Assembly (NCBI GenBank): GCA_021808365.1
Contig: JAKBBU010000004.1
Location: 1-62,423 of the forward strand
Direction: 5' to 3'
DNA: 62,423 nt
Source of the DNA: Pseudomonadota bacterium
GTDB taxonomy: Bacteria; Pseudomonadota; Gammaproteobacteria; JAKBBU01
Shown: positions 1-62,423 of the stretch, piece by piece
How positions within the stretch are numbered: position 1 is the stretch's first letter
How the letters are laid out: every line of letters starts with the position of its first letter
Notes under the pieces: generated by a model
Database searches by the model: none
Told to the model about the DNA's origin: nothing
Seen by the model: only the letters and a program-made list of their open reading frames with translations
Translations under genes and position numbers: made by a program

Positions 1-28
1 ATCCAACCCCGAATTACCGGAGACTTTG

Positions 29-480
29 CTAAGCCACTTTTAGCTCTTCAAAATTAACCGGACTTAAATATCCAAGTTTAGAATGAAGACGCGTTCGATT
101 ATAATACACTTCAATGTAATCAAACACCTGATGTTTAGCTTCATCGCGTGTTTTGAATTTCTCACCGTGTATCGCTTCAACCTTAAAGCTATGATTCCAA
201 CTTTCCATAGCCGCATTATCAAAACAATCTCCCCGTTTGCTCATGCTACAAATTAGCCCATGTTGCTTCAGCAGGTTTTGGTAATCGCCCGAACAATATT
301 GACTCCCGCGATCAGAATGAATGATCACGCCTCGAGGCATTTTACGTTGCCATAAAGCCATCATCAGAGCATTGCTGACTAAGGGTGTCGTCATGCGTTC
401 AGACAACGCCCAGCCAATGACTTTACGCGAATATAAATCCATCACCACAGCGAGGTAAAGCCAGCCTTCATCCGTCCAGA
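29..480 (-). CDS. IS3-family transposase OrfB, C-terminal DDE/integrase-core part (3' exon relative to the intron)
   Basis: The ORF at 29-448 carries VVMDLYSRKVIGW...HSDRGSQY...ESWNHSFK...RLHSKLGYLSP. The frame stays open upstream to 480 (WTDEGWLYLAVV), where it abuts the intron 3' end. Confidence 0.85.
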
Positions 481-531
481 GTAGAGTAAGAGGCAGAGCG
501 TAGTCGCACTATTTCTCTGCCTCTCCTCTCC

Positions 532-565
532 GAACCGTACGTGCACCTTTCAGCGCATACGGCTC
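532..565 (-). ncRNA. Group II intron catalytic domain V
   Basis: The minus strand reads gagccgtatgcgctgaaaggtgcacgtacggttc. This is the canonical 34-nt domain V hairpin, with the AGC triad and a GAAA tetraloop. Confidence 0.9.
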
Positions 566-574
566 TCCACTTAA

Positions 575-2104
575 CTATGGACTAACTGCCATAGCAACAT
601 CAGCATAGCGAGAGGTGATTGTATTTCTGATTTCATCTCTAAGATAAGGGTTGACCTCTGGCAGCCGCCAACGGAAGGTGCGTTTAGGGCTGCTCACTAA
701 TCGATATAATGAGACGCCACACAAATTACCTTTGTTGGTTTTGCCAAACAGTACCCATGTTTTAGCTTTGCTTTCTGCGGGCCGTTTGCACCATCGTTTC
801 ATCAATGACTTGATGCTGCAACGGTATTTACGCGCCAGCCAGTGAGCCAGTTTCCAGAAAATAATTCGGTCTATTTTACTGTAAACTTTGGCCGTGAAAT
901 CAGTGAAGCAGTAAAACTGTGCCCAGCCAGTTAATTTCTGATTAAGCTTTTCTACTTTATCAATCTTGCTATGACTGTAATCTGCCGATAATTCTTGACT
1001 CAAAGAGTGAGCAAAGGCTTTCGATTTCGTCGCAGGAATGCCCGTGACTACTCGCATATTGCCTTTCGGTCCCCGTTTGCGTACAAGCCGGTGCCCTAGA
1101 AAAATGAACCCGTCATTCACATGAGTAATACGGGTTTTATCCCTATTTAATGTGAGTTTGAGTTTGTTTTCCAGAAATGCTCGGCATTGTTCGCGGATGA
1201 TGGCTGCTTCCTCTTTTGTGCCTTTGACGATGACTATAAAATCATCGGCATAACGGCAATAAGCAACAGCGGGTTTCCATTCTCTCTTTTGCTCGATAGC
1301 CGGTTTCCGACCAATTTTGATACTGTGATTCCAATACCATCGGTCTTTCCGTGCTTTCTTACTGAGGTAGCATTCATCCAGATATTGATCAAACTCATTG
1401 AGCATGATGTTTGATAATAATGGCGAGATCACTCCTCCCTGCGGAACTCCTTCACTCGCTGCATAGAATAGATTTTTCTCGACGTGTCCAGCTTTAATAA
1501 AGCGCCACAACAAATCATTAAAGCGTTTGCAGTTGATCCGTTTACGTATGCACTTCATCAGTAACTTGTGATGTACCGTATCAAAGTAACTGGATAAATC
1601 ACCTTCAATGATCCAGCGTCCTCTGGTTTCATTTGAATCAGTTAACTGTAGCTTTACCGTACGAATAGCATGGTGAACGCTGCGTTCTGGCCTGAATCCA
1701 TAGGATAGTGAATGAAAATCGTTCTCCCATATGGGTTCCATGGCCATTAACATGGCTCTTTGCACTATTCTATCTTGTAGTGTGGGAATACCTAGCGGCC
1801 GTAATTTACCATTCGCTTTAGGAATGTAAACTCTTTTTGCCGGTTGCGGTTGATAGTCGCCTGACAATAAATCATTTCTAATTTTAGTCAGACATGTAGT
1901 CAACGTTTCCTGCAATTTGAATTTAGTGATCCCATCAACTCCAGGTGTATGAGCGCCTTTTGAAGATAGAGTGATTTCTGCTGCTTCTTTGAGCCAGTCA
2001 GGATCGCTGATGAGACGCAGCAGCCGATTCACTCGTCGCGTTTTATCCGCTGCAGTCCATGTTGCTAATTTGCGTTGCATTTCACTGATGATCAAGGTCT
2101 TCAC
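575..2104 (-). CDS. Group II intron-encoded reverse transcriptase/maturase
   Basis: 509 aa. RT blocks are present (KANGKLRPLGIPTLQDRIVQRA, SYGFRP, YADDFIVIV), followed by a maturase/X region. No obvious HNH endonuclease tail was seen. The stop lies 10 nt before domain V. Confidence 0.9.
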   Translation of the reverse strand: MKTLIISEMQRKLATWTAADKTRRVNRLLRLISDPDWLKEAAEITLSSKGAHTPGVDGITKFKLQETLTTCLTKIRNDLLSGDYQPQPAKRVYIPKANGKLRPLGIPTLQDRIVQRAMLMAMEPIWENDFHSLSYGFRPERSVHHAIRTVKLQLTDSNETRGRWIIEGDLSSYFDTVHHKLLMKCIRKRINCKRFNDLLWRFIKAGHVEKNLFYAASEGVPQGGVISPLLSNIMLNEFDQYLDECYLSKKARKDRWYWNHSIKIGRKPAIEQKREWKPAVAYCRYADDFIVIVKGTKEEAAIIREQCRAFLENKLKLTLNRDKTRITHVNDGFIFLGHRLVRKRGPKGNMRVVTGIPATKSKAFAHSLSQELSADYSHSKIDKVEKLNQKLTGWAQFYCFTDFTAKVYSKIDRIIFWKLAHWLARKYRCSIKSLMKRWCKRPAESKAKTWVLFGKTNKGNLCGVSLYRLVSSPKRTFRWRLPEVNPYLRDEIRNTITSRYADVAMAVSP

Positions 2105-2755
2105 CTCCTATTTTCAGATAGTCTGCTGACGCAGATTAATTAAGCTGTGTCCCTTCGCCCTGTGATAGGCTTTCCCCACCTCCGACTACTACGAACACTC
2201 CGCCGATTTATTTGTCATTGAGGTCATGCTCTCTTAATCATCCAAATAAATCTTCCCCGGTTTACCTATTTGAACTCAACCATACTGTTTTGGATGCCCA
2301 TCGCAATCTTTAACCTTATCGTGCTGTAAGGTGATAACGTTTGAATGTAGAACTGTGGTGTAACATTCATCTGTAGCCAATGCGCTACGTCTCATTGGCT
2401 AGGCGGTATTTCCATCCATACATATAATGGAAGTTACAACGTTATACTGCCTATTAACTCGAGTAGGCAGTGGCGACATTTCAGCCCATAGATGCGGGTT
2501 AATGGGTTCATGTTCTTCATCCGTTCAGTACTTAGTCTTGGGAAGCATCTTGATTTATCGAGTTCATCTCACTTCCCTTTGTCAGCGGGTTACATCACCT
2601 TATCAGCATACGGTAAGTCACTGCCGCTCAGACTCAGGCGCTTACACAGCTAAGCACCGTCTTGTACATGTTTATTTCCTCCTCATTGTAAAAGAATTTC
2701 AAATAGATTCGTGGTTCTCTTTAAGCTTCCATGCTGCTGTAAAACTCCGGGCACA

Positions 2756-3165
2756 CTGTACGTGATATCGCTGACCCATTTCTCATCAGGTTTCGTGGCC
2801 TCAAAGTTTTGTTGTAATAAATTAGGCGCAACAGGTAGTCGATGGTTGCTGTTCGTCGTGGCTTTGTATTTCTTAGCTGCGCGTGCACGCCATTGATTCT
2901 CACGCATTAATCGTGCAATCCGGTGACGACCCACCGTGTGACCTTGCGCCTTTAAACGTTGATAAATTCGCATCGCGCCTGGGCGTGATTTCTCTTGGTC
3001 AAAAATAGTTTTAATCTGCTGTGTCAGCTCGATATTCGCTTGTTTTCGTGCTGAAGGTTTACGACCTAGCCAATCGTAATAACCGCTCGAAGAAACGCCT
3101 AAAAGATGACACATGCGCCCAATTGAATAACACGTCGAATGTTGTTTGATCATCGCGTACCTCAC
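2756..3165 (-). CDS. IS3-family transposase OrfB, N-terminal part (5' exon)
   Basis: The sequence ...GYYDWLGRKPSARKQAN...RIYQRLKAQGHTVGRHRIARLMREN...KPDEKWVSDITY ends at the intron 5' splice site. It is in the -1 frame relative to orfA. Confidence 0.85.
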
Positions 3166-3461
3166 TTCGTGTCTTTCGCAAAGTACGCTGCCGCTTTTTT
3201 TAAGAATGAATTTTCTTCTTGTAATCGGCTATTTTCTCGTTTCAACCGAGCCATCTCAGCCTGTTGGAGCTTTTGATTTTCTAGCGTATCTCCGCCTTGT
3301 TTGCGCTTGGCTCGCCATGAATAAATCATCGCTTCGGCAAGACCTAAATCCTTGGCAACTTGAGAGACTCCATCTTTCGCTACGCGTTCAAGCACTTGCT
3401 CTTTGAATTGGGGACTATATTTTTTTCGGGTCTTGGCTTTGACCTTATTTTTCTCACTCAT
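3162..3461 (-). CDS. IS3-family transposase OrfA (helix-turn-helix, leucine-zipper tail)
   Basis: 99 aa. KKYSPQFKEQVLERVAKDGVSQVAKDLGLAEAMIYSWR is the typical IS3/IS911 OrfA HTH. A coiled-coil tail (LQQAEMARLKRENSRLQEENSFLKKA) follows. Confidence 0.9.
   Translation of the reverse strand: MSEKNKVKAKTRKKYSPQFKEQVLERVAKDGVSQVAKDLGLAEAMIYSWRAKRKQGGDTLENQKLQQAEMARLKRENSRLQEENSFLKKAAAYFAKDTK
3195..3201 (-). promoter_or_regulatory. Programmed -1 ribosomal frameshift slippery heptamer (A AAA AAA) at the orfA/orfB overlap
   Basis: A run of 7 T lies on the plus strand. In the orfA frame it reads TTA AAA AAA GCG. The orfB frame is -1 relative to orfA, worked out from the coordinates. Confidence 0.7.
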
Positions 3462-3535
3462 CGTTCACCTCGTTTAACAGATTTTACTCTCTTAACAAGG
3501 TCTCCGACAAATCGGGGCTAGATCAAAATGCTATA

Positions 3536-3577
3536 AACCTAAATTCGGCAGTTGTAATCTACTGCCGAATTTAGGTT
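3536..3577. repeat. Solo hairpin made of the same inverted-repeat sequence as the MITE at 21875-22065
   Basis: The sequence is aacctaaattcggcagt tgtaatct actgccgaatttaggtt, a 17-bp perfect stem. The same 17-mer forms the termini of the 191-bp element between recG and dapB. Confidence 0.8.
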
Positions 3578-3602
3578 AAATAACAATCATTGGAATTAAA
3601 AA

Positions 3603-4373
3603 ATGCCAGATACTTTTCAAAAATTACCCATACCGATGGACACTACAACAAAATTTGATTTTGATTTCGAAAGTGAACAATCTTTGGCTATATTATCTAC
3701 TTACACAACCCATGAGATTGAAGAAAACCGCACTATTGAGATCGTAGAATTACCACTCTCGCCTGAAGAATTATTTTTTAACGCCATAAAAAACAACAAC
3801 CTGACAACTTTAAAGATTATCATTACCAAACATGGCATTGATCTGAATAAAACAACAAATGATAAAGGGGAAAATGCGCTTCATCTAGCTGCCCGTCATG
3901 GGAGCATTTATATTGTTCGCTACTTAGTCCAAGAAAAAGCTATTGATATTTTCAGCATCACAGATAATGACGATGAATGCACAGCCCTTCATATTGCTGC
4001 AAAAAACGGCCATACTGCAATTGTAATTTTACTCCTTAACCTTGGCGTTAACCCTGATATTGAAGATAATTATAATGAAACACCACTACACTACGCTGCT
4101 AGAGAAGGCCATTTTAATGTAGTTAAAGCTCTTATCAGAAAAAATGCTGACATCAATAAAAAAAATGAATTTGATGAAACCCCTAAGGACTTAGCTTTAA
4201 AAGGAAAGAGTAACGTAGAACAAAGGTTGCAAGGTGTACACAACAATAATCCTTTCGATCATTTAACTCAAAAATATAAAAAATTCTTAGCAACACATAG
4301 CTTATTTTCGACCGAAAAAACGCACCCAACCTATCAAGAAAGTAACAGCTATAGCATTAGCATTCTGCAATGA
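3603..4373 (+). CDS. Ankyrin-repeat protein (eukaryotic-like; candidate Dot/Icm substrate)
   Basis: 256 aa. There are at least three ANK repeats: GENALHLAARHGSIYIVRYLV; TALHIAAKNGHTAIVILLLNLGVNPD; ETPLHYAAREGHFNVVKALIRKNADIN. The gene is visibly AT-rich compared with its neighbours and sits next to the IS. Confidence 0.85.
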   Translation: MPDTFQKLPIPMDTTTKFDFDFESEQSLAILSTYTTHEIEENRTIEIVELPLSPEELFFNAIKNNNLTTLKIIITKHGIDLNKTTNDKGENALHLAARHGSIYIVRYLVQEKAIDIFSITDNDDECTALHIAAKNGHTAIVILLLNLGVNPDIEDNYNETPLHYAAREGHFNVVKALIRKNADINKKNEFDETPKDLALKGKSNVEQRLQGVHNNNPFDHLTQKYKKFLATHSLFSTEKTHPTYQESNSYSISILQ

Positions 4374-4383
4374 CGACTATTTT

Positions 4384-5547
4384 TCACTTAAAAATCTCTT
4401 CCGAAATCCCTTCACTTTCGAGTATTTTTTTCAATGCTCGCAGGGCTTCAACTTGAATTTGGCGAACGCGTTCTCGTGTCAATCCAATTTCCTTGCCCAC
4501 ATCTTCAAGCGTTGCACGCTCATGGCCCTGTAACCCGAAGCGACGCACAATCACCTCGTGTTGTTTTTCCGACAAGCTATTAATCCACGAATCAATACTT
4601 TGACTTAAGTTTTCATCTTGTAATAATTCAGCCGGATCAGAATTATTATCATCCGCCAAGGTGTCAACCAAAAGACGATCCGCATCTTTGCCAACAGGCG
4701 TATCCACGGACGTAATTTTTTCATTCAGGCTTAACATACGTTTTACATCGGCAACAGGCCGATCAACCGCGGCTGCAATTTCTTCAGGGCTTGGATCATG
4801 ATCCAGCGTTTGTGACAATTCACGCGCAGCTTTCAAATAAAAATTTAATTCTTTGACCACATGGATCGGCAACCGTATCGTGCGTGTTTGATTCATGATC
4901 GCACGCTCAATCGTTTGACGGATCCACCATGTGGCGTAGGTTGAAAATCGAAACCCACGCTCAGGATCAAATTTTTCAACAGCGCGGATCAAACCTAAAT
5001 TGCCTTCTTCGATCAAATCAAGCAGTGCAAGACCTCGATTGCAATAACGCCGAGCCACCTTGACCACGAGCCGTAAATTACTTTCAATCATCCGTTGGCG
5101 TGCAGCCGTATTTCCTTGTAAAGAAAGACGACCAAAATGAACTTCTTCTTCCGCAGAAAGCAGCGGCGAAAAACCAATTTCACTTAAATAAAGTTGTGTT
5201 GCATCCATATCGCGTTCAGTAGAACCCACACGTCGACGAACGGGCTGAGGAAAGGGATCAGGTTCAGCGATATCTTCTACTGCCTCAGTAAATGCTTCAA
5301 AAATAACTTCTTCCGGTAAAACTTCATTGATCTTTTCTTCATCTTCAGGAAGAAATGATAGATCGATATCAGTCTCTGGCACATCCACCAATAGATCGGA
5401 TTCTGGAGAAATATCCGGTTTTTTTTTGGTCCGACTACCGGCCGCGCGAATAGAATTATTTTTTCGAAGTTCCATTGTGCATTCGTCCTCTAGATCCAGC
5501 ATGCGACCGACCTCCCCATAGGAATCGTTAAAAAACTCAGTCAACAT
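4384..5547 (-). CDS. rpoS: RNA polymerase sigma factor RpoS (sigma-38)
   Basis: Sigma-70 regions 2-4 are present ([52 protein letters not shown]). It lies directly downstream of surE. It has a long acidic N-terminal extension. Confidence 0.85.
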
Positions 5548-5618
5548 GATGTTAATAACAGATGCAAAAAATCTTGTAAATGTATCTTTGCGCGATTACA
5601 AGAGAATGCGTGGATCTC

Positions 5619-6377
5619 TTAGTCGTCAATCGATAAACTGCGCACCCACTGCGATAGCCGATCAAAGGCCTGATAGTGCGTGAGATCAACGTGCATGGGT
5701 GTAATAGAAACATTGCCAGAATTGATCGCATGAAAATCCGTACCTACTCCTGCATCATTCTCAGCACCTGAAAGCCCCACCCAATAAATAAAATTCCCTC
5801 GTGGATCTTGCATTTTAATGGTCGGTTCCGCACAGTGCCGCGTGCCTAAACGCGTCACTTCAAATCCCTTGATCTCATCAAAGGGTACATCGGGGACATT
5901 CACATTCAAGATCGTATCGACCGGTAATGGCACTTTGAGAAGTTGTTGCACAATCAACAGCGCCACTTGTCCAGCCGTATCATAGTGACGTAGATCCTTG
6001 CCCGCCAATGACATTGCAATGGCAGGCAACCCTTGAAAACGCCCTTGTGTGGCGGCAGCAACGGTGCCCGAATACAAAACATCATCACCTAAATTGGCAC
6101 CCGCATTGATCCCCGAAACCACCATGTCAGGCGAGCGCTCGAGTAAACCGGTGATTGCTAAATGGACACAATCCGTTGGCGTACCTTCAACGCTGATGAA
6201 TCCATTGTCCAGTGTTTTGATCCGCAGTGGATTATCCAAAGTCAACGAGTTGCTCGCTCCACTGCGATTGCGATCGGGGGCAACCACATGGAGTCTTGCG
6301 ATTTGAGAGAGATGTTTTGCGAGAGTCGTCAAACCGATGGCGAGCACGCCATCATCGTTGCTGAGTAATATTTCCAC
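5619..6377 (-). CDS. surE: 5'/3'-nucleotidase SurE
   Basis: The N-terminus has the [11 protein letters not shown] signature, followed by GTPTDCV and SGINAGAN motifs. 252 aa. Confidence 0.9.
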
Positions 6378-6382
6378 GCTTC

Positions 6383-6928
6383 TTAATCCTGATCCATAAC
6401 GGCCGCTTGCCGTTGTAAAAATTCATCACTTGCATGATAGCCATTACGTTTTAAAATTTCATTTCTCACAGCAGCTTCAACAAGGATGTCCAAATTTCGT
6501 CCTGGCGCAACCGGTACGGTGACTTCGGGAATATCAACACCGAGAATATTGCGCGAGCGGTGCATCCCATGAAGGCGATCCATTTTATACAATTGTTCGT
6601 CCCTTAAGACGACCAATTGAATGATGAGCCGCAGCCGCTTACTTTCGCGAATCGCAGTATCACCAAACATAGCACGAATATTTAAAATACCGATCCCTCG
6701 TACTTCAAGAAAATCTTGCAAGACGGAAGGACAACTGCCGATGATTGCATCGTTGGTGCTTTTGTGGAAAGCTGGTGCATCATCGGCAATAAGGGTGTGC
6801 CCTCTATTGATGAGGTCCAGCGCCAACTCACTCTTACCGATACCGCTTTCACCCGTTAAGAGGACTCCAAGGCCCAAAACTTCCATGTACACACCATGGA
6901 CGGTGAGCTGTTCATCGAGATTGAGCAT
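6383..6928 (-). CDS. hprK: HPr kinase/phosphorylase, short form (C-terminal kinase domain only)
   Basis: [41 protein letters not shown] matches the HprK P-loop region. At 181 aa it has no N-terminal domain. Confidence 0.8.
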
Positions 6929-6936
6929 AGTGTTGC

Positions 6937-7227
6937 CTAATGGTGATCTTTAAGTTTGTCCTTGTGTTTATCCACAAGCTTTTTTAATTTTTCATACAGC
7001 AGATCAATGGCTTCATACAAGTCTTTTGATTGTGCACTGGCTTGTAGATGGGTACCAGGAACATGGACCTGGGCTTCTGCCCATTGTTCTAATTTTTCAA
7101 CACCGAGGGTGACATCGATGCTGATGATGCTTGGAAAGTGGCGGCTCAGTCGGCTGAGTTTTTCAGTGACTGTCGTGCGTAGGGCGTCTGTGATTTCAAT
7201 GTGACGACCTTTAAATGTTATTTGCAT
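6937..7227 (-). CDS. hpf: Ribosome hibernation promoting factor (HPF/YhbH, short form)
   Basis: 96 aa. MQITFKGRHIEITDALRTTVTEKLSRL... is the typical sigma-54 modulation protein/S30EA fold signature. Confidence 0.85.
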   Translation of the reverse strand: MQITFKGRHIEITDALRTTVTEKLSRLSRHFPSIISIDVTLGVEKLEQWAEAQVHVPGTHLQASAQSKDLYEAIDLLYEKLKKLVDKHKDKLKDHH

Positions 7228-7460
7228 GATAAATCCTTACTTGCTGGAAATTTACGACCCCTAGTTTTAGTATAACATGTTTCCGAATTTAGTCATAAAG
7301 GGTTACAGTGAAGGCCACACCAATACCACAAAGCAGTTTCAGGCCCTAAATGCGAATTTCTGTTGAGGCAATTAAATTTCAAGTGCGAAATCTACTTGAG
7401 AGCGTCAATTTGTGCCGATTTTACCTTTTTTGCAGCTAGGAGAGTCAATGTAAACAGACC

Positions 7461-8381
7461 CTAAACTAAATTCTCAATAAATCTCTGTAAAATCGGATCC
7501 AAATCGGCTTTAAATGAAAAATCTTTCTTTAAATGATCCAAGTAAAACGAAATAGAAACAGCATGTAAAAATAATCGGTTCAAGCCTTGCACTTTTAACT
7601 GTTTATTTAAAGACCAATCGCCGTATCTATCATCTCCCGCAATGGGGTGACCTGCATGTGCGGCATGAACGCGGATCTGATGCGTACGACCCGTTAAAGG
7701 TTCAGCTTGCACCAAGGTCCAGCTTTGAAAATGTTGCAATGGTTTAAAATCAGTGATTGCAGATGAGCCATCTTCTGCAACACACACACTTGTACCTATT
7801 TTGGATTCTGTCCGGCGAAGAGGAGCATCAATGCGCAGACTTTTTTCCCAACACCCAACAACCAATGCCAGATAACGTTTTGTGATTTGCCCTTCACGCA
7901 AAAGTTGATGTAATGCAAGAAGAGTTTTGCGATCTTTCGCTAACAGCAAACAACCTGAGGTCTCACGATCCAAACGATGTACTAATTCTAAAAAACCCGA
8001 CTGACCTTCGCGCGCACGCAACAACTCGATCAGGCCACTTTCAATACCGCTTCCTGCATGAACTGCCAGGCCTGAGGGTTTATTCAGTACTAATAAATGT
8101 TCATCTTCATACAGAATACATTGTTTGGTCTGCGCCACTTTTCGTGGATCGACGATTACTGTTGGCCCTTCTGAATCTTTAATAGGCGGCAAACGCACAA
8201 CATCGCCTTCTTGCAAACGATAATCTGCATCCACGCGTTTTTTATTCACGCGCACTTCACCTTTTCGCAAGACACGATAGACACGGCTTCGAGGCACGCG
8301 TTTGAATTGTGTTAATAAATAATTATCGATCCGTTGGCCTGTGGCTTCAGCTCCAATCGTCACGATGCGAACGGTGGTCAT
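7461..8381 (-). CDS. rluC: 23S rRNA pseudouridine synthase, RluC/RluA family
   Basis: An S4 RNA-binding domain is at the N-terminus (RIDNYL...[19 protein letters not shown]). The catalytic motif [15 protein letters not shown] is present. Confidence 0.8.
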
Positions 8382-9820
8382 GAATGAGTACCACCCACGG
8401 TCAACTGATCAATCTTTAATGTGGGCTGTCCAACACCCACTGGAACACTCTGGCCTTCCTTGCCACACACACCGACGCCCTCATCTAACTTAAGATCAGA
8501 ACCGATCATCGAAACCTTGGTTAAAACATCGGGACCATCGCCCACCAAGGTAGCGCCCTTGATCGGCGCCGTGATCTTACCGTTTTCGATTAAATACGCT
8601 TCACTGGCTGAAAATACAAATTTGCCCGAGGTGATATCCACTTGCCCACCTGCAAAATTCACGGCATAGATCCCACGCTTAACGGTCGCAATAATTTCCT
8701 CGGGTGCATAAGGGCCAGGTAACATGTAGGTGTTGGTCATCCGCGGCATCGGTAAGTGTGCATAAGATTCACGCCGCCCATTACCTGTACTTGCTCCACC
8801 CATTAAACGAGCATTTAATTTATCTTGTAGAAATCCTTTTAAAATCCCATTCTCGATCAAGGTTGTGCAGGATGTGGGCGTGCCTTCATCATCGATATTC
8901 AATGAACCTCGACGATTGGCGAGCGTGCCATTATCAACGACCGTGCATCCCGGTGCTGCCACACGTTCACCCACGCGCCCTGCAAATGCAGAACTGCCTT
9001 TGCGAATAAAATCACCCTCAAGGCCATGCCCAACCGCTTCATGCAACAAGACACCCGGCCAGCCAGATCCAAGTACAACAGGCATAGTTCCTGCAGGTGC
9101 AGGAATAGCTTGTAATAACACGAGGGCTTGGCGCACCGCTTCACGTGCATAGGCAAGACCACGATCGTCTTCAACAAAATATCGATAATCACCTCGAAGT
9201 CCGCCCCCAAACGAGGCTTGTTCACGTCGGCCATTTTCTTCGACAATCACGCTCACATTTAAACGCACCAGGGGCCGAACATCAGCTGCTAATTGGCCTT
9301 CACTGTTCATAACCAGAATCACTTCATGCAGACCATTGAGGCTCACAATCACTTGTTTGACGCGTGGATCACAATCACGAGCGCACGCATCGACTTGGCG
9401 AAGCAAGGCAATGCGTTCATCTTCAGTTAATACATTGAACGGACTTTGAGCCGTATACAAGGCATGTCCTTCCACCTTTTTCCACGCACGAACAGATTGT
9501 TGGCCGCCATGCCGAGCAATACTACGTGCAGCACTGGCAGCTTGTTCTAAGGCTGGCAGAAGAATGTCGTCAGAATAAGCAAAGCCTGTTTTTTCGCCCG
9601 TCAGTGCTCGCACGCCTACACCACGCTCAATGTTATACCCACCTTCCTTGATGATGCCATCTTCGAGAACCCAGGATTCATGCTCACTGGTTTGAAAATA
9701 AAGATCAGCCGCATCAACTTGATTACCTAAGATTTGTCCGAGAACCGAGGTAAGTTGGTTTTCGGTCAATCCGGCAGGCTCAAGAAGGGTAGCCTGTGCG
9801 ATGTCGATGAATTTGTCCAT
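8378..9820 (-). CDS. tldD: Metalloprotease TldD
   Basis: 480 aa of the TldD/PmbA family with [11 protein letters not shown]. It makes a 4-nt ATGA overlap with rluC. Confidence 0.9.
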
Positions 9821-9823
9821 AGC

Positions 9824-9936
9824 TTAATGTTCTCTTAAGGTTAGACCCGTATCATAACCATAAATAACAAAAATAATACAAGAAAAATAATAAATGCTCT
9901 GAAAGCACTTTGCCCCACTTCGGTGGGGTTTTTTTT
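9824..9936 (+). repeat. Copy A of a ~110-nt repeat module ending in an intrinsic terminator (candidate sRNA or mobile terminator module)
   Basis: ttaatgttctcttaaggtt...aaataacaaaaa...gctctgaaagcactttgccccacttcggtggggtttttttt. It is homologous to copies at 9953-10060 and 39750-39860. Confidence 0.75.
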
Positions 9937-9952
9937 CTTCTTTTTTTCAACC

Positions 9953-10060
9953 TTAATATTCCCTTAAGGTTTGCCCTCTACAATGAACCTAAATAACAAA
10001 AACAAACAATAAAAACGACCGCTTTGAAAGCACTTTAGCCCCTCTTCGGAGGGGTTTTTT
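9953..10060 (+). repeat. Copy B of the terminator-ending repeat module
   Basis: ttaatattcccttaaggtttgccctctacaatgaacctaaataacaaaaacaaacaataaaaacgaccgctttgaaagcactttagcccctcttcggaggggtttttt. It is nearly identical to the reverse complement of 39750-39860. Confidence 0.8.
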
Positions 10061-10089
10061 ATTTCGGGTTAGCGTACTCGCGCTTAGAG

Positions 10090-10130
10090 CCACTTAATCC
10101 CTGACGAGACCAGGGAAGGTGGGGGTTTTT
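10090..10130 (+). terminator. Third plus-strand terminator-like hairpin with a T-run
   Basis: ccacttaatccctg acgagac cagggaaggtgg followed by gggttttt. No plus-strand ORF lies upstream of it. Confidence 0.5.
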
Positions 10131-10133
10131 ATT

Positions 10134-10988
10134 TCAAAATCGCTTCACCCGAACATGGCAATAAGGCTCCTTCCCCGTTTTTTCATAATAATCCTGATGA
10201 TATTCTTCCGCTAACCAAAATGGTGCAGCTGGAAGCAAACGAGTAGCCACTTTATAATCTAAAGCTTGAAGTTGCTCAATGACCGCCTGAGCCTCCTTTT
10301 TTTGTTTCTCATCTTCATAAAAAATCGCGCTGAGATATTGAGGTCCTAAATCCGGACCTTGGCCATCGGTTTGAGTTGGATCATGAATTTCAAAAAAATA
10401 TTTCAAGAGATCTTCATAGGCCAATTTAGCACAATCATAAACCACCCGGATCGCTTCAAAATGTCCCGTTTTTTTCGTGCAGACTTCTTCATAAGTTGGA
10501 GATTGTGTTTGTCCACCCGTGTAACCCACTTCTGTTTTCAACACACCATCTAATTGATCCAAATAATACTGCACGCCCCAAAAACAACCGGCAGCTAAGA
10601 TCGCTTCGCCCGTATCTAGAACAGTTTGATCCGCCACAAATTCAATCGCGAGTGAATTCACACAATGGCGTAGATTATTCGGTGTATATTTTTCACCCTC
10701 AAACATATGGCCTAAATGACCGTGACAACGATGACATAAAATTTCTGTTCGATGGCCATCACGATCAGGTTCCCGCAAAATCGCTTCTGGTAATTCATCA
10801 TCAAAACTGGGCCAACCACAGACTGAAACAAAATGGTGTTCGGCTCGAAAAAGCGCCAGACCACAACCTCGACAAAGAAAAGTCCCGCGGGATGATTTTT
10901 CTAAATACTGCCCTGAAAAAGGAGGCTCTGTACCTTTATCTTGAAGAATAGCAAGCACATTTGGCGTAAGCGTTGCTTGTTTTTTCAT
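10134..10988 (-). CDS. msrAB: Bifunctional peptide methionine sulfoxide reductase MsrB-MsrA
   Basis: The N-terminal half is MsrB (CRGCGLALF...GWPSF...HRCHGHLGHMF...RHCVNS). The C-terminal half is MsrA (AGCFWGVQYY...GYTGG). Confidence 0.9.
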   Translation of the reverse strand: MKKQATLTPNVLAILQDKGTEPPFSGQYLEKSSRGTFLCRGCGLALFRAEHHFVSVCGWPSFDDELPEAILREPDRDGHRTEILCHRCHGHLGHMFEGEKYTPNNLRHCVNSLAIEFVADQTVLDTGEAILAAGCFWGVQYYLDQLDGVLKTEVGYTGGQTQSPTYEEVCTKKTGHFEAIRVVYDCAKLAYEDLLKYFFEIHDPTQTDGQGPDLGPQYLSAIFYEDEKQKKEAQAVIEQLQALDYKVATRLLPAAPFWLAEEYHQDYYEKTGKEPYCHVRVKRF

Positions 10989-11025
10989 AAAGCCTCTTTA
11001 TACATTTGTCGTATTTATCGAGTAT

Positions 11026-11073
11026 AAAGAAGACTGCACCAATACCACAACACGTATTGGTGCACCCTTCTTT
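11026..11073. repeat. REP-like palindromic element, short form (family with the centre caccaatac-GTGTTGTG-gtattggtg)
   Basis: aaagaagactgcaccaatac cacaacac gtattggtgcacccttcttt. The arms are 20 bp with two mismatches. It lies between the co-directional minus-strand genes msrBA and the LysM gene. Confidence 0.85.
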
Positions 11074-11084
11074 TTATCGACCAA

Positions 11085-12161
11085 TTAGCCAACACTCTTA
11101 GGATTCACCGCTACATCCAAAACATGGATCGGTAATTTTGCATCGAGGATCAAACCTAGGCTAATTTGAGGTGTGGTACGAAAGACCATTAATGTTCCTT
11201 CTTTTTTAATAGGACGACTATATGTTTTTCCTGAGGATTGCATCGCCGCCAAGACTGCATCGTTGGTTTCAATGATCGTTAAAATATCGCCCACGACCAA
11301 TCCATCCTTTGATCCCTTATCCAACACAACAACATTGTATTGTCCTGCTTCAATGACACCATCAAGCACCGATAAAATTTTTGCGCGAATCGGTATAGTA
11401 GGTAATCGAGGCCGATAATTCTGTGGCTGCGGTAGTGATTGTTTCATCACGATGTAATCACCGCCTTCCACTTCGCGATTTGTACTGGTTAAGTATAAAC
11501 TTGCAGGATTACCCACTTGGCTCAGTGTGCCCTGGCCAATTTCTAGCATGGCAATCCCTAACACTTTTTGTGTTTCAGGTAGCGTAAACGTATCTAATTT
11601 TCGATAAATAAAATACATTTTACCAGGTATCCCACCTGAGGGTAAATTGGCAACATTAATAGAATCACCTGCGCCACCTACAACATGTTCGTCCTCAACC
11701 TCCAAAACCGTTGGAAGACTATTCAGTGTTTTAGGATCGATAATCTGCATATCAACTAAATAAGGCTTGATAATATTTAATGGGATCGCGGGGACAGGTT
11801 CATTCAACTGAACACTACGCACGCTCGGTTTTAATTTAATCGTACCGCCCTCGTGAACAGAAAGCTGCGGTGTGGTTCCCTTAAATGTTAACGTCAAAAT
11901 ATCCCCTGGATAGAGGTTTTTTGGACCTTGGCCACCGGGCCAAAGTTGTGGCCATTGCAAGGGATCTTGTAAAAATTGGGATGAAATCGACCATAATGTA
12001 TCACCAGGCTGAATCACATAGGAAACAGGATAGTGAGACTCTAATAAAATATCTGTTTTTTCTGGTTGCTCAGGGGCCTGAGTTTGAGGCTGAATTGGGG
12101 CCGCATAAACTAAAACACTCAAATTGACCATTAATACAAAACATAAAAAGCGCATAACCAT
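11085..12161 (-). CDS. LysM peptidoglycan-binding protein, TsaP-like (secretin-associated family)
   Basis: A signal peptide is followed by a LysM domain (YVIQPGDTLWSISSQFLQDPLQWPQLW...NLYPGDILTL) and then a ~250-aa C-terminal domain. The start codon overlaps the dotB stop (TAATG). Confidence 0.6.
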   Translation of the reverse strand: MVMRFLCFVLMVNLSVLVYAAPIQPQTQAPEQPEKTDILLESHYPVSYVIQPGDTLWSISSQFLQDPLQWPQLWPGGQGPKNLYPGDILTLTFKGTTPQLSVHEGGTIKLKPSVRSVQLNEPVPAIPLNIIKPYLVDMQIIDPKTLNSLPTVLEVEDEHVVGGAGDSINVANLPSGGIPGKMYFIYRKLDTFTLPETQKVLGIAMLEIGQGTLSQVGNPASLYLTSTNREVEGGDYIVMKQSLPQPQNYRPRLPTIPIRAKILSVLDGVIEAGQYNVVVLDKGSKDGLVVGDILTIIETNDAVLAAMQSSGKTYSRPIKKEGTLMVFRTTPQISLGLILDAKLPIHVLDVAVNPKSVG

Positions 12162-13282
12162 TAAGCTTCAACCTTCGTTTCAGCAAGCAATAATTTATAT
12201 TCCCGTTCACCAATAAGACCCATGTTGAATTTCTCTTCGGCATCAAGACGCATAGGCCTGCCACGCTCTTCCAATAATTGACGCGTCACCGCAGTGATAT
12301 TATCAGGATCAGCAGCCAATAAAAGATCTCGCACTTGCTCATCAAACACTAAATATTCTCGCAGTGCGACACGGCCACCTTCAGGTGTTGGAACTAATTT
12401 TTGCCATACGGATAAGCGAATGGTTTCAATGATGTCGATCGTACGGCTATTTCTCTCATCGCGTGGGAAAGAAGTCACCAACCGCCGAATCGTCTCTGCA
12501 ACCCCATTACTGTGCAGGGTCGTATAAACCGGATGCCCTGTCAATGCGGCCTCAAGTACAGCAAGAATTGTTTCTGGATCACGCGCTTCACCCACAAGGA
12601 TCGCCATGGGTTTTCGCCGTAGAGCATTACGAACCCCTGCGGCAAAACTCGCTAAATGCCTTGGAATTTCAGACTGGCAAACTAAAGCCGAAGGTTTAAC
12701 AATGGCATCAAATACAAATTCAATCGGTGATTCATAAGTAAGAATTTTTCGATGACTTTCTGCTTGTTCCGCAAGTTCGCGAATAATGGCCGCCAAAAGC
12801 GTACTTTTACCCGATCCAGTTGCACCCGTGATATAAATCACACCCTGATGAGGAGCAATAGCTTGCGTAATTTCAGGCGATAGATTTAATTGACTCAATG
12901 TAGGCGGTTCACTGGGGATCACACGCAATGTAAGTTGGATCCCTGGATGTCCTGCAACTTGACAAGCCGTCCCATTCACACGAAATCGAAACCGTTCACC
13001 GCGGCTCGGGCGGTGTTCATAATGCGTATCCACATCATGGCCGCTTAATAATTGCGTAGTCCCATTAGGACCATAAATATAATTTAAAATTTCCCCAACT
13101 TCTGCATTCGATAAACTACGATGCGTCACGCGCATCAAACGACCATGAACTTCAGCAAAAACAGATTCTCCTGTTTGCAAGGTAATGTCCGAAGCACCAA
13201 GATGATAACAATGCGCCAGGAGACGATCAAAATCGTCAGCCGTAAAACGCACGGGTTCATCACGTAAGTAAACTATTTCCAT
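12161..13282 (-). CDS. dotB: Dot/Icm type IVB secretion ATPase DotB (PilT/VirB11 class)
   Basis: 373 aa with the Walker A motif GATGSGKST and a PilT-like core (RNALRRKPMAILVGEARD). It immediately follows dotC and dotD. Confidence 0.9.
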   Translation of the reverse strand: MEIVYLRDEPVRFTADDFDRLLAHCYHLGASDITLQTGESVFAEVHGRLMRVTHRSLSNAEVGEILNYIYGPNGTTQLLSGHDVDTHYEHRPSRGERFRFRVNGTACQVAGHPGIQLTLRVIPSEPPTLSQLNLSPEITQAIAPHQGVIYITGATGSGKSTLLAAIIRELAEQAESHRKILTYESPIEFVFDAIVKPSALVCQSEIPRHLASFAAGVRNALRRKPMAILVGEARDPETILAVLEAALTGHPVYTTLHSNGVAETIRRLVTSFPRDERNSRTIDIIETIRLSVWQKLVPTPEGGRVALREYLVFDEQVRDLLLAADPDNITAVTRQLLEERGRPMRLDAEEKFNMGLIGEREYKLLLAETKVEA

Positions 13283-14085
13283 TACTCGACAACCACCGGT
13301 TTCCAGGCTTGGCTATTCGTTTGTAGTGCAGGTAGCGCGGTGATCCGAAGAACATGATCATTAATGCTCAATTGTGAGCTATCGCCCGTCACACCCAAAT
13401 CTGTCGTTGCCACAAAGGGTGGACTCACCATATTCTTTGCCAACAATTTACGATATAATACCATCCCTTCATAATCATGTTTTAAACGTCCCAAATTTTC
13501 ACCATAAATTGTATTAGCTTGTTCAATACCATTTTTCCAGCCAAGATTGACATAATGCTGCCAAATTTGTTTTTCCTGTTTCGTTTTTGGTAAAAGCGCC
13601 GAATTAGGCACGGGCGGTGGTGGATAATCCATCCAGATGTAATCCCGCCAGGTTGGCGGTACCGTTACAAAACGAGCTTGCTGAATAATTTGGTAAGTCA
13701 CATCTGAAATTCGGATAGTATTAGGATCCGCAAGATTGAGTGTATTATCGCCTTCCGCTAAAACAGGAGGCAGCACGCTGTGCTCAAGTAAGAGCCCATT
13801 AAAACTGAAAATTTGATCCAATCGCGTTGCATTGTGTGAAAGGGATTGATCAATTTGAGTGGCTCGCCAAGAAAGACCCGCTTGCGCTCCCAAAGAAAGA
13901 GCTGTGTTTTGCAAGCCCAAGGTACGAATTTGATTCGCTTTTGAATTCTCGCTATCTTTTTTCGATGCTGATAAATTTTCTAAGTCAGTTAAAGACTGAG
14001 TATCAACAGGCGTTGTAGGTTCAGAATAGCAACCTACAAGGCCAAGAATGATCAGCATGAGAAATGGTTGAAATAGCTTTTTCAT
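13282..14085 (-). CDS. dotC: Dot/Icm outer-membrane lipoprotein DotC
   Basis: The start was moved to MKKLFQPFLMLIILGLVGC (lipobox LVGC), 13 nt after the dotD stop. The longer ORF start at 14211 would overlap dotD. Position and size fit DotC. Confidence 0.8.
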   Translation of the reverse strand: MKKLFQPFLMLIILGLVGCYSEPTTPVDTQSLTDLENLSASKKDSENSKANQIRTLGLQNTALSLGAQAGLSWRATQIDQSLSHNATRLDQIFSFNGLLLEHSVLPPVLAEGDNTLNLADPNTIRISDVTYQIIQQARFVTVPPTWRDYIWMDYPPPPVPNSALLPKTKQEKQIWQHYVNLGWKNGIEQANTIYGENLGRLKHDYEGMVLYRKLLAKNMVSPPFVATTDLGVTGDSSQLSINDHVLRITALPALQTNSQAWKPVVVE

Positions 14086-14098
14086 AATCCTTCCAGCA

Positions 14099-14674
14099 TT
14101 ACGCCTTCGCATACCGCAATTCAATAATTTTTGTTGATGGATAGACAACAATATCAGCGCGTTTGTTCGCCTGATAGCCTGCATTTTGTAAGATCGTACC
14201 AATAGGTACATCCTGTGCGTCGAGCATCACGAGGATCGGAATACTAGGAGGTGTACCTAATACACGAACATGATAATGTGTGAGTTCTGCAATTTTATCT
14301 ACCAATGGGCCAATAGGGCCATTCCAATTCACAGAAACCATTTCACCCATTCCATAGCTTGAGGGTAACGGTGGCTGAACAGGACGCTTTGCAGGTGTCG
14401 CTGCTTGCTGAACTTGGGCCAATGATGTCAATGAGCTGCTCACTGAGCTTGCTGCTTCAGCAAGCTGCACTTCAGCACTGTCCACAGGCGCGTTTGGGCC
14501 TCGAGTGATGGGTTGTGGAGAGTGATCCGGTGAATAAGCCCCCTCATCGGTGGACGTTGAGATATTGTAACAACCACCTAAACATGCACTACCTATAAGA
14601 AGGCTAGTGAAAAACAGACTCTTACTAGAAATTTTCACAAACAGAAACTCCTCTGCGATTTTTCGCAACCCCAT
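14099..14674 (-). CDS. dotD: Dot/Icm outer-membrane lipoprotein DotD
   Basis: A lipobox is present (SACLGGC). A low-complexity linker precedes the C-terminal domain (GPIGPLVDKIAELTHYHVRVLG...IVVYPSTKIIELRY). It is the first gene of the dotD-dotC-dotB order. The exact start is uncertain. Confidence 0.8.
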   Translation of the reverse strand: MGLRKIAEEFLFVKISSKSLFFTSLLIGSACLGGCYNISTSTDEGAYSPDHSPQPITRGPNAPVDSAEVQLAEAASSVSSSLTSLAQVQQAATPAKRPVQPPLPSSYGMGEMVSVNWNGPIGPLVDKIAELTHYHVRVLGTPPSIPILVMLDAQDVPIGTILQNAGYQANKRADIVVYPSTKIIELRYAKA

Positions 14675-14742
14675 AATAGATCAGACCGAGAGTCTCGCCA
14701 AGTGGATCATTTTAAACTAGAATAAAACCATTGAATCTCTTA

Positions 14743-14900
14743 GAGCCTGTCTGGTTAAAAAATACCAGAGCGAAAAATGAGGGGATTCGATGAAAATTTT
14801 TATGAATTTGAGGCGAATAGCGCGCCTATTTAACGAGCCCAGGAAAATTTGCATCAATCCTACTCATTTTGCAGCTGGTATTTTTTAACCAGACAAGCTC
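14743..14900. repeat. 158-bp long imperfect palindrome (MITE-like) in the dotD/icmT divergent intergenic region
   Basis: The left arm is gagcctgtctggttaaaaaatacca and the right arm is tggtattttttaaccagacaagctc (1 mismatch). The interior is also self-complementary (cgaaaaatgaggggattcgatgaaaatttt versus gcaaaatgagtaggattgatgcaaatttt). Confidence 0.8.
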
Positions 14901-14938
14901 TTAATTAGGTACGGCGCAAAAACTTGGAGAATTGCACT

Positions 14939-15199
14939 ATGTCACGCTACACAACGGATGCCAACTGGCGAGATGCTGCCCGCCCAGCCAAATTCTTTGG
15001 TATCGACGCAAAAGCAGCTATGCCTTTGTTATTATTTTTGCTCCATATGCGGCTTTGGACCCTCCTTATGACCATTGGGTTCACCTTCTTTTTTGGGATC
15101 CTCTCTCACTTTGGCTTTACTTTTCGCGTCTTCATCGTCCGTTTTCGGTGTTTTCTAGCCGGTCGGCATAAACTTGCTAAGCCTTGGTGGAACCAATAA
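14939..15199 (+). CDS. icmT: Dot/Icm inner-membrane protein IcmT
   Basis: 86 aa counted from the ATG at 14939, with RBS ggaga 8 nt upstream. ANWRDAARPAKFFGIDAKAAMPLLLFLLH...FLAGRHK matches my recollection of the IcmT/TraK-like pattern. Confidence 0.85.
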   Translation: MSRYTTDANWRDAARPAKFFGIDAKAAMPLLLFLLHMRLWTLLMTIGFTFFFGILSHFGFTFRVFIVRFRCFLAGRHKLAKPWWNQ

Positions 15200-15201
15200 C
15201 C

Positions 15202-15537
15202 ATGATTACTAAGAAAATGATTCGCATTGCACAGACCATGAATGCCCGTTTTACCCTAAACGGCCGCTCGCTGAGCCATGAAGAGGTTTTCTCTGAAACG
15301 GGGCTACTACCTGGACTCGCCCGCCGAGCCGACCAGTTGGCCTCGCTTTGCTTGGGTTATGGCATTGGAGCTACTTTCGAGGAAACTCAACCTTCCTTAC
15401 TTGGGGTTAAAGTAGTCTTTGACGAAATCACCCCAAATGTGTTAAGATATCTCTGTATTATGGACGTGCTAAAAGAGTTAATCCTAAGGGGTGGATCGTC
15501 TACAGAGACCCCCATGGATGAGTTGATGTACGACTAG
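15202..15537 (+). CDS. icmS: Dot/Icm type IV adaptor/chaperone IcmS
   Basis: 111 aa. The sequence contains EEVFSETGLLPGLARRADQLASLCLGYGIGATFEE...VVFDEITPNVLRYLCIMDV...PMDELMYD, which closely resembles L. pneumophila IcmS as I remember it. Confidence 0.9.
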   Translation: MITKKMIRIAQTMNARFTLNGRSLSHEEVFSETGLLPGLARRADQLASLCLGYGIGATFEETQPSLLGVKVVFDEITPNVLRYLCIMDVLKELILRGGSSTETPMDELMYD

Positions 15538-15602
15538 AACATCAGGTTCGCATAAGATAAAAAATTTATAAATTTCAAGGGGATGAGCGTAAAATACTGG
15601 AT

Positions 15603-15660
15603 AGTATTTGACAAGCTCGCCCAGATATGTTAAGATATATCTGTAGCGTAGATGAGTAAA
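15603..15660 (+). pseudogene. Degenerate duplicated fragment of the icmS 3' region
   Basis: agtatttgacaagctcgcccagatatgttaagatatatctgta aligns with icmS 15414-15457 at about 35/44 positions with one 1-nt gap. In frame it reads PDMLRYICSVDE*, compared with icmS PNVLRYLCIMDV. Confidence 0.6.
15608..15636 (+). promoter_or_regulatory. Sigma-70-like promoter (TTGACA-N17-TAAGAT) upstream of the 90-aa ORF
   Basis: The -35 ttgaca is at 15608-15613, followed by a 17-nt spacer and the -10 taagat at 15631-15636. It lies about 120 nt upstream of the ATG at 15759 and inside the icmS-derived fragment. Confidence 0.45.
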
Positions 15661-15758
15661 TCGCCTACAACATGACTAGAGAGTCAAAAGAAACGGTTTA
15701 ATGGACTAAACCCCCGGCCGAAAGTCGGTAAATATAATAACTAAAGGTCCTAAAAAAC

Positions 15759-16031
15759 ATGTCAACCACGATGCTGAATAATAGTTTTGTCGCTCAAAGA
15801 GGGTTCTTTGCAGAAAGCCCTGCTGGAAAAGGGCCCAAGCTTGATCTTCGCATAACACAGGAACTCACTGAAGTCGTACGTTCGACTTTGCAAGGCTTTT
15901 TTGAACATTTAGAAAAAATCCCGCTTAATTCGAATAATGGCTATCACAGCGACCTATTAAACGGGCTAGCTGAAGGACTCAACAAACTCGACCCAATTGC
16001 AACCCCTGCACAATCATGCCAAGTACGTTAG
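15759..16031 (+). CDS. Hypothetical 90-aa protein (occupies the position that icmR/FIR genes take after icmS)
   Basis: An ORF with its own promoter-like sequence and a downstream terminator. I do not recognise a family. It is predicted soluble and helical. Confidence 0.5.
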   Translation: MSTTMLNNSFVAQRGFFAESPAGKGPKLDLRITQELTEVVRSTLQGFFEHLEKIPLNSNNGYHSDLLNGLAEGLNKLDPIATPAQSCQVR

Positions 16032-16070
16032 ACGGCGCACTAAGAGCTAAGTCAATGAGATAAATCCAAT

Positions 16071-16097
16071 AAACGGTGCACATAGCGCCGTTTTTAT
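16071..16097 (+). terminator. Intrinsic terminator after the 90-aa ORF
   Basis: aaacggtgc acat agcgccgtttttattt. This is a GC-containing stem followed by a T-run. Confidence 0.6.
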
Positions 16098-16143
16098 TTA
16101 AAAAACATAATAAAAATCAAGCAATTACTTCATAACCATGCAT

Positions 16144-16270
16144 GATCATCCCGGAATGTAGATTGGGTTAGCGCAGCGAAGGATCTCCTGAGCGCCGCGG
16201 AGTCTGAAGTTTCAAACACCCTCTCAGCGGGAGATCCTTCGCTGCGCTAACGCTTGCTCAGGATGACGAA
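16144..16270. repeat. GC-rich palindromic repeat (gtcatcc.../gcgaaggatctcc type)
   Basis: The inverted repeat is gttagcgcagcgaaggatctcc (16167-16188) and ggagatccttcgctgcgctaac (16230-16251). The outer parts are tcatcccggaatg and gctcaggatgacga. Confidence 0.75.
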
Positions 16271-16334
16271 CACTATACCGTGAACGGTTACAAATCTGCA
16301 AAACCCAACATTTTAATGATGAAAAATCAAGAAG

Positions 16335-16613
16335 TTACTTCGGTGGCACCGCCAAGGTAGGCTCTGCATTATTCCGATTCACAGCTTCCTGCTGAACCTC
16401 TTGCTGAGGTGTCAGAGTCGGCTTCTCGAAGATCTTCAAGATAGGCGGCTTATGGTTCTTCCCAAAGCTCGTGCTGGTGCTCGCAGCAACCTGCTGCTTC
16501 TCTTGGGGCGTTAATGTAGCCCATTCCGACTTAGGAATGCCATAGATAGTATCAGAACAGCCCGTGAGAAAACAAAGGGCTGCTAAACCAAAAATCTTGA
16601 TGAATTGACGCAT
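16335..16613 (-). CDS. Small lipoprotein, function unknown
   Basis: 92 aa with the signal and lipobox AALCFLTGCSD. The C-terminus is proline/glutamine rich. Confidence 0.6.
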   Translation of the reverse strand: MRQFIKIFGLAALCFLTGCSDTIYGIPKSEWATLTPQEKQQVAASTSTSFGKNHKPPILKIFEKPTLTPQQEVQQEAVNRNNAEPTLAVPPK

Positions 16614-16617
16614 CCGC

Positions 16618-16974
16618 CTATTCTACCGGAAATCCCAGCTTTTTCCAAAGGGCAAATCCACCATCCATCGAAATGACATTCGAATAACCCATTAACTGCA
16701 AATTTCGGGCTGCCAGTAGGGAACGATGCCCACCACCGCAGTACAAAATGAGCGGCGTTGCTGGATCAGGAGCCACTTTTTCAATATCTCGCTCAATCAC
16801 GCCCTTGCTCAAATGAACAGCGCCTGCTGCATGGCCTAACTTCCATTCAGACTCTTCACGCACATCAATCAATAAGGGCGGAGTTGCGCTCTGTACCTGG
16901 GTTAAAACTGCTGGTGGCTCAGAACAAGGTACCGTTTGTCTGGCTTGCGCAGCGAGTTGCATAAATCGGTTCAT
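16618..16974 (-). CDS. Rhodanese-domain sulfurtransferase
   Basis: LIDVREESEWKLGHAAGAVHL...ILYCGGGHRSLLAARNLQLMGYSNV. The active-site loop is CGGGHRS. Confidence 0.85.
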   Translation of the reverse strand: MNRFMQLAAQARQTVPCSEPPAVLTQVQSATPPLLIDVREESEWKLGHAAGAVHLSKGVIERDIEKVAPDPATPLILYCGGGHRSLLAARNLQLMGYSNVISMDGGFALWKKLGFPVE

Positions 16975-17249
16975 TTTACTTCTTCCTCATTTGGCTTTTC
17001 TGGCCTTAATATATTACGAATATCTGTCAGTGTCTCATTCATACGAAAGAAGAGAATCACCAACTCACAGACGATCCGAACGATCAATGGCCCAAAGATG
17101 AGGGTCTCTAGCCCTCGTAACACACCACCATCAGGCAGGAACATCGTGATCACGCCAGCCAGCACACAAGCCGCCAGCGCAACCCAGAAAACCGTTTGGA
17201 TAATTAAAGGCGTCAACATTCGACGAAAAGAAAAAAAATCTTGGATCAT
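16971..17249 (-). CDS. Small membrane protein (DUF4282-like)
   Basis: 92 aa. FFSFRRMLTPLIIQTVFWVALA... with two TM helices. It makes a 4-nt overlap with the rhodanese gene. Confidence 0.6.
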   Translation of the reverse strand: MIQDFFSFRRMLTPLIIQTVFWVALAACVLAGVITMFLPDGGVLRGLETLIFGPLIVRIVCELVILFFRMNETLTDIRNILRPEKPNEEEVK

Positions 17250-17316
17250 GGCATTTCTCCCGCTCTAAAAAATGGTATAACACATTTTACAATATCTTGC
17301 GAGCAATGGAAGAACA

Positions 17317-18600
17317 ATGGCCATACAAACACCCCACTTGAGAACAGCATTAACCGGCCCCTTACAACATCTAGAAAAAATTTTTCTAGATCAACAATTG
17401 CGAATTGAATCCTGGCTACGTGAACAATGGCTCAAAACACCTGCACCGTTAATGGGTTCGGTGGATCTGCGTAATGCGGGCTTTAAACTCGCACCGGTTG
17501 ACACCAATCTTTTTCCTGCCGGATTTAATAATCTCAGCGCTGATTTTTTACCCTTGGCCGTTCAAGCCGCTCAAGCCACACTCAATCAATTTTTCCCTCG
17601 CGTTCGACGTTTCTTATTGATCCCTGAAAATCATACGCGCAATACCTATTATTTTGAAAGCGTCGCAAGTTTGATTGAAATTCTGCAAAAAGCAGGCTTT
17701 GAAGTTCGCGTGGGCTCATTATTACCTGACTATCAAACGACGACGATTGAACTTGCTTCCGGTCAATCATTGACAATTTCACCTATCACTCGCGTTAATA
17801 ATCATTTGCAAACGCCAGATTATGAACCTTGTGCCATTATTCTAAATAATGATCTATCCGATGGCGTACCCGATATTCTTAAAAATTTAGAACAACCAAT
17901 CGCACCTCACTTTAAACTAGGTTGGTCAAGCCGCTTAAAATCTCATCATTTTTCGCATTATCAAGATATTGCTCAAGAATTTTCAAATTTTTTAGAATTA
18001 GATCCTTGGTTAATCAATCCTTTTTTCGATAATTGCAGCGATGTAGATTTTGTCACGCGAGCAGGTGAAACGTGCATTGCTAAAAAAGTAGAATTAATGT
18101 TGATTAAAATTCAAAAAAAATACGATGAATATGATATTAAGCAACGTCCCTATGTGGTTGTGAAAGCCGATGCAGGATCGTACGGCATGGGTGTAATGCA
18201 AGTGCACGATGCACAAGAAATTTATAAACTCAATCGCAAACAGCGCGTAAAAATGGCAAGCACTAAAGGTCAAAGTATTTCTCAAGTCATTTTGCAAGAA
18301 GGTATTTATACGTTTGAAACGGTCGGATCGGATCATGCTGTCGCAGAACCTGTCGTCTATCTTCTCGGGCCCTATGTGATCGGTGGATTTTACCGTGTAC
18401 ATACCGAGCGCGGTATTGATGAAAATCTCAATGCACCCGGCATGCATTTTGAATCGCTCGCGTTCGCTTCGTGTTGTAATACGCCCGATCGCTTAAAAAA
18501 ACCTCATGATGAACCGAATCGTTTCTATGCTTATGGCCTGATTGCACGTTTAGCCTTATTAGCGGCGGCAAGAGAAAATACGGAGTTATCATCAACTTGA
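17317..18600 (+). CDS. gshA: Putative glutamate--cysteine ligase of the ATP-grasp-like 'ferrooxidans-type' GshA family
   Basis: 427 aa. PVDTNLFPAGFNNL and VVVKADAGSYGMGVM resemble my recollection of that family. It lies immediately upstream of gshB. The family assignment was not verified. Confidence 0.55.
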   Translation: MAIQTPHLRTALTGPLQHLEKIFLDQQLRIESWLREQWLKTPAPLMGSVDLRNAGFKLAPVDTNLFPAGFNNLSADFLPLAVQAAQATLNQFFPRVRRFLLIPENHTRNTYYFESVASLIEILQKAGFEVRVGSLLPDYQTTTIELASGQSLTISPITRVNNHLQTPDYEPCAIILNNDLSDGVPDILKNLEQPIAPHFKLGWSSRLKSHHFSHYQDIAQEFSNFLELDPWLINPFFDNCSDVDFVTRAGETCIAKKVELMLIKIQKKYDEYDIKQRPYVVVKADAGSYGMGVMQVHDAQEIYKLNRKQRVKMASTKGQSISQVILQEGIYTFETVGSDHAVAEPVVYLLGPYVIGGFYRVHTERGIDENLNAPGMHFESLAFASCCNTPDRLKKPHDEPNRFYAYGLIARLALLAAARENTELSST

Positions 18601-18617
18601 ATTACTCTTTAAGCATA

Positions 18618-18681
18618 TTGATCAGAAAGAAGAGTGCATCAATACGTGTTGTGGTATTGATGCACTCTTCTTTCTGATCAA
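18618..18681. repeat. REP-like palindromic element, 64 bp, perfect 28-bp arms
   Basis: ttgatcagaaagaagagtgcatcaatac gtgttgtg gtattgatgcactcttctttctgatcaa. It lies between the co-directional plus-strand genes gshA-like and gshB. Confidence 0.9.
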
Positions 18682-18711
18682 TAAACATTCATCTAACTTT
18701 ATGAGAATAGT

Positions 18712-19653
18712 ATGACTAAACAACTTGGTGTCGTCATGGATCCCGTTGAACTGATCCATCCCAAAAAAGACAGCACATTGGCGATGCTCCTTGCTGCACA
18801 AATGCGTGGATATACTTTACATTACATGACACCTTCGGATCTCTATTTGCGAGATGGCATTGTGTATGCGCAAACAACGTTATTAAAAGTTTATGATGAT
18901 CCACAACATTGGTTTGATGTTCTGGAACAAAAAATAATCGCGCTGCATGAGCTCGGATTGATTCTCATGCGTAAAGATCCACCGTTTGATTTAGAATATA
19001 TTTACACGACACATCTTCTTGAGCGTGCAGAGCATCTAGGTTGTAAAGTGGTCAATCGTCCGCAATCTCTTCGAGATGTGAGTGAAAAATTATTCACGGC
19101 TTGGTTTCCACAATGTTGTCCTCCGAGCTTGGTGACACGAAGTCATGCACGTTTATTTGAATTTTTACAGGAACAAGGCGAAGTCATTTTTAAACCGCTC
19201 GAGGGCATGGGTGGCGCGTCGATTTTTCGAATTAAAAAAGGTGACACCAATGCACATGTTGTGATTGAAACACTCTCGCAGCATGAAAAAAAATTCATCA
19301 TGGCGCAACGTTTTATTCCTGAAATTTCATCCGGCGATAAACGCATTTTGTTGATCGATGGTATTCCTATTCCCTATGCACTCGCACGGATCCCCGCGCC
19401 TGGAGATAATCGTGGAAATTTAGCTGCAGGCGCACACGCAGAAGGTCGCGAACTTAACGATCGCGATCGCTGGATCTGCAATGAAGTCGGTCCTGTGTTA
19501 CGCGCAAAGGGATTGCGCTTTGTGGGTATCGATGTGATCGGGAATTATTTAACAGAAATTAATGTAACCAGCCCAACATGCATCCGAGAATTAAATGCCT
19601 GCTTTGGACTTGACATTGCGGGACAGTTGATGGACGCATTGGAAAATCAATAG
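18712..19653 (+). CDS. gshB: Glutathione synthetase
   Basis: 313 aa. The N-terminus VVMDPVELIHPKKDSTLAMLLAAQMRGY and the ATP-grasp C-terminal half resemble E. coli GshB. Confidence 0.9.
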   Translation: MTKQLGVVMDPVELIHPKKDSTLAMLLAAQMRGYTLHYMTPSDLYLRDGIVYAQTTLLKVYDDPQHWFDVLEQKIIALHELGLILMRKDPPFDLEYIYTTHLLERAEHLGCKVVNRPQSLRDVSEKLFTAWFPQCCPPSLVTRSHARLFEFLQEQGEVIFKPLEGMGGASIFRIKKGDTNAHVVIETLSQHEKKFIMAQRFIPEISSGDKRILLIDGIPIPYALARIPAPGDNRGNLAAGAHAEGRELNDRDRWICNEVGPVLRAKGLRFVGIDVIGNYLTEINVTSPTCIRELNACFGLDIAGQLMDALENQ

Positions 19654-19763
19654 CTTATAGCATTTATCCTATTTGTTAAGTACAGGGAAAGCTACACCAA
19701 TACGTGTTGTGGTATTGGTGTAGCTTTCCCTGTACTTAACAAATAGGATAAATGCTATAAGCT
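19652..19763. repeat. REP-like palindromic element, full-length form, 112 bp, perfect 52-bp arms
   Basis: agcttatagcatttatcctatttgttaagtacagggaaagctacaccaatac gtgttgtg followed by its exact reverse complement (checked base by base). It fills the whole gshB-recG gap. It overlaps 2 nt of the gshB stop and abuts the first ATG of recG. Confidence 0.95.
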
Positions 19764-21881
19764 ATGGAGAAAATCGTGCAACACAATAATAGCGAAAAAA
19801 AGGGGTCTTCACTCAGCACAATGCCCTGCCAATATTTAAAGGGCGTCGGCCCCCAACTTGCCCAAAAACTTGCGAAACGATCCATCCATACCGTTCAAGA
19901 TCTTCTTTTTCATTTACCGCTGCGCTACCAAGATCGGCGTCGCATCACACCTCTGCGTGGGCTTCGCCAAGGAGAATGGGCCGTGGTTCAAGGCCGTATT
20001 GTGGATATTGTTTTAAAACGCAGACCGCGATCCACATTCGAATGTGTGATCGAAGATGAAAGTGGTACGATGAAAATGCGATTATTTCATTTCAGTGGTG
20101 TCCAAATTGATCACTTGGCCATTGGGAAAATATTACGCTGCTTTGGCGAAACACGTTGGCGCCAAGGCAGTTATGAAATGGTACATCCAGAATATGTTTG
20201 TAGTGATGAAGGTAAATTACCTCCTTTAGAAAAAGAATTAACACCGATTTATCCCACGACTGAAGGATTAAGCCAAAAAAAATTACGCGCCCTCACCGAT
20301 CTTGCTCTCGATTTATTGGCTCATGATAATCTCTTAGTCGATTACTTGCCTGCACCGATTTGCCACGCTCATCAGTTCCCTGACTTAAAAACAGCCCTGC
20401 AGCGTGTACACCGCCCCCCAAATACTACGTCAGCAGATTTACTGGAACAAGGAAAAGATCCTGCGCAACATCGCCTTGCCTTTGAAGAATTAATTGCCCA
20501 CCATTTAAGTTTACGGCGAATACGCGAGTGCATTCAAAAACATGAAGCACCCGCTTTTTCGAATTCTCAGCTTTCTGAAATGCTTCTTAAAAATTTACCG
20601 TATGAATTGACATCCGCTCAGAAAAAAGTAAGCACTGAAATTCAAGCTGATTTAAATAAGCCAATCCCCATGATGCGTTTAGTGCAAGGCGATGTCGGTT
20701 CCGGAAAAACCATTGTTTGCGCGCTAGCAGCACTTCAAGCCGTTGAATGCGGTTATCAAGTCGCCGTCATGGTACCTACTGAATTATTAGCGGAACAACA
20801 TGAGAAAAATTTCCGCGCTTGGTTTGAGCCGCTCAATATTCGTGTGGAAGGTCTAAAAAGTAATTTAAGTGATAAATTAAAACAAGAACGATTAAAATCG
20901 ATTCAAGATCATTCGATTCAAGTTGCCATTGGCACGCATGCTTTATTTCAAAAACACGTTCAATTTTCAAAGTTGGGATTAATCATTGTCGATGAACAGC
21001 ATCGCTTTGGTGTTCAGCAACGTTTAGACTTATGGGAAAAAGGCAGCCAAGATCATAAACGGCCGCATCAATTAATTTTATCAGCCACACCGATTCCACG
21101 TACTTTAGCCATGACTGCTTATGCTGATTTAGATTGCTCAGTGATCGATGAATTACCGCCCGGACGAAAACCTATCGTCACGGTTGCACTTGCAGACACA
21201 AAGCGCCATGAAGTTGTAGAGCGCGTGCGTTTCGCGTCGAAAAAAAATCAACAAATTTATTGGGTATGTACGCTCATTGAAGAATCTGAAGTTTTACAAT
21301 GCCAAACCGCAGAAGAAACGGCTCAGCAATTGCGTTTGATACTGCCTGAGTTAAACATTGGTTTAATTCACGGTCGTCTTAAAAGTGCAGAAAAAGAAGA
21401 GGTGATGCGCGCCTTTGTACAAGGAGAATTTCAATTATTAGTCGCAACCACGGTGATTGAAGTCGGTGTTGATGTACCTAATGCTAATCTCATGGTGATT
21501 GAAAATCCTGAACGATTAGGCCTTGCACAATTGCATCAATTACGCGGGCGAATTGGTCGAGGCAGTGAAGAAAGTTTTTGTGTGCTCTTGTATAAAAATC
21601 CCCTATCCAAGGATGCTTTTGCACGCCTAGATGTCATGCGAAAAAGTCAGGATGGTTTTGTGATCGCACAAAAAGATTTAGAAATTCGTGGCCCTGGTGA
21701 AGTTTTAGGGACACGTCAAACAGGATTATTGGGGTTGCGCATTGCTAATCTTGTCCGTGATCAGCATTTAATTGCGCCTGCGCGCCAAGCCGCAGAGACG
21801 TTAATGCGGGAACACTCCGCTGCCGTTGAGCCACTCATTTCACGCTGGCTGGGAGCAGCAGAGCAGTTTGGACAGGTTTAA
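19764..21881 (+). CDS. recG: ATP-dependent DNA helicase RecG
   Basis: 705 aa. The helicase motifs GDVGSGKT and DEQHRFG are present, and LKGVGPQLAQKLAKRSIHTVQDLLFHLPLRYQDRR is the typical RecG N-terminus. An alternative GTG start at 19776 has the RBS ggaga. Confidence 0.9.
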   Translation: MEKIVQHNNSEKKGSSLSTMPCQYLKGVGPQLAQKLAKRSIHTVQDLLFHLPLRYQDRRRITPLRGLRQGEWAVVQGRIVDIVLKRRPRSTFECVIEDESGTMKMRLFHFSGVQIDHLAIGKILRCFGETRWRQGSYEMVHPEYVCSDEGKLPPLEKELTPIYPTTEGLSQKKLRALTDLALDLLAHDNLLVDYLPAPICHAHQFPDLKTALQRVHRPPNTTSADLLEQGKDPAQHRLAFEELIAHHLSLRRIRECIQKHEAPAFSNSQLSEMLLKNLPYELTSAQKKVSTEIQADLNKPIPMMRLVQGDVGSGKTIVCALAALQAVECGYQVAVMVPTELLAEQHEKNFRAWFEPLNIRVEGLKSNLSDKLKQERLKSIQDHSIQVAIGTHALFQKHVQFSKLGLIIVDEQHRFGVQQRLDLWEKGSQDHKRPHQLILSATPIPRTLAMTAYADLDCSVIDELPPGRKPIVTVALADTKRHEVVERVRFASKKNQQIYWVCTLIEESEVLQCQTAEETAQQLRLILPELNIGLIHGRLKSAEKEEVMRAFVQGEFQLLVATTVIEVGVDVPNANLMVIENPERLGLAQLHQLRGRIGRGSEESFCVLLYKNPLSKDAFARLDVMRKSQDGFVIAQKDLEIRGPGEVLGTRQTGLLGLRIANLVRDQHLIAPARQAAETLMREHSAAVEPLISRWLGAAEQFGQV

Positions 21882-22065
21882 CCTAAATTCGGCAGTTAAA
21901 GTCGTAACGAGAAGGGCTAAGACGCTGAATATCGGCTTTTTTTTGGTTTTTTTTCGCAAGACAGTAGACACCCCTACGGTGAAGCGAAAAAAAAGTAAAA
22001 AAATGACGAGATTCAATGGATTAGACCTTCGCAGTAGACTTTAACTGCCGAATTTAGGTTAAACC
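21875..22065. mobile_element. 191-bp MITE-like element with perfect 29-bp terminal inverted repeats
   Basis: The left end ggtttaacctaaattcggcagttaaagtc (21875-21903) is the exact reverse complement of the right end at 22037-22065. The interior is an imperfect palindrome. It contains the recG stop codon (21879-21881) and ends 1 nt before the dapB stop. Confidence 0.85.
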
Positions 22066-22066
22066 A

Positions 22067-22759
22067 CTACAGCAATACTTCAACCCCCATCACCATGCCA
22101 TTCAACCCAGTTACACGACAACATGCTAAACACATCCCAGGCATGAACGCGACGCGATCAATTGTATCGACTTTAATCGTCAAAGATTCGCCTTCCGTGC
22201 CAAAAATAACTTCTTGATGCGCGACAAAACCAGGTAAACGAACCGAATGAATCGGAATATCCTTGGCAGGCTTGCCTGTCAATTGTTCTTCTTGCTCTTG
22301 CAACAATAAAGCCGTTAACAATGCCGTACCTGAGGGCATGTCTTTTTTACCTTCACGATGTTTTTCGATAATTTCAGCATGGTGCAAATGTCGACCTGCA
22401 CTTTTGGCATAACGAACCATCAAGGCTGCTGCAATTGAAAAATTAGGCGCAACAATCCCGCCTCGTTCTAGTTCAGCACAACGTTGTTGTAATTTTTCAA
22501 ATTGTGAATATTTCATTCCTGTTGTTCCGATCACAGGATGTGCGCCCGACTCAATGATGATAGAAGCATTGGTATAAGCCAGCTCAGGAATTGTAAAATC
22601 AACGACAACCTCTGCATCTGTTTCTTCAATTCTTTTACGCAGATCATCTTCACGGTGTGACTTACCCGCTAAAATTAAATCGGTATGTGCCTCAATCGCA
22701 CGACAGGCTTCCTGCCCCATATGACCGCCAGCACCATTGACAAGAACGCGAATACTCAT
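22067..22759 (-). CDS. dapB: 4-hydroxy-tetrahydrodipicolinate reductase
   Basis: The N-terminus has an NAD(P)-binding motif (VLVNGAGGHMG). The DapB motif EIIEKHREGKKDMPSGTA is present. Confidence 0.85.
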   Translation of the reverse strand: MSIRVLVNGAGGHMGQEACRAIEAHTDLILAGKSHREDDLRKRIEETDAEVVVDFTIPELAYTNASIIIESGAHPVIGTTGMKYSQFEKLQQRCAELERGGIVAPNFSIAAALMVRYAKSAGRHLHHAEIIEKHREGKKDMPSGTALLTALLLQEQEEQLTGKPAKDIPIHSVRLPGFVAHQEVIFGTEGESLTIKVDTIDRVAFMPGMCLACCRVTGLNGMVMGVEVLL

Positions 22760-22774
22760 AACATGACACTCCTT

Positions 22775-24697
22775 TTAAGGCCTAATGGGTTGCAACCATA
22801 GACTCAGATCCGGCTTTTCACCTAATTTCTTTTGGTAAATCACGGTAAACGCCATTACATTTTTAACATAGCCACGGGTTTCACTAAAGGGAATCGTATC
22901 AACCCAAATATCAAGGGGTATCGTCCCTTCCTTTGGCAGCCAACGATGAACGGCGCCTGGACCTGCATTATAGGCTGCCGTTGCAAGCGCAGGATGATGA
23001 TACTGAGTATAGAGTCTTTTTAAATAATAACTACCAAAACGAATGTTAAGATCCGTGTCCAAAATTGAGATATTATGTTTAAAGGGTCGTTTCAAAACGC
23101 GCGAAATATCTAAGGCTGTCCCTGGCATTAATTGCATCAACCCCAACGCCCCCACATAGGAGGCAATATCGGCCATAAACGCGCTTTCTTGACGAATAAT
23201 GCCGAAGACCCAGGCAGGATCAAGCGACTCCGCACGTGCGGAGTTAAGCACCTGTTCCTCATACCCCAATGGAAAAGCAAGCGCTAAATTTTGCAATTGA
23301 TCGGCCTGTTGCGCCGTGGTCAAACTGCGATCATACCAGCCCCATTGTGCCGCTATCTGTGCCGCGGCTTCCAATTGTTGTTGATTAAGCGTCTTGGTGA
23401 CAAATTGCCATTCACGGCGAGCATCTGCATAACGCTGCAACCGTAATAATTCATACGCGCGTTGAACACCAGGAAGATTCTCAACTTGTTTCAGTGTTTT
23501 TCGATCAGCTGAGGTTGAAATCGATTGAACCTTCAGCGAATCACCCAATTGAGCTTGCGCAAGAAATCCATAATAACCTTGCATTTTCGAAAGCTGTTCA
23601 TAAATCGCTCTTGCTTGACGCTGTTGATCTTGCTGCGCAAGCGCGCGTGCTTGCCAATATTGCCAAGCGGGGCGTGCTTGCTCTTGCTCCGGTAATGCTC
23701 CAATCGTTGTCGTGACAACACGCCAATTTCCTGCTCTCAAGCTTGAACGGATCCGCCATTCTTGAACCATGAGCGTTGTATACTCAGGCTTAACTTGTAA
23801 TAACCATGATAAAGCTTCAGAACGCCCTTGCCGAGCCAGTGTGACACCTATTGAACGAATCATTCTTTGGTTGATATCCTGGCTGAAATGAACATTAGCT
23901 TGATACGCAGGCCAAAGCGAAAGAACCGTGTCAGGCTGATGATGTGCCAATCGTGCTAAACCATAAGCTAACAGTGCAGGGCGATTCATCGATTGATGCA
24001 CAAATTTTTTCTGGGTCACTAGAGATGGATTTTTAAAGACAGAGAGCCACAGTTCGGCTGTTGTGCGATCGCTTTTTGAGAAATAGGGCAACAAACTTTT
24101 TGCCAATTGCCCATTTTGATCTTGCAGGGCAAGGCGAAAACGACTTACTAACAAGTCACGGGTTAAATGCCCTGAATTGATCCAAGCTGAAAAAACAGGG
24201 GTACACGTTGAGGGTTGTGCTGTTCCACTTAGCCAAAGATCGGGTACTTTAGAAAAAGCTTTCGTGCTCTGCCCTGTGCTCATTAACGCTTGCAAACAAA
24301 GACATTGCAAAGTAACACTTTGTGTTTGTGGATCATAAATGTGTAAAAATTCAGACCAATTTTTTTGTTGACCTAACAATAATAACCATTGGTTGCGTAG
24401 ACGTGCAGCCAGCGGCGTTTCTGCATATGTGGTTAAAAATAATTCAATGGCCGATGAGGGTGTGTTATGTAGCTGCCTTCTGAGCGCCTCATATTGCAAG
24501 TAGGGATAAAGTGGATAATCTTTCAATGCGGGCGCAAATTGCCTAAACGCGGTAAGATTATTTCTAGCCAAAGCCTGCTCTGCGGCCAAGAATTTTTTTT
24601 CCTGCGCGGTCAGATCGTCAGCGAGTGACGTTGAAACAAAGACCAAACCGATAAGGCCCAGACTGATCAATGAAAGTATCCAGGGTAAACGCCGCAC
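22775..24697 (-). CDS. slt: Soluble lytic murein transglycosylase (Slt70-like)
   Basis: 640 aa. A signal peptide and a superhelical repeat region precede the C-terminal lysozyme-like domain (IIRQESAF...GLMQLMPGTA...AYNAGPG). Confidence 0.9.
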   Translation of the reverse strand: MRRLPWILSLISLGLIGLVFVSTSLADDLTAQEKKFLAAEQALARNNLTAFRQFAPALKDYPLYPYLQYEALRRQLHNTPSSAIELFLTTYAETPLAARLRNQWLLLLGQQKNWSEFLHIYDPQTQSVTLQCLCLQALMSTGQSTKAFSKVPDLWLSGTAQPSTCTPVFSAWINSGHLTRDLLVSRFRLALQDQNGQLAKSLLPYFSKSDRTTAELWLSVFKNPSLVTQKKFVHQSMNRPALLAYGLARLAHHQPDTVLSLWPAYQANVHFSQDINQRMIRSIGVTLARQGRSEALSWLLQVKPEYTTLMVQEWRIRSSLRAGNWRVVTTTIGALPEQEQARPAWQYWQARALAQQDQQRQARAIYEQLSKMQGYYGFLAQAQLGDSLKVQSISTSADRKTLKQVENLPGVQRAYELLRLQRYADARREWQFVTKTLNQQQLEAAAQIAAQWGWYDRSLTTAQQADQLQNLALAFPLGYEEQVLNSARAESLDPAWVFGIIRQESAFMADIASYVGALGLMQLMPGTALDISRVLKRPFKHNISILDTDLNIRFGSYYLKRLYTQYHHPALATAAYNAGPGAVHRWLPKEGTIPLDIWVDTIPFSETRGYVKNVMAFTVIYQKKLGEKPDLSLWLQPIRP

Positions 24698-24762
24698 TTG
24701 TCATTCCTTCAAAACGCTATAGGGGCAGCCCCACTATAGAGGCACTTTTGTTTCCTTGCAAC

Positions 24763-24791
24763 TTGACAAGTGTGAGAGTTTTGTTTATAAT
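24763..24791 (+). promoter_or_regulatory. Consensus sigma-70 promoter (TTGACA-N17-TATAAT) upstream of icmV
   Basis: The -35 ttgaca is at 24763-24768, followed by a 17-nt spacer and the -10 tataat at 24786-24791. It lies about 80 nt upstream of the icmV ATG. Confidence 0.6.
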
Positions 24792-24872
24792 GTGGCCATT
24801 ATATCTCTCTAGTCTTTTCCAAACCACGTTTACCCATCTGATCTATACTCAAATTAACTCGGTAGTTTTACT

Positions 24873-25313
24873 ATGGCTGATAAACCTGACAAACCAAAAA
24901 AGAAACCTTTTTTCAACGTCTCACGCGCGATGGGGTTAGGTTTCTTATCATCATTTAACAAAACGATTGCGCACAATGCCCGGCTCTTGTTCAAACCCAA
25001 AAAATCCGATCGTCAAGAAACGTTTGAAGAAGCAAAAATAAGACTAAACCTTTCTGAGGAAGATATCCAAAAAAGAGCTCGTGATTGCGCTAAATTTGCA
25101 TTGGGTTTTGCCATATTTGCATTCCTAACACTTTTTTATATGATTTATCTCTTCTGGCACGCCCACATTGCGGCAGGTTTATTAGCCTTTGTTATAACAG
25201 TCATGGTACTCACCCAAGCTTTTCGTTATCATTTTTGGTATTTTCAAATGAAATCTCGCAAATTGGGCTGTACATTCAAGGAATGGCTTGAATCGAGCTG
25301 GAAAAGCTTTTAA
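24873..25313 (+). CDS. icmV: Dot/Icm inner-membrane protein IcmV
   Basis: 146 aa with two TM helices. The motif FRYHFWYFQMKSRKLGCTFKEW matches my recollection of IcmV. It is adjacent to dotA. Confidence 0.8.
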   Translation: MADKPDKPKKKPFFNVSRAMGLGFLSSFNKTIAHNARLLFKPKKSDRQETFEEAKIRLNLSEEDIQKRARDCAKFALGFAIFAFLTLFYMIYLFWHAHIAAGLLAFVITVMVLTQAFRYHFWYFQMKSRKLGCTFKEWLESSWKSF

Positions 25314-25508
25314 TTTGCATACAATCATGATATAATAAGCTTACTTGTTTTTCTATCAAGCCCAACACTTCCCTGGTTCTAAGCTATAATTTCATAATCC
25401 AGGTTTGTTTCCAGCACTTTGCCAAACAGGCCATTAATCCTTCGAATTTTAGATTAATGCAAGATCGCATTCATCCTCTTGCTAACCCAGTTTCAGGAAG
25501 TTGTTTCA

Positions 25509-28253
25509 ATGAAAACCTATCCATCTTTACCTACCTTAAAGGTTAAAACCATGAGATTACTGATAATAATATTACTTCTTGCGATTTCCACCACTAGCTT
25601 CGCGGCTTCCTCCGTTAACCCCGTTATTACCCCCCAGCAACCCGTTATTGTTTCCACCCCTGGTTCCACATTCAGCCTGACCCCAACGCCTGGAGATGCT
25701 TCAGTCCAATATTTAAGCCAAATTTTTGGGCAAGTGGGCAATGTGTTGACGGGTACAAATGACACATTGATTGCTCAAGTTTTCTACGGTTTTAACTATG
25801 CTGTTATTTTCCTCGCCTGTATTTTGATCGTTTACACCCTGTTTGTCAGTATTCTCAATACAGCCCAAGACGGCGAAATGATGGGCAAAAAATGGAGTTC
25901 TATTTGGGTGCCCTTGCGAATGGTTGCAGGTTTAGCACTTCTCCTACCTGTTTCTGCCGGTTATAGCGCCATGCAGGTGATTGTGATGTGGGTTGTACTC
26001 CAAGGTGTTGGCGCAGCTGACAGCATTTGGGGCATTGCCGTAAAAGGATTAACCAATAATCAAGGAACCTTCAATCCGCCTACCCTTACCTCGGAAGAGG
26101 GCATGAAGACCTCACGCAATGCCTTCGCAGCGTCAGAATCTCTTCTTAACTTTCAAGTTTGCATGAATGTCCTTAATCAAGTCTACAGTGAAAATACAGG
26201 ATCGGGCTCTTCTTGCCAAGTTGTACCCATCAGTAACACAACCAACGAATATCAAATTTCATGTTCCGAGACAATTTTTATACCTGAAGAAGAAGGTGGT
26301 GGCTCGAATGTCTTAATGAATTGTGGGACAATTACACCCGACTATTCTAGTATTTCAACGAATTATCCCAATCTAGAACCTGGTGGAGGACCCAGCAATT
26401 TTCAGATTTACACAGGCGTTCAAACGGGGCTTTCACAAATGTTGGCGGCCATTACTCCAGCAGCCCAGGCCATCACCAACGATGTCGCCGCAGTATCTTA
26501 CAACAACTCTCCCATTACCATCATCCCGGAAAACGCGATTAGCACAGGCGCTACCGATTATACCGCCCCAGTGACTCAAGCGATAACCAACTATATCATT
26601 GCCGTAGGTAAAGAAAATCCACAAAAACTTTTCAACGCTATGAAAAGCATCACTCAGCAGCTCATCAGTGATTATAACCTTCCAATCAATACAGAAAGTG
26701 ATCTAGGTGCAAAATATCCGCCCTGTAATGCAACTCAGGAGCAAGAAGTTATTAACGACGTTAAAAGTGATATGAAAGAATTTCCCAACTTGTATCAGGG
26801 CAACGACATAAGCTATTCAGAGTTTCAAACTCACATGAATACAATTGTTAACCGATATGGCTGCGACCCTCTTCCTAATGATCATCCTAAGAATACAACC
26901 AGCAAAATGGAATCAACAGGTTGGTTTGATGCAGGACAATATTATCTCGTTTTAGCTGAGCGCAGTTTCGTGAAAGCTAATGCGAGTAACATTGCTATGG
27001 GGGGGAGATATAATACCTATGGACACGGAAGTATTGAACTCCAATATACTGGGGAACCTGCAATTGCTGGTGTTAATCTAGTCCCCTACCAAGATGCGGT
27101 TAATAAATATGCCTCTATCGAGCGCTCTAGTATACGCAACAGTCTACCTAAGACGGCTCCTGTTTGGATGGGTGAAAGCTCATTAAATGCCCCTAATAGT
27201 GGAGACCCCTCTGATGCCATGGTAAATAGTATTAACCAAGCAATGGGGCAATGGTCAGCTTTGTATGCGCAGCTGTCAGGTTATGTTTATATGCACCAAT
27301 CATATATTTCAGAGAGCGGCGGTTCATCAAGTTGTGGGCTGGGGATATTTTGTAGTCATTCCTGGACTGCTTATCATTTCGGCAATGGACGAAAACGATT
27401 CCAGGACCCCTTTATTGCAATTCAGAATTTTGGAACTTATCTGATTTATGATGCTGTACAAGGATTTAAAAACACTGGGCTTTGGTTCAGTTCCACAGAA
27501 GCTGAAGAATGGTGGAAATATGCACTTCCTGGCGGAAGTATTTGGGGGAATCAAGCTATTGACGATATGATTGCAGCAGCTTGGTATCTGCCTGTCGGTG
27601 TTGCCATATTAGGTGCTATGCTGTCAGCCGGAATTATGATGGGTGTTTATATGCCCTTGATACCCTTTATTTTATTTACATTAGGTGCTATTGGTTGGTT
27701 ATTGGGTGTTGTTGAAGCAATGGTTGCTGCCCCCATCGTTTGCTTTGGTTTAATGCATCCTAATGGGCAAAATGAGGTAGTCAGCAAGGCTGAACCCGCC
27801 GTGATGTTGCTGATCAACACCTTTATTCGGCCTGGACTGATGGTTGTGGGGCTATTAGTCAGCTTGGGGCTCGTCTATGTTTGTATCAGCGTAATTAACG
27901 ATGGTTTTGCAACAGTACTCTCTAGTTTAGTCACCTTCGGTGCACGCACATCAGGAGCTTTCGTCGCAGCCGCTTTCATGGGAATTTATGGGCTTCTCTT
28001 AGTTTTAGTCGTTCAAAAATGTTTCTCCCTTGTTTCTTTAATTCCAGATAGCGTGTTACGGTGGATACAAGGTGGCGAGGCTGCACGTGAACAATTTGGC
28101 GCATTTGACCAAATTGGCGAACAAATGGGCCAAAAAGTGGGCAGCGCTGCAAGCTCTGCAGGTCAAGCTGCTGGCCAATCTTCCACTCAACAAGCCAGCG
28201 GTGAAGAACAGATTGCCGGAAATGCACAGAAGAAGGAAGATGGTCTATTTTAG
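25509..28253 (+). CDS. dotA: Dot/Icm polytopic membrane protein DotA
   Basis: About 915 aa. A signal-like N-terminus is followed by DASVQYLSQIFGQVGNVLTG, a large periplasmic domain between TM segments, and a C-terminal cluster of TM helices. It sits among icmV/W/X. Alternative starts are at 25479 (TTG) and 25551. Confidence 0.85.
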   Translation: MKTYPSLPTLKVKTMRLLIIILLLAISTTSFAASSVNPVITPQQPVIVSTPGSTFSLTPTPGDASVQYLSQIFGQVGNVLTGTNDTLIAQVFYGFNYAVIFLACILIVYTLFVSILNTAQDGEMMGKKWSSIWVPLRMVAGLALLLPVSAGYSAMQVIVMWVVLQGVGAADSIWGIAVKGLTNNQGTFNPPTLTSEEGMKTSRNAFAASESLLNFQVCMNVLNQVYSENTGSGSSCQVVPISNTTNEYQISCSETIFIPEEEGGGSNVLMNCGTITPDYSSISTNYPNLEPGGGPSNFQIYTGVQTGLSQMLAAITPAAQAITNDVAAVSYNNSPITIIPENAISTGATDYTAPVTQAITNYIIAVGKENPQKLFNAMKSITQQLISDYNLPINTESDLGAKYPPCNATQEQEVINDVKSDMKEFPNLYQGNDISYSEFQTHMNTIVNRYGCDPLPNDHPKNTTSKMESTGWFDAGQYYLVLAERSFVKANASNIAMGGRYNTYGHGSIELQYTGEPAIAGVNLVPYQDAVNKYASIERSSIRNSLPKTAPVWMGESSLNAPNSGDPSDAMVNSINQAMGQWSALYAQLSGYVYMHQSYISESGGSSSCGLGIFCSHSWTAYHFGNGRKRFQDPFIAIQNFGTYLIYDAVQGFKNTGLWFSSTEAEEWWKYALPGGSIWGNQAIDDMIAAAWYLPVGVAILGAMLSAGIMMGVYMPLIPFILFTLGAIGWLLGVVEAMVAAPIVCFGLMHPNGQNEVVSKAEPAVMLLINTFIRPGLMVVGLLVSLGLVYVCISVINDGFATVLSSLVTFGARTSGAFVAAAFMGIYGLLLVLVVQKCFSLVSLIPDSVLRWIQGGEAAREQFGAFDQIGEQMGQKVGSAASSAGQAAGQSSTQQASGEEQIAGNAQKKEDGLF

Positions 28254-28336
28254 GTTTAAAGTGGTGTACCCCTTGATGTTGCAAGATCCAAGGGGTCAAG
28301 TACAATGATGCTAAGTCTTAAGGAAAAAACTTTAAA

Positions 28337-28921
28337 ATGGGTCACCTGAAAATATCGCGATTGTTTTTTTTATTCAGCCTGTTCTGTATTCAGACAAGTA
28401 TTTTTGCGGCACCTTCTGATCAAGCACAGAAAGTGTGCTCTAGTCAAAACATTGCGATCAGTCACTATAATATCCTTGTTGCAAAAGGCGTATTTACTAT
28501 CAAGCCAACACGCGCTCCTTTTTCATCGGGCATTTGGATCAGCGGTTCGTGTAAAGCACTTAAAGCAATTAAAATCCAAACGAATGGGAATCAGCTGACA
28601 ATTGCTTCACCTTCGCCCAAATTAAGTTCTACGAATGATCAAGCTTCGGCAGTATCCATTGAAGTTCCTGTTGGAAATATACCCTCACTCACAGTTACTT
28701 TAGAAGGTAAGGCTGAATTCATTATGGGTAATATCGGTTTGAAAAAACTCAATATCCAAACAAAAGATGAGTCCCATGCACAAGTAACTGCCAGTAATTG
28801 GCTGAATATGATTGCTTTAAATCACAGTAGTATTTATTTTACTGGCAGACCCAAGCATGTTGATGCACAATCTTATGATCAAAGCACGTTAGTTTCTCTG
28901 TTACCTCCTGAGTATTATTAG
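28337..28921 (+). CDS. Hypothetical secreted protein embedded between dotA and icmW
   Basis: 194 aa with the signal peptide LFFLFSLFCIQTSIFA. The rest looks beta-rich and repetitive. I do not recognise a family with confidence. Confidence 0.55.
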   Translation: MGHLKISRLFFLFSLFCIQTSIFAAPSDQAQKVCSSQNIAISHYNILVAKGVFTIKPTRAPFSSGIWISGSCKALKAIKIQTNGNQLTIASPSPKLSSTNDQASAVSIEVPVGNIPSLTVTLEGKAEFIMGNIGLKKLNIQTKDESHAQVTASNWLNMIALNHSSIYFTGRPKHVDAQSYDQSTLVSLLPPEYY

Positions 28922-28930
28922 GACTGAATT

Positions 28931-29386
28931 ATGCCCGATCTCTCACGTAAAGCCGTTCATGAATTTTGGTCAGGTTATCAAGATAACTCTGTTTACAGAG
29001 TCATCTGTTTCTTAGAAGGCGTTGAAACCTGGACCTTAGATGGCAACCCTGATATTGAAAAAGCCCTGGATGAACTTGGATCAACACTCGACAGCATTGG
29101 AAATTTTGATCTGGGCGTACAGCAGGATATCGTCTCTGCTGGCAGCCATTTGACGACAGGACGAATCTTACGACTTTTGCAAACCCTAGATGCCGCGAAC
29201 CCAGGCGCAGCTTCACGTGTCTTAATCCATGCAGAGGAATCAAGTCGTCGCCAAGATGATATCGCTTCTCTTTTTCTAAGACGTAATATCGCCTTTGAAC
29301 GGTTGCGTTTAATTGGTCGCGTTTTTTCTAAAGAACGCTTCGCCTTACTTGCAAAAGCACTTGAAGGTGAAGATTCTGCTGAGTAA
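28931..29386 (+). CDS. icmW: Dot/Icm type IV adaptor/chaperone IcmW
   Basis: 151 aa. The sequence reads MPDLS...YRVICFLEGVETWTLDGNPDIEKALDELG...LRLLQTLDAANPGAASRVLIHAEE...FLRRNIAFERLRLIGRVF, very close to L. pneumophila IcmW as I remember it. Confidence 0.9.
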   Translation: MPDLSRKAVHEFWSGYQDNSVYRVICFLEGVETWTLDGNPDIEKALDELGSTLDSIGNFDLGVQQDIVSAGSHLTTGRILRLLQTLDAANPGAASRVLIHAEESSRRQDDIASLFLRRNIAFERLRLIGRVFSKERFALLAKALEGEDSAE

Positions 29387-29413
29387 CCCACTCTAATTTT
29401 GAGGTTCCATTTT

Positions 29414-29854
29414 ATGTTTAAAAAAATCATATTGATATCATTATTAGCGACTTTCACACAACATACCTTTGCTGCAGATGTGGCAAATATAGGTAATGGT
29501 GAGCAAACAGTACCTTCCTACACAAAAGAAACAACTTACGTTCAAAACCTTTATACGTCAATTTCAAATGGCAGTATCACACCAACTCCCGTTTATTCAA
29601 CAGGGGCTATTAATGTTTATTTTGCGGAGTTAGCAAGTAAAGTGCTTGGCGATCAATCTTCTCTTTCGACAACTCCTACACATTTAAATGCGAATCCGAT
29701 GCTATTAAAGTCTAAAACTACTTCAACCACGACCACAAACATAATGCCACCATCACCCCCATCTCCCATCCCGTCAATCCCATCTGAAACATCCAACAAC
29801 ACAGGGACAACAACAAACAACCAACCCCCATTACCTGTCGGTTTTGGAAATTAA
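29414..29854 (+). CDS. Hypothetical secreted Pro/Thr/Ser-rich protein between icmW and icmX
   Basis: 146 aa counted from the ATG at 29414. The signal peptide is MFKKIILISLLATFTQHTFA and the C-terminus is low complexity (TTSTTTTNIMPPSPPSPIPSIPSE). Confidence 0.5.
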   Translation: MFKKIILISLLATFTQHTFAADVANIGNGEQTVPSYTKETTYVQNLYTSISNGSITPTPVYSTGAINVYFAELASKVLGDQSSLSTTPTHLNANPMLLKSKTTSTTTTNIMPPSPPSPIPSIPSETSNNTGTTTNNQPPLPVGFGN

Positions 29855-29866
29855 GAGGAGCCCACC

Positions 29867-31108
29867 ATGCAAAAAAACGTAAAAAAAGCGGTATTTTCCG
29901 CTGTTGCTCTTATGATCTTGTCAGCGTCGAGCGCAAACGCGCAAACAAGCTATAACTCAACGCCAGGCACACCAAACACGGACGTACAAACAGCAGCAGG
30001 AAATTTATTACAACAAATCAATAATGGTGTCTACCAAATTCAACAGGATGTCAATAATGGATTCATGAACCTTAGCCAAGAAATTATGCTATTCAGTCGA
30101 TACATTAGTGATCTTGTTCATCAAACTGTAACCACGGGCGGCCACTTAATGTTTACCGTATCACCCGACCTACAAACAACGATGAGTTCCAACTATGGCG
30201 AAGGTGTTGCAAATCCAGTCGCTGTTGGGATGGCCTACCATCGAACCAATCAAGAACTTAATGAAATTATTTCAACGAATTCGAATACGCTCACCGTCTT
30301 AGGAAGACAAACAAGACTTGCAACCTTAGTCCCAGCCCCAAGTAGTACGAACCAAACAGAACAATTGTCATTAAGCGATGAAAAAAGAAATGATGTTCTT
30401 TATGCACCGATGAATCTCGACAGTCTTTTGGCGCCAGATAGTTACTTTACCAACGATGAGCAAGCAAATGCCCAAGCTTTTATTAAGTATGTCAGTTATG
30501 CAACAACCCCTTTCTTTAATCTCTCCCCCCTTTATTTTGCAAATAACTACCTTCCTGTACAACAATACCGTGCCTACTATGGAACTTATGCGGCTTTACA
30601 ATCCATTGGTTTAAGTAATTTTAATGAGCTTTTTTACCAACGTCAGCCTCAAAAAGGATTAGGCACACTTGCCGGCCTCGATTCTTCGCATCCTGATGCG
30701 AGCGTACAACAAGTCGAACACCATATGATCGTTGAACGAGGATTGAACCCGCAATGGTATGCGGAAATGGAAACCGCCCCACCTGCTACAATCGAACGCG
30801 AATCTCTTTACAGTCTAGCGGCCATCCAAGTTGAGTTATACAATAACAATCAGCTTTTACAAAGGTTGCTTACCACGGTATCGGCTATACAACTCACACA
30901 AACTCAAACTGAGGTAAGGCACAACCTTTCATCTCTACAACAAACTGTTGTTACGGATGCTCAAATGAAAAATAACAATCCCATTGACTTTGATAGATTA
31001 ATGAATGCTAATAATCCGTCCTCGCCTACGACACCAACCTCGCCCACACCAGGTGGGGTGGGTGTCGCCCCTGGCAATAATGTGGTTCAACCGCCGCAAC
31101 CGCAGTAG
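29867..31108 (+). CDS. icmX: Dot/Icm periplasmic protein IcmX
   Basis: 413 aa with a signal peptide (LMILSASSANA). It takes the position downstream of icmW that icmX occupies in other Dot/Icm loci. The sequence-level assignment was not verified. Confidence 0.7.
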   Translation: MQKNVKKAVFSAVALMILSASSANAQTSYNSTPGTPNTDVQTAAGNLLQQINNGVYQIQQDVNNGFMNLSQEIMLFSRYISDLVHQTVTTGGHLMFTVSPDLQTTMSSNYGEGVANPVAVGMAYHRTNQELNEIISTNSNTLTVLGRQTRLATLVPAPSSTNQTEQLSLSDEKRNDVLYAPMNLDSLLAPDSYFTNDEQANAQAFIKYVSYATTPFFNLSPLYFANNYLPVQQYRAYYGTYAALQSIGLSNFNELFYQRQPQKGLGTLAGLDSSHPDASVQQVEHHMIVERGLNPQWYAEMETAPPATIERESLYSLAAIQVELYNNNQLLQRLLTTVSAIQLTQTQTEVRHNLSSLQQTVVTDAQMKNNNPIDFDRLMNANNPSSPTTPTSPTPGGVGVAPGNNVVQPPQPQ

Positions 31109-31112
31109 AGTG

Positions 31113-31922
31113 TCAGCCATAAGCCCGTGGGCTACGCTCATACTCAAGCGCCGTGATCTGAGCTTGAATGGTCGGTGGCGCTGACATATGCATCGTATTT
31201 TTCAACACAAAATCATTAATATTCCCAAGCAATTTAGAAACAGCTCGATTTGCAGCAATCACACCGCCGTAGGGTGTATCTTCTGGGGCAACCTCAACAT
31301 CGCGAAATTTTTCAGATGTTAATGTTCGATGCGTATGCAGATCAACCAATGTCACGGAAAGACCAACCACCTCACGGCTCGGTTTTACAGTAAAGTCTTG
31401 GTAGAGATCTGTTAAATTCGCATCCAATCGTACATCACTAAATCCTGCATAGGGCGTTTCAGCAACTGCCCTGAAACGATGTGTATTTTGCAAAGATTCC
31501 ACCAATAAAGGCCCTAACATCGCAGAAGGTGAACTTACCCAACGATTTTCAGTAAAATAAGCTAATTCATAGCGTTGTTTAACATAGGCCATCGCATTAC
31601 TTTCATAACCAGGTACGGTCTCAGGAATTGAAACCAACATCGTCATATTTGAAGATTTAACGGGCGCGCTTTGTGGTGCAACGGCCGTTAAACGATAACT
31701 GTTCATCGGCGTAATATCGACCGGCGACATGATAGAACAGCCAGAAAGTAGTGCACTTGCTACAACACAGAAATTGTGCAAAAGACGAAAACGAAAAAAA
31801 CCAAGTATTTTGCGCAAGTTCAAGGCGCGCGTCTTTCGAGCAACGGAGTTTATAGGCGGATAAATGAGTAGCGCAGAAAGGCGCGCAACACAGAAATTGC
31901 GCAAAAGACGAAGGTTTTTCAT
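31113..31922 (-). CDS. ABC-type (Mla/Mce) transport auxiliary lipoprotein (DUF330-like) with a 41-codon in-frame insertion in the signal-peptide region
   Basis: The lipobox LLSGCS lies about 60 codons into the ORF. It is the last gene of the permease-ATPase-MlaD operon and makes an ATGA overlap with the MlaD-like gene. An alternative TTG start at 31819 would give (M)RKILGFFRFRLLHNFCVVASALLSGC. Confidence 0.65.
   Translation of the reverse strand: MKNLRLLRNFCVARLSALLIYPPINSVARKTRALNLRKILGFFRFRLLHNFCVVASALLSGCSIMSPVDITPMNSYRLTAVAPQSAPVKSSNMTMLVSIPETVPGYESNAMAYVKQRYELAYFTENRWVSSPSAMLGPLLVESLQNTHRFRAVAETPYAGFSDVRLDANLTDLYQDFTVKPSREVVGLSVTLVDLHTHRTLTSEKFRDVEVAPEDTPYGGVIAANRAVSKLLGNINDFVLKNTMHMSAPPTIQAQITALEYERSPRAYG
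31790..31885 (-). repeat. About 96-bp repeat element inserted in the lipoprotein gene, flanked by a 27-bp direct duplication
   Basis: The direct repeats caacacagaaattgYgcaaaagacgaa lie at 31763-31789 and 31886-31912 (26/27). The interior, read as its reverse complement, aligns with the element at 32821-32909 (tttctgcgct...tcattta...taaactccg...ctcgaaa...gcct.aa.ct.gcg). Confidence 0.75.
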
Positions 31923-32791
31923 GGTTTTTTCTCTCCAGGGCCAGGAGGCAACGGCTTCTTGCCGCGTAACAAGACAGCTGGATTTTGCTGCAACAACATA
32001 TTTAATTGCTGAATACTAACAAGCAACTGACGCAAATCAGCCAAGGCCATGACCGTTTCTGGCATCGCTTGATCAGCCAAGCCTTGTAAGGCAACACGGC
32101 CATCTTGCATCGTTAAACTTACTTGATTACTGGCTTGTTCAACAGAACCCGACATCCCTTGCAAAGACTGCGCAGCTTTATTGAAATTATCGATTGTTTT
32201 TGGCATTTCCTCGCTTGTTTTTGAAAGATTGGTGATTAAAATATCCAATTTTTCAGAATCGAGTGCAAAAACAGATGTTACTTTTTGCAAATTAGCCATG
32301 GTTTTGCTTATATTTGCAATATTTTCAGGGCTCAGTAATTCTCTAAAACTCGCACCCATATTGTTGAGGCTAAATGGAACCTCCGTACGAAGGACCGCAA
32401 ACTTTTCACCTTTCTGTGGAAGTAAACGAGGCGCTTGCGGACTCCCGCCTAGCAACTCAACATAGGCTATGCCTGTCAATCCTTGGCTTTGCAAGCGCGC
32501 AATGCTATCGCTGGAAATAAACACTCTACTTTCAATTTTCATTTCCAACAACACGGCTTGATGATTGCTGGGCACAAGATGGATCGCTGAAACATAGCCA
32601 ACAGGAACACCGTTATAACGCACAACAGCATTATCATTTAACCCAGAAACAGAGCCTCTAAAATAGGCCAAATACGTCGTATACTTTTGACTGTGAAGCC
32701 CAAAAGATAACCAAATGGCAATCAAAATAAAGAGTGTTCCGAAGAGGATGACAAAGGCGCCGACTCTTGTATAATTAACTTTCGTTTCCAT
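31919..32791 (-). CDS. MlaD/Mce-family substrate-binding protein of an ABC transporter
   Basis: An N-terminal TM helix precedes the MCE domain (VRYNGVPVGYVSAIHL) and a C-terminal coiled region. Confidence 0.85.
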   Translation of the reverse strand: METKVNYTRVGAFVILFGTLFILIAIWLSFGLHSQKYTTYLAYFRGSVSGLNDNAVVRYNGVPVGYVSAIHLVPSNHQAVLLEMKIESRVFISSDSIARLQSQGLTGIAYVELLGGSPQAPRLLPQKGEKFAVLRTEVPFSLNNMGASFRELLSPENIANISKTMANLQKVTSVFALDSEKLDILITNLSKTSEEMPKTIDNFNKAAQSLQGMSGSVEQASNQVSLTMQDGRVALQGLADQAMPETVMALADLRQLLVSIQQLNMLLQQNPAVLLRGKKPLPPGPGEKKP

Positions 32792-32938
32792 AAAAACCTG
32801 TTTAAAATTCTACTATCTTGGGCACAAATCGCCGTTTTTCTGCGCTCCGCTGCTCATTTACAACCCAGTAAACTCCGCTGCAGTGCTCGAAAAATCAACG
32901 ATTTTTGCCTCAAGCTAGCGAATTTTAAACAGGTTTTT
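32792..32938. repeat. 147-bp palindromic element between the ABC ATPase and the MlaD-like gene, with perfect 19-bp outer arms
   Basis: aaaaacctgtttaaaattc (32792-32810) is the exact reverse complement of gaattttaaacaggttttt (32920-32938). The right arm contains the stop and the last codons of the ATPase gene. The core at 32821-32909 is homologous to the insertion at 31790-31885. Confidence 0.8.
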
Positions 32939-33719
32939 CAGTAACTGCTTCTTTTGCCATCATTGTTGCCGCACGTCCGCGCGGGCCTAAAAAGTAATCT
33001 TGTACTAAGGGATGTTGGCAGGAAGTCACTTCCAGCAAGGGCCCTAATGCAAGGACACGACCCTCGCCCAAGAAGGCAATGCGATCCGCTACACGCCAGA
33101 GTGTGTCTAAATCATGGGTCACCAACACAATCGTCACCCCAAGTGATGCGTTTAATTCTAGCACCAAATCATCAATTCCGTTGGCGCTATTCGGATCAAG
33201 ACCTGCTGTAGGCTCATCTAAAAATAATAATTCCGGATCCATCGCTAAAGCCCTTGCGATAGCAACACGTTTAATCATGCCTCCGCTTAATTCAGAAGGA
33301 AATCGTGAACCCACATCGCGATCTAATCCCACTAAACTTAATTTCAAGAGTGCTAACTCTTGAATAAGCGAGGGGGATAATGTTGTAAATTCCCGTAAGG
33401 GAAAACCGATATTTTCTAACACATTTAATGAACTAAAAAGGGCGCCTTGTTGAAACATCACGCCAAATCGCCGACGTAGGATATTCTCATTGCCATAATC
33501 AGGACGCGTAATTTCTTCGCCCAAAACGCGGATCACTCCCCGTGTTGCTTTTTGTAATAATAAAATTTCGCGCAACAATGTGGTTTTACCGGATCCACTT
33601 CCACCCACAATACCAAAAATTTCTTGATCCAAAACTTGAAAACTCACATCTTCATGAACCCATACCTCACCAAACTGTGTGGCCACATGCTCAACGTCGA
33701 TAACCACTTCGCCACTCAT
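32925..33719 (-). CDS. ABC transporter ATP-binding protein (MlaF-like)
   Basis: Walker A GGSGSGKTT, signature LSGGMIKRVAIARAL and Walker B LLFLDEPTAGLD are present. The start was set at the ATGA overlap with the permease; the ORF could also start at 33731. Confidence 0.9.
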   Translation of the reverse strand: MSGEVVIDVEHVATQFGEVWVHEDVSFQVLDQEIFGIVGGSGSGKTTLLREILLLQKATRGVIRVLGEEITRPDYGNENILRRRFGVMFQQGALFSSLNVLENIGFPLREFTTLSPSLIQELALLKLSLVGLDRDVGSRFPSELSGGMIKRVAIARALAMDPELLFLDEPTAGLDPNSANGIDDLVLELNASLGVTIVLVTHDLDTLWRVADRIAFLGEGRVLALGPLLEVTSCQHPLVQDYFLGPRGRAATMMAKEAVTEKPV

Positions 33720-34828
33720 AGATCGTACCAACTGTACACGATCGACATTGCAGCATCGGCAACGATGATTAAAAAGATGGAATGCACAACACTGACCGTT
33801 GTACGTTGTCCAACGCTCTCAGCGCTACCAGAGACTTTGAGTCCTTGAAAACAACCCACCATCGCAATGATCGTCGCAAAAATCGGAACTTTAATCATTC
33901 CCAGTACATACGTTTTTAGCGGAATAGCTTCTTGAAACCGATCAATAAAAGATGTGTAGGGAATTTGCAACATTGATTTTGACACTAACATGCCACCCAC
34001 AACACCGGTAATTTCTGAAACTACTGTGAGCAAAGGCAATACAATGATTAGGGCAAGCATACGCGGCAATAAAAGTAATTCGGTCGAGGATAATCCAAAT
34101 GTCCGCAGCGCATCGATCTCTTCATTAACTTTCATCGTGCCTATCTGCGCCGTAAAGGCTGATCCCGTTCGGCCTGCAATGATGATCGCCGTCAACAAGG
34201 GTGAAAATTCCCGCAGCAAGGAGACGCCTAAAATATCGGCGACATAAATAGTCGCACCATAATTGCGCAATTGAAGTCCCATTTGATAGACCAAGACCAT
34301 ACCAATTAAAAAGGATAACAGCCCTATGATAAAAATAGCGCGAGAACCGGCTGATTCCACAACATTTAATAGCGCAGTCCAACGCAGACGACGAGGCGAA
34401 AGAATAGAGTAAAAAAGAGCCACACAGGTTTCACCAATGAAGGCGAGGAATTCCAACGCTGATTTATAACCTTCCATCGACGCACGTCCAATCGCTTCAA
34501 GCCGTGGTATTTTAGGTCGTGGTTTAGGCAGTACTAAATTTTCCGATTTTTTTTCAACAAGGGTCATTAAGGCGCTTTGTTCGGTATCGAAACCCTGTTT
34601 TTCAAGCGTATAACCTTGTTCGATTAATTGCTGCTCTAATTTATGCAACAAAAAAAGACCGGCGGTATCAACATCTGTGATTTCATTGCCACAAAGAATT
34701 AATGATGTTTTAGATGTTGCAGGTTTCAGGGCAGGAAATTCAATATTGGCAATATTGCGCACCGTCCAAGAGCCCTTGCAATGAAATTTATGTTCTTGTT
34801 CAATCCATTGAAGTTCTGCTGGTTCCAC
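33716..34828 (-). CDS. ABC transporter permease (MlaE-like) with an N-terminal STAS-like domain
   Basis: 370 aa. The C-terminal ~250 aa form a multi-TM MlaE/YrbE-type permease. The N-terminal ~110 aa form a soluble domain. Confidence 0.8.
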   Translation of the reverse strand: MEPAELQWIEQEHKFHCKGSWTVRNIANIEFPALKPATSKTSLILCGNEITDVDTAGLFLLHKLEQQLIEQGYTLEKQGFDTEQSALMTLVEKKSENLVLPKPRPKIPRLEAIGRASMEGYKSALEFLAFIGETCVALFYSILSPRRLRWTALLNVVESAGSRAIFIIGLLSFLIGMVLVYQMGLQLRNYGATIYVADILGVSLLREFSPLLTAIIIAGRTGSAFTAQIGTMKVNEEIDALRTFGLSSTELLLLPRMLALIIVLPLLTVVSEITGVVGGMLVSKSMLQIPYTSFIDRFQEAIPLKTYVLGMIKVPIFATIIAMVGCFQGLKVSGSAESVGQRTTVSVVHSIFLIIVADAAMSIVYSWYDL

Positions 34829-34851
34829 GTTGATACCTTTTTGTTTTATCA

Positions 34852-34909
34852 GTCAAAGAGAAGGCTGCGCCAATGCCACAACACGCATTGGTGCAGCCTT
34901 CTCTTTGAC
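34852..34909. repeat. REP-like palindromic element, 58 bp
   Basis: gtcaaagagaaggctgcgccaatgc cacaacac gcattggtgcagccttctctttgac. The arms are 25 bp with 1 mismatch. It lies between the co-directional minus-strand genes folD and the permease. Confidence 0.9.
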
Positions 34910-34961
34910 CATTTAAATGTGTTAAATGGTATAAAGAGGGTATAGTAAATTGTAGGGAAAC

Positions 34962-35807
34962 TCAAATCGCCGAAGCCAACAATGTGTTTTCCAGCAACAT
35001 CGCAATCGTCATCGGTCCAATACCACCCGGAACTGGTGTAATCCAAGACGCTCGTTCTTTGGCTGTCTCAAAATCCAAATCCCCACGAACTTGCCCATCC
35101 TCAGTTCGGTGAATACCAATATCAACGACAATGGCACCCGATTTGATCCAGTCAGAATCAATCACACCCATTTTACCAGCAGCAACGATAAGCAAGTCTG
35201 CATTCTTAATATGTTCAGACAAATTTCGCGTTAACCGATGACAGGTTGTGACCGTACAACCTACAGACAATAATTCCAGCGCCATCGGTCGCCCCACGTG
35301 GTTGGAAGCTCCCACCACTGTTGCATTCAAACCGCGCAGTACAAGTCCATAATCATGTAACAAGGTGATCACACCAAAGGGCGTGCAAGACCGTAACAAG
35401 GGCCGTCTTTGGGCTAATCGACCCAAATTATAGGGATGAAATCCATCAACATCTTTATTAGGGTGGATCCGCTCGACAATCATGTCCTGATCAATATGCG
35501 CAGGAAGCGGGAATTGAACCAAAATCCCATGGATCGCCGGATTAGCATTAAGATCATCGATCAACGCTAATAATTCAAGCTGCGTCGTTTCTGCAGGCAA
35601 ATCAAACGATCGCGATACAAAACCCAATTCATTACAGGCCTTGCGTTTATTTTGCACATAAATTTGTGAAGCTGGATCCTGCCCTACCAAAACCACCGCC
35701 AAACCTGGCGCAGGAAGACCGGTTTCAAGCCGTGCCCGGACACGATGCGCAATGGAAGCGCGAATCTTCGCTGCAACCGTTTTTCCAGAAAGAAGTTGTG
35801 CTGTCAT
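34962..35807 (-). CDS. folD: Bifunctional methylenetetrahydrofolate dehydrogenase/cyclohydrolase
   Basis: The start was set at [16 protein letters not shown]. Typical FolD blocks are present ([51 protein letters not shown]). Confidence 0.9.
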
Positions 35808-35897
35808 AGAGGGTTCCGTTAGATCTTTACCGAAGTATATCATCCTCTGCACAATCGGTGTAAAATTGACGATCTCGCAACAAACAATGTACAGTCT

Positions 35898-36878
35898 ATG
35901 AAGAGTACTCCTCTAGGTCCTGTGATGCTTGACGTCGCAGGGCTCGAATTGACGCAAGACGACCGTGAGCTATTGATGCACCCCATCATTGGGGGAGTCA
36001 TCTTATTCGCTCGCAATTATGAATCCCGAGCACAGGTCAGCTATTTGTGTAAAACCATTCGCGCACTTCGTAATCCACCCTTGTTGATCGCCGTTGATCA
36101 AGAGGGGGGGCGAGTACAACGCTTTCGTGAAGAATTCTCTTCACTACCCAGCTTAGGCGAACTCGGCAAAATTTATCAAAACAATCCCGTGCATGGAAAA
36201 AAATCTGCATTTGATGCTGCTGTACTGATGGCCAGCGAAGTCCTTTCTGTCGGTGTGGATTTAAGCTTTGCGCCAGTCCTTGATTTGAACATGGGAGTGA
36301 GTACAATCATTGGTGATCGTAGTTTTGGATCATCGCCCGATGTGATCATTGATCTCGCCTCATCCTATATCGATGGGCTCAACCAAGCCGGTATGGCCGC
36401 AACAGGCAAACATTTTCCTGGACATGGCTCAATCGCTGCAGATTCTCATCTGACGATTTTAAACGATGATCGCGATTTAGAAACCATCTTACACAATGAT
36501 TTACGTCCCTTCACAGCATTAGCATCAAAACTCGGCGGGATCATGCCTGCCCATATTGTTTATCCTCAAATTGATTCACTGCCTGCAGGATTTTCACCCA
36601 TTTGGCTCAAAACCATATTGCGTGAACGTCTTGGTTTCAAAGGATTAATTTTCAGCGACGACCTTTCCATGAAAGGTGCGAGCATTGTGTCGGATTATTC
36701 CGATCGTGCTCGAGCTGCACTTGAGGCAGGGTGTGACATGGTCCTTGTCTGCAATGATCGTCCTCATGCGATTGAGGTTGTTGAAGCCCTTGAATCACGA
36801 CGCCCTTCATCTGATTTAATCGACAAAATAAAATCGATGTATGGAAAACTTAAAGGAAACACCTATGGTACTCCCTGA
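35898..36878 (+). CDS. nagZ: Beta-N-acetylhexosaminidase NagZ
   Basis: Glycoside hydrolase family 3 N-domain with [21 protein letters not shown] and KHFPGHG. Confidence 0.9.
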
Positions 36879-37425
36879 ACACATCAAAGACGTTTATCAA
36901 AAAGCAAAATGCCTCTACACCCATGCACAAATTGAGCAAGCACTCGATGAGATGGCCAGCTGTATCCACAATACGCTCGCAGAAGAAAATCCTTTAGTTC
37001 TCTGTGTTTTAATCGGTGGCTTAATACCCCTTGGAAATTTATTACACCGCCTCGATTTTCCTTTGGAGTTAGATTACGTTCATGTTACCCGTTATACCGG
37101 CGAAATTCGGGGTAGTGAATTACAATGGAAAGCAAAACCGGAGCGTCCAATTAAAGGCCGCACGATTTTAATTGTCGACGACATTCTTGATGCCGGTGTA
37201 ACGTTACAAGCCATCGCGGACTATTGTCATGCAGAAGGTGCAAAATCTGTTTACACCGCTGTTCTCGTAGATAAGCGAAATGCACGATTTCCTGAAGGAT
37301 TAAAACAAGCTGATTTTACAGGGCTTGAAGTTGATAATCGTTATGTATTTGGATACGGCATGGATTACAAAGAATATTTACGTAATGCCCCAGGCATTTA
37401 TGAGGTAGCATCGGAACATGAGTAA
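36865..37425 (+). CDS. hpt: Hypoxanthine/guanine phosphoribosyltransferase-like protein
   Basis: The PRPP-binding loop ILIVDDILDAGVTL is present. About 186 aa. The ORF could also start at 36841. Confidence 0.75.
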   Translation: MVLPEHIKDVYQKAKCLYTHAQIEQALDEMASCIHNTLAEENPLVLCVLIGGLIPLGNLLHRLDFPLELDYVHVTRYTGEIRGSELQWKAKPERPIKGRTILIVDDILDAGVTLQAIADYCHAEGAKSVYTAVLVDKRNARFPEGLKQADFTGLEVDNRYVFGYGMDYKEYLRNAPGIYEVASEHE

Positions 37426-38158
37426 AATAGCAATCATTGGCGGAACAGACCTCTGCGAATTAAAAAATCTTAAAACTACACGGCGTGAACATCGAACCAC
37501 GCCCTATGGTCTTTCTTCAGCACCGCTGAGTTATGGAACATTACACGGAAAGCACGTCGTTTTCATTGCACGGCATGGAGATGAATACACAATACCGCCG
37601 CATAAAATTAATTATCGCGCGAACATTTGGGCACTCAAAGATGCAGGTGTTGATCGCATTATTAGTATTTCGATCGTCGGAGGCATTCGTTCTGATATGA
37701 CACCCGGTCGTTTTGTGATCCCCGATCAATTAATTGATTACACGCATTTACGGGAACACACATTTTTTGATGGGCAAGACCAGATGATTCATCATATCGA
37801 TTTTAGATTGCCTTTTTCCGAGAATCTGCGACAAGTACTCATGAGCGCTGCCAATGATTTGGATTTAGACCCCAGTGATGAAGCAGTGTATGGTGTGGTT
37901 GAAGGCCCCCGCTTGCAAACCACGGCTGAAATTAATCGCATGGAAAAAGAAGGTTGCGATATTGTGGGATTAACTTTGATGCCAGAAGCCTCTCTTGCTC
38001 GTGAAGTTAATATCGATTACGCTTGCCTTGCCATTGTTGCAGGACGGGCCAGCGGCCGTGAAAATTCGGCATTTAGCATTGATGTGATTGGAAAAGTTTA
38101 TCAAGAAAGCCGCGAAAATGTGCATAGTTTATTGCAACAAGTTATTCACGACCTTTAA
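37418..38158 (+). CDS. Methylthioadenosine/methylthioinosine phosphorylase family (PNP/MTAP)
   Basis: 246 aa with IAIIGGT, ARHG, PHKINYRANIWALK and VGLTLMPEA. It is paired with a PRTase gene, as in the Pseudomonas MTI phosphorylase locus (from memory). Confidence 0.8.
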   Translation: MSKIAIIGGTDLCELKNLKTTRREHRTTPYGLSSAPLSYGTLHGKHVVFIARHGDEYTIPPHKINYRANIWALKDAGVDRIISISIVGGIRSDMTPGRFVIPDQLIDYTHLREHTFFDGQDQMIHHIDFRLPFSENLRQVLMSAANDLDLDPSDEAVYGVVEGPRLQTTAEINRMEKEGCDIVGLTLMPEASLAREVNIDYACLAIVAGRASGRENSAFSIDVIGKVYQESRENVHSLLQQVIHDL

Positions 38159-38165
38159 TTTTAAT

Positions 38166-38287
38166 AGAACGTTCAATGTTGAGCCAAGGTTGGACGAAAA
38201 ATTTTCGAAAAGGGGCGCAGTGTATAGGACATACATGAGCACTTTGAGGAAATTTTTCGTTCAAGATTGGCCAACAGTGGACGTTCT
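38166..38287. repeat. 122-bp palindromic MITE-like element with ~40-bp arms
   Basis: The left arm is agaacgttcaatgttgagccaaggttggacgaaaaattttc. The reverse complement of the right arm is agaacgtccactgttggccaatcttgaacgaaaaatttcc. It shares the motif ggttggacgaaaaatt with 49074-49089. Confidence 0.75.
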
Positions 38288-38299
38288 AAAGGAGAGAAA

Positions 38300-39748
38300 A
38301 TGTCCCACTCTATTTCAGATATTAATGAACGTCCTGACTTCGATCATGAATTAGTTGCAATCGCCGACTATGTTTTAAATACGCCCGTTAAAAGCCAAGA
38401 AGCGTATGAAACCGCGCGACATTGCCTGATGGACACCCTAGGTTGCGGTCTATTGGCACTGCGTTATCCTGAATGTACGAAATTACTCGGCCCTATTGTG
38501 AAAGGAACAATCACCCCACAAGGCGCACGCATACCAGGGACACAATTCGAATTAGATCCTGTGCAAGCTGCCTTTAATATTGGCACAATCATTCGCTGGC
38601 TTGATTTTAATGATACCTGGTTAGCAGCCGAGTGGGGCCATCCATCTGATAATTTAGGTGGTATTTTAGCGATTGCTGATTATTTAAGCCGCGTTGCAAT
38701 TTCAGAAGGCCGTCAACCTTTAAACATGCAACAAATTTTGACCGCGATGATCAAAGCGCACGAAATTCAGGGTGTTTTAGCGCTCGATAACAGTTTTAAT
38801 CGCGTAGGACTTGATCATGTGATCCTTGTGAAAGTTGCAACCACAGCTGTTGTCGCAACCTTGCTCGGCGCAAATAAAACGCAATTGCTTAATGCCCTTT
38901 CTTTAGCCTTTGTTGATGGGCAAAGCTTGAGAACCTATCGTCATGCTCCCAATACGGGTTCACGCAAATCGTGGGCTGCCGGTGATGCCACAAGTCGCGG
39001 TGTTCGTCTTGCACTCATGGCCATGCAAGGTGAAATGGGATACCCCAGCGTATTAACAGCACCTAAATGGGGATTCTACGACGTCCTCTTTAAGGGAAAC
39101 AAGTTTTCGTTTCAACGTCCTTATGGCAGTTATGTCATGGAAAACGTGTTATTTAAGATTTCATTTCCTGCAGAATTTCATGCACAGACAGCCGTTGAGT
39201 GCGCTGTGAAATTACATCCACACATTAAAGATCGTTTAAATGACATCGAAAAAATTGTATTAACCACGCATGAGTCGGCCATTCGAATCATCAGCAAAAC
39301 AGGCCCACTACATAATCCAGCTGATCGTGATCATTGTTTGCAATATATGACGGCGATCGGTTTAATTTTTGGAGGATTAACGGCTGACCATTATGAAGAT
39401 ATCGTGGCTGCTGATCCACGCATTGATATGCTACGTGAGAAGATGGTGGTTGTGGAAGATCCAAGTTTCAGCTGTGATTATTTGGACCCACAGAAACGTT
39501 CGATCACCAATGCGATTCAAATTTTCTTCCGCGATGGTCATTCCACCGATGTCGTTAAAGTTGAATACCCCATTGGCCATCGCCGCCGTCGTGCAGAAGG
39601 GATCCCTGTCTTGCTGGAAAAATTCAAAACAAATTTGGCTACGCGTTTCCCCCAAAAACAAGTCCAACGGATTTTTGATCTTTGTCAGAATCATGAAATG
39701 CTGTGTAAAACCACTGTGCCAGACTTTATGAAGTTGTGGGTGATTTAA
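38300..39748 (+). CDS. prpD: 2-methylcitrate dehydratase PrpD
   Basis: Long stretches look near-identical to my recollection of E. coli PrpD (GPIVx[47 protein letters not shown]; [20 protein letters not shown]). The start at 38300 follows the RBS aaggagag. Confidence 0.9.
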
Positions 39749-39749
39749 C

Positions 39750-39860
39750 AAAAAACCCCTCCGAAGAGGGGCCAAAGTGCTTTCAAAGCCATCGTTTTTA
39801 TTTTGTCTTGTTCTTGTTATTTAAGTTCATTGTACGGACCAAACCTTAAGGGAATATTAA
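39750..39860 (-). repeat. Copy C of the terminator-ending ~110-nt repeat module, directly downstream of waaA
   Basis: Its reverse complement reads ttaatattcccttaaggtttggtccgtacaatgaacttaaataacaagaacaagacaaaataaaaacgatggctttgaaagcactttggcccctcttcggaggggtttttt. Confidence 0.8.
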
Positions 39861-39874
39861 GAAACAAAAATAAT

Positions 39875-41140
39875 TTAAGAACCTAACAACTTCGCCACCT
39901 CATCCAGATGCCGCTCCAACGCACCGCGATTTCGCGCAACAACAGCACGGCCGCGTTCACCTACAGCAACACGTTCTGCAGGATCAGCAAACCAAGCTTC
40001 CACGCGCTTGGCGAGCTCATCGGCATCATTGACTTGAATCGTTGCTCTCTCTTCGCGCATGAGCCGAAAAATTTCGGTAAAATTGTGCATGTGCCCACCC
40101 GTAAGGCTGGGTACACCTAATGCTGCAGGCTCCAACAAATTATGTCCTCCAACAGGTATCAAGCTGCCTCCCACAAATGCCACATCAGACGTTGCATAAA
40201 ACAAAAGCAATTCGCCTAAAGTATCTCCAAGAAAGATCTGAATATCTTGGGTATAAGGCTCTATTTGACTGCGCCGCGCAATGCGAAAACCATATTTCTC
40301 GCAAAGCTCAGCCACTTTATCAAAACGTTCTGGATGACGTGGAACAAGAATTAACAGCGCCCGAGGATAATGTTCAAGGATTTTTGCAAACGCATCTAAA
40401 ACAATAGAATCCTCACCTTCATGCGTGCTCGCAGCAATCCACGTGGGTCGTCGCTTATCCCAAGAACTTCTTAGCACGTCTGCCCGCACTTGCAAATCGC
40501 TAGGTAATTCAAGATCAAATTTGATATTACCTAAAATACTTAACCGATCAGGGACAAGACCCAACCCTAAAAAACGTTCCCCATCTTCCTTCGTTTGTGC
40601 TCCAACACACTTCACCCATGAAAGCATGGACTGCGTCAGCATTTTAATTTTCGCGTACCCTTTTGACGATCGTGGCGAAAGACGCGCATTCGCGATCAAC
40701 AAAGGAATTCCACGTTTACCGCAGGCTGTCAATAAATTGGGCCAAAGTTCTGTTTCCATAATGATACCGATGGCTGGTTGAATACGATTTAAAAAACGTG
40801 CAACCGCATCAGGGATATCATAGGGCAGATAGACATGAAAAACGGTTTTTCCAAAGACTTGCTGAACACGTTCTGAGCCTGTGGGCGTCATTGTTGTCAC
40901 CGTGATCATTTTATCGGGGTAACGTTGTTGTAATTGGCGAATCAATGGAATCGCTGCAATTGTTTCACCAACAGAAACAGCATGCACCCAAATCCCTTGT
41001 GACTTAGGTGGTTTTTCAAAAAAGCCCAAACGTTCAGCCCACCGTAACCGATAAGCTGCATTTTTCCGACCTCGCCAGTAAAGCCTTAAAAAAACGAAGG
41101 GAAGAATCAGGTAAAAAACAAAACTGTAGATTAAACGCAC
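39875..41140 (-). CDS. waaA: 3-deoxy-D-manno-octulosonic acid (Kdo) transferase
   Basis: 421 aa. The N-terminal membrane anchor and ERLG motif (YRLRWAERLGF), together with HAVSVGE, are typical of WaaA/KdtA. Confidence 0.9.
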   Translation of the reverse strand: MRLIYSFVFYLILPFVFLRLYWRGRKNAAYRLRWAERLGFFEKPPKSQGIWVHAVSVGETIAAIPLIRQLQQRYPDKMITVTTMTPTGSERVQQVFGKTVFHVYLPYDIPDAVARFLNRIQPAIGIIMETELWPNLLTACGKRGIPLLIANARLSPRSSKGYAKIKMLTQSMLSWVKCVGAQTKEDGERFLGLGLVPDRLSILGNIKFDLELPSDLQVRADVLRSSWDKRRPTWIAASTHEGEDSIVLDAFAKILEHYPRALLILVPRHPERFDKVAELCEKYGFRIARRSQIEPYTQDIQIFLGDTLGELLLFYATSDVAFVGGSLIPVGGHNLLEPAALGVPSLTGGHMHNFTEIFRLMREERATIQVNDADELAKRVEAWFADPAERVAVGERGRAVVARNRGALERHLDEVAKLLGS

Positions 41141-41209
41141 TTTACAAAAGTCCTCGGTCAGGGAGTGAGGGCAACATTATCACATGTTTAATCTTCTCTC
41201 ACAAATCAC

Positions 41210-42661
41210 ATGTTTGACTTCCAGCATATGCGCAGTATGATATCTCCTATGAACAAAATTATTCTATCTCTACTAGCCCTTTGCCTACCCCAACTAAGCT
41301 TTGCACAAACAGCCTCTCCTACAGCATTTAGCCTGCAAGCAACCAACAGTACATTCGGGATCTTGGCGCTTGCCTTGTTTATCTTGGCTTATGCCTTTGT
41401 CATGGCCGAAGATATTATTCAACTGCGCAAATCTAAACCTGTTGTGTTTGCAGCAGGCGTGATTTGGCTCTTCGTAGCCTATATTGCGCAACAAAAAGGG
41501 CAAAGTACACAAATGCTCTCGGCGCTTGAAGCTTATATTTTAGATTATGCTGAACTTTTACTGTTCATTTTTGTTGCAATGACTTATATCAATGTGCTCA
41601 CCGATCGGCATGTTTTTGCTTTATTACGAGTTTGGTTGATCCGGCGCGGTTTTTCTTATCGACAACTTTTTTGGATCACAGGATTATTGGCTTTTTGCTT
41701 ATCGCCTATTGCAGATAATTTAACCACTGCACTGATCATGGGCGCTGTCGTCATTGCGCTTGGACAGGACAATCCGCGTTTTGTTTTATTAGGTTGCATC
41801 AATGTCGTTGTTGCGGCGAATGCCGGCGGTGCCTTTACTCCTTTTGGCGACATCACAACCTTGATGGTTTGGCAAAGTGGCGTGCTCCCCTTCCTCTCCT
41901 TTTTTAAGATTTTTCTTCCTTCGTTGATTAGCTATCTTGTTCCTGCAGTGGTCATGTCACTCACCTTACCCTATGGTGTACCTACAGCCGATGAAGAAAA
42001 AGTCACGCTAAAACCTGGGGCAATTATCGCGACTTTTTTATTCCTTGCGACCATTGCAACAGCAATTTGTGTTCATAACTACCTTCATCTTCCACCCATG
42101 ATCGGTATGATGCTTGGACTGGCTTATTTACAATTCCTTGCCTTCGGTCTACAACGTCGAGAAAAACGTTTATCCCATCGCCACTATGTTCTCGCACCCT
42201 TTAATATTTTTCATCACATGGAGCGAATTGAGTGGGATACGCTATTATTCTTCTATGGGGTGATTCTTGGGATCGGTGGTTTGGCAACTTTTGGTTATTT
42301 GGAATGGACGTCTCAGATCCTTTATTACAACCTGGGACAATCTCTGCCATCGATCTATCAAGCCGCACCCGCCAATACGATTGCGGGTCTTTTATCGGCG
42401 ATACTAGGTAATATTCCGATCATGTTTACCATTTTGACGATGAAACCACCCATGGCAGAAGGACAATGGTTGTTGGTGACGTTGACAGCAGGTATCGGTG
42501 GAAGTTTACTCTCCATTGGCTCCGCGGCAGGTGTTGCACTTATGGGGCAAGCGCGTGGCGTTTATACCTTCATGAGTCATTTAAAATGGACCTGGGTCAT
42601 TGCACTCGGTTATTTTGCGGCTATTGGTGTACATCTCTGGTTAAATGCGAGGACATTTTGA
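41210..42661 (+). CDS. Putative NhaD/ArsB-superfamily Na+/H+ antiporter
   Basis: 483 aa and polytopic (at least 10 TM helices), with a signal-like N-terminus. The family call rests on overall pattern only. Confidence 0.5.
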   Translation: MFDFQHMRSMISPMNKIILSLLALCLPQLSFAQTASPTAFSLQATNSTFGILALALFILAYAFVMAEDIIQLRKSKPVVFAAGVIWLFVAYIAQQKGQSTQMLSALEAYILDYAELLLFIFVAMTYINVLTDRHVFALLRVWLIRRGFSYRQLFWITGLLAFCLSPIADNLTTALIMGAVVIALGQDNPRFVLLGCINVVVAANAGGAFTPFGDITTLMVWQSGVLPFLSFFKIFLPSLISYLVPAVVMSLTLPYGVPTADEEKVTLKPGAIIATFLFLATIATAICVHNYLHLPPMIGMMLGLAYLQFLAFGLQRREKRLSHRHYVLAPFNIFHHMERIEWDTLLFFYGVILGIGGLATFGYLEWTSQILYYNLGQSLPSIYQAAPANTIAGLLSAILGNIPIMFTILTMKPPMAEGQWLLVTLTAGIGGSLLSIGSAAGVALMGQARGVYTFMSHLKWTWVIALGYFAAIGVHLWLNARTF

Positions 42662-43044
42662 TGTTTTATCCAAAAAGGATTTTAAGCGTTACAATAGTGA
42701 CTTTTTTATTGCTGGCAGGTTGTGCGAATATGCCATTACAGCCTGAGGCGCAAAATGTCGTGATCAGTGAGGATCCTGCAGCAGCCTCCTGTGAATACCG
42801 CGGTGATGTAAAAACAGATCAAGGTGATTTTTATACCGGTGTTTTAACACCAGCTTTTATGCTGAAGAAAAATGCGTCGTATGATCTTCGAAACCAAGCC
42901 ATGTCCATGGGTGCAAATTATATTGCGATCACAAAATTTGCAACCACGGAACCATTGACCTTGGGAACGGGTGGCCCAAATATTGCTTATCATATTCAGG
43001 GAAGTGCTTATCGTTGTCCGAACATTCATAAGAAGATGTTTTAA
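42661..43044 (+). CDS. Small lipoprotein (DUF4156-like)
   Basis: The start MFYPKRILSVTIVTFLLLAGC (lipobox LAGC) overlaps the upstream stop (TGATG). The longer ORF from 42466 is an out-of-frame read-through of the antiporter's 3' end. Confidence 0.6.
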   Translation: MFYPKRILSVTIVTFLLLAGCANMPLQPEAQNVVISEDPAAASCEYRGDVKTDQGDFYTGVLTPAFMLKKNASYDLRNQAMSMGANYIAITKFATTEPLTLGTGGPNIAYHIQGSAYRCPNIHKKMF

Positions 43045-43049
43045 CGCTA

Positions 43050-44411
43050 TCACTCAGCTTCTTTATAGGAACGTCCACGATGAACCCATAAGGTTGGAAT
43101 GACCGCAAAAAACACGATCCCGCTAATCAATAAAGCTTCATACATGACAATACTGCTTTTTTGAACGATCAAAGACGAAGGTAAAAACCCAAACATAAAC
43201 ACACTCAAACACGTTAGAAGACCTATGCCTGCAATGGGCGCAACTTTCCAAATATCTTTTCGTGCACACAGTTTTATCGCACTAGCAAATACTAATATCC
43301 ACATAAGCAAGGTCAATTGACTAAAAATACTCGTGATCAACCAATATGCACTGTTAAGCGTCGGCATCAATAAATACACCAGGCTTAATAAGGAAAATAA
43401 CATGGCTTGAACCAATAAAATCGAGCTCGGCGCACCGTGCCGATTTTCTCGCCTAAAAAACTTCGGTAATTGCCCAGATTGAGCGGCGATTAATAAACCT
43501 CGACTCGGGCTGATCAACCACACATTGACTTCAGCTAACACGCCAATGGCAATTAAAATAGATAAAAAAGGAATTAATCCGCTTAAATTAAATTGCTTTA
43601 AAAAAATTTGTAAGGCAACCATCAAACCACCAATCGCATCGACTTGATGCGGCGGCGTGACGATGGCAATCGACGAGGCACCCACAATGAGCAAAAATAA
43701 AATAATCAGTACAGCAAACAAAGTAGCTCTTGGATAATCACGTTGTAAATGGCTGGCGTTTTGCGAATGAAAGGCAACAGCTTGTATCCCCGATAAGCTG
43801 GTCATGATCGTCATTAAAAATGCGAGCGTATTAAAGTGTAAATTTGGAATTAAGGCATGCCATGAAAATATAATTTGCACAGGATGGCCTGTGAAGACCC
43901 AACCTAAAGCCAACCCAATGATCAATAAAGCTGGAATAAAAATTCCAAGCATCACACAGGCATTCACAAATTTACTGGAAATTTTTATCCCAAAATAATT
44001 CATGAAGGTTACACCCCAAAACAATATCAAGAGAAGTACAAACTGCAAACTATGTTGTTTTTCCAAATGAGGTAGGAAGGGAAGAAGACCCGCATACACG
44101 GCGAAGATCACCATAGCGGGAAAGGAAACAACCGTATTGATCCACTCGAACCAGATCCCAAGTAAGCCAAGCCGATCGCCAAAGGCTTCCCGCACCCAAG
44201 CATATAATCCACCCGCTTTTTTGATTTGGAGGGTAAGGCGATTCGAAACATAGGCGCTGGGCAAAAAAAAGGCCAGGGCAGCAATGCCATAAAGTGTGAT
44301 CACGCTCCAGCCATAGACAGCCACAATCGATAGACTTCGCAATGAGAAAACAGCCGCGACGGCGAGGAAGGCTAGCGAAAAGAAGCCTAGAATCTTTTCC
44401 TTTTTCTTCAT
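43050..44411 (-). CDS. APC-superfamily amino acid permease
   Basis: 453 aa with about 12 TM helices and a typical APC N-terminal pattern (LRSLSIVAVYGWS...). Confidence 0.65.
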   Translation of the reverse strand: MKKKEKILGFFSLAFLAVAAVFSLRSLSIVAVYGWSVITLYGIAALAFFLPSAYVSNRLTLQIKKAGGLYAWVREAFGDRLGLLGIWFEWINTVVSFPAMVIFAVYAGLLPFLPHLEKQHSLQFVLLLILFWGVTFMNYFGIKISSKFVNACVMLGIFIPALLIIGLALGWVFTGHPVQIIFSWHALIPNLHFNTLAFLMTIMTSLSGIQAVAFHSQNASHLQRDYPRATLFAVLIILFLLIVGASSIAIVTPPHQVDAIGGLMVALQIFLKQFNLSGLIPFLSILIAIGVLAEVNVWLISPSRGLLIAAQSGQLPKFFRRENRHGAPSSILLVQAMLFSLLSLVYLLMPTLNSAYWLITSIFSQLTLLMWILVFASAIKLCARKDIWKVAPIAGIGLLTCLSVFMFGFLPSSLIVQKSSIVMYEALLISGIVFFAVIPTLWVHRGRSYKEAE

Positions 44412-44440
44412 ATCCTTTCCTTCGCCCTAGGGCTGACTCC

Positions 44441-44468
44441 TTGACAATAAACCCAACAGCCGCCAGAA
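44441..44468 (+). promoter_or_regulatory. Possible tRNA-Met promoter (TTGACA-N16-CAGAAT)
   Basis: ttgaca lies at 44441-44446 and cagaat at 44463-44468. This is about 25 nt upstream of the tRNA 5' end. Confidence 0.35.
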
Positions 44469-44493
44469 TAACGCCTCTTTCGCAGCAAAAGCA

Positions 44494-44570
44494 AGGCTAT
44501 GTAGCTCAGTTGGTCAGAGCGCGGCACTCATAATGCTGAGGTCGGTGGTTCGAACCCACCCATAGCCACC
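44494..44570 (+). tRNA. tRNA-Met (anticodon CAT), elongator type. A tRNA-Ile2 (lysidine) identity cannot be excluded.
   Basis: The cloverleaf was folded by hand. Acceptor: GGCTATG/CATAGCC. D stem: GCTC/GAGC. Anticodon loop: CTCATAA. T arm: GGTGG TTCGAAC CCACC. The 3' CCA is encoded. Confidence 0.9.
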
Positions 44571-44666
44571 AATTAGGATTCTGTTAACGCTTAAAAAATA
44601 CAACTCGTTGAAAAATAAACAAAAATAATCCTATCGCACCCAAACCGACCATTTCACTAAAAATAA

Positions 44667-44695
44667 TTGACGATACAGGAATATTTTGGTAAAAT
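44667..44695 (+). promoter_or_regulatory. Sigma-70 promoter with extended -10 (TTGACG-N17-TAAAAT, TG at -15/-14) for the orphan 346-aa gene
   Basis: ttgacg lies at 44667-44672 and tggtaaaat at 44687-44695. This is about 65 nt upstream of the ATG at 44761. Confidence 0.5.
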
Positions 44696-44760
44696 ACTTC
44701 CACAATTGTGTTCCCTTAAATGTTGGGGACGTTTGTTAGAACAAAAAAGAGGTTCCCCAA

Positions 44761-45801
44761 ATGCAAATGGCTAAAATACTTACCCATGAGTTAAATAATC
44801 AAAAACTAGAGAAATATCTTGCAGAAGCATTAGCGACGTTTAAAGAAGAACTCAACAAGACTTCACAGAATGAAGCCGCCAAAGCGAAAGAACAAGAAGA
44901 AACAAAAATCCTGAATGAACAACTCAAACTCCATGCCGATCAACAAGAACACGCGGCTAAAGCCTACCGTGAAGAACCTACTGAATCTGGGGCTGAACAA
45001 CCAGTAGAAAATGTAAAGAAAAAACAAGGGCTTGTTTTGCCAACTGCTCCGAAGGCTGAAACTTCACAATCCAGGAAATTCTCAAAAGCATTTATCGAAC
45101 TCTCGAAGAAAACACATGAAGAAACAGCTGAACAAGGACGAACCCTTACAACAGCTATTGTTGAAATATTGGCAAATAACCCTGATACAGCTGGCATTAT
45201 AGAGGCAAATGGTGGCCGTGAACCATTTGCGGAACAATGTGCTAACGAAGTTGCTGAGAACATTCGTCGAGCCCCTCGCTATGATCAAGCGGACCAGGCA
45301 CAACTTAACAGAGTAGAAGAAAGCTATAATGCGCTTATTGATCGTGTCCGTATCGCAGTTCAAGCTAATCATTCAACAAATGATCTTGTTGATGTTAAAT
45401 CAATGTTGAATCAATTATTTGTTCAAGATCCTGCTCCTGAACAACAACCACAAGGTTCAATAGCTCCAGCTGCGACGCCTAAACCTAAATTTTCTTCCGC
45501 AAATAAATTTAAAACTAAACAAGAAGAAAAGGAAGATGAAGCAAATCTCTACATTTATAGTTCTAAGCTTGAGTTTATCCACGTTGTTGGAACATTGGAT
45601 TCGCGTGGTCTTCCTTTGCTAAGCATCATTAATAGCCTTGTTAGTGTTCGTAACGCACAAGCGCAAGAAGCCTTGTTTATTTCTTCTCAGAATATTTCAG
45701 GCTACCACCAAAGTCCAGCGGTTTTACTCCCTCCTCCAAGTCGGAAGCAAACACAGGATGAGGCTATTTTGAATCACCTATTTGGGTTCACGAAGAATTA
45801 G
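44761..45801 (+). CDS. Hypothetical coiled-coil, Glu/Lys/Gln-rich protein (candidate Dot/Icm substrate) in a tRNA-flanked islet
   Basis: 346 aa with no signal peptide and no family that I recognise. It has its own promoter and terminator. Confidence 0.6.
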   Translation: MQMAKILTHELNNQKLEKYLAEALATFKEELNKTSQNEAAKAKEQEETKILNEQLKLHADQQEHAAKAYREEPTESGAEQPVENVKKKQGLVLPTAPKAETSQSRKFSKAFIELSKKTHEETAEQGRTLTTAIVEILANNPDTAGIIEANGGREPFAEQCANEVAENIRRAPRYDQADQAQLNRVEESYNALIDRVRIAVQANHSTNDLVDVKSMLNQLFVQDPAPEQQPQGSIAPAATPKPKFSSANKFKTKQEEKEDEANLYIYSSKLEFIHVVGTLDSRGLPLLSIINSLVSVRNAQAQEALFISSQNISGYHQSPAVLLPPPSRKQTQDEAILNHLFGFTKN

Positions 45802-45847
45802 AGACTTTTCTCTTAAAAAGTATTTTTTGAAAAATGCTCTTAAAAAA

Positions 45848-45876
45848 CCGAATGAGGCAACTCATTCGGTTTTTTT
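45848..45876. terminator. Bidirectional intrinsic terminator
   Basis: aaaaaa ccgaatgag gcaa ctcattcgg ttttttt. Confidence 0.75.
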
Positions 45877-45909
45877 GTAACCGTAATCGTAATAGCTCAG
45901 TCCCATGCA

Positions 45910-46036
45910 GTGTCATCCCGGATATACTGGATTCCCCCCTTCGCGGAAATGACTGGGAAATAATAAGATTATGAGGTAAATTTCTCCTAAAGGAAGTGTT
46001 GGGTTACGCTCGGCCTTGAGGCCGCTCTAACCCAAC
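45910..46036. repeat. Cluster of short GC-rich repeats (gtcatcccgg / ggattcc..cgcgg.aatgac type and the gttgggttacgc...taacccaac hairpin)
   Basis: gtgtcatcccggatatactggattccccccttcgcggaaatgac lies at 45910-45952 and gttgggttacgctcggccttgaggccgctctaacccaac at 45998-46036. Related sequences are found at 16144-16270 and 61280-61427. Confidence 0.7.
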
Positions 46037-46052
46037 TTACACTTTAAGATTT

Positions 46053-46139
46053 TGGTACCGAGGGTCGGGATCGAACCGACACGGTGTCACCACCACCAAA
46101 TTTTGAGTCTGGCGCGTCTACCAGTTCCGCCACCCCGGC
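46053..46139 (-). tRNA. tRNA-Leu (anticodon CAA)
   Basis: The minus strand reads gccggggtggcggaactggtagacgcgccagactcaaaatttggtggtggtgacaccgtgtcggttcgatcccgaccctcggtacca. It has a long variable arm, the T arm GTCGG TTCGATC CCGAC, the anticodon loop CTCAAAA and an encoded CCA. Confidence 0.9.
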
Positions 46140-46162
46140 AAAGACTGGTAATATACAAGCCT

Positions 46163-46930
46163 ATGAACCAAAACGCAACTTTCATCACATTCAAACGCGG
46201 AGCCATCATTGCCCTCAGCTTCCTCATGCTCTGGCAACTCATCGTCGTTTTCTTACAATTACCAAATTATATCCTCCCAAGCCCCCTCGAAGTCTTAGCT
46301 GCCTTTAAACAACAGAGCTCTCTCATCATCCAACAAAGCTTGCCCACAATCATTGAAATGCTCTCTGGCTTATTTTTAGCCATCATTTTAGGCGGCAGTC
46401 TAGCCATTGCCATGATCTTTTTTCGTCCACTGGGAGCCTGGTTTCTCCCCTTACTCATCCTCAGCCAAGCCATCCCCGTTTTTGCGATTGCACCCTTGCT
46501 TGTGATTTGGTTCGGCTATGGACTCGCTTCAAAAATTATAACCACCATGCTCATGCTTTTTTTTCCAATTGCGAGTAACTTCTATGATGGACTTCGCCGT
46601 GTCGATCGCGGTTGGCTTGAGTTAGCACAAACGATGAATGCGCGCAGGAGTCGATTTTTATTGTTCATCGCAATTCCAGCAGCCCTTCCCTCGTTGGCCA
46701 CTGGCCTTCGCGTAGCAACGGCAATGGCTCCTATGGGTGCAGTGATCGGTGAGTGGGTAGGCGCAAGTAAGGGATTGGGATTTTTATTATTATTTGCCAA
46801 TGCGCGCATGCAGATCCCATTGATGTTTGCCTGCTTGGTCACACTCATATTATTTGCCGTCGCACTTTATTTTGGCGTGGACAAACTTTTAAAGATTTTA
46901 ATTCCTTGGGGAGCACCGTCGCATGAATAA
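46163..46930 (+). CDS. ABC transporter permease (NitT/TauT/ThiX-like family)
   Basis: The start was moved to MNQNATF at 46163 because the ORF's 5' extension overlaps tRNA-Leu. It has six TM helices and an EAA-like loop (GLRRVDRGWLELAQTMNA). Confidence 0.8.
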   Translation: MNQNATFITFKRGAIIALSFLMLWQLIVVFLQLPNYILPSPLEVLAAFKQQSSLIIQQSLPTIIEMLSGLFLAIILGGSLAIAMIFFRPLGAWFLPLLILSQAIPVFAIAPLLVIWFGYGLASKIITTMLMLFFPIASNFYDGLRRVDRGWLELAQTMNARRSRFLLFIAIPAALPSLATGLRVATAMAPMGAVIGEWVGASKGLGFLLLFANARMQIPLMFACLVTLILFAVALYFGVDKLLKILIPWGAPSHE

Positions 46931-46932
46931 AT

Positions 46933-47003
46933 TTATAGCATTTCTTACATTTACGTGTTGTGGTATTGGTGTAGCTTTCTCTGTGATTGATCAATGTAAG
47001 AAA
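46933..47003. repeat. Degenerate, internally deleted copy of the REP-like palindromic element
   Basis: ttatagcatttcttacattt acgtgttgtggtattggtgtagctttctctgtgattgatcaatgtaagaaa. About 28 nt of the left arm are missing. It spans the permease stop and the 5' end of the binding-protein ORF. Confidence 0.7.
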
Positions 47004-47960
47004 GGATTTAAATATATTCTTTGTTTTTTATTATTGTTTTTTTCAACAATGGCTTTTAGTCAAGCACCCGCCCAACCCAAACCTGACAAACTCACCGTGA
47101 TTCTCGACTGGTTCCCAAATCCTAGTCACGCTCCGTTATTTGTCGCACAAGAACAAGGCTTTTTTAAACAGCAAAATTTAGACGTAAAATTATTAGGCCC
47201 CGCGGATCCTGATGATCCACCTAAACTCGTCGCGGCAGGTCATGCTGATTTAGCGCTGACCTATGAACCACAATTAATGATCGATGTGGATCGCGGCCTG
47301 CCCTTGATTCAAGTCGGCACCTTGATTGCCACACCACTCACATCCCTTGCTGTGCTTGAAACAAGTTCTATAAAACAATTAGCTGATTTAAAAGGCAAAC
47401 GCATTGGTTACAGCAGTCCCAGTTCTGATCTGCCTGTCTTAGCTGTGATGTTAAAACAAGCTAACTTAACTTTAAAAGATGTCAACCTGATTAATGTTCA
47501 TTATGATCTGACCCAAGCCTTACTGAGCAAGAAAGTGGATGCGGTAATCGGCATGGGCCGCAATTTTGAATTGATTCAAATGGCGCAATCAGGGCATCCT
47601 GCTCGCGCATTTTATCCTGAAAATTTAGGAGTTCCTAATTATAGTGAATTAGTCATTATTGCAAATAAAAAAGAAGTCAATGATACAAGGCTTTCACGAT
47701 TTATGATCGCCTTACAAGAAGCAACGCTGTATTTGATTAATCACCCTGAAGAAACTTGGCTTACCTTTGCAAAAGAACACCCTGAATTAAATAATACCCT
47801 TAACCATACTTCATGGACTCAAACACTACCGCGATTTGCATTGCGTCCAGCTATTTATGATCCGATTGAATATCAACGATTCGCCACTTTCTTAAAAGAA
47901 CAAGGTGTCATTAAAAAAGTTGAACCTTCGTCGGATTATGCCGTTGTTTTACCCCATTAG
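46983..47960 (+). CDS. ABC transporter periplasmic substrate-binding protein (NMT1/THI5/ThiY-like)
   Basis: KLTVILDWFPNPSHAPLFVAQEQGFF is typical of this family. A GTG start at 46983 gives a clean signal peptide, (M)IDQCKKGFKYILCFLLLFFSTMAFSQA. The ATG at 46923 lies inside the repeat. Confidence 0.75.
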   Translation: MIDQCKKGFKYILCFLLLFFSTMAFSQAPAQPKPDKLTVILDWFPNPSHAPLFVAQEQGFFKQQNLDVKLLGPADPDDPPKLVAAGHADLALTYEPQLMIDVDRGLPLIQVGTLIATPLTSLAVLETSSIKQLADLKGKRIGYSSPSSDLPVLAVMLKQANLTLKDVNLINVHYDLTQALLSKKVDAVIGMGRNFELIQMAQSGHPARAFYPENLGVPNYSELVIIANKKEVNDTRLSRFMIALQEATLYLINHPEETWLTFAKEHPELNNTLNHTSWTQTLPRFALRPAIYDPIEYQRFATFLKEQGVIKKVEPSSDYAVVLPH

Positions 47961-47969
47961 AGAACAAAA

Positions 47970-49013
47970 ATGAAAAAACAATTTAAAGCCGTTTCACTCA
48001 TTTCAGGTGGCTTAGACTCCATGCTGGCTACACAAACCATTATGAACCAAGGTATCCATGTCGAGGGCATTAATTTTTTCACCGGTTTTTGTGTGGAAGG
48101 TCATACACAAGCGATTCGCGATGACCAGAAAAAGCCAAAACGAAATAATGCACTCTGGGTTGCAGAGCGTTTAGGAATTAAACTTCATATCATCGATATT
48201 GTTGAAGAATACAAGCAAGTTGTTTTAAATCCGAAACATGGTTATGGTGCTTATTTGAATCCTTGCCTCGATTGTAAAATTTTCATGGTCAATCGTGCGA
48301 AGCAATGGATGGAAGAAAATGAGTTTGATTTTATCATCACCGGTGAAGTGATTGGGCAACGCCCAAAATCTCAACGTAAAGCCACCATGCCGATTGTCGC
48401 AAAAGAATCAGGTGCACATGACCGTTTATTGCGCCCGCTGTGCGCGAAGAATTTACCGCCTACCTTGCCTGAAAGGGAAGGTTGGGTTGATCGTGAAAAA
48501 TTATTTTCATTTTCAGGGCGAAGCCGCAAACCCCAAATTGAATTAGCGGCTAAATATAAGATCGAAGACTACGCACAGCCAGCTGGCGGTTGTTGTTTTT
48601 TAACGAATGAGCACTATTCATCAAAATTAGCCGACCTTTGGCAACACCGCGGTGAAAAAACGTATGAACTCGATGACATCATGTTATTAAAAGTAGGCCG
48701 CCATTTGCGCCCAAGTCCAAATTTCAAATTAATCATTGGGCGCGAATCGGGTGAAAATTATTATTTAGAAGGTTATCGGCACGACTTCATTCATCTGCGT
48801 TGCCCTGATCATGTCGGTGCAATGATCTTGCTCGACGGCTCACCGACGGCAGAAGATCTCGAACTCGCTGCTCGAATCGCCGCTCGCTTTAGCGCTGGGC
48901 GCGATGAAGCGCTAGTGACTGTAGAAATTGATAATGCAAAAGATTTGACCCGAACGCTGCAAGTTAAGCCGATCACTCAAGATGAGATACCGAAGGAGTG
49001 GTATATTGCTTAG
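47970..49013 (+). CDS. PP-loop ATP pyrophosphatase superfamily protein (ThiI/MnmA-like; exact function unknown)
   Basis: SLISGGLDSMLA matches the SGGxDS PP-loop motif. Conserved Cys residues are present (NPCLDCK, GGCCF). 347 aa. Confidence 0.55.
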   Translation: MKKQFKAVSLISGGLDSMLATQTIMNQGIHVEGINFFTGFCVEGHTQAIRDDQKKPKRNNALWVAERLGIKLHIIDIVEEYKQVVLNPKHGYGAYLNPCLDCKIFMVNRAKQWMEENEFDFIITGEVIGQRPKSQRKATMPIVAKESGAHDRLLRPLCAKNLPPTLPEREGWVDREKLFSFSGRSRKPQIELAAKYKIEDYAQPAGGCCFLTNEHYSSKLADLWQHRGEKTYELDDIMLLKVGRHLRPSPNFKLIIGRESGENYYLEGYRHDFIHLRCPDHVGAMILLDGSPTAEDLELAARIAARFSAGRDEALVTVEIDNAKDLTRTLQVKPITQDEIPKEWYIA

Positions 49014-49021
49014 TATACGTT

Positions 49022-49138
49022 GTCATATGGTTACTGCTCAGCCTCTTCATAGGAAGGTCCATTTTTGGCCTAGGTTGGACGAAAAATTGAACGCTCTCTT
49101 AACTTCACCATCCGGGCTGAGTAGTAACGTTATATGAG
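49022..49138. repeat. Intergenic inverted-repeat element sharing a motif with 38166-38287
   Basis: The arms are gtcatatggttactgctcagcc and ggctgagtagtaacgttatatgag. The interior carries ggcctaggttggacgaaaaattgaacg. Confidence 0.6.
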
Positions 49139-49147
49139 AAAAACCTC

Positions 49148-49202
49148 TTGACTTTCACCATATAGCTCTCTATAATTATAACCATAGGCATATGACCATG
49201 GT
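49148..49202 (+). promoter_or_regulatory. Consensus-like promoter (TTGACT-N17-TATAAT) plus a near-palindromic operator for the toxin-antitoxin operon
   Basis: ttgact lies at 49148-49153 and tataat at 49171-49176. It is followed by aaccataggcatatgaccatggtt (49179-49202), which has aaccat/atggtt arms. Confidence 0.55.
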
Positions 49203-49219
49203 TTAGTTCAGGAGACTTC

Positions 49220-49447
49220 GTGCAAAAAACTATCGCAGCAGGCCAATTTAAAACTAAATGCCTTCAGTTAATGGATGAAGTACAAAAAAAGCATTTAACG
49301 TTAGTGATCACTAAACATGGTGTACCTGTAGCTAAATTAATCCCTGCAGAAGAAAAACCTATTAATTTATATGGCGCTTTAAGAGGAGCTATAACCATAA
49401 AAGATAACATTATTGCCCCTCTTGATGAGCCATGGGATGCAGAATAA
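49220..49447 (+). CDS. Type II antitoxin, Phd/YefM family
   Basis: 75 aa with a GTG start after the RBS aggaga. AAGQFKTKCLQLMDEVQKKHLTLVITKHGVPVAKLIP is typical of Phd/YefM. Confidence 0.85.
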   Translation: MQKTIAAGQFKTKCLQLMDEVQKKHLTLVITKHGVPVAKLIPAEEKPINLYGALRGAITIKDNIIAPLDEPWDAE

Positions 49448-49860
49448 TGAAAGGGTTGCTATTGGACACTCATGTATGGATTTGGTTAATGGAAGGCAGT
49501 ACAGAATTAAAGCTTCGGCAACAAAAAATCATTAATGAAGCAGCTCAGCAGAGTACGGTAAATATTGCGGCAATATCAGTCTGGGAAACAGCTATGCTTG
49601 CCACAAAAGGTCGCATTAAAGTAGAAAAATCGTTATTAGCTTGGGTCCAAGAAGCACTCGCATTACCCGGCATTGAGCTAAAACCCTTAACTCCAGAAAT
49701 AGCGGTAGAGAGTTCACAACTACCTGGAAATTTTCATGGTGATGCTGCAGATCGTCTGATTGTTGCTACTGCACGTTTGCACCAACTGACTTTATTGACT
49801 CGTGACCAAAAAATTCTAAACTATGCAAAAAAAGGACACATTTCAGTAATTGCCATCTGA
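49447..49860 (+). CDS. vapC: Type II toxin, PIN-domain VapC family
   Basis: 137 aa counted from the ATG at 49447, which overlaps the antitoxin stop (TAATG). LLDTHVWIW...DAADRLIVATA...LLTRD supplies the PIN acidic residues. Confidence 0.85.
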   Translation: MKGLLLDTHVWIWLMEGSTELKLRQQKIINEAAQQSTVNIAAISVWETAMLATKGRIKVEKSLLAWVQEALALPGIELKPLTPEIAVESSQLPGNFHGDAADRLIVATARLHQLTLLTRDQKILNYAKKGHISVIAI

Positions 49861-49887
49861 AAATCATCGAATCAAGAAGACGTTTAT

Positions 49888-50889
49888 TTATAACTTCGAC
49901 GCCCAACGCCAATGATCTTCACATATTTCGTTTAACGTTCGATGTGTTTTCCAACCTAGTTTTTCATAAGCTAAAGCCGGATCAGCCCAACACTCTGCAA
50001 CATCACCAGGGCGTCGCGGTTCAATTTGATATGGGATTTTTTTGCCGCTTGCTTTCTCAAACGCATGAACCATTTGAAGCACACTCACACCATGGCCTGT
50101 ACCTAAATTCAGCGTTAATATGCCCTCATGATCATGAAGATAATTTAAAGCAGCAATATGACCTTCCACCAAATCCATCACATGAATATAATCACGCACA
50201 CCCGTACCATCAAGGGTTGGATAATCATTACCAAACACCGGTAAATATTCTTGTAACCCTTGTGCAACGCGCGAAATATCAGGGATTAAATTCGTTGGGA
50301 TCCCTTCGGGATCATCACCAATTAAACCACTCACATGAGCACCGCCAGGATTAAAATAACGCAAACAAGCAATTCGCCAATCTGGTTCTGCCTGCGATAA
50401 ATCCTTTAGAATCGTTTCGATCATCAGCTTGGTTCGCCCATAGGGACAGGTTGGTGTACAAGGTGCATCTTCACGAAGGTGGGCTGCCGTTGGGCTTCCA
50501 TAGACTGCTGCTGAAGAAGAAAATACCAAGGTTTTTACGTGAGCTGCTTGCATAGCAGCAAGTAAATTCAGTGTGCCGGTGACATTATTGTTGTAATAAT
50601 CCAAGGGTTTTTTAACAGATTCACTCACCGCCTTAAGCCCCGCAAAATGCATCACGGCACAAGGTTCATATTTTTTAAAAATTTTTTCAAGGCGATCACG
50701 ATCAGCGATGCTGCCATTAATAAATTCAGGTATTGTATTTGTAATTTTAGCAAGGCGATCGAGTACACTTGAGTGACTATTACCGAAATTATCGAAGATG
50801 ATCGGGTTGTAACCCGCCTCAACAAGGGCAATATAGGCATGAGATCCAACATAGCCCGCGCCGCCCGTTAAAAGAATTGATTTAGACAT
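49888..50889 (-). CDS. galE: UDP-glucose 4-epimerase
   Basis: The start was set at MSKSILLTGGAGYVGSH. The catalytic YGRTK motif is present and the C-terminus is GalE-like. Confidence 0.9.
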   Translation of the reverse strand: MSKSILLTGGAGYVGSHAYIALVEAGYNPIIFDNFGNSHSSVLDRLAKITNTIPEFINGSIADRDRLEKIFKKYEPCAVMHFAGLKAVSESVKKPLDYYNNNVTGTLNLLAAMQAAHVKTLVFSSSAAVYGSPTAAHLREDAPCTPTCPYGRTKLMIETILKDLSQAEPDWRIACLRYFNPGGAHVSGLIGDDPEGIPTNLIPDISRVAQGLQEYLPVFGNDYPTLDGTGVRDYIHVMDLVEGHIAALNYLHDHEGILTLNLGTGHGVSVLQMVHAFEKASGKKIPYQIEPRRPGDVAECWADPALAYEKLGWKTHRTLNEICEDHWRWASKL

Positions 50890-50918
50890 GTTGCTCTTCC
50901 ATGAGTTAGGTTTTTCCA

Positions 50919-52382
50919 TTAATTGAGATGCAAATCCTGCCAATCTACTTTATCGCTAAACTTCTTGATGATCCAACAAAGTATAGCAGTGATCACACAA
51001 GCGCCAACTAAGATCGCAATTAAAATTTCAAATCCATGTAAATACTGTGTTTTAACTTGAACCAGTGACAGCGTTTTATCATCGATCGCGGTGAGTTTTG
51101 CCAATTGACCTGATAAAAACCCCCCGATGCCTAATGACACAAAAAACACACCCATCAAGGTACTCACTACATGTTCGCTTGACAATTGCGTCACGGCAGA
51201 AAGGCCGATGGGTGATAACATTAATTCTGCCAAGGAAATCATTAAGTATGCACCAAGTATTGGTACCGCAGAAATCAAGGCTAACGACGTTACATTCGAC
51301 GTTGAAAAAAGAATAATGGTATAAGCCGCTAGCATACACAGCATCGAAATCATAAATTTGATGCTGATGGCATGCGCAATGTTTTTATAACGGATGGTCG
51401 ACCAAAATCTAGCGAGCACAATCCCAAAGATAATCATCCCAAAACTTTGTACCGAGACATAATAAGGCGCTGGGAAATGGATCCCAAACACGATGGGTTG
51501 AACCGCTCGAGTGATAAAAAGGGTCAAGGCCATGAACATTTCAAAATAAAACGACCAAAAGAAAACAGAGATCACAAACAATAAGAGTAAAGATAATGTT
51601 TTATACCGTTGTTCGGATTGCTCTTGATAGGCAATGCGCAACACAATCCCCACAGAAATAAGAACCACACCACCAAAGAAAAAATTCGCCATGTCAGGAT
51701 TATTTAAAACAAAGAAAAACACAATGTACGCTAAAAAAAGAACGCCGCCCGCGATACTCCAATTGGCTATCGCTCCACGTTGTGGCGTTGAGTATTCTTG
51801 AACTTTTAAAACACGCGTACCAAAATAAAAAACAAGAAAAGCTAAGATGAGCCCGATTGCAGCGCTGATAAAACACGTCGACCATCCAAATGCTTTTTGT
51901 AATTGGCTCGGTAAGGTTGTTCCTAAAATAATACCTGTTGTGATGCCAAGATAAAAAATGGTAAACCCACTGTCCCGTCTTGGGTCAGAAATTTTATATT
52001 GTTTCCCAAGAAGGGCCGACACATTGGGTTTTAATAAGCCCGTTCCTGTTGCAATCATGGCTAATGACAACAGTAAATGATGTAAATTTGTTGAAAATGC
52101 GAGAACGACATAACTACAAAATAGGAACACAGCACCCGCAAGCACACTCACACGTTGACCTAAAAAATTGTCAGCAATCCATCCGCCGATGATCGGTGAA
52201 ATGTAGGTCAATGCAGTAAATGAACCCACGAGCATGTAGGTTTGTTTATCGCCAATGCCCAGATGCAGGGACAAATAAAGCGCAAGTAGCGCTTGAACGA
52301 CGTAGAAACCATAACGTTCCCACATTTCTGTGGAGAAGAAAACCGTGAGAATTTTTGTGGGTCTCGAAATCGCATCAAGCAT
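50919..52382 (-). CDS. Proton-dependent oligopeptide transporter (POT/PTR2 family)
   Basis: The PTR2 signature is present (FFSTEMWERYGFYVVQALLALYL; GGWIADNFLGQR). 487 aa with about 14 TM helices. Confidence 0.85.
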   Translation of the reverse strand: MLDAISRPTKILTVFFSTEMWERYGFYVVQALLALYLSLHLGIGDKQTYMLVGSFTALTYISPIIGGWIADNFLGQRVSVLAGAVFLFCSYVVLAFSTNLHHLLLSLAMIATGTGLLKPNVSALLGKQYKISDPRRDSGFTIFYLGITTGIILGTTLPSQLQKAFGWSTCFISAAIGLILAFLVFYFGTRVLKVQEYSTPQRGAIANWSIAGGVLFLAYIVFFFVLNNPDMANFFFGGVVLISVGIVLRIAYQEQSEQRYKTLSLLLLFVISVFFWSFYFEMFMALTLFITRAVQPIVFGIHFPAPYYVSVQSFGMIIFGIVLARFWSTIRYKNIAHAISIKFMISMLCMLAAYTIILFSTSNVTSLALISAVPILGAYLMISLAELMLSPIGLSAVTQLSSEHVVSTLMGVFFVSLGIGGFLSGQLAKLTAIDDKTLSLVQVKTQYLHGFEILIAILVGACVITAILCWIIKKFSDKVDWQDLHLN

Positions 52383-52423
52383 GCTGAGTCCTTTTTAATG
52401 ACGATGACTAAAAGTATACACCA

Positions 52424-53641
52424 TCACAAAAAAGAAGTGCCATGATCCAAAGGCTTACTCCCAAGATGTTTGGCTACGGTTTGTCCAATATCTGCAAACG
52501 TCGAACGTAAACCAATATCTTCTGTACGGATCGAAGGTCCAAATGCCAACACGGGAATATACTCTCGCGTATGATCAGAACCTGGCGCTGTAGGATCACA
52601 CCCATGATCAGCAGTAATAATCACCAAATCACCTGGTTGCAAAACGGCGTACAATTCTGGCAAACGCGCATCAAAGGCTTCTAATGCAGCTGCATAACCG
52701 GCAACATCGCGACGATGCCCATAAAGCGTATCAAAATCAACAAAATTTGCAAAAATCAAAGCGCCGTCTGTCGCTCTGCGAATAGCTTGTAACGTTATAT
52801 CAAATAATTTATCGTTATTTTCACCTTTAAGCGTTTCACTCACGCCCCGCCGCGCAAAAATATCCCCAACTTTTCCAATTGCAATAACTTCACGCCCTGA
52901 TTGCAATAAATTATCTAATAACGTTAGTTCTGGTGGAGGAACAGGAATATCACGCCGATTGGCTGTTCGTTTAAAATGACCTGGCACACCTACAAAAGGC
53001 CGCGCAATCACACGCCCAATGTTGTAATCGTCTACTAATCGACGTGCAATTGCACAAATCTCATATAACCGATCTAATCCAAAATAAATTTCATGGCAAG
53101 CAATTTGAAAAACACTATCGCCCGATGTGTATACAATCGGCCGACCCGTTTTAATATGCTCTGTGCCCAATTCATCAATGATCTTGGTACCGGAAGCATG
53201 ACAATTACCAAGGATCCCAGGTATTTTGGCTTCCTTGATAAAGGCAGAAACCAGAGCTTCTGGAAAACTCGGGTAATTGGGCGGAAAATAACCCCATTCA
53301 AAAAGAACGGGCACACCGGCCATTTCCCAATGTCCACTGGGAGTATCTTTTCCGCAACTTTGCTCCTGGGCATAACCATAAAGCCCATGAATAGTCTGAG
53401 TCGTCACTAACTCTGGGATAGTTTCATTGGCGCTCGCCATTGCAGCTAATCCAAGACCTTGTTGCAGAAGGTGAGGGATCTTGAGCATCCCCTGCCGAAG
53501 TCCTTCTCGATCCGCCAAACCTTTTGCACAATGTTCTGCAATGTGTCTCAATGTATTTGCGCCCACATCACCATAATGTGATGCATCTTGGCTTGCACCT
53601 ATTCCAAAAGAATCTAGTACTAAAATAATCGCTCGAGGCAT
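52424..53641 (-). CDS. deoB: Phosphopentomutase
   Basis: 405 aa. [15 protein letters not shown] and [10 protein letters not shown] are typical DeoB metal-binding motifs. Confidence 0.9.
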
Positions 53642-53747
53642 GTTTTACTCCATGGCTTGCGCCTTTGTTATATAGTTGGAGAGCCTAACATTTGCATGCC
53701 TTTAAAAAAACCTATCGAAAAAAATAGGACCTGAAAAAATTTTTCAG

Positions 53748-53855
53748 ATTATAGCATTTCTCATATTTATCGAATACAAGGAAAGCTGCACCAATACCAC
53801 AACACGTATTGGTGCAGCTTTCCTTGTATTCGATAAATATGAGAAATGCTATAAT
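53748..53855. repeat. REP-like palindromic element, full-length form, 108 bp, perfect 50-bp arms
   Basis: attatagcatttctcatatttatcgaatacaaggaaagctgcaccaatac cacaacac followed by its exact reverse complement (checked). It lies between the co-directional minus-strand genes MFS and deoB. Confidence 0.95.
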
Positions 53856-53871
53856 CAAAATTCAAATTGAT

Positions 53872-55179
53872 TTATACTTCTTTTGCCTTACAAAATGTCT
53901 CTCGAATAAATATCGTACAAACCAGCGCAAACATAAAGGCAATAGGCATCATCCAGAAGGCAAGATTAAAACTACTCGCAGAAAAAACGCGCACGCCATG
54001 ATCCATCGCACCGTCCCAATGCCAGTCGAGCAACCATCCAAACAGAGGTTCCGTAGTGCCACCGAGCATGATTAAGACAGATGCTACTGCTAATGATGTG
54101 GCTGTCAACGCATGTGAGGAACTTTCTGCGATCACAGGATAACCGATGACTTGAGACGAAGTGAAAAATCCAAGCAGAAAAAATAAAATGGATAAAGTAC
54201 CGTAACTCGGTAAGGGCAAATACATGATTGCTAAAATTGTAGCCAGCGATAATATTCCTCCGATGATCATTGGGCGACGACGTCGCCCAATGCGATCAGA
54301 CAGAAAACCAAAAATTGGTGGCCCCACAATTAAACCGAAAAAAAGAAGCGCAGATACATTGCTAGCTTGAACCTTATCGAGATGTCGAACTTGCATCAAA
54401 TAAAGCACACCCCACGTTTGCCCAAGCAAGAAAACAGGCAAATTAATGAAGCTCGTGTACAATCCTGCCAACCAAACTTGGGCATTACGGAGGGCTTGGC
54501 CAATGCTGCGCCAAAATCCGATTTCTTTGAGTAATTTATTTTCAGAGTGGAATCGTTCTTCATAATTTCTTGGATAATCGTGAACAACGCAGGAAATTAT
54601 AATTAAAAAGCCAACACCCAATGTTCCATTGGCCATCATTGCATGACGCCAGCTAATTTCTTTTGCCAACCATGCAAACGGTGTTTGCGCAATCATGCCA
54701 CCTAGCATCGCCATGGTCACAACCAAGCCTGTAATAATGGCCATTCGTTTTGGCGGAAACCAGCGTGAAGCAAGCTTTAAACAGCTCAGTAAGTTAAAAG
54801 CGCCACCTGCGCCTGTTAAAGCGTGAGCAATCATTGCAGTGGTATATGAATGAGTCCAGGCAAAAAGGTAAGTGGATGCAACACAGAGTGTCATCGCACA
54901 TAAGATGAGGCTGCGCGTGGAAACGCGATCGAGGATGACCCCCGCAGGCAGAAGAAATAAAACATACATGTAAAAATAGGTAGCAGAAAGATTACCAAAT
55001 TGCGCAGCGCTGATATTAAAATCGGCCATGAGATCAGTGCTGATCGCATTGAACATGCTCATTTGCACAAATTCATAGAAAAAGAAAAGCGCAGCACTGA
55101 GGCACACTACCCAGGGAAGATAAGCAGGTCCATATTGGCGATCAATGCGGCTTTCAAAATCGTTTTTTGTTGGGATCAA
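53872..55179 (-). CDS. MFS transporter
   Basis: 435 aa with 12 predicted TM helices. The MFS loop motif is GVILDRVSTR. Confidence 0.75.
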   Translation of the reverse strand: MIPTKNDFESRIDRQYGPAYLPWVVCLSAALFFFYEFVQMSMFNAISTDLMADFNISAAQFGNLSATYFYMYVLFLLPAGVILDRVSTRSLILCAMTLCVASTYLFAWTHSYTTAMIAHALTGAGGAFNLLSCLKLASRWFPPKRMAIITGLVVTMAMLGGMIAQTPFAWLAKEISWRHAMMANGTLGVGFLIIISCVVHDYPRNYEERFHSENKLLKEIGFWRSIGQALRNAQVWLAGLYTSFINLPVFLLGQTWGVLYLMQVRHLDKVQASNVSALLFFGLIVGPPIFGFLSDRIGRRRRPMIIGGILSLATILAIMYLPLPSYGTLSILFFLLGFFTSSQVIGYPVIAESSSHALTATSLAVASVLIMLGGTTEPLFGWLLDWHWDGAMDHGVRVFSASSFNLAFWMMPIAFMFALVCTIFIRETFCKAKEV

Positions 55180-55949
55180 ATTAACTCCAAAGCCATCTGC
55201 CCTTTTTCAGATTCACGAATTTGCTGCTTATATGCCTCAATGCTTGAATCAGATAAAATCTGCAAACGACTATCTCTTACTTCACCTTGAAGCGTTTCCG
55301 CTAAGGCACGTGCCGCATTCAGCATTAAATCCAATACAGCCATACCACCACCTGTCGATGCGGGCAAATGCATAAAAAGCGTTAAACCTCGGCAAGAAAA
55401 CCCATCAATTTGTTCGATATTAAACGTTCCTTCCGATGTTGCACTCGCTAAACTAAAAAGTACCGTCCCAAGCCCTTGCTGATCTTTGTGTCGATGAAAC
55501 AATTGCTTACTGCCAAAACGAAATCCTTCAGCCAAAATAGCTTGTAGCATTTCATAACCTTGAAATGGCTTATCCTTAGGGGCAGTCACATTAATGACAA
55601 GAATTTGATCGGAAAATTCAGGCGCAGATTTTTTACTGGGTCCAACAACGGATGTTTGACGGCGGAAAGTTTCTTGGCGAGGAAGCCGTTCTGAACTCAG
55701 TGGCTTTGTGATCTTAATTGCACTCTTCTCAAGCACTGCTTTTTTCTCAAGAGGCTCTGTGATCACACGAACAGGACCCAAATTGGGATCTTCAATATCA
55801 TTCAACTCTGAAAGCAAGGGATCCAACATCTCATTTTCCAAGGGCAAAAAGCTTTTTCGCCGACGACGCGATAAGCTGTCAACAACGAGAAATAACACAA
55901 CAAGCCCTGCTATGACAAAGAGCACTAAACGTATGTATTGAGCGTCCAC
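55176..55949 (-). CDS. zipA: Cell division protein ZipA
   Basis: It has an N-terminal TM anchor, a charged linker and a C-terminal FtsZ-binding-like domain. It lies immediately downstream of smc, as in other gammaproteobacteria. Confidence 0.8.
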   Translation of the reverse strand: MDAQYIRLVLFVIAGLVVLFLVVDSLSRRRRKSFLPLENEMLDPLLSELNDIEDPNLGPVRVITEPLEKKAVLEKSAIKITKPLSSERLPRQETFRRQTSVVGPSKKSAPEFSDQILVINVTAPKDKPFQGYEMLQAILAEGFRFGSKQLFHRHKDQQGLGTVLFSLASATSEGTFNIEQIDGFSCRGLTLFMHLPASTGGGMAVLDLMLNAARALAETLQGEVRDSRLQILSDSSIEAYKQQIRESEKGQMALELI

Positions 55950-55999
55950 TCCGATCTCCTTAAGAACCTTCTCTAATCATATTTAGATATAGTACATAA

Positions 56000-58900
56000 T
56001 TACGCCGTTGCGAGAGCAACAGCCGCTTCAACATCCACTGACACAATGCGCGATACGCCTGGTTCATGCATCGTCACACCAGAAAGATGATGAGCCATTT
56101 CCATCGTCACCTTATTATGGCTGATCACAATGAATTGCACCTTCTCTGCCATTTCTTTGACGAGATTACAGAAACGAAACACATTGGCATCATCCAGCGG
56201 CGCATCGACTTCATCCAACATACAAAACGGCGCCGGATTCAATTGAAACAAAGAAAATACCAAGGCCATTGCCGTCAACGCTTTCTCGCCACCGGAAAGA
56301 AGATGAATTGTACTATTTCGTTTCCCGGGTGGCTGTGCCATCACCGTAATCCCTGTATTTAACAGATCATCCCCTGTCATTTCAAGGTAGGCACGACCTC
56401 CACCGAAAATTTTAGGAAAAAGCTGCTGCAGTCCTAGGTTAACTTGGTTAAATGTTTCCTCAAATCGGACCTTGGTCTCTTTATCGATCTTTTCAATGGC
56501 TTGTTCCAAAGTTGCCAAAGCTTCTTCAAGATCGGCATTTTGTTGATCGAGATAAGTTTTGCGCTCTGCTTCTGTTTTTAATTCTTCAATCGCTGCCAAA
56601 TTGATCGCACCGAGGCGCGCGATTTTCTCTTCAACTCGCGTTAACTCAGCTTCATGTTCTTGCAGCGTTGCGTCTTCCGGCATTTGGGCCATCAAGGCTT
56701 CGAGCACATAATTCATTTCTTGAAGCTGTTCTTCAATCGTTTGGCGGCGCACTTGAAGTTCTTGCCACTCCATACGAACCGCATCGCTTTGCTGGCGCAG
56801 TGTTTGAATTCTACTTTCTACATGTTGTCTCGTTTGTTCACACGTACGTAATTGATGCTCAACTTCTTCTAAGTGTTTGCGTGCCTGCGCTAAATCCGCT
56901 TCAACCGTTAAGTGATCCGACAACGCTAGTTCTAATTCTTCTTGCAAGCCCTCAATGGGCGCTGCATTTTCAACAATCATATTTGCAAGCACCGCCTTGC
57001 GTTGCTCTAAATGAGCTAATTGCTGCAGGGTTCGTGCATAATTTTGTTCGAGGGATTGAAGTTGTGTGCGATGCCCTTGCACCCGCAAATTAAGTTGATG
57101 CAGCGCTTCACGATTACGCTTGGATTGATCGCGCGCTTGATCAACGTCTTGGCGACATTGATCACGCTGCATTGATAATTCCTGACGCATTTCATTTTTT
57201 TCATCGAGCGATTCTAACGCTGCTTCCCAACGATGACGCGCTTTTTCTAAATCGTCCTGATACATCATGCGGCGTTCTTGTTGCTCTTCGCGTTCTTGTT
57301 GTAATTCTTCAAACCGTTTACGCTGATGTTCCAAGCGGGTTTGTTGAACACGCAATTGCGCGCGTGCATCGGAAAGTTGTGTGCCTAATTGATTCAAATT
57401 TCTTTGAAGACGTTCACGTTCTTGCTCGAATTCTTGCAAATTTAAACGCCCTTCCTCGAGCGCTTCATTTTGTTGGCGATCTTCTTCTTGCAAGGCAAGC
57501 AATATCGACGCTAAATGTTGTAATTCTTTTTCACGCGCAATCACGCCTGCTTTCGCATCACTGGTCCGATTTAATCGTGCCCAGCCATGGCCTAACCAAA
57601 GTGCATCGCTTGTAATCACGGATTCATGAGGCAATAATTGTTTTGATAAATCCAGTGCAGTGCCGAGATCATCGGCCACATACACATAAGCTAAGCTTGC
57701 CACCCATTCTTGGTTTGCGTGAACAGAGTCGAGTAAAGTTTTGCCTAATCGACCTTGCGTATTTTCCGCAGATGTTGCAGCAACTAAGCCCAATTGACCT
57801 TTTTCAAGTGCAGGTAATACGCCAGCAAATTCACTAAGATTTGCCACACAAATGGATTGAAGATGAAAACCTAAAACTGTTTCAACGGCAAATTCCCAAC
57901 CTGACTCAACCTGTAATTTTTGTGCAAGCCGAGGATGATCGGCCAACTTTTGCGTTTCAAGCCATTGAACCGTACCATCTTCTTGCTGCCCAAGCGCTGC
58001 TTGTTGGAGCGCTTCCAATGAAGCATACCGCCCTTGCTGTTGTTGTAAATGCGTTCTGCGTTGCGCAATGTCATTAACGCGCTGATCATTGGCTTGGCGT
58101 AATTCAGTAATTTGTCCACGGAGGATCTCCATCCGTGAACGCTCTTCTTCTTCCTGCTCCGTGAGTACAAGAATATTTTCATTGAGTGATTCAAGTGTGT
58201 CGTCTAGGGGATTTTCTTCTAAACGCGCTAATTCTTCTTGCTTGCGTAATAAAGCGCGATCAAGACCGTCGATTTGTTCTTCTAAATGTTGGATACGCGC
58301 CTGCATGACTTGCGCTTCGCGCTGCACTTCGCTAGAACTCTGATTGAATTCATCCCAGCGCATTTGCCAATCTTGCATCGTTGATTCGACTTCAACAAGA
58401 CGCGCATGTGATGTTTCACTTTGTTGTTCAGTTAATTCCAGTTCAGGAATCATGGCCTCTAATTCTTCGCTTAGACGGCTTTTTAAACCTTGATCTTGGC
58501 GTTCATGCACTTTAAGTGCTTCCAAATCACGTTCAACGTCTGCTTGATCCTGCGTCCATTGCGCACCACGCTCACGATGATGAGCCAGTGTTTGTTCCAA
58601 ACGTGAAATTTGTGATCCAATTTTGTAGAACCGTTCTTGCACACGATTAAATTCATCGCCCGCATCAATTTGGGATTCCCGCAATTGTTCGCCAACAGCT
58701 GCTGCACGGCTGAGCTCGGTATTCGCCGCTTCAATTGCTAAATCTTTTTCTTGCACATCCGTTTGCAAAAATTCTAAACGCTCTGAAAACGCTTGATAAC
58801 GCAGCGCGTATAATTGGCCTTTCAATAATCCTGCTTCTGCTTTAAGTTCATTAAATCGCTCAGCGGCACTGGCTTGGCGTTTTAAACGCTCAAGTTGTTT

Positions 58901-59506
58901 TTCAAGTTCTTGGCGTAGATCGCTGAGGCGATCGAGATTTTCACGCGTATGACGGATCCGTGTTTCCGTTTCACGCCGACGTTCTTTGTATTTAGAAATG
59001 CCCGCCACTTCTTCAAGGTATTGGCGCAACTCTTCGGGTCGTGCTTCGATCAAACGCGAAATCGTTCCTTGCTCGATGATGGCATAGCTTCGGGGCCCTA
59101 GTCCTGTGCCCAAAAAAAGATCAGTAATATCTCGCCGACGGCAACGTGTATTATTCAAAAAATAAGTGGATTGCCCATCACGAGTCAGTTGGCGGCGCAC
59201 ACTGATTTGGGCATAAGCGGCGTATTCGCCCCCGAGGCTACCATCAGAATTATCAAAAATAAGCTCAATGCTGGCTTGGCCGACGGGTTTTCGGCCTGTT
59301 GATCCATTGAAAATGACGTCGACGAGAGAATCGCCACGCAGATTTTTTGCAGAGCTTTCGCCCATGACCCAGCGCACTGCATCGATGACATTGGATTTGC
59401 CACAGCCATTTGGCCCTACAATCACAGTGATTTTGCTTGGAAGAAGGACCTTCGTGGGATCAACAAAGGATTTAAAGCCAGATAGATTGATTTGTATCAG
59501 TCGCAC
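56000..59506 (-). CDS. smc: Chromosome partition protein Smc
   Basis: 1168 aa. Walker A GPNGCGKSN, long coiled coils, a hinge, the signature LSGGEKALTAMA and Walker B MLDEVDAPLDD are present. Confidence 0.95.
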   Translation of the reverse strand: MRLIQINLSGFKSFVDPTKVLLPSKITVIVGPNGCGKSNVIDAVRWVMGESSAKNLRGDSLVDVIFNGSTGRKPVGQASIELIFDNSDGSLGGEYAAYAQISVRRQLTRDGQSTYFLNNTRCRRRDITDLFLGTGLGPRSYAIIEQGTISRLIEARPEELRQYLEEVAGISKYKERRRETETRIRHTRENLDRLSDLRQELEKQLERLKRQASAAERFNELKAEAGLLKGQLYALRYQAFSERLEFLQTDVQEKDLAIEAANTELSRAAAVGEQLRESQIDAGDEFNRVQERFYKIGSQISRLEQTLAHHRERGAQWTQDQADVERDLEALKVHERQDQGLKSRLSEELEAMIPELELTEQQSETSHARLVEVESTMQDWQMRWDEFNQSSSEVQREAQVMQARIQHLEEQIDGLDRALLRKQEELARLEENPLDDTLESLNENILVLTEQEEEERSRMEILRGQITELRQANDQRVNDIAQRRTHLQQQQGRYASLEALQQAALGQQEDGTVQWLETQKLADHPRLAQKLQVESGWEFAVETVLGFHLQSICVANLSEFAGVLPALEKGQLGLVAATSAENTQGRLGKTLLDSVHANQEWVASLAYVYVADDLGTALDLSKQLLPHESVITSDALWLGHGWARLNRTSDAKAGVIAREKELQHLASILLALQEEDRQQNEALEEGRLNLQEFEQERERLQRNLNQLGTQLSDARAQLRVQQTRLEHQRKRFEELQQEREEQQERRMMYQDDLEKARHRWEAALESLDEKNEMRQELSMQRDQCRQDVDQARDQSKRNREALHQLNLRVQGHRTQLQSLEQNYARTLQQLAHLEQRKAVLANMIVENAAPIEGLQEELELALSDHLTVEADLAQARKHLEEVEHQLRTCEQTRQHVESRIQTLRQQSDAVRMEWQELQVRRQTIEEQLQEMNYVLEALMAQMPEDATLQEHEAELTRVEEKIARLGAINLAAIEELKTEAERKTYLDQQNADLEEALATLEQAIEKIDKETKVRFEETFNQVNLGLQQLFPKIFGGGRAYLEMTGDDLLNTGITVMAQPPGKRNSTIHLLSGGEKALTAMALVFSLFQLNPAPFCMLDEVDAPLDDANVFRFCNLVKEMAEKVQFIVISHNKVTMEMAHHLSGVTMHEPGVSRIVSVDVEAAVALATA

Positions 59507-59572
59507 GAACTACATCTCGGTAAATTACCAACCGCTATTCTAGCGTGAATGGGCTTGGGTTTCTACTGCGCC

Positions 59573-60328
59573 TTATGAATGTGCCCGAAAAATCAAACTG
59601 GCCATCCGGCCAGTTTTTCCCTCTCGTCGATAAGAAAAAAAACGTTCTTGATCACTGAATGTGCAGTAATTTTCTGTGTAAATTGCATTTAATCCCAAAG
59701 CTTGTAACCGTTGTTTCGCTAATTCATACAAATTTGCGTAATAACGATCTTCACGTCCTTTTGAAAAAGCTTGCGCCGCTTTTGGATCATCCTTGACAAA
59801 AGCTTGATAAACCTCAGGCCCCACTTCATAAGCCGAAGGCCCAATAGCAGGTCCCAACCAAGCCATTAATTTTTGCAGCGGACAATTCATGGCTTTAACA
59901 ACGGCCTCAAGCACACCTGCCTGCAAACCCTTCCAACCCGCGTGGGCAGCTCCAATGACATCACCTTGTTTGGAACAAAATAAAACAGGTAGACAATCGG
60001 CTGTTAAAATTGCACAGATCGTATTGGGCTCCGTGGTGTAACTTGCATCGGCTTGTGGGGCTTGTTCTGCGATATTCTTTGCCAAAACCACATTTGTACC
60101 ATGAACTTGATCCAGCCAATAAGGTGGATTTGGAAGACAAAGACGATTCTCGAGCTCTGCTCGATTCTGCAATACAACAGAAGGATCATCACCCACATGC
60201 AAACCCAAATTCAATGAATCATAAGGCGCTTGACTGTAACCACCACGCCGCGTTGTCGTACCGGCAATAATCCCCTTGGGCGCAGGCCAATTTGCTCGAA
60301 TAAAGAAATCGGGTTGTGTTTTTTGCAT
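59573..60328 (-). CDS. pgeF: Peptidoglycan editing factor PgeF (YfiH/laccase-domain family)
   Basis: The start was set at MQKTQPDF. TADCLPVLF and GAAHAGWKG are typical of the family. Confidence 0.85.
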   Translation of the reverse strand: MQKTQPDFFIRANWPAPKGIIAGTTTRRGGYSQAPYDSLNLGLHVGDDPSVVLQNRAELENRLCLPNPPYWLDQVHGTNVVLAKNIAEQAPQADASYTTEPNTICAILTADCLPVLFCSKQGDVIGAAHAGWKGLQAGVLEAVVKAMNCPLQKLMAWLGPAIGPSAYEVGPEVYQAFVKDDPKAAQAFSKGREDRYYANLYELAKQRLQALGLNAIYTENYCTFSDQERFFSYRREGKTGRMASLIFRAHS

Positions 60329-60459
60329 GTTATGTCCTGAAAATGCGTACCATAACCCATTTTTTGAATGAACAATACCTTTACTCACCTAAGACAACAG
60401 GACTTCTCTTTCTAAAATAAAAGCGTTAACATTCTCCTAAATTTAATCTAGGAAATATC

Positions 60460-61296
60460 ATGACCGTTCACTATGCCGTAATGGGTAACCCCATCGCACA
60501 CAGCAAATCACCCCTCATTCACCGTCTTTTTGCCAGCCAGTTGGGAGAACCCATTATTTATGAAAAAATTCTCGTCCCGATCGGCGGATTAAAACAAGCG
60601 ATTGCTGAATTTCAAGCGCAAGGTGGTAAGGGTTTAAATATTACACTCCCCTTTAAAGAAGAAGCGTTTGAATTGGCTGAGGAACTAGGTGCTGTTGCTC
60701 GACTTGCAGGTGCCGTAAATACACTAACGTTTGGCAAAAAATTACAAGGTGATAATACCGATGGCATCGGTTTATTGCGCGATCTCGAACAAAATAAAAA
60801 AGTCGTTGTCGACAATAAAAAGATTTTAGTTCTCGGTGCTGGTGGTGCAGTTCGCGGTATTTTACCCGTTTTATTAAGCTGCAAACCGGCGAACATTGTG
60901 GTTGCAAACCGTACTTTAGAAAAAGCCCGTATCCTTGTGGAGCGCTTTAAACATTTAGAATCCCCTATCACGGCTGTCGATTTCAATCATATTCCTCACG
61001 AAAAATATGATCTGATTTTTAATGGGATCTCAAGTCATTTATTAAAAGAAGCAGGGCCTGAACTTCCCTCAACATTAATTCATGACCAAGTCGTCGCTTA
61101 TGATCTTGTATATGCCGATGAACGAACACCTTTTGAAAATTGGGCACTAGACAATGGTGCAACTCGGGTCTTTAATGGACTGGGTATGTTAGTTGAACAG
61201 GCTGCGGAATCTTATTTTATATGGCGAGGACAACGGCCTAATACAGAACCGGTTATTCGTGCGTTGTCCTCACCACCCTGTCATCCCGGGATTTAG
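60460..61296 (+). CDS. aroE: Shikimate dehydrogenase
   Basis: VMGNPIAHSKSPLIH, NITLPFKE, NTDGIG and LGAGGA are present. The last ~8 codons and the stop lie inside the repeat that starts at 61280. Confidence 0.9.
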   Translation: MTVHYAVMGNPIAHSKSPLIHRLFASQLGEPIIYEKILVPIGGLKQAIAEFQAQGGKGLNITLPFKEEAFELAEELGAVARLAGAVNTLTFGKKLQGDNTDGIGLLRDLEQNKKVVVDNKKILVLGAGGAVRGILPVLLSCKPANIVVANRTLEKARILVERFKHLESPITAVDFNHIPHEKYDLIFNGISSHLLKEAGPELPSTLIHDQVVAYDLVYADERTPFENWALDNGATRVFNGLGMLVEQAAESYFIWRGQRPNTEPVIRALSSPPCHPGI

Positions 61297-61427
61297 TGGT
61301 TCTTAGCGAGTACTCTCGCTTTAGAACCACTTACATACCCGGGATCCAGAAAATAAAAAAAGATTTTTTCATTAAAAAGAAAAAATCCTTTTTTATAAGA
61401 CTGGATTCCCGCCTCCGCGGGAATGAC
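61280..61427. repeat. Composite GC-rich repeat (gtcatcccggg... palindrome plus ggattcccgcctccgcgggaatgac)
   Basis: It contains the palindrome agtggttcttagcgagtactctcgctttagaaccact flanked by cccggg. It then carries ctggattcccgcctccgcgggaatgac, whose translation (PAEAGIQ / RGNDG) creates the spurious ORFs at 61293-61607 and 61296-61478. Confidence 0.75.
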
Positions 61428-61455
61428 GGGGAAAAAATAATTCATTGCGTGAATT

Positions 61456-62316
61456 TTAAAACCCTGAACTCCTTCTGATTTGATCCACAGAAATACGAAT
61501 ATTCCCTTCTGAATCAGTCGACGACAACACAGGCTCGCTACCCCAGGCATGGCCATAAATAATTTCATACGTTGCAGGAATTTTATCGTCAATACGATAT
61601 TGTTCATAGTGATCTAAACACGCTTTGAGTTTTTCGGGCGAAATTAAACCTTTTTTACGATCAATCTGCGTCACATGCGAACCCAATGTTTTTAATTCAC
61701 GCATCAGTTCAAGCGCTTCTGAATAATGCAATGAAAAATAATCCACATCTAAAATAGGCTCCGCAAATCGACAACGCACCAGTAAATCCCCCAGATCATG
61801 CATATCGATAAAAGTATTCACGTGCGGATGCGAATCCACTGCACGCCATGATTCACGAAGTTCACACAATGTATCGGGACCAGGCACCGTAAAGACTAAA
61901 AGACCTCCAGGCGCAAGAACACGATGCAATTCGGCAAACAGTACGGCTTGATCTGTTTCCCAATGCAGCGCCAAATTTGAAAAAATTAACTGAACGGATT
62001 GATCCGCAAACGGCAATTGCTTCATATCGGCCTGAACCAGATCGCAATCATGCCGTAGCAAGGCCAAGCGCGTCATGCCTTCTGCTAAATCTAAACCAAT
62101 CACTTGTGCTTTTGGATAACGTTGCTGCAAAGGTTCGAGTGCTGATCCTGTTCCACACCCGACATCAAGGATGACTTTAGGATCAATCTGCACAAAATCA
62201 AGGCGCTCTATCAAACGTCGGCTCACTTCATGCTGCAGATGCGCGACTTGATCATAATGCTGGGCTGACTTGCTAAAACGCTTGGCCGTTTGTTGTCTTT
62301 TTGTTTTATTATTCAA
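61456..62316 (-). CDS. bioC: Malonyl-[acyl-carrier protein] O-methyltransferase BioC
   Basis: FSKSAQHYDQVAHLQHEV is a BioC-type N-terminus. The SAM motif ILDVGCGTG is present, and so is FSNLALHW. Confidence 0.8.
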   Translation of the reverse strand: MNNKTKRQQTAKRFSKSAQHYDQVAHLQHEVSRRLIERLDFVQIDPKVILDVGCGTGSALEPLQQRYPKAQVIGLDLAEGMTRLALLRHDCDLVQADMKQLPFADQSVQLIFSNLALHWETDQAVLFAELHRVLAPGGLLVFTVPGPDTLCELRESWRAVDSHPHVNTFIDMHDLGDLLVRCRFAEPILDVDYFSLHYSEALELMRELKTLGSHVTQIDRKKGLISPEKLKACLDHYEQYRIDDKIPATYEIIYGHAWGSEPVLSSTDSEGNIRISVDQIRRSSGF

Positions 62317-62423
62317 GTCCTCTCACCTATGTATAAAATAATAACAGTTTGTTGATTCATAAAGCTTTTTTTGTTGAAAATCATCCACGCGGTGGTTGAT
62401 TTTCACATCAATTTAACAAGAAA

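Follow-up and report, generated by a model that had tools for sequence, protein, structure and literature searches.

The spacers on both sides of gshB carry long palindromes built around the same asymmetric 8-nt centre, GTGTTGTG, and related palindromes recur between other genes of the window, by which we mean the whole stretch of 62,423 nucleotides analysed here. What are these repeats, and are they kept as hairpins in the RNA of the surrounding genes or as palindromes in DNA? The original prediction had described a REP-like family, with a centre always read in the sense of the flanking genes, and had proposed for it either a function at the RNA level or a role as the target of an IS110-type element.

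One palindromic family in the window

Seven copies of a single palindromic repeat family were identified in the 62-kb window: five full hairpins, one internally deleted copy and one half copy. The inverted-repeat search returned five palindromes in the window, each with a spacer of exactly 8 nt. The 26-nt core CACCAATACGTGTTGTGGTATTGGTG gave five matches in the window at no more than three mismatches, against none expected, and an HMM of the family matched exactly seven loci of the window and none besides. Degenerate members were also recovered through the direct-repeat families D2 (copy E) and D3 (copy G). According to the motif count, the octamer GTGTTGTG occurs eight times in the window against 1.9 expected; six of these occurrences are claimed repeat centres, and the remaining two (33785 and 33998) fall inside mlaE with no palindrome around them and are chance occurrences.

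The predicted number of at least six copies with a shared centre is thus borne out by the five palindromes and the copy at 46933, and the HMM brings the total to seven. The copy at 46933, previously called degenerate, is a genuine member that lacks its inner 5' arm, as direct repeats and alignment indicate, and what had been noted as a possible remnant at about 7326-7343 turns out to be a true half copy extending over 7278-7334 (direct repeat, alignment and HMM). Past the right end of the window, at a distance of 47 nt, lies an eighth copy (H), on a sister contig that extends 64 nt further than the window and at the end of which the copy reads ...acagggaaggcagcgccgatgcGTGTTGTGgcatcggcgc. The 9.5 kb adjoining the window on the left contained no further copy.

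Anatomy of the repeat and covariation of its arms

The copies were oriented by the centre reading GTGTTGTG and then aligned. All of them descend from a perfect palindrome some 110 nt long, with arms of about 51 nt around the asymmetric 8-nt centre. They measure 80-122 nt and have in common the long-form termini TTATAGCATTT...AAATGCTATAA; copies C and F are the intact long ones. The flanks of the ‘short’ copies, including copy B with its 30 perfect pairs, still align with the long arms, and copies D and A have kept the inner 23-25 bp and the loop next to outer arms that are diverged or truncated. The copies have decayed to differing degrees since their insertion. The most conserved columns of the alignment are those of the centre and its closing pairs, and the 8-nt centre does not vary among the seven copies in which it is kept.

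Arm sequences differ between copies, as the original prediction had stated, and complementarity is kept despite these differences. It had also proposed a comparison of arm covariation across copies, which was run here and reveals a hairpin maintained by compensatory changes: among the 50 pairs of the stem, 23 are altered on both sides and 89% of the cells pair, a level reached by none of 500 shuffles and by no slid register. Between C and F, nine of the 50 pairs differ, all nine of them on both sides. This covariation shows a pressure for pairing, and says nothing specific to sense RNA.

Individual copies and their neighbouring genes

From left to right, the first member is the half copy G (7278..7334, minus strand; nhmmer E=1e-9, direct-repeat family D3 and alignment), which has lost its 5' arm by deletion and retains the 3' arm together with the final 5 nt of the centre (..TTGTG). 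It is flanked upstream by an rluD-like gene (7461-8381, minus strand) and downstream by a 96-aa open reading frame (6937-7227, minus strand). Copy A (10997..11085, minus strand; nhmmer E=4e-23, core match, inverted repeat and alignment) separates a LysM gene, upstream, from msrBA, downstream, on the minus strand. Its inner palindrome (11023-11076) has 23-nt arms that are 87% complementary; the 5' arm is truncated, 8 nt past the LysM stop codon (11085), and the complete 3' arm reaches to within 8 nt of the start codon of msrBA (10988).

The gshB gene is indeed bracketed by two copies. Before it, copy B (18606..18688, plus strand; core match, inverted repeat, alignment and HMM) is found between gshA (stop 18600) and gshB (start 18712), on the plus strand, and its palindrome (18616-18683) has 30-nt arms around GTGTTGTG, with a unique compensated change (CATCAAT/ATTGATG) and a computed RNA fold of -49.8 kcal/mol (z -11.9). 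After gshB, the long-form copy C (19647..19768, plus strand) has 57-nt arms, 98% complementary in the inverted-repeat search, between gshB and recG, also on the plus strand. Copy C overlaps the stop codon of gshB (19651-19653) and extends to the ribosome-binding site of recG, GGAG, which is placed in the base of the stem; the real start of recG is the GTG at 19776. The computed RNA fold of this copy reaches -94.4 kcal/mol (z -21), and its loop carries a SNP, G19709A, in a sister assembly.

Copy D (34835..34925, minus strand; core match, inverted repeat, alignment and HMM) lies between folD (stop 34962) and mlaE (start 34828), on the minus strand. The 25-nt arms of its inner palindrome (34852-34909) are 96% complementary, with a single A·C mismatch on the sense strand; in the outer arms, homology to the long form is recognisable and pairing is lost. 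In copy E (46931..47011, plus strand; direct-repeat family D2, alignment and HMM), flanked by an ABC permease gene upstream and a substrate-binding protein gene downstream, on the plus strand, deletion of the inner 5' arm has fused the outer 5' arm straight to the centre; the 3' arm is complete, and hence no hairpin forms. This copy is an 81-nt in-frame insert (27 codons) after codon 3 of the gene for the ABC substrate-binding protein (46923-47960), and gene callers read it as protein-coding sequence. When residues 4-30, which correspond to copy E, are taken out, MNK is followed directly by YILCFLLLFFSTMAFSQA, which reads as a canonical signal peptide.

The last in-window member is the long-form copy F (53747..53856, minus strand), with 51-nt arms and a computed RNA fold of -87.2 kcal/mol (z -21). 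On the minus strand, 15 nt separate it from the stop of the preceding MFS transporter gene (53872) and 105 nt from the following gene, deoB (53641), and both its outer ends bear an outward-facing TGCTATAAT. This copy is also where several assemblies end or fold back. The arms that had been reported as perfect at 18618, 19652 and 53748 are so over their whole length in B and F (100% complementarity in both), and in C over the inner 50 pairs, which are all Watson-Crick.

Orientation relative to transcription and replication

All seven in-window copies occupy a junction between co-directional genes, each with its centre reading GTGTTGTG along the coding strand of these genes, so that the predicted arrangement holds for every one of them. 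The 5' edge of the repeat is located 2-15 nt past the upstream stop codon in five of the seven copies and overlaps the stop in copy C, and in copies A, C and D the downstream start comes 6-8 nt past the 3' edge. For the sense orientation (seven of seven), p=0.016 with a two-sided binomial test or 0.029 with Fisher's test (n=7); for the co-directional junctions (seven of seven), p is only about 0.08, because 42 of the 60 junctions in the window are co-directional. Beyond the window, copy H reads GTGTTGTG on the plus strand, 150 nt upstream of the start of a minus-strand methyltransferase gene (61456-62316), and thereby violates one of the two rules, ‘co-directional’ or ‘sense’.

GC skew keeps a negative sign over the entire window, indicating that the window lies in one replichore, and the repeat copies split 4:4 between the two strands. 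Such a split within one replichore makes the orientation bias independent of replication, and a replication-linked orientation is thus ruled out. Of the claim that the bias tracks transcription rather than replication, the exclusion of replication therefore stands, whereas the link to transcription is suggestive but unproven: the evidence on orientation is thin, with seven copies, a p-value of about 0.02, a pattern picked out by a pattern-seeking reader, and copy H as a misfit.

Terminators, promoters and known RNA families

Strong hairpins directly past stop codons call to mind intergenic transcription terminators or attenuators, the more so as a T-rich arm (GCTTTCCTTGTATT) follows the inner stem and copy A is terminator-like on both strands. 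However, a T-run after the full hairpin is absent from all window copies, in agreement with the earlier statement that these are not classical terminators, and true T-run terminators are present elsewhere in the window (45842-45875). A scan with the intrinsic terminator consensus gave no match at B, C or F, and a marginal bidirectional match at copy A in which the ‘tail’ is the continuing arm. Moreover, copies sit within apparent operons, where the next gene starts 6-28 nt downstream, and a conserved loop would be unneeded for such a function. We give termination or attenuation hardly any probability.

Outward promoters at the repeats are not established either. The sequences TGCTATAAT, at both ends of copy F, and TGCTATAAG, in copy C, resemble extended -10 boxes, and a two-hexamer promoter scan finds no promoter at the repeats. 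With Rfam 15 at its gathering thresholds, the repeats are unmatched, two tRNAs and a group II intron being the only matches in the window; at E<=5, only generic hairpin matches to miRNA precursors appeared, far under the family thresholds.

Host organism and distribution of the repeat

The window, itself a complete metagenome contig, encodes IcmW and the adjoining DNA at its left encodes an ankyrin-repeat protein, which points to a Dot/Icm-bearing, Legionellales-type host. The proteins of this host are without close relatives (best identity of 68% for gshB and 59% for RecG). The window was also considered as a piece of the Coxiella burnetii genome with a QMITE2/IS1111 target, and this is ruled out by the same values, by exact matches confined to metagenome assemblies and two MAGs, and by the absence of the repeat core from GTDB representatives. 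Indeed, the 20-nt core CAATRCGTGTTGTGGYATTG is absent from 185,579 GTDB species representatives, bar isolated chance matches without a palindrome; JGI metagenomes and IMG/VR yielded isolated chance matches only, none with a palindrome, and PLSDB plasmids no match. As for proteins, a six-frame peptide profile of the repeat returned nothing at E<=10, and the open frame of copy F retrieved one irrelevant low-complexity protein from 1.84 billion protein representatives.

Matching DNA was found only in metagenome assemblies (several from ENA/Logan) and in two NCBI MAGs, 99.98-100% identical throughout. The contigs of these sister assemblies terminate within the repeats or double back through them, and the repeat explains why breaks and fold-backs occur at the same places in every assembly, including the MAGs GCA_027437465.1 and GCA_027437335.1. 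An inverted loop seen in one contig could have been taken for a biological flip-flop; this is ruled out, as its left flank is the reverse complement of the right one, i.e. an assembly fold-back.

Class and mobility of the repeat

A dispersed non-coding hairpin repeat between genes is, apart from its orientation, an ordinary kind of bacterial repeat. The present one has terminal inverted repeats, is small and non-coding, and counts seven copies in the window plus one at its edge, as expected of a MITE. Its earlier description as REP-like is right in kind, the copies being dispersed, non-coding, hairpin-forming and placed just past stop codons, but the tag of a REP is missing. Classical REPs are defined by a GTAG or CGTC tag ending a 20-40-bp imperfect palindrome (PMC3733652), and the alignment of all copies contains no conserved tag of either kind: GGTGTAGC is found in C and E and GGTGCAGC in the others, and GTAG occurs in two or three copies only. 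We class the repeats as new lineage-specific REP/MITE-like palindromes outside any named family.

The same observations bear on a classical REP or REPIN mobilised by a RAYT on single-stranded hairpins. The family is an extragenic hairpin repeat with compensated stems, and its long hairpin with a short spacer resembles what is generally known of REPINs. Yet, besides lacking the tag by which REPs are defined (PMC3733652), each repeat consists of one 110-nt palindrome rather than two 20-40-nt REPs, and its orientation does not show the usual signature of HUH single-strand transposition, which is to follow the replication strand. Furthermore, no RAYT (Y1 transposase) gene was found in the approximately 72 kb of genome examined, i.e. 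the window and adjoining DNA from sister contigs. An origin of this kind appears highly improbable.

Another candidate is an element of the IS110/IS1111 type guided by a bridge RNA or seekRNA, for which the core CCAATAC-GTGTTGTG-GTATTGG would be the landing site, with the asymmetric centre fixing the direction in which the IS inserts. Parallels exist in the insertion of IS1111 into the small QMITE2 of Coxiella burnetii and of IS621 into the REPs of Escherichia coli. The icmW gene marks a Legionellales-like host, in the same broad group as Coxiella with its IS1111 stem-loop targets (PMC2104537; PMC5896051), and the conserved asymmetric core, at 22-26 nt, is of the right size, judging from general knowledge of bridge-RNA systems (PMC11187229). 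Such a target would nevertheless explain the conservation of the core and not its orientation with transcription, and the assembly breaks are already explained by the palindromes, as the fold-back contig indicates. In addition, neither an IS110/IS1111 (DEDD transposase) gene nor a split copy is present in the window or the adjoining 9.5 kb on the left.

The sole IS in the approximately 72 kb is an IS3-like element that carries a group II intron and has unrelated ends (TGATCTAGCCCC.../TGATCCAACCCC...); no autonomous IS with the same ends as the repeat was found there. The flanks of the repeat copies are unrelated to one another, which indicates that the repeats are not products of site-specific insertion. 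The proposal of an IS110-type target thus finds no support in these 72 kb, and we regard it as quite unlikely. Contigs of all the assemblies end at repeats, so IS-occupied sites would not be assembled.

As regards the movement of the repeat itself, the bases outside the termini are in inverted rather than direct arrangement in both C (TAGC/GCTA) and F (GA/TC), and an AT/TA duplication is indistinguishable from an extension of the repeat. Mobility is therefore suggested by dispersal and in-frame insertion alone, and the in-frame copy E is the best evidence that the copies arrived by insertion.

A possible filter on RNA or a neutral DNA palindrome

The explanation that we favour, and to which we grant about even confidence, is that of co-transcribed palindromic repeats whose hairpins would affect mRNA ends and translational coupling, and whose loop would be filtered as RNA. 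The analysis shows the family itself, its anatomy, its compensated arms, its positions and its in-window orientation; transcription through the copies, any effect at the RNA level and a genome-wide orientation bias are inferred. The repeat would behave like the co-transcribed MITE/REP class (ERIC, YPAL, Correia and QMITE2). Its copies would have landed in tight gene junctions, typically 2-15 nt past a stop, and in one case in frame in a signal-peptide coding region. As they lie within transcription units or at their ends, the copies would be co-transcribed with their neighbours, and their RNA would form highly stable hairpins that could block 3' exonucleases or be substrates of RNase III. Where the stem base contains an upstream stop and a downstream ribosome-binding site, as at gshB-recG, LysM gene-msrBA and folD-mlaE, the hairpin may couple downstream translation to upstream termination. 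The two orientations of the repeat differ in the 8 loop bases only, and the sense orientation of the centre would then reflect a filter on the loop as RNA, GUGUUGUG being tolerated or useful and CACAACAC not.

Computed hairpin energies lie between -37 and -94 kcal/mol (z-scores between -6 and -21) and are equal on the sense and antisense strands. Mismatches that are G·U in the sense transcript number eight, against six that are G·U in the antisense (A·C in the sense), and copies B, C and F are wholly Watson-Crick, with zero wobble pairs. Neither the fold energies nor the balance of G·U and A·C in the window copies thus holds a strand-specific signature of RNA selection, and the RNA-level function that had been proposed gains no support specific to sense RNA. 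The wobble-free copies fit a DNA-level correction of the palindrome at least as well as RNA selection; indeed, templated correction of quasi-palindromes in DNA would produce the same picture of arm pairing.

The main rival to the RNA filter is a selfish or neutral DNA palindrome without any RNA role, whose arms would be kept perfect by intrastrand template switching, hairpin-directed repair or recent copying from palindromic master copies, and for which the seven sense orientations out of seven would be a small-sample accident or a by-product of insertion. The long copies would owe to such processes their complete Watson-Crick pairing without G·U intermediates and the nine pairs that differ between C and F with none one-sided. 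A neutral palindrome is also consistent with the mismatch balance without asymmetry, the equal energies of both strands, the position of copy H outside the orientation rule and the decay of copies D, A, E and G. Likewise, the sole polymorphism in 6.9 kb between two assemblies, G19709A, falls in a loop, as expected for exposure of single-stranded DNA. Less easily accommodated are the uniform sense orientation (p of about 0.016-0.03) and the preservation in D and A of a 23-25 bp inner stem and loop despite rotted outer arms, which resembles a constraint on the core; the 8-nt centre is invariant in seven copies, yet templated correction cannot act on an unpaired loop. The invariant unpaired 8-mer and the inner stem and loop that survive in decayed copies argue for a constraint beyond templated correction, and we hold the neutral palindrome to be possible but rather doubtful.

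A further reading, which we consider unlikely, would make the repeat a transcription-oriented element, either with the invariant GUGUUGUG loop on its covarying stem as an intercistronic RNA recognition site for an RNA-binding protein or ribonuclease, or with a mode of spread that reads the transcribed strand. If true, this would amount to an operon-internal post-transcriptional regulon, carried genome-wide by a mobile palindrome in a Legionellales-type intracellular bacterium. If the sense-only orientation holds genome-wide, the family would be among the cleaner natural cases of a palindromic repeat selected as RNA and not as DNA; without such a bias, it is an ordinary lineage-specific repeat family.

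Comparison with known systems

In-frame palindromic repeats of intracellular-type bacteria are represented by the Rickettsia palindromic elements, to which copy E, in its signal-peptide region, may be compared. These elements are typically intragenic, whereas only one of the eight copies described here is intragenic, with its hairpin lost, and the sequences are unrelated.

Near-perfect palindromes beside stop codons are also characteristic of ERIC (IRU), YPAL and Correia (NEMIS) elements, whose hosts are enterobacteria, yersiniae and neisseriae. In the work of De Gregorio and colleagues from 2005-2006, these 100-170 bp elements reportedly are co-transcribed and form long RNA hairpins that alter mRNA processing and stability, and the effects of ERIC are said to depend on its orientation. 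In contrast to the uniform orientation of the small sample studied here, they are found in both orientations with respect to transcription; they also carry recognisable duplications, TA or other, and have been studied by experiment, whereas the present repeats show no demonstrable duplication and are known from sequence alone.

REP/BIME and REPIN elements (Di Nocera et al. 2013, PMC3733652) share with this family extragenic hairpins, compensated stems and a placement near the upstream 3' end. Indeed, REPs sit preferentially between unidirectional or convergent ORFs, near the 3' end of the upstream one, and sometimes supply its stop codon (PMC3733652), and the occasional supply of a stop codon or location inside the 5' ends of ORFs is a further likeness. 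The repeats described here differ from them in being tagless, in a unit three to five times longer, in a single conserved 8-mer spacer and in the absence of a RAYT from the approximately 72 kb.

In host and behaviour, the closest analogue is the QMITE2/REP stem-loop into which IS1111 inserts in Coxiella burnetii (Wachter et al. 2018, PMC5896051; Denison et al. 2007, PMC2104537). More than 50 such stem-loop targets are known in this species, and 20 of its 21 IS1111 copies lie inside them (PMC2104537; PMC5896051). The two repeats have no sequence relationship, as judged from the absence of the core in GTDB and from the published description rather than from a direct alignment. The REPs of C. burnetii have a GTAG tag and loops of 2-4 nt (PMC3733652), whereas the present repeats are tagless with an 8-nt centre; the loop varies between copies in Coxiella and is the invariant part here. 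Similarly, QMITE2 has direct repeats of 7-11 nt, none of which is demonstrable around our copies, and is associated with IS1111, whereas no IS1111-type gene lies near any of them. The resemblance is in the host, which belongs to the same broad Dot/Icm, Legionellales-like group, and in the organization of the repeats: long and short versions of one palindrome occur side by side, the stem is kept between copies, and most copies lie in 3' UTRs or intergenic spacers, sometimes over last codons, DNA-repair genes included.

Properties of individual palindrome copies

The long copy of the palindrome family lying between the MFS transporter gene and deoB (copy F) carries TGCTATAAT at both of its outer ends, pointing outward (53840-53856 and 53747-53763), and the outer end of the long gshB-recG copy (copy C) reads TGCTATAAG (19747-19757). 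By their sequence, these motifs are extended -10-like boxes, candidate promoters that would drive transcription of the downstream gene and antisense transcription of the upstream one. A two-hexamer promoter scan did not detect the boxes at the outer ends of either copy.

The loop of copy C is itself polymorphic, as GTGTTGTG is replaced by GTGTTATG through a G to A change at position 19709 (3998 in L002, a contig of another assembly), which represents the sole difference between the two assemblies over 6,942 bases. Read on the opposite strand as C to T, this single event is of the kind expected from deamination in an extruded single-stranded loop.

Within a coding region, at 46923-47011, codons 4-30 of the ABC substrate-binding protein as annotated correspond to copy E, an in-frame insert; without it, the protein begins with a textbook signal peptide. 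There are two readings: translation may run through the insert, which would then add a further hydrophobic segment, or it may in fact start at the GTG at 46983.

The palindromes also contain contig ends of the public assemblies of this organism (contigs L012, L009, L010, L003, L014 and L018). One of them, L012 (bases 1-190; NCBI GCA_027437465.1, contig DAIAOC010000043.1), is a chimeric MAG contig that doubles back on itself through copy F: reverse-complementing bases 166-190 onward gives its first 55 bases.

Insertion sequence and other repeats

An IS3-like insertion sequence occupies 1-3525 on the minus strand (179-3706 in contig L019), with ends TGATCTAGCCCCGATTTGTCGGAGAC and TGATCCAACCCCGAATTACCGGAGAC. 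Its transposase gene orfB is interrupted by a group II intron (Rfam RF00029 match at 481-567) with a reverse transcriptase/maturase of 501 aa (575-2080), and this arrangement recurs in all assemblies. The end of the element is adjoined by an exact match to the palindrome-terminus 11-mer AAATGCTATAA (3526-3536).

A second MITE-like family, unrelated to the palindromes, is bounded by terminal repeats of 17 bp that match perfectly, AACCTAAATTCGGCAGT. In one copy, 42 bp long (3536-3577), there are ‘ends only’; the other, of 181 bp (21880-22060), occupies the convergent recG-dapB spacer, starting directly where recG stops, at its stop codon. The window also has two copies of a third repeat, the small hairpin GGATTCCCGCC(T/C)CCGCGGGAATGAC, versus zero expected by chance, both on the plus strand (45929-45953 and 61403-61427). 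Finally, the 313-nt pmbA/tldD-msrBA spacer harbours a 129-nt direct duplication (9823-10005; 78% identity over 54 nt).

Unassigned genes and host affiliation

A 346-aa ORF without a Pfam family (44761-45801) is flanked by tRNA-Met (44495-44571) and tRNA-Leu (46053-46139), and a bidirectional terminator of the classical type comes after it (45842-45875). Around icmW (28931-29386, plus strand), a plus-strand gene block (24873-31108) includes a 914-aa ORF together with ORFs of 146, 194, 146 and 413 aa lacking a Pfam match. This block may constitute an effector region or one associated with Dot/Icm, and the affiliation of the host is indicated mainly by it.
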